The translations under genes were made by a program, and so were the position numbers. 64,000 nt of DNA, from positions 26,288,001 through 26,352,000 of the forward strand of contig NC_135667.1 in assembly GCF_964188315.1 (NCBI RefSeq), written 5' to 3'. Positions 1-64,000 of this stretch are shown in pieces. Origin of the DNA: Podarcis muralis. Lineage: Eukaryota. Every line of letters begins with the position of its first letter. Position 1 is the first letter of the stretch. The notes beneath the pieces were generated by a model. That model saw only the letters and a list, made by a program, of their open reading frames with translations, did no database searches and was not told the DNA's origin.

Positions 1-128
1 AGGAACATCAACATTTATGTCATTTTATTATGTTCTTCGTACAACACAACCTAAATCTTAATTTGTACTTCAATCAGAAAAAGCATGACTGAACAATGGA
101 AGTCACATTCTGAAAATAGCAATGTTCT

Positions 129-1033
129 TCAGCGTTTTCCTCTCCTGGTTAACTGCTCCCTTTTGTTCAGCTCAGGCTTGAACAGGATAATGTAGCATTT
201 TGGGAAGAAGATGCAAGTCAGCAACCCAGCACTGGAGGCCAAGATGGAGAAGATCTCCACAGCCACCATGTATTTCCCTTTGGTGCTCAAGTAAGTTGGA
301 ACAAAGGACAACCAAACACTGCAAAACACCAACATGCTGAAAGTGATGAACTTGGCTTCGTTGAAACTGTCAGGCAAATTCCGGGCAAAGAAAGCTACAG
401 TGAAGCTGGCCATGGCTAGCAAGCCCATGTAGCTCAGGACACAGTAAAACATGATTGGGGATGACTCGTTACATTGTAATACAATCTCCTCAGTCATTGA
501 CTGGGCGTCAGTATCTGGGTATGGAGGAGAGGTGGAAAGCCACACCAGGCAGATGCCCGCTTGGAGAATGGAGCAAGAAAGGACAATGCAGTTGGCCAGG
601 CTTTTCCCCACCCACTTCTTCATCCTGGATCCAGGCTGTGTGGCCATGAAAACGAGAACCACAGTGATGGTTTTGGCCAGCACAGAAGACACAGCCATTG
701 TGAACACAAGGCCAAAGGCAGTTTGGCGCAGAAAACATGTCACTTTGTCAGGTCTGCCAATAAACAGAAGTGCAGAAAGGAAGCAGAGCAGGAGGGAGAT
801 GAGGAGAGTGTAGGTCAGGTCCCTGTTGTTGGCTTTAACTATGGGAGTCTCACGGTGCTTCAAAAATATTCTTAGCATCAAAACTGTGATAATGGAAAAT
901 GAAACAGCAGAAATCGTTAAACTGATACCCAAAGGTTCTTCATAAGATAAGAAGGTTTTAGTCTTGGTAATACAAGCATTCTGGCCCTTGTTTGCATATT
1001 GATCATCTGGACATTTGGAACACACAGGCATAT
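129..1033 (-). CDS. V2R A exon 6 (end of Cys-rich domain + 7TM + tail)
   Basis: ORF 129..1031 has class C 7TM motifs; acceptor tttcag|AT ATG at 1033. Confidence 0.95.
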
Positions 1034-4000
1034 CTGAAATTTAAAAAAACAAAAAATATCAGGTTAGAATTATTTTTAACCTTTTGCTTCTGTGGTAGCA
1101 AGAACATAATAATGAATAAGTCACACAAATTTGGAATAGCTGTTGCTCTCAGTCATCTACACTGCAGGTGGCACTGTGGTCTCAACCACTGAGCCTCTCA
1201 AGCTTGCCAATTGCAAGGTTGGCAGTTTGAATCCACACAACCGTGTGAGCTCCCATTGCTTTGTCCTAGCTCCTGCCCACCTAACAGTTTGAAAGCATAC
1301 CAGTGTGAGTAGATTAATAAGTACTGCTGTAGTGGGAACGTAAACAACATTTCTGCACTCTCTGGCTTCCGTCTCTATGTCCTGTTGTACCAGAAGCAGT
1401 TTAGTCATGCTTGTCACCTGACCCAGAAAGCTGTCTGTGGACAAACACCAGTTCTCTTAACCTGAAAGCGGAGTTGAGTGACGCACCCCATAGTCAAATT
1501 TGAATGAACTTAACCATCCAGGAGTCCTTTACCTTTACATTTTTCCTACAATATGTAATAACTGAAAAGGAAATATTCTCCTTACTTGTGTACTCACTCA
1601 TATATTCAATTCTATTTTTATGGTGCGAAATGTGGTGTTACATTCAAGGGCTAAAATATCGTGGGCTCATTAAAATATAGAAATAACAAGGTAATTTCAC
1701 AGAACATTAAACCAGATCGTATGTTCATCTTTCTCCCCATAATGTATTGTATTATGTAGTTCTTGTATGGACATTAGCACATATTTCCAGGCTATCACAT
1801 GTGCTGTAAATGTTATGGGTGCCTCAACGTGGTTGGGTGATAAATAAATTCAATTTTATTAGTAATACTGCTTTGTGTGAAGCAAAGCTGGGTTGTTATT
1901 ACTATTTTACAAAAACAAGCAAACTCTCATGCTTTTAGGGATCAGTGGGGGAAACAAGCCAGGAACTGGAACTATAGCCACTTAGACTGCAAAAACCTCA
2001 CTGTAGGCGTTAGGCTTGTACACACATTGAACTACAGTTCAAAATGTGCTAAACATGCTGCAGACTGTCATTCAGTTTGGAAGTTCAAAATGTGGAAGAA
2101 ATACCAGTGAGTCTCATCTGGAACTCTCTCTAACACTGGGGGGTCAAGCATTAAGATGTTTAACTACTAAATGAAGAAATGACATATTTGCATACTGTCC
2201 AGATTTGCTCAAGACGGCTTCTCCTCCACAAACAAGAACACAGGAACATAAGAAAAGCTTTTGGGATCAGGCCAGTTGCCCTTCTTGTCCATGATCTGGT
2301 TCTCACAGTGACCAGCCTGATGCCTGTAGGAAACCCAGAAGCAGGACCCAAACAAAAGACTACTCTACCACCCACTGTGGTTTCCAGCAAATGGTATTAG
2401 GAAGCATTCCTGCTGCTGACCATGGAGGCATATCCATCATGGCTAGTAGCCACTGATGGCCCTCTCCTCCTTTAATTTGTCAAGGCTCTTAAAGCAATCC
2501 AAGTTGGAGGATATCTCTGTCTCCTGTGGCAGAAACTTCCATAATTTAGCTATGCACTGTGCACAGAACTGCCTTCTTTTATCTGTCCTGAATTTGCTAA
2601 TATTCAGCTTCATTGGATGTCCACAGGTTTTAGTTCACAAACTTTTATTGAAGGTTTGTTTTTTCCATAGGTCAAGGAAAGAATAGGCAGAATCAGATGA
2701 CCTGGCTTCCTTTTTCTCCTGCTGAACTGTGAGGTCTGCTTCACCTTCCTTGACACTTTTATAGTTGGTGCTGAGACACATAATAAGCCAGGGCTCCCTC
2801 TAGCTCAGAGTGGGCTGCTGTGCTAGATGGCTTTAGATGCAAAGGTTCACAGACACACAGATTCATAGACACTACCAAATCTCATTTGAAATATGGAAGG
2901 CACCTAACATTGCAGAGCTGGACGCATAAACTGCCATTGTCCACATAGTACTCATTAATTGCATTGGTATAATATGCCCATTATTCTTCCTTGTATTGGG
3001 CTGTGAAGTACAGACATTCTTCTTGTATCTGTATGCTGAAACTCTCACCTTCATGATCAGATATCCACCCTTTGGGGCATACAATGCAATCATAGCAGCA
3101 GAAGGACTCTCCCTCCTTGCTTTTCTTCCTATAACCGGTTGGGCACTTGGGATTACACAAAGCAACAGGCTGTGTCTATCAAGAAATGAAAGGGGGAGAT
3201 GTTGATCTTCAGGAGAGTCATCTTGGAATCTCATTGTGCTTTCTGGCCATTTTCCTCATACACAGTCCTTTAGTCATATGCCCTTCCCTTCCCTCCACTT
3301 TAACTGCTGCATATTGTCATGCATCCAAGTTCCTGGCTTGATAACACAGTAATCATTGTCAATTAAAAAGGAGGATTTATTGCAAAAAACAAACAGATAG
3401 CTCCAGACAGCTGTAACATCCAGCATCAACAATCAGGATGACCCTTCTGAAGACTGCTTCCAGTTTCTACAGAAGATAAGAAATTTTTGAACCTTGCATC
3501 TCTTGCTTTATTTCTTGTCTAACAGCCCTTCCCTTAGCTGATTCTTAGAACGGATTAAATCAGCTCCAACCTCTTCCCAGTCTGACATACTACTTCCGTC
3601 CCTTTTCTTGCCTGATTGCACCTCCTGAGAGCTTTGGTTGGGTACCAGCCCGCTCTGTGTCATTCCCTTATCAACTGGCATTCCAAAGAAGTTAGCTCTC
3701 TCTGCTGTGTTCCCGGCTGCTTTCTTGAGTTCACTGCAAACCTTCACTGGGAGCTGGCTCATTCCTGACACTTATAACACATAAACATCAATTCTCATAA
3801 TTTGGTTTTTCCATATCCATACTGCATCTGTAACACCTTCATGTTGAGTGATTCTCTCAATGTCAGTTTCTCTCAGGCATGCCATCTATGGGGGCCCCAG
3901 AGAGGTTAAGGACCCTTAAAAAAATCAATCATGGGGTGGGCCCCCTCAATATTCTGGAGCCAGGCAGGTGCCATCAGGCTCTGCCGCAGCTGCAACGGGT

Positions 4001-7000
4001 TCCTTTGGACCTCTGTTGGGCCCTCCTGTCACTGCAATAGGCTCTGAATGGCCTTTTAGAGGGTGTGTCAGGCTGTGTCGGGTGTAACCGCAGATGTGGC
4101 AAACCCATGCTGTGCATGTGATATCACACTCGCTGACACCCCCCCCCCCCAATGTTGAGTGAAACCTGGTGTGCCTGATTTAACTCCATTTCTCTTTCTT
4201 TTCTGTGTAAAATTTAGTTATCCAAAATTGTATATGCTTTTCAAAAAAAAAAAAAAAAATTCTCCATGAAAATTCACGAGCCTTTTAGTTTAAATTTCTC
4301 CTCATTTAGCAATGCTTGTATGCAATCAGCTGTCAGAGTGCTCACCGTCCTAGCAAGTATAGATTGCACTTGGCTAAGCTGACACTTACAATGCCCAAAT
4401 ACACCTTGATGGTGGCTCAGTTGCAGCAACAGGGGACCTCACCCCATTCACCAGCTTCTGTAACTTTCATTTACGGGCTGCATGCACACAGCTGGAGATG
4501 ACACTAGTATGGTAGCTCTATAGGCTCTTGCTCCTTCAATTCTCTCCTGGTTCTGGGAGACAGTGATACAGGAGAGGGTAGGGAAGCACCTGGCTCTTTA
4601 CTTCTCTGGCCTGATTCTTCCTCCACTTCCTCCAGTCCTTCACCATCCAGCTCTGCAGCTTCTTCTGCCTCTTGCCTCTTGGCTGCCCTTCCTTCCCAAT
4701 CAGACTCCAGCCCCACTTCCCCCACTGCACATTCATCAGTGCCTGAAACTCCCTGACACCACCACCACCACCACCACCATAATTTATTATTTGTACCCTG
4801 CCCATTTGGTTGGCTTACAACAAAGTTTAAAAATACATTAAAATGTCACTCATTAAAAACTTCCCTAAACAGAGCTGCCTTCACATGTCTTCTAAATGTC
4901 AGGTAGTTGTTTATCTCTTTGACATATGATGGGAGGGCGTTCCATAGGACGGGTGCCACTACTGAGAAGGCCCTCTGCCTGGTTCCCTATAGCTTTGTTT
5001 CTCAAAGTGAGGGAACTGCCAGAAGGCCCTCGGAGCAGGACCTCAGTGTCTGGGCAGAATGATGGGGGTGGAGACGCTCCTTCAGGTATACTGGGCCGAG
5101 ACATAATATAGACATTTTTGCAAAGTTGTTTCTGTCAAAAATTAAAAAGCCCTATACAGCCTGTATATTTCTGTTACAAATATAAACATTTTAAAGCACG
5201 CACTATGTCCTCTGACTCACTGGAATAAGTCTGCATAGGGCTGCTTTTTTATTTTTGATTGAATAAGAGTAAAATTTTCATGCATGAAATCTCTCCTCAG
5301 AGGGTTGGGATGGTTGGAGAATGAGCAACGGGCAAGGACAAAATTGTGCAGAGGGTTGGGCTTTGAACTAAAGTCTTACCCTCATTGAGAACTGGGACAC
5401 TTCCCCAAATATCTGTATTGAAGTCCTACCTGATTAAACCAGCTGTGCCACACTATGGCATCCTCATTGATGCTCAAGAGTTTGTCAGGAGCAGCTCGGG
5501 GATCCATCCTTCCAACTTTCACTCTCTTGAAAGATTGGTTTGGATATGTGACCAAATTTATAATGTCATACTTTTGAATGAGCTCCCCATTCTGGTCAAA
5601 GGAAATCTTCTCCCCAACACTGTTGTTAAATGACACAGCTTTCAAAAAACGGTAGAGCTGGAACAAAAACAGAAAAAGGAGCTATTTAAGAGAATGGTTC
5701 TGCCAGACCAAAAGAAACTTCCCAAAACCTTTCAATAAAGGCCACTGTGGTGGACAATGCCCTCTTGATGGAGATAATGTTACTAAAGGTAGATTCATGT
5801 CAGACTTTTATTATTTATGGTCAAAAGCTTCTGCAAAAATTAAAACAGGCTTAGAGGTATAAACCAATTACAATGACAAAATAAGACTAGAATTATTATT
5901 ATTATTATTATTATTATTAAATTAATTTATACCCAGCCTTTTCCCATGAGGGGATTCAAGGAAGCAATGTACTAGTAGTAGTAGTAGTAAATTTTATTTA
6001 TATGCTGCCCTCCCCAGCCAGAACCGGGCTGAGGACGGCTAAAATCAGGATATATGATACATTAAAGCAAAGGAACAATCAATTGAAATACAGATTAAAA
6101 TCAGAATAAAATCAGATGGCAACCCACGAATTATAATTATAGGCGTTGGAAACATTAAGTGCTCACCAGGCCCAGCTATTTGTGTTGGTCTTATATGACC
6201 CGGTGAGAAGAGTTAGAGAAGCTACTTTCATACAGGGTCTTGTAATAAAGAGGGGGGAGGGTCAGTCTGGGCCCCGACCCAAGGCCTGGTGGAACAGTTC
6301 TGTCTTGCAGGCCCTGCAGAAAGATGTCAAGTCCTACAGGGCCATGGTCCCCTGTGACAGGGCATTCCACCAGGCTGGGGCCAGGGCCGAAAAGGTAGAG
6401 GCCAGTCTAACCTCCTTGAGACCCAGGACCTCCAAGGTGTTATTGTTTTGCAGACCGTAAGGTTCTCCGTGGAGCATACCAGGACAGGTGGTCCCGTAGG
6501 TAAGAGTGTCCTAGGCTGTATAGGGGTTTGAAGGTTAAAACCAGCACCGTAAACCTGATCCTGTACTCCACCAGGAGCCAGTGCAGCTGGTGTAGCACTG
6601 AATGAACATGATCCCATGGCAAGGACCCCGTAAGGAACCTCGCTGCGGCATTCTGCACCTGCTGGAGTTTCTGGGTCAGCTTCACAGGCAGCCCCGCATA
6701 GAGCGAATTACAATAATCGAGCCTGGAGGTGACCATCACATGGATCACAGTGGCAAGATTGGGGCAGGAAAGGTAAGGGACTAGCTGCATAGCACGACTA
6801 AGGTGGAAAAATGCCACCCTTGCTGTAGCTGCATCCTGCGCCTCAATAGAGAGGGAGACATTGAAGGTTACACCCAGACTCTTGACAGAAGGCGCTGGCA
6901 CTTATTGCGCCCGCTCAAGAGATGGGAGTTGGCCCTCAACTCCGTGTCATCCTGATCCAGCCAAAGGACCTCTGTCTTTGAAGGATTTAATTTCAACCAG

Positions 7001-10000
7001 CTCCCACACAACCATCTAGCCAGAGATTCCAAATATCTGGTCAGTGTGTCTGTGGCTGAGTCAGGATGGCCGTCCATCAACTCTTTCTCATGTGCCCTTT
7101 CACATTCCCCTCTCTTCATTTCTCTTTCACAAACCAATATGACTTCACATATACAGTTAAACGTCAATGGAATTAATAATAAAAGCAGAACAACCAGTCC
7201 CTGATTCACATTTGGATTCTCTTACCTGCCATGGCCGATGATTATGAAGCTTCCGTCTTTCTCTCTTCATCCTTGCTTTGCTTCTGGATCTGGACGAAAT
7301 CATGGCATGTAAGGCATGAGCCACAACATAGACACTATTGTAAAAGCTGTAGCTGTGGCCTGTTACACTCCTTGGGAAGACATGCTCAGGAAGGCTCTCT
7401 AGTTTCTCCTCTCCAGTGCAGGGAGAAGAATAAGCTCTCCCAGAGTAATTACCCAATACAAAAGGGTCCAGAACAATATCCTGGGATATACAGCGAAATT
7501 GATCTGTCCAGAAATCTTTAATAAAAGTATCTCCCTCAGCATTAGAAGGGTTTCTGTTCTGAATAAAATGCTGGAATCCTTGAAGTTCATTAGACTGAAG
7601 TGCAAACGATAAAGCACCAGAGAAATCTTGGAAATCTTGGAAATCATATTCCAAGAGGTAGGTTTTTAACTCCATCCCGATTGTCAGAATGAAGACTTTT
7701 CCTTTTGGATTTGACATTTGGGGCTTCATTTTTTGGCATAGAAAATATCTCAAAATGATCATACTTGTAGCCTCTCCATGGAAGACGAGGACATTGGCTT
7801 TGCTGTTCATGATCTTATCAGACAAATACATTGCACTTCGGTCAAAATTTCCTTCCTCAACATCATATTCAAAACTGGTGAATGAGTCAAGGAATGCAAA
7901 ACAAATGCCATAACTGGAAAATTCTGGAACCATCTTCTGTATGAACCATTGTAAAGTAATTCCATCTGCAACAAACAATCCAATCCATCTCCAATGGAAA
8001 TAGTCAAGTAATTTGAGAATCCCCCTGAACTGATCAAGTCTCTTTGGAACCATTTTGTAGAAGGAAGGGACTTCAGGGTTCTCCAGTATGATTGAAGCAG
8101 AATCATATAGGAGCTAAACAAATATTGCAGGTGTGAAACATTTTCTATTTAGCTTACATTGGTGGCGCTTCAGCACTGTATACCAGAAGGAGCATCTCCA
8201 CCCCCATTGTCCGGATACTGAGATCCAGCTCCAAGGGCCTTCTAGTGGCTCCCTCATTTTAAACCAGGGAGGGCCTTCTTGGTAGTGGCTCCACCCTGGG
8301 TAACACTCTCCTGTCAAATACCTGACTTTTAGAATACATCTGAAGGTAGCCTTCTATAAGGAATGCTTCTATGTGTGGCATTTTACTGTGGTTTTATAAT
8401 TTGCTGGAAGCTGCACAGAGTAGCTGGGCCAAACCAGTCAGATGGCCAGCATAAAAATTATTAAAATTATTATTATTCATGAAGTGGGGCAGAATACATG
8501 AAGAAAATCAGGCATGGGAAGGAAAGTCCTGTAAGACCTATCCTGATTGCTGGGTGTGTCTTTCAGGAGAAGGTAGGAGCACACTGTGCCCACTCTTCTT
8601 CCTTCCTGCACTAGGAAGGATTTGCCTCTCTGTGTAGCAGCGTTTCTGTGCTTGCACCAATCCTGTCTTCTGCTTGGGATTCTGGCAAAAGAACACCCCA
8701 CAGAATTAGCCCTCCTTTTGATCAACAGGGGGAGGAATGAGAAAGTCACCTTCCTCTTCCCCCCTCCTAGCAGTATGTTTAATAAAGGTTGAAAAAACAC
8801 CCTGATAAAACATCAGTCCTATTATTTTGAATGAATGTGGTTGATAAATTGGGTCAGGACATTTGAATACTTTAATCAGCTTCCCCTTGCATAATAGAGT
8901 CTATCTTTTTGTACTTCTGTGTTTTTAGCCATTATGCCTATTCTATTAAAAGCTCTATCAGCTACCTTCCATGTGCTCAAATTCCTGATCTGGTTTATTT
9001 TATGTCTGCTTTGTTGATCAGTCATCTATAATTGTATATGGATTACTCATACTGTCATCACACCTTGTTTGATAACTCTGTATTCTATACATTATGCATA
9101 ATGTTCCTTTTTCATTTGAAATTTAATAAAAATATATTTTCAAAAATCTAATTTGGGATGGATCCAAAACCACTTCTGAAATGGAAGGCAGTATTTAAAT
9201 TGTATATATTTATTCTGTTTCCATGCACTCTTACCTGAGGAATCTTGTAGATACCAAATACTTGTGGTATGGGAAAGTAGGAATCATTAACATCTTCAGT
9301 GATTGTCAATAAATTTTCATGGATACCACACATAAAGTTGGGGAGGAGTCTGTCCTTTGGTGAAATAAATTGTATTGCAGCAGGAGAGGTCCACCTCGCT
9401 TCCAAAGTGTTATCATAAATGTTGAATCCCAGTGAAATATTGGATAAAATCTGGGGATTTTCATTAACCTCCTTTACAGCAAAAGCCAAAGCCAGAAGAT
9501 GCTGATAGTTCTCTGTCACTCCACTAAAAAGAGAGTTGCATATTATACCAGAAGAAAATAACAAGTGCAGACAACTGCTGGAAATGTGTGAGTTAAAATG
9601 TGAACTTAGTACATATGTTGATTAACTGCAAGATACTGTAATAAGCTCATTTTGGTGCGAGGTGAGGATATTTATAGCAAGAGTAATAAAAAAAAATTGT
9701 TATTTAGGGGAACTGAATTTAATTCTAAATTACATTCCGGAAATGTGGGCGATTTCAAGGGGTAAAAAAAAATGGATGTACCGTGCAATTTTAGAAGCAA
9801 AAAAACTTGTTTTGATGAATTGGAAGAGCTGCAAAAAGATTCAGTTGAGCACATGGATTGATAATATGGATAGATTTGCTACATACGAACGAATTGCATG
9901 TTGACACAAAATAAGAATGGATAAATATGAAGAAATCTGGAATGAATATTTAAGTGGATAGTGGTGAGAAGTATGGGGATGAGAGAGGTGGGAAAATATT

Positions 10001-12108
10001 GTTAAAAAGGTGTAGTCATAGGTATATCAGTGTATTCAAATCTGAATTGTCAAAATGTGTTATTATTGTTATTATAGTTTTTGTTATATGTGTATTTTGC
10101 GGTTGATTGTATAAAAAAACGATTAGGTAATTTATTTATTATTTTTTAAAAAGAGAGAGTTGCATGTTGTGTCACAAGTATATTCTACTCTTTCTAAAGC
10201 TGTTATTTTCTAAAGAGGCAATCCTATAGCAAGATCCTTGGCTGAGGTGGCTGAGTTGAAGCTGGCTGAGGGTCACTGAACTGAAGCTGGAAAAATGGTT
10301 GTTCCAGAAGAATGGGAGGGCAGGACCACAGTGGGGGTGAGTTACAATATTTCACAAACACACATTACCTGGCAAGCCGGCATACAAAAATATGTTAAAA
10401 TAGAATATGTTCCCACTACCAGGCCAGAGGCAGAATTGAGGCAGCTCAACTGGTTCGCTTGTACTGCACATGGAGCCACAGGGTGTGCCACAACTATGAA
10501 GTATGAAGGTGAGAGGCAGAGGGCACCCATGAAATCTGAGACCCCCAAATCCACCACTGGCCAGGTTAAGGCAAAGGAGCAGCAGCAGCTCTGCTGCTGA
10601 ATGTGACTTGGATGTGGTGTATCTTTATCTCAGCTTAATTCACACAGATTTGCTTTAATGCAGTTTATTGTGCGTATGAGTGTTCCTCGTTTTTTTTTAG
10701 TCATTGTTCTTCATTACTATACATTACTATATATTATGTGCTTACACACATACAAGAGTGGGGGAAAGCTACAATATTGACACCACCACCATCATTTTAT
10801 GTGTATACCTTTCTACAGTTGAAACCATGCTCAAGGCAGCTTACAAAATACTGTAGAATCCTAGAAGATTAGGAAAGAACCTCATGTGTATTCTACCCTA
10901 CAGCCATATCTGGTTGGCCTCAAACCACCAGCATTCTGATTGACAGCCTGAAAACACTCGCCCATTGCTCTATCTTAGGCACAAGACATGACTATATGTA
11001 TATAATCACAAACATGAGAAAAGTCATAATGAACAAATAAAACACATTGAAAATAAAACAGCGAAACTGAAATAATTTCCACAAAAATCAGAATAAGATC
11101 TGATTCATAAGCAGATCTAAAAATGAAAATAAAAAAAATAAATGACAACAATGAAACACCCCAACAAAAGATGTGAAACAAGACCCCAGCCCAAGAGTCT
11201 GTTCAGCAGCTTTCGTAGCTGAAGTCAGTCACTCAGTCAGGGCACTGCCCTCCCAGGCCTGATGGGTAAAAGGCCTCCATGGAAGCGAGCAGATCATCCA
11301 GGACTCACAAGCAAGATGGTCTCCTGGCAAATTTAATTCCTATATTAAATAACCACAAACAAACCCAATGAAATATATTAATGTTTTGAGAGCTGAGGAG
11401 AGGGATGCTCCTCACTGTATACATGGTGCTGAGGCTGAGCTGTTTAGTTGATTTATTTGGTGGGGGTAGCAGCTTGGTTTATGAAGCAGAATTCAATATC
11501 ATAACTTAACTGGGTACTGCTGTCCATCACTCTTCAACAGCATGAGAATTCTGCTTTGGAAGACAACATGGTGATGGAGAGAGATACAAATGGAAAGAAG
11601 ATGGACATGCACTTAAGTCAAGAAAAATTGCTTCAAAAGTCAGGTGGCATTCCAAAGCCCCAGTACAAATTCAGTGGCTATTTGTATATGGGGAGGTGGG
11701 ATACAAAATTCCTATAATTAATTAACTGATTTTCCTATTGCAAAAACAAACCTGTCATTGTCTGGAGGTTGAAAACTTAAGATTCCTGTGGACCTTCCAC
11801 CAGCTCTCCCTAGTCTAGGGTGTTTTTTGTTTCAGTTTTAGAATCAGGACAGAGACAAAGTATGAAGGAGAAATGATTCCTTATACAAACATTTTAGGTA
11901 CTTGTTCCCGATCAGGATGTCTGTTCAAGGTAATTGGAGACAGAGAAACGGCACTCTGAAAAACAATGGCTCCATAGGTGAAATCGCCATGTTGATAAAA
12001 CCTGGGATGAATCGGTCTGGAACGCCACTTTCTACACTGAACATCTTGAGCCTTGCATGCTATGTGAGGCAGCAGCAGCAGCAGTAACAAAATTACCAAC
12101 ATCACCAT
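129..12108 (-). CDS. V2R gene A (vomeronasal type-2 receptor, class C GPCR), 6 coding exons, ~884 aa: join(11891..12108, 9235..9523, 7226..8113, 5430..5657, 3049..3175, 129..1033)
   Basis: Exon lengths 218+289+888+228+127+905=2655 nt, with compatible phases and GT/AG ends. Signal peptide, VFT motifs ([31 protein letters not shown]), nine-Cys domain and 7TM ([23 protein letters not shown]) are all present. Confidence 0.93.
1164..1497 (+). mobile_element. Sauria-type SINE (V2R A intron 5)
   Basis: ggtggcactgtggtctcaaccactgagcc...gtgagctccc...tttagtcatgc...gacccagaaagctgt, recognised from the consensus. Confidence 0.75.
2242..2690 (-). mobile_element. CR1-type LINE 3' fragment (V2R A only)
   Basis: aggaacataagaaa tail-like end, followed by ccatcatggctagtagccactgatggcc and ctgtggcagaaacttccataatttagctatg, resembling squamate CR1 3' ends. 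Confidence 0.55.
3049..3175 (-). CDS. V2R A exon 5 (Cys-rich domain, [42 protein letters not shown])
   Basis: Hand translation; tag| acceptor and |gtgag donor; 127 nt. Confidence 0.92.
4365..4770 (-). repeat. Unclassified interspersed repeat (LTR-like; minus strand starts TGTCAGGGAG); copies at about 16730-17103, 31568-31950 and 32065-32300
   Basis: Four clearly homologous copies; gives the acidic pseudo-ORFs (EEAEEAAE). Confidence 0.55.
4760..5100 (-). mobile_element. L2-type LINE 3' tail fragment (paralogous copy at 32300-32640)
   Basis: gagctgccttcacatgtcttctaaatgtcagg...gggagggcgttccatagg...gagaaggccctctgcc, typical squamate L2 3' end. Confidence 0.65.
5430..5657 (-). CDS. V2R A exon 4 ([13 protein letters not shown]...WFNQ)
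   Basis: Within ORF 5382..5666; ccag|CTC acceptor, CAG|gtagg donor; 228 nt. Confidence 0.93.
5970..7083 (-). mobile_element. L2 LINE, 5'-truncated, RT C-terminus to tail (V2R A intron 3)
   Basis: ORFs 6868..7209 ([13 protein letters not shown]) and 6440..6901 ([16 protein letters not shown]...VQNAAARFL...LHWL); (AGT)n tail near 5972. Confidence 0.85.
7226..8113 (-). CDS. V2R A exon 3 (VFT domain)
   Basis: ORF 7157..8053 extended 20 codons to tttag|CTC CTA TAT; donor CAG|gtaag; 888 nt. Confidence 0.93.
8165..8478 (+). mobile_element. L2 3' tail fragment (paralogous copy at about 20420-20765)
   Basis: Reverse complement of the 4760-5100 type sequence, ending in an (ATT)n/(TAA)n tail. Confidence 0.6.
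9235..9523 (-). CDS. V2R A exon 2
   Basis: Within ORF 9148..9564 ([10 protein letters not shown]...YKIPQ); tttttag| acceptor, CAG|gtaag donor; 289 nt. Confidence 0.92.
9542..10147 (+). mobile_element. L1-type LINE 3' fragment with ~16-bp target-site duplication (V2R A intron 1 only)
   Basis: ORF 9662..9904 ([10 protein letters not shown]...WIDNM...YERI) resembles an L1 ORF2 C-terminus; flanked by aaaaagagagttgcat (9526-9541) and aaaaagagagagttgcat (10148-10165); absent in B and C. Confidence 0.7.
11891..12108 (-). CDS. V2R A exon 1 (signal peptide + start of VFT)
   Basis: Within ORF 11881..12114 (12114 is TTG; first ATG at 12108). Poly-Leu signal peptide, FYQHGDF motif. Phase-2 donor GTTTGT inferred from phase match with exon 2. 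Confidence 0.85.
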
Positions 12109-13483
12109 ACTCAATGCAAATCTAACTTCAGTTGATCTAATTATATGGTCAAAATTAATAATGTCACCATTCTGTGTACAAATCTAACTTCAGCACTCAG
12201 ATCCCTCTATTTGTCTCTAGCGCTGTATGTTTAGAATCCCCATGATAGCAGCAGCCTGACTTTAATGAATAATTTGCAAATCTACCCAAGCCCAACAACC
12301 AAAAAACATGAATTGATAGAAACCAGTCTAACATAGGTTTGTTCTCTATTCCCTAGTCCGTGGTAATTGCAGGTACTCCATTTTGTATCCTCTGAGCATT
12401 TCTTGAAAAATATGTAATTGTTATATCTTAAGAGAAATAATACCTGCATGTGATTTAGATAATAAGGGCCAAAAGCAAGAGCAATAATTAAAGAGGCTTG
12501 TCTGGAGCCTGGCAGAAAATGGGTTTCATTCATCATAAGGATTGTCGTGTCTGATAAAACAATGCAATTTCCCCATTTCTGCCATTCTAGGAAAGAAAAC
12601 ATATTTTTAGCCCAAGCACCTTTTAGTGTGTGTCCCCTAAGTTTAAAGTTAATAGGATCCAGATGTGAAATGGGACTGCTATGACCAAGCCACAACTCCC
12701 AAATATGCACCCCATTATCAAATATGAAAGTCAATGAGCAGGCATTGGAAATATTCCTATAGACCATTGACTTGATTCATCTTCTGTGTCCTCTTCAGAT
12801 ATATTTGCAGATCTCGAATTGACCTTTACTCTAAACAATTTTTTTTAAAATTCCCTTTAAGAGAGGGATGTTAAGAAATAGACAAACTTTTGGCAAAGGG
12901 GGGCATTTTATGGGAAGGAGATGATGGCAAAGGGAAACAGCTCAACTCCTACTTGGTCTCCATCTTTTCTGACTAATGTTTTGAAGAAAAAATGATTGAA
13001 ATTATGAAAGGAAAAGTTTTCAGCCAATCTGCGTTAAGAAGTGATATGGAAGCACACAGCCACTTAATGAAAGGCTAATTTTGAATAGATGAGTCCATTT
13101 CAATTGGCCAAATGCCTTTGTGGCATCAAGTGACACCATTGGCAATTAAATACCCTTTGGTTTAGTGTGGTAAATCACATTAAATAGTCGATGTTTGGGA
13201 TGCAAAATTAATATTTTTAATCTGATCTACCGTTAAATATTTTGAAGTTGGGTTTTGCTAAGCAGTTTTGCTAGAACAATGGTAAATAATTGAGTATTCA
13301 CATTAATAAAAGAGAATGCCCTTTATGATTCAAGAAGTTCAGTATCAATGTTGAGTTTAGGTAATAAAACAAGTTTGAAAAATTTCCAAGAGCCAGGATT
13401 AAGCCCACCTTGTTGAAAATCCACGTCTAATGTATTCAAAACTGGTATAAGGAGGCCCTGAATGTGGGGGTTATACCCTCTCC

Positions 13484-13546
13484 CAGTGCTTTTTTTCTGG
13501 GGCATGCAGGGGTACCCCTAAACAATTTTTAAGAGAAAAAGCACTG
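13484..13546. mobile_element. 63-bp hAT-type MITE (internal-deletion derivative)
   Basis: TIRs cagtgctttttt/gaaaaagcactg; 8-bp TSD ccctctcc/ccctcttc; empty site in the paralogous region near 25095. Confidence 0.7.
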
Positions 13547-13949
13547 CCCTCTTCTCCCCCAATAAAGCCATCTACATTGGGAGTCTTTTTTACCTTTCAG
13601 GCTTTATTAACTTGTTTTACCTTTTCAAGGGAAAATGGTATTTGCAAATATTCAAAATGATTTTCTTCTAGGTTTTTTTAAAAAAACTTCTGCTTTTGTT
13701 AAAAAAATAATTGGGTGGAAGAATATAATTTTTTTTATTTATTTCATAACTTTCACATTTGATGAGCTTATTGGAACTATTTTATTTCTCTCTTTTAAAA
13801 TATTTTTTATTGATTTTCCATTTTTAACATTCATATAACATCTTATTTCCTTTTACATAACTTTTAGCTCCACAGAGCCACTCGACTTCCCTTTCAAATA
13901 CTTACTTCACATTCACTCTGTAGAACGCCCTCCCATCACATGTCAAAGA

Positions 13950-14095
13950 GATAAACAACTACCTGACTTTTAGAATACATGTGAAGGCAGCCCTCTTTGG
14001 GGAAGTTTTTAGTGTCGGATGTTTTATTGTATTTTTAGTATTCTTTCTGAAGCCGCCCAGAGTGGCTGGGGAAACCCAGCCAGATGGGCGGGGTA

Positions 14096-14126
<31 letters not shown>

Positions 14127-14157
14127 ATTATTATTATTATTATTATTGTTATTATTA
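13950..14157 (+). mobile_element. L2 3' tail with (AAAT)n(ATT)n microsatellite tail
   Basis: acctgacttttagaatacatgtgaaggcagcc...ccagagtggctggggaaacccagccagatgggcggggtataaataaa. Confidence 0.65.
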
Positions 14158-14800
14158 GGGTCTCCTACAGAGGCCTCCATCCCAGTTTGTCACCACAAAC
14201 TTCTCCCCCAACTCCATTACCAAATGAGGACCCAAAGAGAACCCAAGCTGCCATATTACTCTCAGAGAAACATAAGGACTGGATTAAAATAAAAGATTAA
14301 TACAAAGAGGATATGTGACCATCATTTACCTATGCACTCATATTTACCTGAGAGTGTCACTCAAGAATGCTTTCTGTAAGGAACTAGAGATTTTTCAAAA
14401 TTCATGAATGCTTATCCTTCACTTCTTTCTCAAAGCTCCTTAAAGTCAGTGTGGTATTGTTATTACAGCATTGTACTCAAATGAAGGAGACTCACCTTAA
14501 AATAAAGCTAAGCTTATTTGTTATCATTCAACATAACATACCTAACAGTGTTGCTGAAATGGTAAAATAGAGAGAAAAATCAATGAATTCTGCCCTCTCT
14601 GTCTATGAATGATATGGATAGAGAGTAAGAAAGAATTAAAGGAAAATGAACATTCAAATTATGTCATTTTAAGATGTTCTTTGTACATTGCAATCAAAAT
14701 CCTTCTTTATACTTAAGTATAAATGTATAAATAAATAAAAATTATTAGTATTACTTTTATTAGCAGCAGCTTTTGAGAATTACAATGTTCTTTAGTGTTT

Positions 14801-15696
14801 TCATTTCCTAATTAACTGCTCCCTTTTGTTCAGCTCAGGCCTCAACAAGATAATGTAGCATTTGGGGAAGAAGATGCAAGTCAGCAACCCAGCACTGGAG
14901 GCCAAGATGGAGAAGATCTCCACAGCCACCATGTATTTCCCTTTGGTGCTCAAGTAAGTTGGAACAAAGGACAACCAAACACTGCAAAACACCAACATGC
15001 TGAAAGTGATGAACTTGGCTTCATTGAAACTGTCAGGCAAGTTCCGGGCAAAGAAAGCTACAATGAAGCTGGCCATGGCTAGCAAGCCCATGTAGCTCAG
15101 GACACAGTAAAACATGATTGGGGATGACTCGTTACATTGCAGTACAATCTGCTCAGTCATTGACTGGGCGTCAGTATCTGGGAATGGAGGAGAGGTGGAA
15201 AGCCACACCAGGCAGATGCCCGCTTGAAGAATGGAGCAAGAAAGGACAATGGAGCTGGCCAGGCTTTTTCCCACCCACTTCTTCATCCTGGATCCAGGCT
15301 GTGTAGCCATGAAAACAAGAACCACAGTGATGGTTTTGGCCAGCACAGAAGACACAGCCATTGTGAACACAAGGCCAAAGGCAGTTTGGCGCAGAAAACA
15401 TGTCACTTTGTCAGGTCTGCCAATAAATAGAAGTGCAGAAAGGAAGCAGAGTAGGAGGGAGATGAGGAGAGTGTAGGTCAGGTCCCTGTTGTTGGCTTTA
15501 ACTATGGCAGTGTCATGGTGCTTCAGAAATATTCTTAGCATCAAAACTGTGATAATGGAAAATGAAACAGCAGAAATTGTTAAACTGATTCCCAAAGGTT
15601 CTTCATAAGATAAGAAGGTTATAGTCTTGGTAATACAAGCATTCTGGCCCTTGTTTGCATATTGATCTTCTGGACATTTGGAACACACAGGCATAT
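14801..15696 (-). CDS. V2R B exon 6 (7TM)
   Basis: Within ORF 14801..15790; acceptor tttcag| at 15696. Confidence 0.95.
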
Positions 15697-18548
15697 CTGA
15701 AATGGAAAACACAAAAAATACCAGGTTAAAATTATTTTTAACCCTTTGCTTCTGACGTGACAGGAATACAATAATGAATAAGTAACACAAACTAGCTATA
15801 GCTGTTCCTCTGTATTATCTACACTGCCGGTGGCACTGTGGTCTAAACGACCGTGCCTCAATCACAAGGTTGGCAGTTCGGATCCGCACAACCAGGTGAG
15901 CTCCCATTGCTTTGTCCTAGCTCCTGTCCACCTAGCAGTTCGAAAGCATGCCAGCATAAGTAGATAAATAGGTACTGTTATAGTGGGAAAATAAACAGCA
16001 TTTCTGTGCTCTCTTGCTTCCATCTTTGTGTCCCGTTGCACCAGAAACAGTTTAGTCATGCTGGCCAAATGATCCAGAAAGCTGGGGTCACCTGGCTTCT
16101 TCAATCTGTTGCTGGCATGTTTACTTCACTCTCCTTGATACTTTTTCAGTTGGTCCTGAGACAGATGATCAGCCAGGGCTCCCTCTAGCTCATAGAATAG
16201 CCTGCTGTGCTAGATGGCTCTAGGTTGATAGCCACACAGATTCATAGACACTACCAAATCTCCTTTGAAATATGCAAGGCACCTAACATTGCAGAGCTGG
16301 ACGCATAAAAGGGCATTGCCCACATAGTACTCATTAATTGCATTTACATAATGTGTCTGGTATTCTTCCTAGTATTTGGCTGTGAAGTATAGACATTCTT
16401 CTTGCATCTGTATGCTGAAACTCACCTTCATGATCAGATATCCACCCTTTGGGGCATACAATGCAGTCATAGCAGCAAAAGGACTCCCCCTCCTTGCTTT
16501 TCTTCATATAACTGGTTGGGCACTTGGGATTACACAAAGCAACAGGCTGTGTCTATCAACAAATGAAACACAGATATGTTAATCTTCAGGAGGATTATCT
16601 TGGAATCATTAAGGTTCTGGAGACAACATGCTGTACAGTGGTCTAGCTTACTAAGAAACATAAACAACATTTTGAATTGTTTACTTGTGGAATGAATGTT
16701 GAAGGCCCCGTTTAACAAGTGCACATGGCACTTGTCAAAGCTGAGACTTACAATACCCAATAACCCTTGTTGACGGCTCAGTTGCAGCATTAGGGGGCCC
16801 CACGCCCTTCACCAACTGCATTCACACAGCTGGAGACTACACTTGCATGATAGCTGTTTCTGCTCATCCTGCTCTTCCTGCTTCAATTCTTTCCTGTTTC
16901 TGGGAGAAAGTGATGCAGGAGAAGTAGTGATGCACCTGGCTCTTCACTTCCCTGACCTACATCTTCCTGCACTTCCTTGAGTCATTCACTCTCCACTTCT
17001 GCAGCTTCCTCTGCCTCTTCACTCCTGGCTGCTTGTCCTTCCCAGTCAGACTCCAGCCTCAATTCCCCCACTGCACACTCATCAGGTTCCTGAAACTCCC
17101 TGACATCAACATAACATAGACATTTTTGCAATGTAATTTCTCTTGTCATGAACATGCCAGCCAAAAGCCAAGCAGTACAGCTTGAGATAGAAGGCAGGCA
17201 GGCAGGCAGGCAAAGAACAGAGAGACTTGCAGACTTATCAGAGAGCTGGAACCAGTGGGCTGACAATTCCCCCCTCTGAAGCTGGCAGGAATGCAGTTTA
17301 TCAGCTCAGGGAAGGCGGGCTGGAGGGAAGCCAGCTTTCTCAAGAATCACATTCATGGCACAAGGGAGGGAGAGCAGTTCCTCACCAGGAGGGGGGGGGG
17401 AGCTGACCCCATCAACCACAGGGCTAGACAGATGGGAAAAGTCCAAGACAAAAGATGACCCCTGAAACGTAAGGGTTGGAAGTTCAGGATACTCTGCAGA
17501 AGCCGGATGAATTGTTCAGAAGGATCAACTTGATTGTGATGTATGTTTGCTCGGAGATAGCGGTCAGAGGCTAATTGCTTGTAAGCAATAAATCTTTCAT
17601 TAAATTACTTCTTGCGTGCTGTTTCTCAAGCCGACAGCCAGCCAGCTCCTGGTGTCTGTCAATATAATTCATTTTACAAATATAAACATTTTGAAGCACA
17701 CACTATGGCCTCTTACTCAGTGGATTGAGTCTACATAGGGCTGCTTTTTATTTTTGCTTGAATGAGAGCAGCATTTTCATGCAATGGGGAACCATCCATG
17801 AAATGTCTCCTCAGTGGGTTGGGATGGTTGGAGAATGAGCAACGGGCAAGGACAAAATTGAGCTCGGGATTGGGCTTCACTCAAAGGACTCACCCTCTTC
17901 AAGAACTGGGACACTTCCACAAATATCTGTATTGAAGTTCTACCTGATTAAACCAGCTGGGCCAAACTATGGCATCCTCATTGATGCTCAAGAGTTTGTC
18001 AGGAGGAGCTCGGGGATCCATCCTTCCAACTTTCATTCTCTTGAAAGATTGGTTTGGATATGTGACCAAATTGATAATGTCATACTTTTGAATGAGCTCC
18101 CCATTCTGGTCAAAGGAAACCTTCTCCCCAACACTGTTGTTAAATGACACAGCTTTCAAAAAATGGTAGAGCTGGAACAAAAACAGAAAAAGGAGCTATT
18201 TAAGAGAATGGTTCAACCAGACAACCCCCCCCCCAAAAAAAAACCCCACCTCCAAACCACTTCAATGAAGGCCACTGTGGTGGATAATGCCCTCTTGTCA
18301 TATCCGAATGAATCTGATGCTACTATATAGGACTTACTCTCCATTTGTTTCTTGTTCATGCAACATTAGAGCTCTGCCTGTGTCTGAAACCACACACCAT
18401 GTACATCTCTCAAGCTTACCACTCTTTCTCATATGCACTATTACATTTTGCTCTCTTCATTTCTCTTTCACACACCACACTTGACCTCTCTCTCTCTCTG
18501 CCCAAATGAATCTCATCCAATCACGCACGCACGCACGCACGCGCGCAC

Positions 18549-18583
<35 letters not shown>

Positions 18584-20733
18584 CACACACACAAAAACAA
18601 ACACACACACAAAGACCATATCTGAGCATTCAAACAACCATTCAGAAAAGCTGCTGAATGGATGAAAACATGCTGGCCAACTGCTCCAAATGTGGTATGT
18701 AGAAATTAGCTGTGTAGATGGAATGGTTCCTATCATTCCCTCTTCCCCAAAATATATTGGGAAACTACACAGTGCAAAGTGAGTTCCCATCCAAATCACC
18801 ACATGGGCAGTGGGCAACAAAGAGGCAAAGAGACTGGGTGCTTATGTCAGCAAAATAGCAAATCCCAGAACCTAAATAAGAAAACAAAAAAACCTTCCTA
18901 AGAAACAATGTTTTCTTCTTAACAAACAATTCAGATGTACAATTAAAAGTCACTGAAATTAATAAAAAAAGTAGAACAAACAGCTCCTGATTCAAGTTTG
19001 GACTCTCTCACCTGCCATGGCTGATGATAGTGAAGACTCCTTCTGTCTCTCTTCATCCCTGCTTTGCTTCTGGATCTGGACAAAATCATGGCATGTAAGG
19101 CATGAGCCACAATATAGACACTATTGTAAAAGCTGTAGCTGTGGCCTGTTACACTCCTTGGGAAGACATGCTCAGGAAGGCTCTCTAGTTTCTCCTCTCC
19201 AGTGCAGGTAGATGAATAAGCTCTCCCAGAGTAATTACCCAGTACAAAAGGGTCCAGAACAATATCCTGGGATATACAGCGAAATTGATCTGTCCAGAAA
19301 TCTTTAATAAAAGTATCTCCTTCAGCATTCGAAGGGTTTCTGTTCTGAATAAAATGCTGGAATCCTTGAAGTTCATTAGACTGAAGTGCAAACGATAAAG
19401 CACCAGAGAAATCTTGGAAATCAAAGAAACCATATTCCAAGAGGTAGGTTTTTAACTCCATCCCGATAGTCAGAATGAAGACTTTTCCTTTTGGATTTGG
19501 CATTTGGGGCTTCATTTTTTGTTGTAGAAGACATCTCAAACTGATCATACTTGTAGCCTCTCCATGGAAGACGAGGACATTGGCTTTGCTGTTCATGATC
19601 TTATAAGACAAATACATTGCACTTCGGTCAAAATTTCCTTCCTCAATATCATATTCAAAACTGGTGAATGAGTCAAGGAATGCAAAACAAATGCTATGAC
19701 TGGAAAATTCTGGAATCATCTTCTCTATGAACCATTGTAACGTCATTCCATCTGCAGCAAACAATCCAATCCATCTCCATTGGAAATGGTCAAGTAATTT
19801 GAGAACCCCCCTGAACTGATCAAGTCTCTTTGGAAACATTTTGTAGAAGGAAGGGAGTTCAGGGTTCTCCAGTATGATTGAAGCCGAATCATATATGAGC
19901 TAAACATTTATTGCAGTTGTGGAAAAGAAGATTTTTTTAGTTAACATTGGTCATGCTTCTATGTTTGGGGGGGTTTGGGGACTGCAAATACATTTGTACA
20001 GTGCTGTATATCTTAATAAAAAAATGTGCATATATCTCAATGAGTTTTCAGACTTTGCAACATATTTTTTTCTTTAAATTTTTCAAGGTTCAGTAAATTC
20101 TCTAATTTTACATCAAATACAATTTTAAATCTCACATGTTATCCAGAAAATCTCAATTCACACCACTGTCTTATTAATTGAAGTCACATTAGAAGCAATC
20201 TTGCAAATTAAATTGGATTAAGATATGTAAGATACTGATGAAAAACACGATGAGATAAACTAGGGCTTTACATAAGATTCACCTGATGCTGAAGTTCCAA
20301 GGCAAATAAGGCATATTTGGAAGGACACAGGAGTTGGGCAAATCAGGTAAAGGCAACTACATATTTCTGCAGGTTTTATAACACAGAAAATTCCTTGGCT
20401 TTCATACATGGCTTCAACCCCGTATACCAGAAGGAGCGTCTCCACCCCCATTGTTAGTCTACTGAGATCCAGCTCCAAGAGTCTTCTTGTGGTTCTCTCA
20501 TTGTGGAAAGTGAGGTTCCAGGGAACCAGGAAGTGCCTTCTTAGTAATGGTGCCCGCCCTGTGTAACACCCCCCTGTCCAATGTCAAGGAACTAAACAAC
20601 TATATGAATTTTAGAATACATCTGAAACCAGTCCGTGTATAAGAAATACTTCAAAGTGTGGCATTTTACTGTAGTTTTATAATTTGCTGGAAGGCGCAGA
20701 GAGTAATTGGGGCAAACCAATCAGTTGGGTGGC

Positions 20734-20767
<34 letters not shown>

Positions 20768-21247
20768 TCATGTCATAAGATATGAAGAAAAGCAGGCACT
20801 GGGAAAGTAAGCCTTGTGGAAACTCTTAGACCTATCCTGATTGCTGGTTGTGTCTTTTAGGAGAAGGTAGGAGCAAACTGTGTCCACCCTCCTTCCTGCC
20901 TAAGAAGGATTTGCCTCTCTGTGTAGACTGTGCTTGCTCCAGTCCTGTCTTCTGCTTGGCATTTTTGCAAAAGAACACCCCACAGAATTACCCCCTCCTT
21001 TAATTCATCAGGAGGAGGAATGAGAAAGTCACCTTCTTCTTACTCCCTCCTAGCAGCAAGTTTAATGAGGGTTGAAAAGGCACATTGATAAAACCAGTGT
21101 CAGTGCAACAGCCAATCAGAATTCGCGCCTCAGAAATCCAACGTTTCGGAAGCAGAATGGACTTCCAGAACATATTAAGTTGGACAACCAAAGTTACCTT
21201 GTATTGTTACCAAATCCTGTTTGCATAATTTTCATTTTTTAATTGAA

Positions 21248-21281
<34 letters not shown>

Positions 21282-23847
21282 TTTGGATGAATCCGAAACC
21301 ACTTCTGAAATGAAAAGCAGTATTCACATTGTATATATTTGTTTTGTATCCTTACACACATACACTCTTACCTGAGGGATCTTGTAGATAGCAAATATTT
21401 GTGCTATGGGAAAGTAGTTATTAGTAACATCCGCAGTGATTGTCAATAAATGTTCATGGATACCACACATAAAGTTGGGGAGAAGTCTGTCCTTTGGTGA
21501 AATAAATTGCATTGCAGCAGGACAGGTCCACCTAGCTTGTAAAGTGTTATCATAAATGTTGAATCCCAGTGAAATATTGGGTAAAATCTGGGGATTTTGA
21601 TTAATCTCCTTTACAGCAAAAGCCAAAGCCAGAAGATGCTGATAGTTCTCTGTCACTCCACTAAAAAGAGAGTTGCATATTGTGTCACAAGTATATCCTG
21701 CTCTTTCTGAAGCTGTTATTTTCTAAAGTGGCAACCCTATCGCAAGATCCCCTTGGATGAGCATGTTAGAATGCAGCAGGTCTCTGAGCCAGAGGGCTGC
21801 TTCCTGTCTCAGCTGGCCCATCCTAGTTGAGCCTTGGCTGAGGTGGCTGAGTTGAAGCTGGCCAAGGTGACGATCACTGAGCTGATGCTGGGGAGAAATA
21901 GTCGTTCCAGAGGAATGGGAGGGCAGGACTAAAGGGGGGTTGAGTTAGGATATTCCACTAACTCACATTACCTGGCAAGCCGACATACAAAAATATGTTA
22001 AAATGTTAGGTTCTTACTGCTAGGTTTGGTCGTACTGCACATGGAGTTGGAGGGTGTGTCACAGCTATGAAGTAGAATGGAAGGTGAGAGGCAGAGGGCG
22101 CCCATGAAATCTGAGACCCCCCAAATCCACCACAGGCCAGGCTTCGGTAGAGGAGCGGCAGCATCTCTGCTGCTGAATGTGGCTTGGATGTGGTGGATTT
22201 TTACCTCAGCTTAATTCACACTGACCAGTTTATTGTGCACAGGAGTGTTCCCCTATTATTATTTTTTCGTTATTGTTCTTCATTACTATATATTATGTAC
22301 TCCGGAACACAAGTGAGGCAAAGCTACCATATCAATTTCACCACCATCATTTTATTTGTATGCCTTTCTATAGTTAAAATCATGTTCAAGGCAGTTTACA
22401 ACATAGAATCCTAGAAGATTAGGAAGGAACCTCATGTATAATCTACTCCACAGGCATCTCTGGGTGGCCTCAAACCACCAACATTCTGGTTAACAGCAAG
22501 AAAACTCTAACCCAGACAAAGCATTGTTCCAAAACAAATTTATTGATATGCATTGAATGAAGTTTGTAAAGTTAAGGTTAAAAGATGAAACGGGATTAAT
22601 GGGGAATATGGAAATAACTTTTTGAACACAATATAAAGGGAATGAAAAACAAAGGAAGCTGAGCATGGGTGGAGGGAAGTCATAATGGTACAAATATGGT
22701 ACCAAATAGATAGCTAGACATAGATATATATGTATAGTTTGTATTGCAAAGAATGATTAAAGATGTAATTGAATATAATATTGTAAAACAAAACGAGAGG
22801 AAAAAAGAAAAAACCCCTCTAACCCATTGCAGTACCTTAAGCACAAGCCATGGCAAGATTTACATAATTACAAACATGACAAAAGTCATAATGAATAAAT
22901 AAAACACATCAAAAAGTACAAGCCCAAACCAAAATAAAAATGGGGGGGGGGGGCTCTAGCCCATTGCAGTACCTTAGGCACAAGACATGAAAACATCACT
23001 CACGAGCAAGATGGTCTCCGGGAAATGACATGTTTAATTCCTATTCTGAATAACTACAAACATATTCAATAAGATATATTAATGTTTTGAGAGCTGTGGA
23101 GAGGGAGAGAGATACTCCTCACTCTATACATTGTCCTGAAGCTAAGCTCTTTATATTCTTTATTTGGTGGGGATAGTAGCTTGGTTTACGAAGCAGAATT
23201 CAATATCATAACTTAACTGGGTACCATCACTCTGCAACATCCTGCTTTGGAAGACAACATGGTGATGGAGAGAGATACAAATGGAAAGAGGATGGAAATG
23301 CACATGTCAAGAAAACAATGCTATAAAAGTCAGGTGACATTCCAAAGCCCCAGTACATATTCAGTGGATATTTGTATGCGGGGAGGTGGGATACAAAATG
23401 CCTATGATTAATTATTTGATTTTCCTGTTGCACAAAATACCATTGTCTGGAGGCTGAAAACTTAAGATTTCTGTGGACCTTCCTCTCCCTCTCCCTTGTC
23501 TAGTCTGTTCAAAGTTTCTGTTTTAGAATTAGGGCTGCAAAGAATCAAAGTTCAGTCTCTTTATTTTCTGCTGCTGAATGTAATATAACAGAGACAAAGT
23601 AGGAAGGAGAAATGACTCCTTATACAAACCCTTTAGGTACTTGTTCCCAATCAGGATGTCTGTTCAAGGTAATTGGAGACAGAGAAACGGCACTCTGAAA
23701 AACAATGGCTCCATAGGTGAAATCTCCAGGCTGATAATACCTGGGATTAACTGGTCTGGAACGCCACTTTCTACACTGAACATCCAGAGTTTTGCATGCT
23801 ATGGGAGGAAGCAGCAGCAGCAACAAGAAAATTACTAATATCATCAT
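14801..23847 (-). CDS. V2R gene B, 6 coding exons, ~881 aa: join(23630..23847, 21372..21660, 19012..19899, 17944..18171, 16426..16552, 14801..15696)
   Basis: 218+289+888+228+127+896=2646 nt, in phase, canonical splice dinucleotides, same motifs as gene A. Confidence 0.93.
15826..16095 (+). mobile_element. Sauria-type SINE (paralogous copy, V2R B intron 5)
   Basis: Same position and sequence as the 1164 copy. Confidence 0.7.
16426..16552 (-). CDS. V2R B exon 5 (Cys-rich)
   Basis: [36 protein letters not shown]; 127 nt. Confidence 0.92.
17144..17661 (+). mobile_element. Solo-LTR-like insertion, V2R B intron 4 only
   Basis: TGTCA...TGTCA ends, AATAAA about 75 nt before the end; absent at the aligned site in A (about 5140) and C (about 32670). 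Confidence 0.5.
17944..18171 (-). CDS. V2R B exon 4
   Basis: Within ORF 17899..18180; 228 nt, AG/GT bounded. Confidence 0.93.
18524..18610. repeat. (CACG)n/(CA)n microsatellite
   Basis: Read directly. Confidence 0.9.
19012..19899 (-). CDS. V2R B exon 3
   Basis: ORF 18943..19839 extended to tttag|CTC ATA TAT; donor CAG|gtgag; 888 nt. Confidence 0.93.
21372..21660 (-). CDS. V2R B exon 2
   Basis: ORF 21324..21656; 289 nt, AG/GT bounded. Confidence 0.92.
23630..23847 (-). CDS. V2R B exon 1
   Basis: Within ORF 23620..23853; ATG at 23847; signal peptide; phase-2 GT donor at the same position as in A and C. Confidence 0.85.
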
Positions 23848-25639
23848 TCTCAAAGCAAATCGAAATTCAGTTGATCTGTTTCTATCTTCAAAATGACTAA
23901 TTTCGCCATTCTGTGTACAAATCTAACCTCAGCACACACATCCCTCTATTTGTATCTACTGCTGTGGGCTTAGAATCTGATAGCAAGACCCTGAATTTAA
24001 TGACGAATTTGCAGATCTACCCAAGTCCAACAACCATTGACAGAAATCAATCTAACATAGACATCTTGTTCCCTACTCCCTAGTCCTGGTGTTGAATAAG
24101 AGGTATATTTATGGCATCCTTCACAATGTGCGTGATTTATTTTCTTATTGGCCACTGGAATTCCTGGGAGAATTTTTCCATTACAGTCCTCTGGCTAATT
24201 GCAGGTACTCTATTGTGTATCCTCTGAGCAATTCTTGAAGAACATGTACTTGTTACATCTTAAGAGAAATAATACCTGCATGTGATTTGGATAATTATGA
24301 CCAAAAGTAAGAGCAACAATTTAAGAGGCTTGTCTGGAGCCTGGCAGAAAATGGGATTAATTCGTCATAGGGATTGCATTGTCTGATAAAATAATTTGAT
24401 TTCCCCCACTTCTGCCATTCTAGGAAAGAAAATACATTTTTTGGCACAAGTACCTTTCAGTGTTTGTCCCCTAATTTTAAAGATAATAGGATCTGAAATG
24501 AGACTGCTAGGATCAAGCAAAAGCTCACAAATATGCCCCCCATTATCAATTATGAAAATCAATGAGTAGGCATTGGAAATATTCCTATGGACCATTGTCT
24601 TGATGCATCTTCCATGTCCTCTTCAGATATCTTTGCAGATCTCTGATTCATCTTTATGTTAATCTCATAAACATCTTTATGTTGTTGTTTTTAATCCCCT
24701 TTAAGAGAGGGATGTTAAGAAATAGACAAATGTTTGGCACAAGGCAAAATACAAGGACATTTTATGGAAAGGAGATGATGGCAAACGTGGCACCGCTCAA
24801 CTCCTACCTGCACTCCATCACATTAAATAAGTTGATTTTTGGGATGCAAAAAAACCCAAAAAAACTTTTAAATATTTTAGTGTGCTAAGCAGTTTTCTAG
24901 AACAATGGTAAATAATTGAGGATTCACATTAATAAAAGAGAATGCCCTTTATGGTTCAAGAAGTTCAGTATCAATGTTGGGTTTAGGTAATAAAACAAGT
25001 TTGGATAATTTCCAAGAGTCAGGACTAAGTGCACCATGTTGAAAATCCATATGTAATGTATTCTAAACTAGTATAAGGAGGCCCTGATTGTGGGTGCTAT
25101 ACCGTCTCCTCCCTGATAAAACCATCCATATTGAGTCTTTCTTACCATTCAGGCTTTATTAACTTATTCTACTTTTTCAAAGGAAATGGCTATTTGCAAA
25201 TATTCAATATGATTTTCTTCTAGGTTTTTCCAAACTTCTGCTTTTTTTGGGGGGGGGAGAATATAAATTTGAATTAAAAGATTAAAAGAATTGAATATTT
25301 CATTTGTTTGTTAAATTTTCATACTTGCTGAGCTTATTGAGTATACTTTTCCCCTCAATTTTCTTTCATGTAAATTATTTACTAACAATTTAGAATGTTT
25401 CCAAATTCATAATATGCTCCATTGAAGTATTGTAATGCTCCACAATTTTTGGTTATTTTGGAGGCATTTGGATCAGCTTTATGTTTGGTAACTATTTTTT
25501 ATAATTCCCATTCTCTTATTTACATTTTTTTCCTGTTTAAAAATAATTGTTACTATAAATACAGGCAACCCCTAATTTGCTATTGGATTGTGTTCCGGGT
25601 CATTGAGTGCTGATTCCATGTCGCTGTGATGCGTGTGTG

Positions 25640-26075
25640 CACAGGCTTTGAATGTGTGTAATTTGATCATTGCATGTAATATCTGCTTAACTAGGGATTG
25701 GTGTGTGTGGCTTTTCTGCATGGCATGGTTGTGTTGGGTCTGCTGTGGCCACCATCATCAGTGTAGTCAGGGGAGGGGATGGTCACCTGGATCCACCTAC
25801 CTCTGGACACATCAGAGAATGAGGTGTGGGTGGGCGGTGCCCAGCGAGCAAAATCAGGGCCAGGGCCATGAGGGAAGGCTGCCTTCTTGACTGACATTCA
25901 TGGGATTTCCCACCCAGTTTCAGAAGGGCCTGCACAGTGGAGAGCAGGCACATTGCATATGAACCTTGCTATGTTTACTGGGTCTTCGTTGTTGGGGCCA
26001 AGGAGGAATTTTCTCCTGCAAGCAAATTGGCTTGTACGTTTTCACCTATCTCATAGCAACCGTCACAACCTGAAG
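25640..26075 (-). repeat. Unclassified LTR-like repeat, related to 39960-40350
   Basis: Minus strand gttgtgacggttgctatgagataggtgaaaac...ggagaaaattcc matches plus strand gttgtcacgatttgctacgcagtaggtgaaacc...gggaaaattctt at 39960. Confidence 0.4.
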
Positions 26076-27290
26076 AGTTTAATTTAATATTTTAAAATAT
26101 ATTTTTATTAAAGATTTCCTAGTTTACAGAAATACATGTGTTGTCTCTTTTTCCAAGTTTTGTTTTCTACGGATCATTTTCATTTGTTGTGAGGCATCAG
26201 TGTTACATACAGTGTTAGGTTAGGAAGAAAAGAGGGGCGGGTGGGGAGGGGGAAATGGTAAGTGGGGGTGGGATTGGGTAGTTTCTGCTTCTATTCTACT
26301 CAGTGTATGTATGGGGTTCTTTTGATGACCAAAGGGTTAAACTATCATCTGTAGTGTCCTTTCTGAGGTAGGTAGCCTCCTGTAGTTCCCTGACACATTA
26401 AATCCTATAACGTCATAGTGGCAAACCCACAAGCAGCTGCAACATGTAACTGCCAAAGGCAGAACAAACCACACAGCCAAATTAACTGCAAAGCTTTTTT
26501 ATGGTAAATCTGCTTACCGTTATCGGTGTTTCAGCCTAGCCCTGGCCACATCCACAATCTGATGCCTGGTGGGGAAGATGACAGCCTGCCTGGGGACTGG
26601 CCAATAGTGGGCAGACTTAGGTGCGGGAATTTCACAGGGAGTGGGCCCAACCAACAATAGGTGTCACTTGGGTCTGCTACCAGGGAATTAAATAGAGGCC
26701 TGCACAGGCCTCCATACCAATTGGTCATCACACAACTAAGGGAACAGACAAGTGGATGGGGAAGTGAACTACTCCTGCAACTCCATTACCAAATGAGATT
26801 CCAATGAGAACCCAAGCTGCCATATTACTCTCAGGGAACCATAAGGACTGGATTCAAAAATAGATTAATTCAAAGAGGATTTGTGACCACCATTTACCTA
26901 CGCACTTCTATTTACCCGATGCTGTCTGTAAGGAATTACATATTTTTCTCAGTTCATGAATGCTTATCCTTCAGTTGTTTCCCAAAGCTTCTTAAAGCCA
27001 GTATGGTATTGTTATTACAGAATTGTACTCAATTTTATTCAGGGGAGACCCACCTTAAAATAAAATTAAGCTCATTTGCTATGTTGCTGAGATGGTAACA
27101 TGGAGAGAAAAATCAATGAATTCTAACTTACTCTGTCTAGATAAATGATATGGATAGAAAGTGAATAACGGGGGGGGGGGGCAGCGGAGAGAACATTCAC
27201 AATTATGTCCTTTTAAGATGTTCTTTGTACAATGAAATCCACAAAACAACAAAAATAAGCACCAGCAGCTTTTGAGAATTACAATGTTCT

Positions 27291-28195
27291 TTAGTGATTT
27301 CCTCCCCTAATTAACTGCTCCCTTTTGTTCAGCTCAGGCCTCAACAAGATAATGTAGCATTTGGGAAAGAAGATGCAAGTCAGCAACCCAGCACTGGAGG
27401 CCAAGAGGGAGAAGATCTCCACAGCCACCATGTATTTCCCTTTGGTGCTCAAGTAAGTTGGAACAAAGGACATCCAAACACTGCAAAACACCAACATGCT
27501 GAAAGTGATGAACTTGGCTTCATTGAAACTGTCAGGCAAGTTCCGGGCAAAGAAAGCTACAATGAAGCTGGCCATGGCTAGCAAGCCCATGTAGCTCAGG
27601 ACACAGTAAAACATCATTGGGGATGACTCGTTACATTGCAGTACAATCTGCTCAGTCATTGACTGGGCGTCAGTATCTGGGAATGGAGGAGAGGTGGAAA
27701 GCCACACCAGGCAGATGCCCGCTTGAAGAATGGAGCAAGAAAGGACAATGGAGCTGGCCAGGCTTTTCCCCACCCACTTCTTCATCCTGGATCCAGGCTG
27801 TGTAGCCATGAAAACAAGAACCACAGTGATGGTTTTGGCCAGCACAGAAGACACAGCCATTGTGAACACAAGGCCAAAGGCAGTTTGGCGCAGAAAACAT
27901 GTCACTTTGTCAGGTCTGCCGATAAATAGGAGTGCAGAAAGGAAGCAGAGCAGGAGGGAGATGAGGAGAGTGTAGGTCAGGTCCCTGTTGTTGGCTTTAA
28001 CTATGGCAGTATCATGGTGCTTCAAAAATACTCTTAGCATCAAAACTGTGATCATGGAAAATGAGACAGCAGAAACTGTTAAACTGATACCCAAAGGTTC
28101 TTCATAAGATAAGAAGGTTATAGTCTTGGGAATACATGCATTCTGGCCCTTGTTTGCATATTGATCATCTGGACATTTGGAACACACAGGCATAT
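27291..28195 (-). CDS. V2R C exon 6 (7TM)
   Basis: Within ORF 27291..28211. Confidence 0.95.
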
Positions 28196-31100
28196 CTGAA
28201 ATGGAAAACACAAAAAAGTACCAGGTTAGAATTATTTTTAACCCTTTGCTTCTGACATGACAGGAATACAGTCATGAATAAGTAACACAAACTAGCTATA
28301 GCTGTTACTCTCAGTCAGCTACACTGCCGGTGGCACTGTGGTCTAAACCAACGAGCCACTTGTTCTGCAGTTTTAATCTGCAGAACCGGGTGAGCTCCCA
28401 TTGCTAACTCCTGCCAACCTAGCAGTTCCAAACCATACCAGCATGAGTAAAAAAGAAAAGGTAAAGCACTCACGGATGGTTAAGTCCAGCCAAAGGTTAC
28501 TATCGGGTTGCGGTGCTCATCTCGCTTTCAGGCCAAGGGTGCCAGTGTTTGTCTACAGACAGCTTTCCAGGTCATGTGGCCAGCATCACTAAACCACTTC
28601 TGGTGCAATGGAACACCATGACAGAAGCAAGAGTGCACAGAAATGCCGTTTACTTTCCAACTGCAGCAGTACTTATTTTTCTACTTGTACTGGCGTGCTT
28701 TTGACCTGCTAGGTTGGCAGGAGCAGGGAGGGAGCAATGGGAACTCACCCCGTTGTGGGCATTTGAACCACCAACCTTCCAATCGGCAAGCCCAAGAGGC
28801 TCAGTGGTTTAGACAATAGCGCCACGCACGTCTAATACGATAAATGGGTAACGCTGTAGCGGGAAGGTAAATGGTGTTTCTATGCTCTGTGGCCTCCATC
28901 ACAGTGTCCCGTTGCACCAAAAGCACTTTAGTCATTCTAGCTACATGACCCAGAAAGCTGTCTGTGGACAAACACCAGTTTCTTCATCCTGTAAGAATGA
29001 CAAACACCCTATAGTTGAATTTGAGTGCACTTAACTGTCCTGGAGTCCTTTACCTTTACAGTAGAATATGTAATAACTGAAAAATGAAATATTCTCCTTG
29101 CTTGTGTATTCACTCATGTATTCCATTCTATTTTAAATGTGCTATTACATTCAATGGCTAAAATATCAAGGGCTCATTAAAACATAGGTAGAACAAGGTG
29201 ATTTGACTGAACATTAAACTGGATGGTATGTTCATATTTCTCCCCATAATGTATTGTATTATGTAGTTCTTGTATGGACATTAGCACATATTTCCAGGCT
29301 ATCACATGGTTGTTGCAAATGTTATGGCTCTAAATGCAAAGGTTCACAAAGACACACATTCATAGGCACTACCAAATCTCATTTGAAATATGGAAGGCAC
29401 CTAACATTGCAGAGCTGGACGCATAAACTGCCATTGTCCACATAGTACTCATTAATTGCATTGGCATAATGTGCCCATTATTCTTCCTTGTATTGGGCTG
29501 TGAAATACAGAGATTCTTCTTGTATCTGTATGCTGAAACTCTCACCTTCATGATCAGATATCCACCCTTTGGGGCATACAATGCAATCATAGCAGCAGAA
29601 GGACTCCCCCTCCTTGCTTTTCTTCATATAACCGGTTGGGCACTTGGGATTACACAAAGCAACAGGCTGTGTCTATCAAGAAATGAAAGGGGCAGATGTT
29701 GATCTTCAGGAGATCTTCATTGTGCTTTCTGGCCATTTTCCTCATACACAGTCCTTTCTTTAGTCCTTTAGTTGTATGCCCTTCCCTTCCCTCCACTTTA
29801 ACTGCTGCTTATTGTCATGCGTCCAAGTTCCTGGCTTGATAACACAGTAAGCATTGTTAATTAAAAAGGAGGATTTATTGCAAAAAACAAGCAGATAGCT
29901 CCAGACAGCTGTAACATCGCCTCCAGCATCAATAATCAGGATGACCCTTCTGAAGACTGTTTCCGGTTTCTACAGAAGAAAATTTTGAACCTTGCATCTC
30001 TTGCTTTATTACTTGTCTAACAGCCCTCCCCTTAGCTGATTCTTAGAACAGATTAAATCAGCTCCAACCTCTTCCCAGTCTGACATACTACTTCCGTCCC
30101 ATTTCTTGCCTGATTGCACTTCCTGAGAGTTTTGGTTGGGTACCAGCCCGCTCTCAGTCATTCCCTTATAAATTGGCATTCCAAGGAAGTCAGCTCTCTC
30201 TGCTGTGTTCCCGGCTGCTTTCTTCAGTTTGCTGCAAACCTTCACTGGGAGCTGGCTCATTCCTGACACTTATAATGCATAAACATCAATTTTCATAATT
30301 TGGTTTTTCCATATCCATACTGCATCTGTAACACCTTCATGTTGTGTGATTCTCTCAATGTCAGTTTCTCTCAGGCATGCCATCTATGGGGGGGCAGAGA
30401 GGTCAAGAACCCTTAAAAAATCAATCATGGGGTGGGCCCCCTCAATATTCTGGAGCCAGGCAGGTGCCATCGGGCTCTGCTGCAGCTGCAACGGGCTCCT
30501 TTGGACCTCTGTTGGGCCTGCCTGTTGCTGCAATAGGCTCTGACAGGCCATGTCGGGTAGAGCGAGTTACAATAATTCAGTCTGGAGGTGACCGTCGCGT
30601 GGATCACAGTGGCTAGGTCATGGCGAGAGAGGTAGGGAGCCAACTGCTTAGCTTGACGGAGATGGAAAAATCCTGCCTTTGTTATAGCTGCAATCTGCGC
30701 CTCCCTGGAAAGGGAGGTGTCGAAGATTACACCCAAACTCTTAACGGACAGTGCTGGCACTAATTGCACCCCCGCAAGAGATGGGAGTTGCCCCCCCCCC
30801 AATCCCATATCGCCCCGTCCCAGCCACAGGACCTCTGTCTTCGAAGGATTTAGCTTCAACCGGCTCCCACGTAACCATCCAGCCACAGCTTCCAAGCATC
30901 TGGTCAGTGTGTCTGGGGCCGAGTCAGGATGGCCATCCATCAACAGATAGAGTTGGGTGTCATCGGCATACTGATGGCAACCCAGCCCAAAACTCTGAAC
31001 AAGCTGGGCGAGGGGGCGCATAAAGATGTTGAAAAGCATCGGGGAGAGTATCGCACCCAGAGGCACTCCACACACCAAGGAGTGGCGCGATGACAATTCC

Positions 31101-34100
31101 CCCCCAAGAACCACCCTCTGTCCCTGACCAGAGAGAAACGAGCGCAGCTATTGGAGGATTGTGCCCTGAATCCCCACGCCGGCAAGGCGGTGGTCCAGAA
31201 GTTCATGATCGACCATGTCGAAAGCTGCTGACAGATCTAAAAGGATCAGCAGCCCCGACCCGCCTCGATCCAGCTGTCTACGAAGATCATCTGTTAGGGA
31301 AACCAGAGCCGTCTCGGTCCCATGACCAGCGCGGAAGCCGGACTGGAATGGATCCAGAGCCGATGTTTCATCCAGAAACCCACCAAGCTGTTCAGGAACC
31401 GCTCTCTCAATCACCTTACCCAGGAACGGAAGATTCGAAACCGGGCGGTAATTGGAAAGATCTAAAGGATCTAATGATGTTTTCTTTAAGAGCGGGCGCA
31501 CCACTGCCTCCTTCAGTTCCCCTGGGAATGTCCCTGTGCCAAGGGACAAATTGATGATACCCCCCAGGATTGCACTTGGCTAAGTTGACACTTACAATAC
31601 CCAAATACCCCTTGCTGAGGGGTCAGTTGCAGCAACAGGGAGCCTCACCCCATTCACCAGCTTCTGTAACTTTCATTTACGGGCTGCATGCACACAGCTG
31701 GAGATGACACTTGCATGGTAGATGTTTCTGTTCTTCCAGCTTCAATTCTCTCCTAGTTCTGACAAACAGTGATACAGGAGAGGATAGGGAAGCACCTGGC
31801 TCTTTACTTCCCTGACCTGCTTCTTCCTCCACTTCCTTGAGTCCTTCACCCTCCAGCTCTGCAATTTCCTCAACTTAGTACCTCCTGCCTTCCTTTTCTT
31901 CCCAGTCAGACTCCAGCCCCACTTCCCCTGGTGCACACACCAGGCCCTCTTACTCACTGGAATAAGTCTGCATATGGCTGCTTTTTATTTTTGTTTAAAT
32001 GAGAGTATAATTATCATACAATGGGGAACGCTTCATGAAATCTCTCCTCCTTTTCTCCTTTCTGGTCTCCCTCCTTCAATTCTCTCCTAATTATGGGAAA
32101 CAGTGATACAGGAGAGGGTAGGGAAGCACCTGGCTCTTTACTTCTCTGGCCTGATTCTTCCTCCACTTCCTCCAGTCCTTCACCATCCAGCTCTGCAGCT
32201 TCTTCTGCCTCTTGCCTCTTGGCTGCCCTTCCTTCCCAATCAGACTCGAGCCCCACTTCCTCCACTGCACATTCATCAGTGTCATGAAACTCCCTAACAC
32301 CAACAACCCCACCCCCACCATTTATTATTTGTATCCCGCCCATTTGGCTGGCTTCCAACAAAGATTAAAAATACATTAAAATGTCACTCATTAAAAACTT
32401 CCCTAAACAGAGCTGCCTTCAGATGTCTTCTAAATGTCAGGTAGTTGTTTATCTCTTTGACATCTGTTGGGAGGGTGTTCAACAGGGTGGGTGCCACTAC
32501 CGAGAAGGCCCTCTGCCTGGTTCCCTATAGCTTTGCTTCTCGCAGTGAGGGAACTGCCAGAAGGCCCTTGGAGCTGGACCTCAGAGTCTTGGCAGAATGA
32601 TGGGGGTGGAGACGCTCCTTCAGGTATACTGGGCCGAGGCATAATATAGACATTTTTGCAAAGTAATTTCTGTCAAAAATTACAAAGCCCTATACAGCCT
32701 GTATATTTCTGTTACAAATATAAACAATCCAAAGCACACACTATGTCCTCTGACTCACTGGAATAAGTCTGCATAGGGCTGCTTTTTTATTTTTGATTGA
32801 ATAAGAGTAAAATTTTCATGCATGAAATCTCTCCTCAGAGGGTTGGAATGGTTGGAGAATGAGCAACAGGCAAGGACAAAATTGTGCAGAGGGTTGGGCT
32901 TTGAACAAAAGACTCACTCTCATTGAGAACTGGGACACTTCCCAAATATCTGCATTGAAGTCCTACCTGATTAAACCAGCTGTGCCACACTATGGCTTCC
33001 TCATTGATGCTCAAGAGTTCGTCAGGAGGAGCTCGGGGATCCATCCTTCCAACTTTCACTCTCTTGAAAGATTGGTTTGGATATGTGACCAAATTGATAA
33101 TGTCATACTTTTGAATGAACTCCCCATTCTGGTCAAAGGAAATCTTCTCCCCAACACTGTTGTTAAATGACACAGCTTTCAAAAAATGATAGAGCTGGAA
33201 CAAAAAACAGAAAAGGGAGCCAGATAAAGTTGGGTGTCATCAGCATAATGAGGACAGCCCAGCCCGAAGTTCTGAACACGCTGGGCAAGAGAGCGCATGT
33301 ATACAATAATATATATACAATACAAAACTATGTATATTATGTATACAAATAAGACCTTAGGATAAGAATACGAAGCAATAGGTAAAAAAGGAATAAAGTA
33401 AATAATCAAATCAGGACATCATATCAGTGTACAGCTAGATTTGAAACAGTGGTAGAGCAGGGAGAGGAATATATATATTTTAAAAAATAATATCAGAAAA
33501 TTAATAAAAATTGAAGGAAGGAAAAGAAATAAAAATAAAAATAAACCGCCATTAATACCCTCATATATAGGTTGCACCATATATATATCACATAGACCCT
33601 TTTATTTCTTCCATCTCTCCATTTCTTTTTCACACAGCCCACATACAAACATTTCTCTCTCTCTCTCTCTCTCCCTCTCTGGCCAAATATATGTTGCTCG
33701 CAAAGACAACACTTGAGCTCACAAAAAAATATTAAGAAAAATTGCTCAGCCTTGTACTTCTTAACTATAGGGAATGAAGGCAACGCAGAAGTGGACAATT
33801 GCACAGGATCAATCTAAAAAGTGTCTCCAGCAGATGAATCGTTCTTCCTGCTAACTTGACCTGGAGATGTAATATTGCTGTTCTTGAACTTGGAGAACTA
33901 TAGTGCCGAAGTTTTGGTGAGACCAGGGCTCCCTCTCTCCATTATAGTACAAAGCTGAGGGACACAGCTGAGTCTCCTTAATTAAAGCAGCACCTCACAA
34001 TGTGGGTGAGACCAACAATTCAGATGAAGCTGTTGCTACTATAAAAGACGTAGTCTCCTAATATTTCTTGCTAATGCAACATTACAGCACTGTTTGAGTC

Positions 34101-37100
34101 TGAAAACACACACCATCTACATCCCTCAAACATCCCACTCTTTCTCATGTGCCCTTTCACATTCCCCTCTCTTTATTTCTATTTCACAAACCAATATGCC
34201 TTCACATATACAGTTAAATGTCAATGGAATTAATAATAAAAGCAGAGCAACCAGTCCCTGATTCACATTTGGATACTCTTACCTGCCATGGCTGATGATT
34301 ATGAAGCTTCCTTCTTTCTCTCTTCATCCCTGCTTTGCTTCTGGATCTGGATGAAATCATGGCATGTAAGGCATGAGCCACAACATAGACACTATTGTAA
34401 AAGCTGTAGCTGTGGCCTGTTACACTCCTTGGGAAGACGTGCTCAGGAAGGCTCTCTAGTTTCTCCTCTCCAGTGCAGGGAGATGAATAAGCTCTCCCAG
34501 AGTAATTACCCAGTACAAAAGGGTCCAGAACAATATCCTGGGATATACAGCGAAATTGATCTGTCCAGAAATCTTTAATGAAACTATCTCCTTTAGCGTT
34601 AGAAGGGTTTCTGTTCTGAATAAAGTGTTGGAATCCTTGAAGTTCATTAGACTGAAGTGCAAATGATAAAGCACCAGAGAAATCTTGTATATCAAAGATA
34701 CGATTGAAGAGGTAGGTTTTTAACTCCATCCCTATTGTCAGAATGAAGACTTTTCCTTTTGGATTTGGCATTTTGGGCTTGATTCTTTGTTGTAGAAGAC
34801 ATCTCAAAAACATCATTTTTGTAACCTCTCCATGGAAGACGAGGACATTGGCTTTGCTGTTTATGATCTTAGCAGACAAATACATTGCACTTCGGTCAAA
34901 ATTTCCTTTCTCAATATCATATTCAAAACTGGTGAATGAGTCAAGAAATGCAAAACAAATGCTATGACTGGAAAATTCTGGAACCATCTTCTGTATGAAC
35001 CATTGTAAAGTCATTCCATCTGTAGCAAATAATCCAATCCACCTCCATTGGAAATAGTCAAGTAATTTGAGAATCCCCTTGAACTGATCAAGTCTCTTTG
35101 GGACCATTTTGTAGAATGAAGGGAGGTCAGTGTTCTCCAGTATGACTGAAGCAGAATCATATATGAGCTAAACAAATATTGCAGGTGTGGAAACAGTTTA
35201 GTTTAGTTTAGTTTACATTGGTGGTGCTTCTATGTTTGGGGGCGGGGTGGAACTGCAAACACATTTGTACAGTGCTGTATTTCTTAATAAAACATCATGT
35301 ATATATCTCAATCATTGTTCGTACTTTGTACTTTTTTTTGAAGATTTTCAAGGTCCCACTAAATTTTACATCAAACATAATTTTAAATCTTACATGTTAT
35401 CCAGAAAATCTCAAATCACATCACTGTCTTATTAATTGAAATCACATTAGAAGCAACCTTGCAAATTAAGTTAGATTGAGATAATTATAATTCTGATGAA
35501 AAACATGATGAAATATAAAAATATATTTTAAAAAATTAATTTGTAATGGACCCAAAACCACTTCTAAAATGGAAAGCAGTATTCACATTGTATATATTTC
35601 TTCTGTTTCCATACACACATAAACTCTTACCTGAGGAATCTTGTAGATAGCAAAAATTTGTGGTATGGGAAAGTAGGAATTAGTAACATCCGCAGTGATT
35701 GTCAATAAATTTTCATGGATACCACACATAAAGTTGGGGAGGAGTCTGTCCTTTGGTGAAATAAATTGCATTGCAGCAGGAGAGGTCCACCTAGCTTGCA
35801 AAGTGTTATCATATATATTGAATCCCAGTGAAATATTAGGTAAAATCTGGGGATTTTCATTAACCTCCTTTACCGCAAAAGCCAAAGCCAAAAGATGCTG
35901 ATAGTTCTCTGTCACTCCACTACAAAGAGAGTTGCATATTGTGTCACAAGTATATCCTGCTCTTTCTGAAGCTGTTATTTTCTAAAGTGGCAACCCTATC
36001 GCAAGATCCCCTTGGATGAGCATCTTAGAATACAGCAGATCTGTGAGTCAGAGGGCTGCTTCCTGTCTCAGCTGTCTCATCCTAGCTGAGCCTTGGCTGA
36101 GGTGGCTGAGTTGAAGCTGGCTGAGCTGAGGGTCGCTGAGCTGAAGCTGAAAAAATCGTCATTCTAGAGGTATGAGGGCAGAATCAAAGTGGGGGCTAGT
36201 TAGGATAGTCCACTAAGAGACATTACCTGGCAAGCCTAGAGGCAGATTTGGGGCATCTCAACAGGTTCAGTTGTACTGCACATGGAGCCGGTGTGTGTGC
36301 TGCAACAATGAAGTATAATGGAAGGTGAGAGGCTGAGGGTGCCCATGAAATCTGAGACCCCAAAATCCACCACAGACCAGGCTTAGTCCAAGAAGCAGCA
36401 GCAGCTCTGCTGCTGAACGTGGCTTGGATGTGGTGCATCTTTACCTCAGCTTAATTCACACTGCCCTGCTCTCATCCAGTTTATTGTGCATATGAGTGGT
36501 CACCCCCCCAAAAAAAATTAGTTATTGTGCTTCATTACTATATATTATGTTCTTATACAAGAGTAAGGCAAAGCTACCATATCAATATCACCACCATCAT
36601 TTTATGTGTATGCCTTTCCCTAGTTAAAACCATGCTCAAGGCAGCTTACAGTACAGAATCCTACAGAAACCTCATGTGTAATCTACTCCACAGGCATCTC
36701 TGGGTGGTCTCAAAGCACCAGCATTCTGGTTAAGTCATGATGAACAAATAAAATACATCAAAAATTACCAAACTGAAATAATTTCCAAAGAAATCAGACA
36801 AAGATCTGATTCATAAGCAGATTGAAAGATGAAAATTCAAAATAAATAAATAAATAACATGAATAAATAAACGAAACAGCCCAACAAAAAATGCTAAACA
36901 AAGACCCCAGCCCAAGGGTCTGTTCAGCAGCTTTTGTAGCTGAGGTCAGTCAGTCACTCAGTAGGGCACTGCCCTCCCAGGCCTGATGGGTAAAAGGCCT
37001 GTATGGAAAGGAGCAGATCATCCAGGACTTGCAAGCAAGATTGTCTCCGGGCAAGGACATATTTAATTCCTATATTGAATAACTGCAAACATACCCAATG

Positions 37101-37864
37101 AGATATAGTAATATTTTGGGAGCTGAGGAGAGGGATGCTCCTCGCTCTATACATGGTGCTAAAGCTCAGCTGTTTAGACCCTTTATTTGGTGGGAATAGT
37201 AGCTTGGTTTGTGAAGCAGAATTCAATATCATAACTTAACTGGGTACTGCTGTCCATCACTCTTCCACAGCATGAGAATCCTGCTTTGGAAGACAGCATG
37301 GTGATGGAGAGAGATAAAAATGGAAAGAGGATGGAAATGCTATAAAAGTCAGTTGACATTTCCAAAGCCCCAGTACATATTCAGTGGCTATTTGTATGTG
37401 GGGAGGTGGAAAATAAAATGCCTTTAATTTATTAATTGATTTTCCTATTGCACAAAGTAACATGTCATTGTCTGGAGGCTGAAAACTTAAGATTCCTGTG
37501 GACCTTCCACTACCTCTCCCTAGTCTATTCAAAGTTTCTCTTTTAAAATCAGGGTTGCAAAGAACCAAAGCTCAGTCTCTTTATTTTCTGCTGCAGAATG
37601 TAACATAACAGAGACAAAGTAGGAAGGAGAAATGACTCCTTATACGTACACTTTAGGTACTTGTTCCCAATCAGGATGTCTGTTCAAGGTAATTGGAGAC
37701 AGAGAAACGGCACTCTGAAAAACGATGGCTCCATAGGTGAAATCTCCACGTTGATAAAACCTGGGATAAATCGGTCTGGAACGCCACTTTCTACACTGAA
37801 CATCTTGAGCCTTGCATGTAATGTGAGGCAGCAGCAGCAGCAACACAATTATGAATATCAGCAT
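27291..37864 (-). CDS. V2R gene C, 6 coding exons, ~882 aa: join(37650..37864, 35631..35919, 34283..35167, 32967..33194, 29546..29672, 27291..28195)
   Basis: 215+289+885+228+127+905=2649 nt, in phase, canonical splice sites. Confidence 0.93.
28326..29015 (+). mobile_element. Sauria-type SINE split by a nested antisense Sauria SINE
   Basis: 5' half 28326-28452, 3' half about 28838-29015. Confidence 0.7.
28455..28832 (-). mobile_element. Nested Sauria-type SINE, antisense
   Basis: Reverse complement reads gtggcgctattgtctaaaccactgagcctcttgggcttgccgatt...gatgagcaccgcaacccgatag. Confidence 0.75.
29546..29672 (-). CDS. V2R C exon 5 (Cys-rich)
   Basis: Near-identical to A and B exon 5; 127 nt. 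Confidence 0.92.
30546..31565 (-). mobile_element. L2 LINE internal RT fragment (truncated at both ends), V2R C intron 4
   Basis: ORFs 31148..31549 ([16 protein letters not shown]...QSGFR...LDLSAAFD) and 30425..31114 ([10 protein letters not shown]...YADDTQLY...KLNPSKTE). Confidence 0.88.
32967..33194 (-). CDS. V2R C exon 4
   Basis: Within ORF 32835..33203; 228 nt. Confidence 0.93.
33216..33300 (-). mobile_element. Tiny L2 RT fragment (…[18 protein letters not shown]) next to the V2R C exon 4 acceptor
   Basis: Part of ORF 33179..33409; homologous to 30950-31020. Confidence 0.75.
34283..35167 (-). CDS. V2R C exon 3
   Basis: ORF 34214..35107 extended to tttag|CTC; 885 nt, one codon shorter than in A and B. 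Confidence 0.93.
35631..35919 (-). CDS. V2R C exon 2
   Basis: ORF 35583..35915; 289 nt. Confidence 0.92.
37650..37864 (-). CDS. V2R C exon 1
   Basis: Within ORF 37640..37939; ATG at 37864 aligns with the A/B starts; donor GTACGT; an extra in-frame ATG at 37939. Confidence 0.85.
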
Positions 37865-49781: not shown

Positions 49782-49995
49782 CCCGCCTTTCACTCCCCTT
49801 AAGGAGTCTCAAAGCGGCTAACATTCTCCTTTCCCTTCCTCCCCCACAACAAAACTCTGTGAGGTGAGTGACGCTGAGAGACTTCAGAGAAGTGTGACTA
49901 GCCCAAGGTCACCCAGCAGCTGTATGCAGAGGAGTGGGTAATCAAACACGGTTCACCAGATTACAAGTCTACCGCTCTTAACCACTACACCACAC
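49782..49995 (-). mobile_element. tRNA-derived MIR-like/L2-partner SINE, cut by the gap
   Basis: Minus strand ggtgtagtggttaagagcggtagacttgtaatctggtgaaccgtgtttga...gggtgaccttgggctagtcacacttctctgaagtctctcagc. Confidence 0.7.
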
Positions 49996-50364
49996 ACTCT
50001 CTCATTCTCTCTTAGGAATGATGACAACTGCAGTCCAACAACATCCAAAGGACAACAGACTCCTCATCCCTGCACTAGGTTGAGACTGCATTTCTTAGTG
50101 CAGAAAGTATTGATCTAAAGTGTAGAGATCTTTCCTATTCTAATTAGTTCAAGAGGGTTCTAGAAGCTTCTCTGTGTGAAAGAAACTTCATGATATTTGG
50201 GTTATTCCCTCAGAGAAGCTGAGTACAGCTGGTTTGAACTGGTTCTCTTCTCTCTTCTGTCAAGGTCATGCTGACTGTAAAACTAAGGCCCGAAGGAGCC
50301 TGGGTTTCACTTTCTCTTTCTATCTCTTTTCCTTCTGGTGTGGTGTTCTATACTGTACATAGTA

Positions 50365-50606
50365 CAGTGGTACTTCGGGTTACAGACGCTTCAGATTACA
50401 GACGCTTCAGGTTACAGACTCTGCTAAACTGGAAGCATTACCTCGTGTTAAGAACTTTGCTTCAGGATGAGAATAGAAATCGTGTGGCGGCGGTGCGGCA
50501 GCAGCAGGAGGCGCCATTAGCTAAAGTGGTACCTCAGGTTAAGAACAGTTTCAGGTTAAGAACGGACCTTCAGAATGAATTATGTTCTTAACCCGAGGTA
50601 CCACTG
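50365..50606. mobile_element. Tc1/mariner-type MITE, 242 bp
   Basis: TIRs cagtggtac(t)tcgggtta/taacccgaggtaccactg, preceded by TA. Confidence 0.8.
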
Positions 50607-52804
50607 TGTGCTTAGTGTGTTAAGGTTTACATTTATAAGTTATTGTAAGTTTAAGTTAAGTCTGCTGTAATTGGATTTCTTATGGACAGGGCCAATCCTG
50701 AATGTATTGGATTTGTGACCATTATGCTTATTTGCCTTCAGTAGCAGTAAAGCTCTGCAATTGCCTCTTGTCTATTTTTGGGGAAGCCTGCAACATGTTT
50801 AAGTTGTTACTCTGCTAACTATACATTGGAATCTACTCTGGATCAATATTGAGTAGAATTACATGACAGAAACACACAGTTGCAGTTGGAGCTGACCTAC
50901 ACAGAAGCAGCAGTCATGCCACAAAAGTAACAAAAGGGCCTAAATAAAAGATCAAAATCGATATTTTAGTGTGGCAGCACCAACACTTTGGAACTTCCTG
51001 CCTGTTGACATGAGACAGGCACCTTGACTGTAATCTATTTTGTGCCTGCTAAGAAACAATTTTGTTTAGACAAGCCTACCCAAACATCTAGGGTGTTGAT
51101 GTATGTCTTATCTGTTCTTAGTTTACTGCTGATTTCATTTTTTGAATATTTTCAATAGTTGATATTAATTGTTTTTCCTGATCGTTTTATTCTCTTTGTT
51201 AATGACTTTGAAGTTTGTCTTTACAATCAAGCAATGTATAACTTTTATTAAATAAATAAATTAAATCATAAAAAATACATCCTATATTAAATTGCCTATA
51301 AAGTTTTTCTCTCCTTTTATAAACATCAGCAGCTATTCATTAGGTCTGTGCATACGGCCCGCAAAGACCCACAATCCTGAACTGAATCAGGACAATCTGG
51401 GAAAGTGAATCAAGGCTTGCCCCAGGGACTGGTGGACTTCGGATTCCAAATTTCAGCAGCCAGCTCATGGGGGCCAAGGTCCCTTCAGCCTCCCCAATAA
51501 AATATTTGAGGCCTCCAAAAAATGTTGATAGGTATTGCCATTTAAATGGTGTGAGTGTGCCATGCCATGTGATCAATGATGTGGGGCAGGATTTATCTGC
51601 CCCCCCCCCCAATATTTTATTCAAGTTGGTATCCTTGGCAGCACCTATGTGACAACCATAGGGTACAAGCATGGACAATGTATATAGCAGTCCAGAATGA
51701 ATACTCAGTAAATAGCTGATGTTGCCTAACCTGGCCACATATTTTGTACAAAGAAGTCAGGATGAATGCTCCATAAACAGGTCATCTAGAAGTGACCTTA
51801 TAAGCAAGCTGAACCACCTAAATCCTTACTTTCTTATTTCAAAATATTTCTTATAATCTCCATGTCTGGGAGAGTATATGTGTGTGTATATAATGACTAC
51901 ATTGGTCATTATAACTCTTTGAAAGAGCAACAGGGAGTGATTTTCATGAATGACTTAGACCAGGCTTGGTTTCACCAATGATTTCACATTGGCCCAATGT
52001 GATATATAAGGCAAAGTCAGTAAGAAGTACAATGGAAGCAGGGAAGAACTTTAATTCCCTTCCTTCAACAACTGCCAGTCTGGATAGGCCAGTCAGGCCA
52101 GAGCTATCAAGTAAGCTGTCACCACACCTGCTTAGCACCCTCTGCCCCCAGATAGGGGTGATTTTCCCAAGATAGGGAGGACACAAGGTAGGTAATGAGC
52201 GGGGAAGACCTAACCTTCCAGGCTGTACTCTGAGCCCAATGTGGCTTTCTTTTCTTCATCATTCCCCAATTAAAACACTAATAGCATGACTCCGAAATGG
52301 TTTAGACACATTAGAAGTTTGGTGGAAATAGACAAAGGAACTGAAAATAAGAAAAACAAAATATCGCTATGTGATATCAGGAAAGAAACACTCCTAACAA
52401 TGGGATGGGTTCACATCCAAGTGCTGTTGCTGGTTTCCATTTTGTTTGTATGAATCACTCAATGTGATATGCAAAAATTAAAAGCAAATATTATAAGTCA
52501 ATATTAAGCAAAGGGGGAAAAAGAAACACTAACAGTGCACTTCAGTACATTTCTGCTCAGAAGTAAATTCCCTTGAGATCAAAAAGGCTCACGTTCAGGT
52601 AGGTGGATAAAGGATTGAAGCAAACAAATCATGCACTAAAGTGGTGACATGCAGCAAACCAGCAAATGTGTATAGAGACCTGTGCATGTCCGTACAATCG
52701 TATGTCCCTTCAAGCAAAGGATTTTAAAAGAACTGTCACAATGAATAACCTTAATAACGCATGTGGCCACTCCAACTGTCATTCATTGTGATCTGTTTTG
52801 GAGC

Positions 52805-52985
52805 ACAGCTCCCAGAGGGAAGAATATGGGAGAATAAAACATGGCCATTGTGGCTGGTGAAGAGGCAATTACATTGCAAGCAGCCTAAGATCCCTGCCTT
52901 CTATCAGTGTGGCTGAAAAATCACTAGTGCCACTGGTGAGTCAAGAGCAGAGAGCTGGGTGTGACCTTCCAGGTATTCCGTAAGT
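52805..52985 (+). promoter_or_regulatory. Putative promoter / 5'UTR exon of OR-3 (paralogue 61585-61751)
   Basis: TCCC-N3-GGGA O/E-like inverted repeat (52810-52820; 61590-61600) and GTAAGT donor (52980; 61746) kept in both copies. Confidence 0.4.
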
Positions 52986-53640
52986 ACGAGATTATTTTCT
53001 TTTGAAGGCTTTGGCATGTTTCATTCTTAGTACACTCCTCATGATTGATACTAAATTATTTCTTGGACAATAATTTTTCAAGTTTGATGCATTTCTTAAG
53101 GAACAATCCTACCAAAGGTTGGCACTTATAAATCCTATTTTTAATAAAGAAAATGATGATTATATGAATTGCGTTTTCAGTGAAATCGTTCAATGATTAT
53201 TAAAATAAAACTTCCCCATATTAAGAAGACATGGAAGCTATAGGCATAATTTATTATAAGATCACTTTTAAATCCTATTGATTTCAGTTAAATACTTTAT
53301 TCTATTCTAGCACTGAAAACTGATGTAGCCAGATCACCTATTTATAATATAAAATTTACATGAGATAACAGTAGTTAAAAACATGTCATCTACTTATATT
53401 CCACTCATTCTTCAAAGAGTTCATGAAAGCTTAAATATAATGCATAGAAGGTATAATATTAAGACAATGCTAGAAACAGAACGGAGTAACTTCTGTTTTA
53501 GAACTATGCTATGTGACTTTGGATCATTCCCTGATCTGCTAGGCACTCTTATAACAGAGTTCCATATATACACTATATAAAAAGATTTTGTAGAACCAAT
53601 CATATCCTAAATTCATGTTCAAGTATGTTCTTTTTCCAGG

Positions 53641-54594
53641 ATGCAGAACAGAAAAGAACACATTCTACAAAACAGTACAACACCAGCTCAATTCATCCTC
53701 CTGGGTCTTTCTGATGATCCAAACCTGCAAAGTGCATTATTCTTCACTTTCCTGGCACTTTATATCATCACTCTGACAGGAAACCTTCTCATCATTCTTC
53801 TGACATTGGTTGACTCTGCCCTCCACACTCCCATGTATTTCTTCCTAAGAAACCTGTCTTTTCTGGAGATCTGCTACACATCAGTCAATGTCCCTAAGAT
53901 GCTGTCAAACCTCCATTCTGGAAATAAATCCATCTCCTTCATCGGATGTGCTCTGCAGACCTACTTTGATTTCTTCCTTGGTGGGTCAGAATGTTTCCTC
54001 TTGACCTCAATGGCCTATGATCGATATGTAGCCATTTGTAAGCCCTTACACTACCACGTCCTGATGAGCCAAAAAGTTTATATTACTTTAGCTGTGGCAT
54101 CTTGGTTAAGTGGGTTTCTGATGTCCTTTGGTCACACAAGCATGGTGTTTACTGTCTCCTACTGTGGCTCAAATGTGATAAACCACTTTGTCTGTGACAT
54201 CCCTCCTTTGCTGAAATTGGCTTGTGGGGACACCTCAAGGGTTGAAATTGCAGTCTTTGTGGTGGCTATGATTTTTGTGACTTTTCCTTTTATCCTGATC
54301 TTGATGTCTTATGCGGGCATTATAACCACCATTGTGAAGATCTCGTCCTCTGAAGGTCGGAAGAAGACCTTCTCCACCTGCTCTTCACACCTCATTGTGG
54401 TGACCTTGTTCTATGGTTCTGCTTGTATTACATATTTGAAGCCCAATTCCACTTACTCACCAAACACTGACAAATTTCTCTCCCTTTTCTATACGGTTAT
54501 CGGTCCCATTTTGAACCCCCTCATATACAGCTTGAGGAATAAAGAGGTAAAGGGTGCCTTTAAAAGAATTTGGGATAGAAGACCTTTTGGGTGA
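53641..54594 (+). CDS. Olfactory receptor OR-3 (class II, family-10-like), 317 aa
   Basis: LHTPMYFFL, MAYDRYVAIC, STCSSHL, PILNPLIYSLRNKEV; NST sequon; tttttccag|G ATG. Confidence 0.95.
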   Translation: MQNRKEHILQNSTTPAQFILLGLSDDPNLQSALFFTFLALYIITLTGNLLIILLTLVDSALHTPMYFFLRNLSFLEICYTSVNVPKMLSNLHSGNKSISFIGCALQTYFDFFLGGSECFLLTSMAYDRYVAICKPLHYHVLMSQKVYITLAVASWLSGFLMSFGHTSMVFTVSYCGSNVINHFVCDIPPLLKLACGDTSRVEIAVFVVAMIFVTFPFILILMSYAGIITTIVKISSSEGRKKTFSTCSSHLIVVTLFYGSACITYLKPNSTYSPNTDKFLSLFYTVIGPILNPLIYSLRNKEVKGAFKRIWDRRPFG

Positions 54595-54936
54595 TAAAAA
54601 TGAACTGACATATTGTGGGAGTTCCAAAATAGGTAGGGACTTGCACTACTAATTTCTGAAAGCATTAGCTTGGATCCAGAATGATTTAGTAGACCTGTGG
54701 TCCCCTTAAAATTAATGGGATTAAGTTAATTATGCTTTAATATATGACCCTTGATTTAAATGGGAATTTAATTCATCTGACCATGCGTGTATCTACCTAA
54801 CAACTTAAGCAGTGGGATAATTTATAGTAAACAAATTTGTGTGAGGAAAGATTGTGGTTCCCTCCTAGTGAAATCTCCAAAAATCCCGCAAAAGATATCT
54901 CAGCGAGGGTTGAAGATTCCTCCTAAATAATTTGTA

Positions 54937-55178
54937 CAGTGGTACCTCGGGTTACATACACTTCAGGTTACATACACTTCAGGTTACAGACTCCGCTAAC
55001 CCAGAAATAGTAACTCGGGTTAAGAACTTTGCTTCAGGATGAGAAAAGAAATCGTGCTCTAGCGGTGCGGCGGCAGCAGGAGGTCCCATTAGCTAAAGTG
55101 GTGCTTCAGGTTAAGAACAGTTTCAGGTTAAGTACGGACCTCCGGAACGAATTAAGTACTTAACCCAAGGTACCACTG
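54937..55178. mobile_element. Tc1/mariner-type MITE, 242 bp (second copy)
   Basis: Same TIRs, TA TSD on both sides; empty site in the OR-4 paralogue near 63550. Confidence 0.85.
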
Positions 55179-55907
55179 TATTGGGGAATGGATGGAAAAC
55201 TATGGGGGGAAGTAGGAATCATCCTTGATTAAGCTTGGAACCTAATATAACTTAATGTGAAGGTCATTCTCTGACAGAAAATTTCCTGTCCCTTCATCCC
55301 CCACATGCTTTGTTTGGAAAAGGTCCCATGTTCAGTCCTGGCAGGGCTGGGAAAGATTTTTTCCCCTGAAACTCTGGGGAACTTCTGCCAAGCTGCATTC
55401 AGAGGTGGGGTTTATTGCATGAGTTTTTACGGTTATAATGCTAGTGCTTCTGTCCCAATTTCTAACATTGCTTTTGCACTGCAATAGCAGCTGCATTCCA
55501 GAACTGTGGGTTTTTTTTATTTAAAAAATTGCTAAAATGCTGAACTACATTTTAACTGCCAGGAAAGAATTATATGCAGGGATACTGCCCACATTTTGTC
55601 ACATTAACTCACAATGCAATAATTCCCTCTCTTTGGACTTCTCCTAGCATGCTTCTGTTCCAGAGGTGTTTTCATTTGTCTATTTCAGCCAGTACAAAGA
55701 ACCCCAAATCCACCTTTCTTCTGCATTGATTTCCAAAATTTGCAGAGACTAAATTAGCATTGATTGACGTCTCCCTGGTTACTGACTGCCTTGTGATTGT
55801 CTGGACAATATAATTCAAGACCTACCTGGATCAAACTTCTTGGAATTGAACTGTTGCCATATAGCCCATTGTCTCTCACCATCCCTCATATTACTTGACC
55901 ATCATAG

Positions 55908-58900
55908 ATAGATAGATAGATAGATAAATTTATTGTCATTGTCCGTATATACACTGTATACACAACAACGAAAATCAAACACCCACCCAAAGACCGGGTT
56001 CACATACACATTTGCACGTATCTCCATCACTCTCATCCTATTCAGACATAATCTATAAAAACATAACATAATCCAGAATATAACATAACCTATTAAAGGC
56101 ATAACATAACCTAAAACCTATCTCATTCCTTCCTACTCCCTGCTTGCTATTCCTTGCAGCTGGCCCTGAGATCATTATTTAGTGCAATCAGAGCTCTTGG
56201 ATAGAAACTATTCAGAAGGCGTGTGGTTCGTGTTTTCATTGTCCTATATCTTCTGCCCGAAGGCAACAGTTCAAAGAAGTTGTGAGCAGGATGGGTGGGA
56301 TCTCTCAGGATATTGTGTGACTTCTTCAAAGTGCGAGACGTGAAGATCTCATCCAGGGTTGGTAGTTGGAGCCCAATAAAATTCTGGGCAATTTTAATTA
56401 TTCTCTGTAAAGCTTTTTTATCCGTTTCAGAGCTGCTCCCATACCACGATAATATACTATAGGTTAAGACACTCTCGATGGTACTGTGATAATAGGACAG
56501 AAGTAGGTGCTGAGATAGATTCAGTCCCCTGAGCATTCTCAGGAAATACAACCTCCCCTGCACCTTCCTCACAACCATATTAATATTTGCAGTCCATGAG
56601 AGGTCCTCAGAGATATAAATGCCCAGGTATTTAAAACTACCAACCCTCTCCACCTCCTCGCCATTTATGTGCAATGGTAAAAATACACTTTTCTTTCTCC
56701 TAAAGTCAATTATGAGTTCTTTGGTTTTTTTGGTGTTAAGCATAAGATTGTTTTCTTTACACCATTGAATTAACCCCTGTACTTCTTTCCTATAAGCAGT
56801 CTCATCGTTCTCACTAATGAGCCCCACCACTGTTGTATCATCCGCAAATTTGATGATTGTGTTGGACTTATACAGTGGGGTGCAATCAAATGTGTACAGG
56901 GAATAGAGAAATGGGCTTAGCACACATCCCTGAGGGGCTCCTGTGCTTAATACTAGAGTAGAAGAATAGTAAGGTCCCATTCTCACTGTCTGCGGCCTAT
57001 CAGTCAGGAAATTCCTTACCCACAGACAGATCTTCTGATGTATACCCAAATTGGTCATTTTAAGAAATAACCTGTCTGGCAGAATTGTATTGAAGGCAGA
57101 ACTGTAGTCCACAAACAACAGCCTTGCGTAGGTTCCCTGTCGTTCTAGATGACTCAGTACAGTATGGACAGCGATGGAAATAGCATCATCAGTAGATCTG
57201 TTTCTTCTGTATGCAAACTGGAACGGGTCTAGAGTGGATGGAAGACCAGCCTTAATATGATCTAGCACCAATCTCTCAAAACATTTCATAACAACAGATG
57301 TTAGGGCTATTGGTCTATAGTCATTGAGAGATACCACCACTGACTGCTTGGGAACTGGCACTATAATCGATGTCTTCAGGCAGGTAGGGACAGAACCCTG
57401 CAACAGGGATAGGTTAAAAATGTCCGTAAATACACCAGCTAATTCTGCAGCGCAGTCCCTAATAACCCGTCCCATGATTCCATCCGGTCCAGCTGCCTTC
57501 CTAATGTTAATGCTCCGAAAGGCACGTTGTACGTCACAGGTCTGTAATAAAAATGGTTGTCTATCAGTAGTAGTTTCTGATGATGTGCTGGTAGCCAATG
57601 CTGTAGTGACGGTAGTTCCAGTTCCCTCCTCAAAGCGACTAAAAAATTGATTCAGTTGATCAGCCAGGTGCGCACTGCTGCTAGCCAGTTCGTTTTTAAT
57701 ATTTTGCCCTGTAATTTGTCGCAGGCCTTGCCATACTCGACGAGGGTCGGAGCTCTCAAAATGTTTTTCGATCCTCCGGCAGTACATAGCTTTGGCGTTC
57801 CTAATGCCCTTTTTCAATTTGGCTCTGGCTTCTCTATACTGTTGCGCATCACCAGAGTGAAAAGCAGCATTTCTTGCCTTTAACAGAAGATACACATCCC
57901 TGTTTAGCCAGGGCTTGTTGTTAGGGAACACCCGTATTTGTTTGGTGGTAGTGACAACATCAATGCAGCTTTTAACGTAAAACAGTACTGTTGAAGCGTA
58001 TGTGTCCACATTATTCTCCACAAAAAGCGACCACTCGGTGCTCCGAAAGCAATCTTGAAGTTGCTCAGATGCACCTACTGGCCACACTCGTATCTCTCTA
58101 GTTGATGGTCTAATTCTGCGTACGAGAGGTCTATATGATGGTATCATAAGTAAAGATATGTGGTCTGACTGCCCCAAATTGGGCAAGGGCTTGGTCTTGT
58201 ATCCATGCATGATGTTACTATATACTTGGTCCAGGGTATTTCCCCCCCTAGTGGGACAATCAACATATTGGTGGAACTTAGGGAGCACAGTCCTTAAATC
58301 GGCTCGGTTAAAATCACCAGCAACCACAAATGCTCCATCCGGGTGGGCCCGCTGCTGTCTGCTAATAGCAGTTAGCAGGTGGCCCATAGCTGTAGTAGTG
58401 TTTGCATCGGGAGGTATATACACCGCTGTTATTATAACAACATTAAACTCACGTGGCAAATAAAAAGGGCGGCACTTCACCACTAGGTACTCCAAGTCAG
58501 GAGAGCAATGCGTGTCCATTTGTTTAATGTCCGAGCTCCAGTTGTTATTTATATAAACGCAAATTCCTCCTCCTCTGCTCTTCCCGGATTCGGCGGTTCT
58601 ATCCGCTCTAATTACTGAGCGTCCTTCTAGCTGCAGAAGTCCCTGTGGAAAGGAGGGATCCAGCCACGTCTCTAGAAGGACCATAACACAGCAGTCCCGG
58701 ATACTTTTCTGCCGAGAGGTAATAAGTTCCAACTCCTCTACCTTGTTGGGTAAGGATCTCACATTTGATACAAGGAGACTTGGCAATGCAGGCTTGTGGG
58801 GATTTTTACCTAGCCTCACTCGTAGTCCAGCCCTGCAACCCCTCTTCTGCTTGCGCCCTCTCCGTTTTCTTTTCTTTCTGGCAAGGAGAGCAAGGGGAGT

Positions 58901-59155
58901 ATCCCAAGAATGTGCAAGATATGGAGGCTCTCTGATAAGCTCAGCTGGAATGTTATAGGTTGAGACCTCCTGGCTGCAACCTTCTCCTCTGCCGATACTT
59001 AAGAGCTCTTGACGACTATAAATTACTTGTGCCTGAGTATTCACAGTCCATAGCAGCAATAAGTTCACAAATAAAAATAAAACACAAATCACTGAATACC
59101 GGTCTTCGGAGTGCCGAGCCGCTGCAAGTGCTTGCGCCGCCATCTTGCTCCTCCA
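55908..59155 (-). mobile_element. Apparently full-length non-LTR retrotransposon, Rex1/Babar-type LINE
   Basis: Single long APE-RT ORF. 3' end ...ACAATGACAATAAA followed by a (TCTA)n tail. 5' end GGAGGAGCAAGATGGCGG. Candidate 5-bp TSD catag at 55903-55907 and 59156-59160. Confidence 0.85.
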
Positions 59156-59158
59156 CAT
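56147..59158 (-). CDS. LINE ORF: apurinic endonuclease + reverse transcriptase (1003 aa; 998 aa from the more likely Met at 59143)
   Basis: APE motifs SNVRS, LETW, GDFN, DQVY, SDH; RT motifs QFAYR, DYSSAFNTI, GAPQGCVLSP, KFADD; C-terminal LLPSGRRYR...RLLNSFYP typical of Rex1/Babar; no stops or frameshifts. Confidence 0.92.
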   Translation of the reverse strand: MWRSKMAAQALAAARHSEDRYSVICVLFLFVNLLLLWTVNTQAQVIYSRQELLSIGRGEGCSQEVSTYNIPAELIREPPYLAHSWDTPLALLARKKRKRRGRKQKRGCRAGLRVRLGKNPHKPALPSLLVSNVRSLPNKVEELELITSRQKSIRDCCVMVLLETWLDPSFPQGLLQLEGRSVIRADRTAESGKSRGGGICVYINNNWSSDIKQMDTHCSPDLEYLVVKCRPFYLPREFNVVIITAVYIPPDANTTTAMGHLLTAISRQQRAHPDGAFVVAGDFNRADLRTVLPKFHQYVDCPTRGGNTLDQVYSNIMHGYKTKPLPNLGQSDHISLLMIPSYRPLVRRIRPSTREIRVWPVGASEQLQDCFRSTEWSLFVENNVDTYASTVLFYVKSCIDVVTTTKQIRVFPNNKPWLNRDVYLLLKARNAAFHSGDAQQYREARAKLKKGIRNAKAMYCRRIEKHFESSDPRRVWQGLRQITGQNIKNELASSSAHLADQLNQFFSRFEEGTGTTVTTALATSTSSETTTDRQPFLLQTCDVQRAFRSINIRKAAGPDGIMGRVIRDCAAELAGVFTDIFNLSLLQGSVPTCLKTSIIVPVPKQSVVVSLNDYRPIALTSVVMKCFERLVLDHIKAGLPSTLDPFQFAYRRNRSTDDAISIAVHTVLSHLERQGTYARLLFVDYSSAFNTILPDRLFLKMTNLGIHQKICLWVRNFLTDRPQTVRMGPYYSSTLVLSTGAPQGCVLSPFLYSLYTFDCTPLYKSNTIIKFADDTTVVGLISENDETAYRKEVQGLIQWCKENNLMLNTKKTKELIIDFRRKKSVFLPLHINGEEVERVGSFKYLGIYISEDLSWTANINMVVRKVQGRLYFLRMLRGLNLSQHLLLSYYHSTIESVLTYSILSWYGSSSETDKKALQRIIKIAQNFIGLQLPTLDEIFTSRTLKKSHNILRDPTHPAHNFFELLPSGRRYRTMKTRTTRLLNSFYPRALIALNNDLRASCKE

Positions 59159-59559
59159 AGACCCTCCACATTTCCCTTTTTTACAGGGATAGCCCTGGAT
59201 TTACAGAAGCTGTCTCAGTTTTTGATTCAATCTCAGAATATCCCACTTTTTCTTAGGATGTCCCTATTTTCATTGGAGAACTTTTGGAGGTATGGAGTTA
59301 GGCAAACCCTGAGCCAAGGAGATAAGTAACTATACAGCCTTTGAAGGCAACCTTGAATAGGGAAGGTTTATTTAAATGATTAATGTTTTATTATGTTTTT
59401 ATATATGTTTGAAGCCACACAGAGTGGAAGGGGCAAGCCTGTTAGATGGGCAGGGGATTGATAATAACAATAACAATAATAACAGGGTGTCCTTGTTTTC
59501 ATTGGAGACATGTTGGAAGGTCTGCAATCAATGCTGCTACTTTCCACAGAATTAGACCC

Positions 59560-59660
59560 AAAGGCTGATTGTAAATAGCTGCAGTAAGATAGCTCCTGCA
59601 GGAGGTTGAACCAGTTGACCAGTTGAACCTGGGTCCCTTCCAACTCTACAATTCTATGAT
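59560..59660 (+). mobile_element. CR1 3' tail fragment (another at about 61380-61442)
   Basis: gggtcccttccaactctacaattctatga, the squamate CR1 terminal motif. Confidence 0.6.
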
Positions 59661-60250
59661 AGTATTATAGGAAGACATGGGATAACTTGTGGGCTCATTT
59701 CTGTTGTTGTTATTGTTCAACTACCATTTGTCCTCTTCCTTTCTGCTTAGTTCTTAATAAACTTCATAAAAATGACTGTGTGAGTTATTGTGTGTATTGC
59801 TGCCAGATCCAAAGGGAATTTTTCCCTTATGTGTCTACAACATTTTGGAGTCATGCTACATGTGATAAGATTGGAGTCTGCCAAAGAAGAGAAAGCTACA
59901 TTGGGGTCAGAGAAGATCCAGGAAGGCTAGGTGCCCTCTGTGTCTCCCCTCCTCATTACCTGCTTTGGATCCTCTGAAATCACCCATTTGGCTGCAGAGT
60001 ATATTAAGCAGATGGGGGATGGGCAGCTTACTTGCTAGTTCTGGGATAGCTGACCTACACCCAGACTGACAGCAGTGGAAGGAAGGGAAAATTTCTCCAC
60101 CCCTCCTTTCACTGTACATTTTACGAACTTTGTTTTGTATACCAAATGGTGGTAACTACAACTTTTATTGGTGAAACCAAGCCTGGTCTTAATCATTCAG
60201 GAAAATCACCCCAGTAGCACTTTCAAAGACTTATAATTGCCAAAGTAGAA

Positions 60251-60609
60251 NNNNNNNNNNNNNNNNNNNNNNNNNNNNNNNNNNNNNNNNNNNNNNNNNN
60301 NNNNNNNNNNNNNNNNNNNNNNNNNNNNNNNNNNNNNNNNNNNNNNNNNNNNNNNNNNNNNNNNNNNNNNNNNNNNNNNNNNNNNNNNNNNNNNNNNNNN
60401 NNNNNNNNNNNNNNNNNNNNNNNNNNNNNNNNNNNNNNNNNNNNNNNNNNNNNNNNNNNNNNNNNNNNNNNNNNNNNNNNNNNNNNNNNNNNNNNNNNNN
60501 NNNNNNNNNNNNNNNNNNNNNNNNNNNNNNNNNNNNNNNNNNNNNNNNNNNNNNNNNNNNNNNNNNNNNNNNNNNNNNNNNNNNNNNNNNNNNNNNNNNN
60601 NNNNNNNNN
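60251..60609. other. Assembly gap (359 N)
   Basis: Run of N. Confidence 0.99.
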
Positions 60610-62255
60610 GGGGGGGGGAGTAAGGATTTTAGTGGTCTAGCTTGCTATTAAGGTCAGTTCTCGATGACCTGTTTATTTAGCATTCATACTGATTTCTTTG
60701 TACAAAGTTTGTGGCAAGGATAGGCGTCACCCACACTTATCTTTTCTCCACGCTTTCCAGAAATTGTCTGCAATTTAAAGCTTCTTTTCTGAATGCCTCC
60801 ACATCACCTCCTCCAGAGCTTCCTCATGAAACAACACTCTTTAAAGTTGAATTGGAATGAATGTCAAACCTCAGAAAACCCGAATTGACATTTGCCCTGA
60901 TTCTGCCTGGAATAGTGGGTTATCATGGGGAAAGCGCTGGCATGAGGGGCGGTGAACCAAGGACACAGAGACTTAAAACCCGGATTTGTGCCTGGAAAAT
61001 GATGGGGAACTGAGCATTAATTCTTGTTTGTTTGCAGGAGGTTATACAATGTGGCCAAGAAAGGGTTTTCCCATTACAGTATATTTGTTGGCATCAGTCT
61101 GTCTCAGAGGACAATCAAACCACTAAATTGGCAGAAATGAATGGATGTTCTGGGTTGCCCAGATGACAAGACCCCCTTCTCAACCTCACTGATGTGGTCA
61201 AGAAAAAGCACCAATACATTTGGCACCAACTTAACTGCAGGAGTTGTCCCAGAAGACTGCTTCTGGGAGCCACAGGTGACAGCTGAGTGGAGGGTGGGGA
61301 CCAAAGGGGACCAAACTACCCCAGAAGAATCATGTGTGTACCAACAGAGGTACTATCCCTCCCCACCCCATTCACCCCATGCAAGGGTTTGGACTAGATG
61401 ACCCTTACGTCCCTTCCAACGCTACAATTCTATAATTCTATGTGTGCACAGCCATATGCCCCATAGAACAAAGAATGAAGGGCTTTAAAGTCATCTTAAT
61501 AGAAATATCACAATGCATAACTGAATAGCTACATAAATGCATCTGCCTGATCAGTGAGTTATTCATTGTGATCTGTCTTGGAGCACAGCTCCCTGAGGGA
61601 AGAATCTGGCAGAATAAAACATGGTGAAGAGTCAAATACACTGAAAGCAGCCTAAGATCACTATGTTCTATAACTGTGGCTGAGAAATCTCTAGTGCAAC
61701 TAGGGCGTCAGGAACAGAGATCTGGCTGTGACCTTCCAGTGTTCAGTAAGTACCAGATTGTTTTCTTTTGAAGCCTTTGACATGTTTCACTCTGAAGGAA
61801 CACACTTCGTAAGTTCTTTCTCTTGAATGATACTAAATTATTTTTGGACAATGTTTAATTTTCAAGTTTGATGCCTTTTAATAATGTTATTTAGGAACAA
61901 TCCTACCAAAGGTTAGCACTTGCTATGTTTAATAAAGAAAATTATATAGATGGAAATGACTATATAGATGGAAATTTCAGAGAAATCTTTTGTATGATTA
62001 TTAAAAAATTCTTCCCCATATGAACAAGACACAGAAGCTATAGGTATAATTTGGAATTTTTATTATAAGATCACTGCTAAATCCTATTGATTCCAATCAA
62101 GTTAAACACTGCAGTATGTGCCTTTGAATCATTCCCTGATCAGCTAGGCAGTCCTTGAACAGAGTTCCACATATAATCTATATAAAGAGATTTTGTATAG
62201 TCAAACAATCATATCCTAAATTACAGTAATCAGTTCTTTATGTTCTCTTTCCAGG

Positions 62256-63209
62256 ATGCAGAACAGAAAAGAATACATTCTACAAAACAGTACAACACCA
62301 GCTCAATTCATCCTCCTGGGTCTTTCTGATGATCCCAACCTGCAAAGTGCATTATTCTCCACTTTCCTGGTACTCTATATCCTCACTCTGGCAGGAAACC
62401 TTCTCATCATTCTTCTGACATTGGCTGACCCTGCCCTCCACACCCCCATGTATTTCTTCCTAAGAAACCTGTCTTTTCTGGAGATCTGCTACACATCAGT
62501 CAATGTCCCTAAGATGCTGGCAAACCTCCTTTCTGGAAATAAATCCATCTCATTCATCGGATGTGCTCTGCAGACCTACTTTATATTCTTCCTTGGTGGG
62601 TCAGAATGTTTCCTTTTGGCCGCAATGGCCTATGATCGATATGTTGCCATATGTAAGCCCTTACACTACCACGTCCTGATGAGCCAAAAGGTTTATACTA
62701 CTTTAGCTGTGGCATCTTGGTTAAGTGGGTTTCTGATGTCCTTTGGTCACACCACCATGATGTTTACTCTCTCCTATTGTGGCTCCAATGTGATTAACCA
62801 CTTCTTTTGTGACATCCCTCCTTTGCTGAAATTGGCTTGTGGGGACACCTCAAGGGTTGAAATTGCAGTCTTTGTGGCGACTATGATCTTTGGGACTTTG
62901 CCTTTTATCCTGATCTTGATGTCTTATGCTGGCATTATAACCACCATTTTGAAGATCTCATCCTCTGAAGGTCGGAAGAAAACCTTTTCCACCTGCTCTT
63001 CACATCTCATTGTGGTGACCTTCTTCTATGGTTCTGCTTGTATTACATATTTGAAGCCCAATTCCACTTACTCACCAAACACTGACAAATTTCTCTCCCT
63101 TTTCTATACTGTTATCGGTCCCATTTTGAACCCCCTCATATACAGCTTGAGGAATAAAGAGGTAAAGGGTGCCTTTAAAAGAATTTGGGATAGAAGACCC
63201 TTTCGGTGA
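62256..63209 (+). CDS. Olfactory receptor OR-4, 317 aa, recent paralogue of OR-3
   Basis: Same motifs as OR-3; about 24 aa differences by hand alignment; flanks homologous. Confidence 0.95.
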   Translation: MQNRKEYILQNSTTPAQFILLGLSDDPNLQSALFSTFLVLYILTLAGNLLIILLTLADPALHTPMYFFLRNLSFLEICYTSVNVPKMLANLLSGNKSISFIGCALQTYFIFFLGGSECFLLAAMAYDRYVAICKPLHYHVLMSQKVYTTLAVASWLSGFLMSFGHTTMMFTLSYCGSNVINHFFCDIPPLLKLACGDTSRVEIAVFVATMIFGTLPFILILMSYAGIITTILKISSSEGRKKTFSTCSSHLIVVTFFYGSACITYLKPNSTYSPNTDKFLSLFYTVIGPILNPLIYSLRNKEVKGAFKRIWDRRPFR

Positions 63210-64000
63210 TAAAAATGAACTGACATATTGTGGGAGTTCCAAAGTAGGTAGGGACTTGTACCTACTAATTTCTGAAAGCATTAGCTTGGATCCATAATTT
63301 TTTATTAGAACTGTGGTCCCCTTAAAATTAATGGGATTAAGTTAATTATGCTTTAATATATGACCCTTGATTTAAATGGGAATTTAATTCATCTAACCTT
63401 GCCTTTATCTACTTAACAGTTCAAACAGTGGGATAATTTATAGTAAACAAATTTGTGTGAGGAAAGATTGTGGTTCCCTCCTAGTGAAATCTCCAAAAAT
63501 CCCCCAAAAGATATCTCAGTGAGGGTTGAGGATTCCTAACTAAACAATTTGTGTTGGGGAATGGATTGAAAACTATTGGAGGAAGTGGGAATAATCCTCG
63601 ATTAAGCTTGGAACCTAATATAACTTAATATGAAGGTCATTCTCTGACACAAAATTTCCTGTCCCTTCGTCCAATACCATCGGAGCCCAAGGGTAAATCA
63701 CATGCTTTGTTTGCACAAGGTACCATGTTCAGTCCAGGGAAAGATTTTCTTCCTGAAATTCTGGGAAACTTCTGCCAAACTGCATTCAGAGGTGGGGTTT
63801 ATTGCATGAGTTTTTCCGTTCTGATGCTAGTGCTTCGGTCCCAATTTCTAACATCCCTTTTGCACTTCAATAGCAGCTGCATTCCAGAATTGTGGGTTTT
63901 TTAAAAAACAACAACAAAAACAACTACTTGCTTCTCCACCATGCTGCATTAGATTTTAAATGGCAGGAAAGAATTATATGCAGGGATACTGCGCACATTT

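What the first reader, a model, noticed from the sequence alone, without database searches (positions are those of the whole stretch)
53968..53970. OR-3 has Asp at TM3 position 3.32, the aminergic/TAAR amine-binding site; its twin has Ile
Seen: counting from C103 (3.25) and the R128 of DRY (3.50), residue 110 is 3.32. OR-3 has GAT (Asp); OR-4 has ATA (Ile, 62583-62585), so all three codon positions differ. OR-1 has Leu and OR-2 has Tyr there. Known: D3.32 is the amine counter-ion in aminergic GPCRs and most TAARs, and 3.32 lines the OR pocket. Inference: possible convergent evolution of an amine-detecting OR just after duplication.
Basis: partly seen in the sequence, partly recalled or inferred. 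Interest (0 to 1): 0.75.

Follow-up and report, generated by a model that had tools for sequence, protein, structure and literature searches.

The report
Lizard odorant receptors with pocket aspartate
A wall-lizard smell receptor really does carry the negatively charged residue that amine receptors use to hold their ligands, but the residue is old, shared with other lizard copies and kept by selection, and whether it senses amines is still untested.

Summary
Confirmed: OR-3 (53641-54594, +) has GAT = Asp at residue 110, which is position 3.32. OR-4 has ATA (Ile), OR-1 Leu and OR-2 Tyr. Contigs from two further studies and from a second organism show no other letter there.

"Just after duplication" is wrong. 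The P. raffonei locus has the same D(GAT)/I(ATA) pair. A second Podarcis copy just past the window and a Zootoca copy also carry GAT. Sceloporus (GAC) and the gecko Heteronotia (GAT) have Asp too. OR-3 orthologs give dN/dS 0.15.

Trees built without this codon reject a single Asp clade. So either Asp arose at least four times, or it has been kept while gene conversion homogenised the rest of the gene. In Heteronotia, 3 of the 14 differences between two paralogs fall in this one codon (P about 0.001).

Position 3.32 is the most changeable site in the seven-helix core of this squamate OR10A-like subfamily. Asp or Glu is absent there in 185 other OR TM3 variants.

The receptor is a class II OR, not a TAAR. 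Published OR5K1 work places 3.32 in the odorant pocket. An anionic anchor for a basic odorant is the leading reading (about 0.4), but it is untested. I could not measure side-chain orientation and have no expression data.

The parts
53641..54594 (+). OR-3: intact single-exon class II odorant receptor gene (317 aa), OR10A7-like squamate subfamily
   Evidence: ORF. Pfam 7tm_4 E 1.3e-53. Motifs LHTPMY, MAYDRY, KTFSTCSSHL, NPLIYSLRN and an N11-S-T glycosylation site. 55-56% identical to solved class II ORs with a gapless TM3 alignment. AF2 model pLDDT 83.6, TM-score 0.92 to 9le0. Ortholog dN/dS 0.15.
53968..53970 (+). Codon 110, GAT = Asp at Ballesteros-Weinstein position 3.32
   Evidence: No alternative letter in contigs of X1, X2 and X18. 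The same codon is present in the P. raffonei ortholog.
53630..53640 (+). Pyrimidine tract plus CAG immediately before the ATG: likely 3' splice acceptor joining an upstream non-coding exon (inferred)
   Evidence: Sequence. The same arrangement sits before OR-4's ATG. Public gene models of orthologs carry upstream exons. No RNA evidence here.
62256..63209 (+). OR-4: adjacent paralog (317 aa), 95% nt and 92% aa identical to OR-3
   Evidence: Identical to P0001. Its P. raffonei ortholog has the same Ile codon.
62583..62585 (+). OR-4 codon 110, ATA = Ile at 3.32
48497..49489 (+). OR-2: more distant OR just upstream. Tyr (TAT, 48833-48835) at 3.32. It serves as the synteny anchor of the array in Podarcis, Lacerta and Heteronotia
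42265..43263 (-). OR-1: more distant OR. Leu (CTT, 42934-42936) at 3.32

Best explanation
OR-3 is a functional class II odorant receptor of a squamate-specific OR10A-like tandem array. In this array, pocket position 3.32 is the main ligand-tuning site.

The Asp state is not a fresh post-duplication novelty. It is an older state kept by selection. It is shared by the P. raffonei ortholog, a second Podarcis paralog and a Zootoca paralog, and it is also found in an iguanian and a gecko. It either arose repeatedly or was preserved while gene conversion homogenised the rest of the genes.

Mechanistically (inferred), the carboxylate points into the odorant cavity. There it gives an otherwise hydrophobic class II pocket an ionic or hydrogen-bond anchor for a basic odorant, with protonated volatile amines the leading candidates. 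It would then work like D3.32 of TAARs and aminergic receptors, and like the mirror image of R6.59 in acid-sensing class I ORs, without being a TAAR.

Shown: presence, conservation, recurrence, rarity and constraint. Inferred: pocket orientation and ligand class.
For: - The codon and the numbering are confirmed.
- The gene is intact and constrained: OR-3 Pmur-Praf dS 0.076, dN 0.011, omega 0.15.
- Asp is shared by OR-3, P0002, P0123, P0131, P0126, P0024 and P0028. Codons are GAT in lacertids and the gecko, GAC in Sceloporus.
- The only sites fixed between lacertid Asp and non-Asp copies are nt 329-330 of this codon.
- Trees built without the codon need 4-5 changes for Asp. AU tests reject one Asp clade: lacertids p 3e-9, all Asp copies p 3e-43.
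- In the Heteronotia D and T paralogs, 3 of 14 differences lie in this codon (P 0.0009). CDS dS is 0.012 against about 6% flank divergence.
- Residue 110 ranks 4th of 317 for parsimony changes and 1st within the 7TM core, between nearly invariant neighbours.
- No Asp or Glu at 3.32 in 133 representative OR domains, or in 185 distinct non-subfamily TM3 variants.
- Position 3.32 lies in the generalised OR pocket, and mutating it shifts OR5K1 EC50.
- Asp3.32 is required for amine agonism in TAARs.
- Class II ORs normally lack an ionic anchor.
- Anolis has only 3 TAARs.
Against: - No ligand, expression or mutagenesis data exist for any of these receptors.
- The aminergic partners W7.40 and Y7.43 are F283 and V286 here. 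There is no D5.42 (V208).
- The solved OR pocket described is built mainly from TM3, TM5, TM6, TM7 and ECL2, so 3.32 may sit at its edge.
- Position 3.32 is hypervariable in this subfamily (T, A, S, V, I, F, D). Asp may be just one more tuning state, and a buried Asp may be protonated.
- No second residue co-varies with Asp.
- Lacerta agilis has Ile at the positional ortholog and no Asp copy among its three array genes.
Confidence: 0.42

Rival explanations
1. Asp at 3.32 is simply one more tuning state of a hypervariable pocket position. It would be neutral (protonated) or act as a hydrogen-bond partner for non-amine polar odorants such as alcohols, carbonyls or N/S-heterocycles. This would extend the hydrogen-bonding role of the ancestral Thr/Ser rather than create an amine receptor.
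For: The commonest states in the subfamily are Thr, Ser and Ala. The site changes 24 times on the tree. In consOR1 a single polar residue, N109 at 3x37, hydrogen-bonds menthol in an otherwise hydrophobic pocket. No aminergic partner residues and no co-varying site were found.
Against: Asp or Glu is absent at 3.32 in 185 other OR TM3 variants. Yet within this subfamily it recurs or persists through 2-3 nucleotide differences in one codon. That pattern suggests a distinct selected function. In other GPCR families D3.32 goes with cationic ligands.
Confidence: 0.3
2. Asp at 3.32 acts within the receptor rather than on the ligand. It could pair with a nearby Lys or His, or sit above conserved E3.39. 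The effect would be on basal activity, folding, trafficking or ion or metal binding.
For: Positions 3.32 and 3.39 (E117) are seven residues apart, so they lie on the same helix face (sequence). K267 and K278 are nearly invariant in the subfamily. Pocket residues can set OR basal activity, as at 3x37 in consOR51.
Against: The Lys and His residues are equally conserved in copies without Asp, and nothing co-varies with Asp. The variability pattern of site 110 is that of a specificity site.
Confidence: 0.12
3. The Asp is an assembly or collapse artefact, or a neutral or slightly deleterious change in a gene drifting towards pseudogenisation.
For: The supporting contigs are short and partly shared among paralogs, and one run has no cover at the codon. 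There are no RNA data.
Against: GAT is present in independent assemblies of P. raffonei and Zootoca and in a second P. muralis copy. No alternative letter appears in X1, X2 or X18. The ORF is intact with all OR motifs. Ortholog omega is 0.15.
Confidence: 0.04

Closest known systems
Trace amine-associated receptors and aminergic GPCRs (Asp3.32 counter-ion)
   Same: Asp at the same TM3 position, in the same class A fold. In TAARs this residue is essential for amine agonism.
   Different: OR-3 is an odorant receptor by sequence and fold: 7tm_4, 55-56% identity to class II ORs and about 18% to TAAR1 structures. It lacks W7.40, Y7.43 and D5.42. No ligand is known.
Class I odorant receptors with R6.59 (OR51E2, consOR51, OR52c)
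   Same: A charged pocket residue would give an OR an ionic anchor for a charged odorant class.
   Different: The charge is opposite, the helix differs (TM6 against TM3) and the OR class differs. R6.59 is conserved across class I, whereas Asp3.32 here is a minority state inside one squamate class II subfamily.
Human OR5K1 (L104 at 3.32) and the 22-position generalised OR pocket
   Same: Same position in a class II OR. It is predicted to contact the ligand, and the Ala mutant shifts EC50. It is conserved among orthologs.
   Different: Leu there contacts alkyl groups of pyrazines. It is not a charged residue.
Teleost clade III TAARs (Asp5.42 instead of Asp3.32)
   Same: A precedent that olfactory GPCRs gain, lose and relocate a single Asp to change amine recognition.
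   Different: That happened inside the TAAR family. Here an Asp appears in the OR family.
Mouse MOR256-17 (Olfr15), a broadly tuned OR that also responds to TAAR ligands
   Same: Shows that canonical ORs can respond to amines (cited).
   Different: It is broadly tuned, and no Asp3.32 is reported for it. I did not check its sequence here.

Membership tests
Vertebrate class II odorant receptors (Pfam 7tm_4) | Significant match to the OR-specific profile | tested here: met
   PF13853 7tm_4, E 1.3e-53, 183 bits against a cutoff of 27.
Vertebrate class II odorant receptors (Pfam 7tm_4) | OR signature motifs: LHTPMY (TM2), MAYDRY (TM3), KxFSTCxSHL (TM6), NPxIYSLRN (TM7), plus C3.25 and ECL2 cysteines | tested here: met
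   All are present in OR-3. Cysteines at 103, 175, 185 and 195.
Vertebrate class II odorant receptors (Pfam 7tm_4) | Closest solved structures are class II ORs rather than class I ORs or other GPCRs | tested here: met
   bmOR6A2, consOR5 and consOR2 at E 1e-107 to 1e-108, against OR51E2 at 6e-40. Foldseek TM 0.92 and rmsd 1.5 to 9le0.
Vertebrate class II odorant receptors (Pfam 7tm_4) | Expression in olfactory sensory neurons and odorant-evoked signalling | not tested
   No RNA holder was found.
TAAR / aminergic receptor family | Asp at 3.32 | tested here: met
   D110.
TAAR / aminergic receptor family | Aminergic/TAAR TM7 partners W7.40 and Y7.43 (from established knowledge of these families) | tested here: not met
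   Numbering from N292-P293 gives F283 at 7.40 and V286 at 7.43.
TAAR / aminergic receptor family | Sequence membership: closest relatives are TAARs or biogenic amine receptors | tested here: not met
   All close relatives are ORs. TAAR1 structures match only as generic class A folds at about 18% identity.
TAAR / aminergic receptor family | Activation by amines that depends on the Asp | not testable with these tools
   Needs heterologous expression and mutagenesis.
Squamate OR10A7-like subfamily (TM3 pattern C-A-x-Q-T-Y-F-x-F-F-L-G-G-S-E-C) | Falls inside the well-supported squamate clade and shares its TM3 pattern | tested here: met
   Lacertid clade 100/99. Squamate clade 98/90 and 99/95. 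TM3 strings.

The most novel reading that the evidence does not exclude
A squamate-specific lineage of canonical class II odorant receptors has acquired the aminergic Asp3.32 independently of TAARs and uses it to detect volatile amines. Selection has held this single codon in place, or recreated it, across geckos, iguanians and lacertids, while gene conversion repeatedly homogenised the surrounding gene. This may compensate for the very small TAAR repertoire of squamates.
Probability: 0.25. Interest if true: 0.8.

Novelty: new variant of a known kind. Interest (0 to 1): 0.6.

Why it matters
Class II ORs are thought to recognise odorants through diffuse hydrophobic contacts with no conserved ionic anchor. 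Amines are assigned to the separate TAAR family. A set of canonical ORs carrying a selected Asp at 3.32, in animals with only about three TAARs, would be a second, convergent route to amine or base detection in vertebrate olfaction. It also comes with natural one-residue swap pairs for testing how a single pocket residue sets ligand class: the D/I, D/V and D/T paralogs, which are 92-98% identical. Separately, the pattern of one codon staying different while the rest of the gene is homogenised is a clean example of selection resisting gene conversion in a chemoreceptor array.

Tried and rejected
1. A single ancient Asp clade. This is rejected for the sequence outside the codon. The protein tree needs 4-5 changes. 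AU tests give p 3e-9 for lacertids and p 3e-43 for all Asp copies; Podarcis alone is borderline at p 0.045.
2. Linked variants diagnostic of Asp copies around codon 110. None exist. Only nt 329-330 are fixed.
3. Residues co-varying with Asp, such as a compensating base or a second acid. Nothing recurs across lineages.
4. Literature on ORs with Asp3.32 or OR-based amine anchors. Five searches found only TAAR work and OR5K1 L104 at 3.32. The consOR paper does not mention 3x32 in its text.
5. Measuring D110 orientation. The AF2 model was built, but its coordinates are not exposed to scripts, so there is no distance or cavity measurement. The residue-frequency logos in the OR5K1 supplement are images.
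6. Reads. Only Logan contigs were available for the DNA runs, and X9 lacks cover at the codon.
7. The look-up of Zootoca protein P0134 failed because it is not on record.
8. A whole-repertoire frequency of Asp3.32 across squamate ORs could not be computed. The estimate rests on 133 representative domains and 185 distinct TM3 strings near this family.

Full report
**Observation**

The window holds four intact odorant receptor ORFs:
- OR-1, 42265-43263 (-)
- OR-2, 48497-49489 (+)
- OR-3, 53641-54594 (+)
- OR-4, 62256-63209 (+)

All four match Pfam 7tm_4.

In OR-3 the conserved Cys is residue 103 and the Arg of MAYDRY is residue 128. Residue 110 is therefore position 3.32. Its codon, 53968-53970, reads GAT. 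OR-4 has ATA at 62583-62585, OR-1 has CTT (Leu) and OR-2 has TAT (Tyr). OR-3 and OR-4 differ at 48 of 954 nt and 24 of 317 residues. Three differences landing in any one codon has a chance of 0.039.

**Reads**

Only Logan contigs were available for the DNA runs. Runs X1 and X2 (two studies, organism A) and X18 (organism B) cover the codon and list no alternative letter at 53968-53970. X9 has no cover there. The contigs are short, and several carry variants typical of other paralogs. They show GAT in this context in several individuals, not specifically at the OR-3 locus. The better independent support is the collinear P. raffonei locus, from another assembly, which also reads GAT. No RNA holder was found.

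**What the gene is**

The nearest proteins are 'olfactory receptor 10A7-like' of Podarcis muralis, P. raffonei, Lacerta agilis and Zootoca vivipara. Other squamates follow at 75-84% identity. The window's own proteins sit on the same 59.6 Mb P. muralis record.

OR-3 has all the OR motifs and an N-terminal glycosylation site. A pyrimidine tract plus CAG lies directly before the ATG, as expected for an OR coding exon.

The closest solved structures are class II ORs (bmOR6A2, consOR5, consOR2) at 55-56% identity. The TM3 alignment to them is gapless, which fixes the register of 3.32. An AF2 model (pLDDT 83.6) superposes on 9le0 with TM-score 0.92 and rmsd 1.5 A. TAAR1 structures match only as generic class A folds, at about 18% identity.

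**Asp is not private to OR-3**

Within this squamate subfamily (74 sequences in the tree), position 3.32 is Thr in 28, Ala in 10-11 (tallies), Ile in 10, Val in 8, Asp in 7, Ser in 7, Leu in 2 and Phe in 1.

The Asp copies are:
- OR-3
- a second P. muralis copy, P0002
- two P. raffonei copies, P0123 and P0131
- one Zootoca copy, P0126
- one Sceloporus copy, P0024
- one Heteronotia copy, P0028

The P. raffonei locus is collinear with the window. It reads OR-2 (TAT), then the OR-3 ortholog (GAT), then the OR-4 ortholog (ATA). The array continues about 50 nt past the window's end. The next genes carry Ile (ATA), Asp (GAT, P0002), Val (GTA) and Val (GTA).

**Timing**

| Comparison | dS | dN/dS |
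|---|---|---|
| OR-3, P. muralis vs P. raffonei orthologs | 0.076 | 0.15 |
| OR-4, P. muralis vs P. raffonei orthologs | 0.051 | 0.27 |
| OR-3 vs OR-4 (within either species) | 0.109-0.130 | 0.25-0.33 |

The D/I difference therefore predates the split of the two Podarcis species, and OR-3 has been under purifying selection since. 'Just after duplication' does not hold.

**Recurrent origin or maintained codon**

A careful protein tree built without column 3.32 places each Asp copy among non-Asp copies of its own lineage:
- Heteronotia Asp sits inside a Heteronotia Thr clade (100/100).
- Sceloporus Asp sits inside an iguanian Thr/Ala clade.
- Zootoca Asp sits inside a Zootoca Val clade (100/98).
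- OR-3 pairs only with its P. raffonei ortholog (100/98).

Asp needs 5 changes on this tree, and at least 4 are forced by starred branches. A DNA tree gives genus-specific clusters. AU tests reject a single Asp clade for lacertids (p 3e-9) and for all Asp copies (p 3e-43). Podarcis alone is borderline (p 0.045).

Yet all lacertid Asp copies use GAT. Their Val and Ile relatives use GTA and ATA, which are two and three steps away. Nucleotides 329-330 are the only sites fixed between Asp and non-Asp lacertid copies.

In Heteronotia, the Asp copy and its Thr sister differ at only 14 of 933 nt, and three of those are this codon (GAT against ACA). The chance of that is 0.0009. Their CDS dS is 0.012, while the flanks are about 6% diverged and a 2.3 kb block around the CDS is 97.2% identical. 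This points to recent gene conversion.

Paralogs within Podarcis (dS about 0.11) are closer to each other than OR-3 is to its positional ortholog in Lacerta agilis (dS 0.147). That ortholog is collinear over 4.4 kb at 90.9% identity and carries Ile (ATA).

Two models remain:
- At least four independent multi-nucleotide origins of Asp.
- An older Asp codon protected by selection while conversion homogenised everything else.

I lean towards the second within families, but I cannot decide between them. Either model requires selection on Asp at 3.32.

Lacerta agilis has only three array copies, all Ile. Asp has therefore been lost there or never arrived.

**Position 3.32 as the tuning site**

On the subfamily tree, residue 110 takes 24 parsimony steps. 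It ranks 4th of 317 positions, and the three higher ones lie in the N- and C-terminal tails. Its neighbours Y108, F109, F112, L113, G114 and G115 are invariant or nearly so.

OR-3 and OR-4 also differ at 5.42, 5.43 and 5.47. No position co-varies with Asp across lineages.

**Rarity**

A scan of 1.84 billion cluster representatives returned 148 OR proteins, which contain 133 TM3 domains. At 3.32 these have Phe 78, Tyr 14, Leu 9, Ser 9, Val 9, Ile 6, Ala 3, His 3, Met 1 and Gly 1, with no Asp or Glu.

Pooling everything fetched, 185 distinct TM3 strings from outside the subfamily have no Asp or Glu at 3.32. Inside the subfamily, 5 of 61 have Asp. This sample is drawn from ORs close to this family. 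It is not a full-repertoire census.

**Does 3.32 face the ligand?**

I could not measure this, because model coordinates are not exposed. The case rests on published work:
- In OR5K1, L104 at 3.32 lies in the pocket in both AF2 and homology models. L104A raises the EC50. The position is one of the 22 generalised OR pocket positions and has been identified experimentally in several receptors.
- Solved OR pockets are built from TM3, TM5, TM6, TM7 and ECL2.
- Class II ORs normally have no ionic anchor.
- In TAARs, neutralising Asp3.32 abolishes amine responses.

Against a simple transfer of the TAAR mechanism, OR-3 has F283 at 7.40, V286 at 7.43 and V208 at 5.42.

**Mechanism and rivals**

- **Best reading (0.42).** The carboxylate is a selected pocket anchor for a basic odorant, with volatile amines the first candidates. 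Squamates having few TAARs makes this ecologically plausible; Anolis has 3.
- **Rival 1 (0.30).** Asp is one more polar tuning state for non-amine ligands, possibly protonated.
- **Rival 2 (0.12).** Asp acts within the receptor, affecting basal activity or folding.
- **Rival 3 (0.04).** The Asp is an artefact or the product of drift. Independent assemblies and an ortholog dN/dS of 0.15 contradict this.

**Novelty and limits**

I found no paper describing ORs with Asp3.32. I file this as a new variant of a known kind: a canonical class II OR carrying the aminergic anchor residue.

Nothing here shows ligand binding, expression or side-chain geometry. The N runs at 49637-49781 and 60251-60609 were left untouched.

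Noticed in passing
window 129-35107 (-): Three tandem copies of a V2R-type vomeronasal receptor. Their 7tm_3 exons lie at 129-1031, 14801-15790 and 27291-28211. ANF_receptor ligand-domain exons lie at 7157-8053, 18943-19839 and 34214-35107. The OR array therefore abuts a V2R array.
   Followed up: partly
window 56147-59158 (-): An uninterrupted 1003-aa LINE ORF lies between OR-3 and OR-4, with endonuclease, reverse transcriptase and an ALKBH8_N-like match. The surrounding stretch of about 3.9 kb (roughly 55450-59350) has no counterpart at the collinear P. raffonei locus. It looks like a young, possibly still active insertion.
   Followed up: partly
L005:10001-10933 and L007:10001-10954 (Heteronotia binoei): Two paralogs 31 kb apart differ at 14 of 933 nt, and three of those are the 3.32 codon (GAT against ACA). 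CDS dS is 0.012 and dN 0.016, while the flanks are about 6% diverged. This is a signature of gene conversion with one codon held apart.
   Followed up: yes
L006:10001-10954 (Lacerta agilis): The positional ortholog of OR-3 is collinear with OR-2 and 4.4 kb of surrounding sequence. It carries Ile (ATA). All three array copies in this species are Ile.
   Followed up: yes
window 53866-53868 (OR-3 residue E76) and the whole subfamily: Position 2.50 is Glu (LSFLEICY). From memory it is Asp in most ORs and class A GPCRs. It is nearly invariant in the subfamily alignment.
   Followed up: no
window 48497-49489: OR-2 has no ATG at the usual distance from TM1. The mechanical ORF starts at TTG and the first in-frame Met gives only 283 aa.
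   Followed up: no
window 30425-31114 (-): A reverse-transcriptase fragment (RVT_1) lies inside the V2R array.
   Followed up: no
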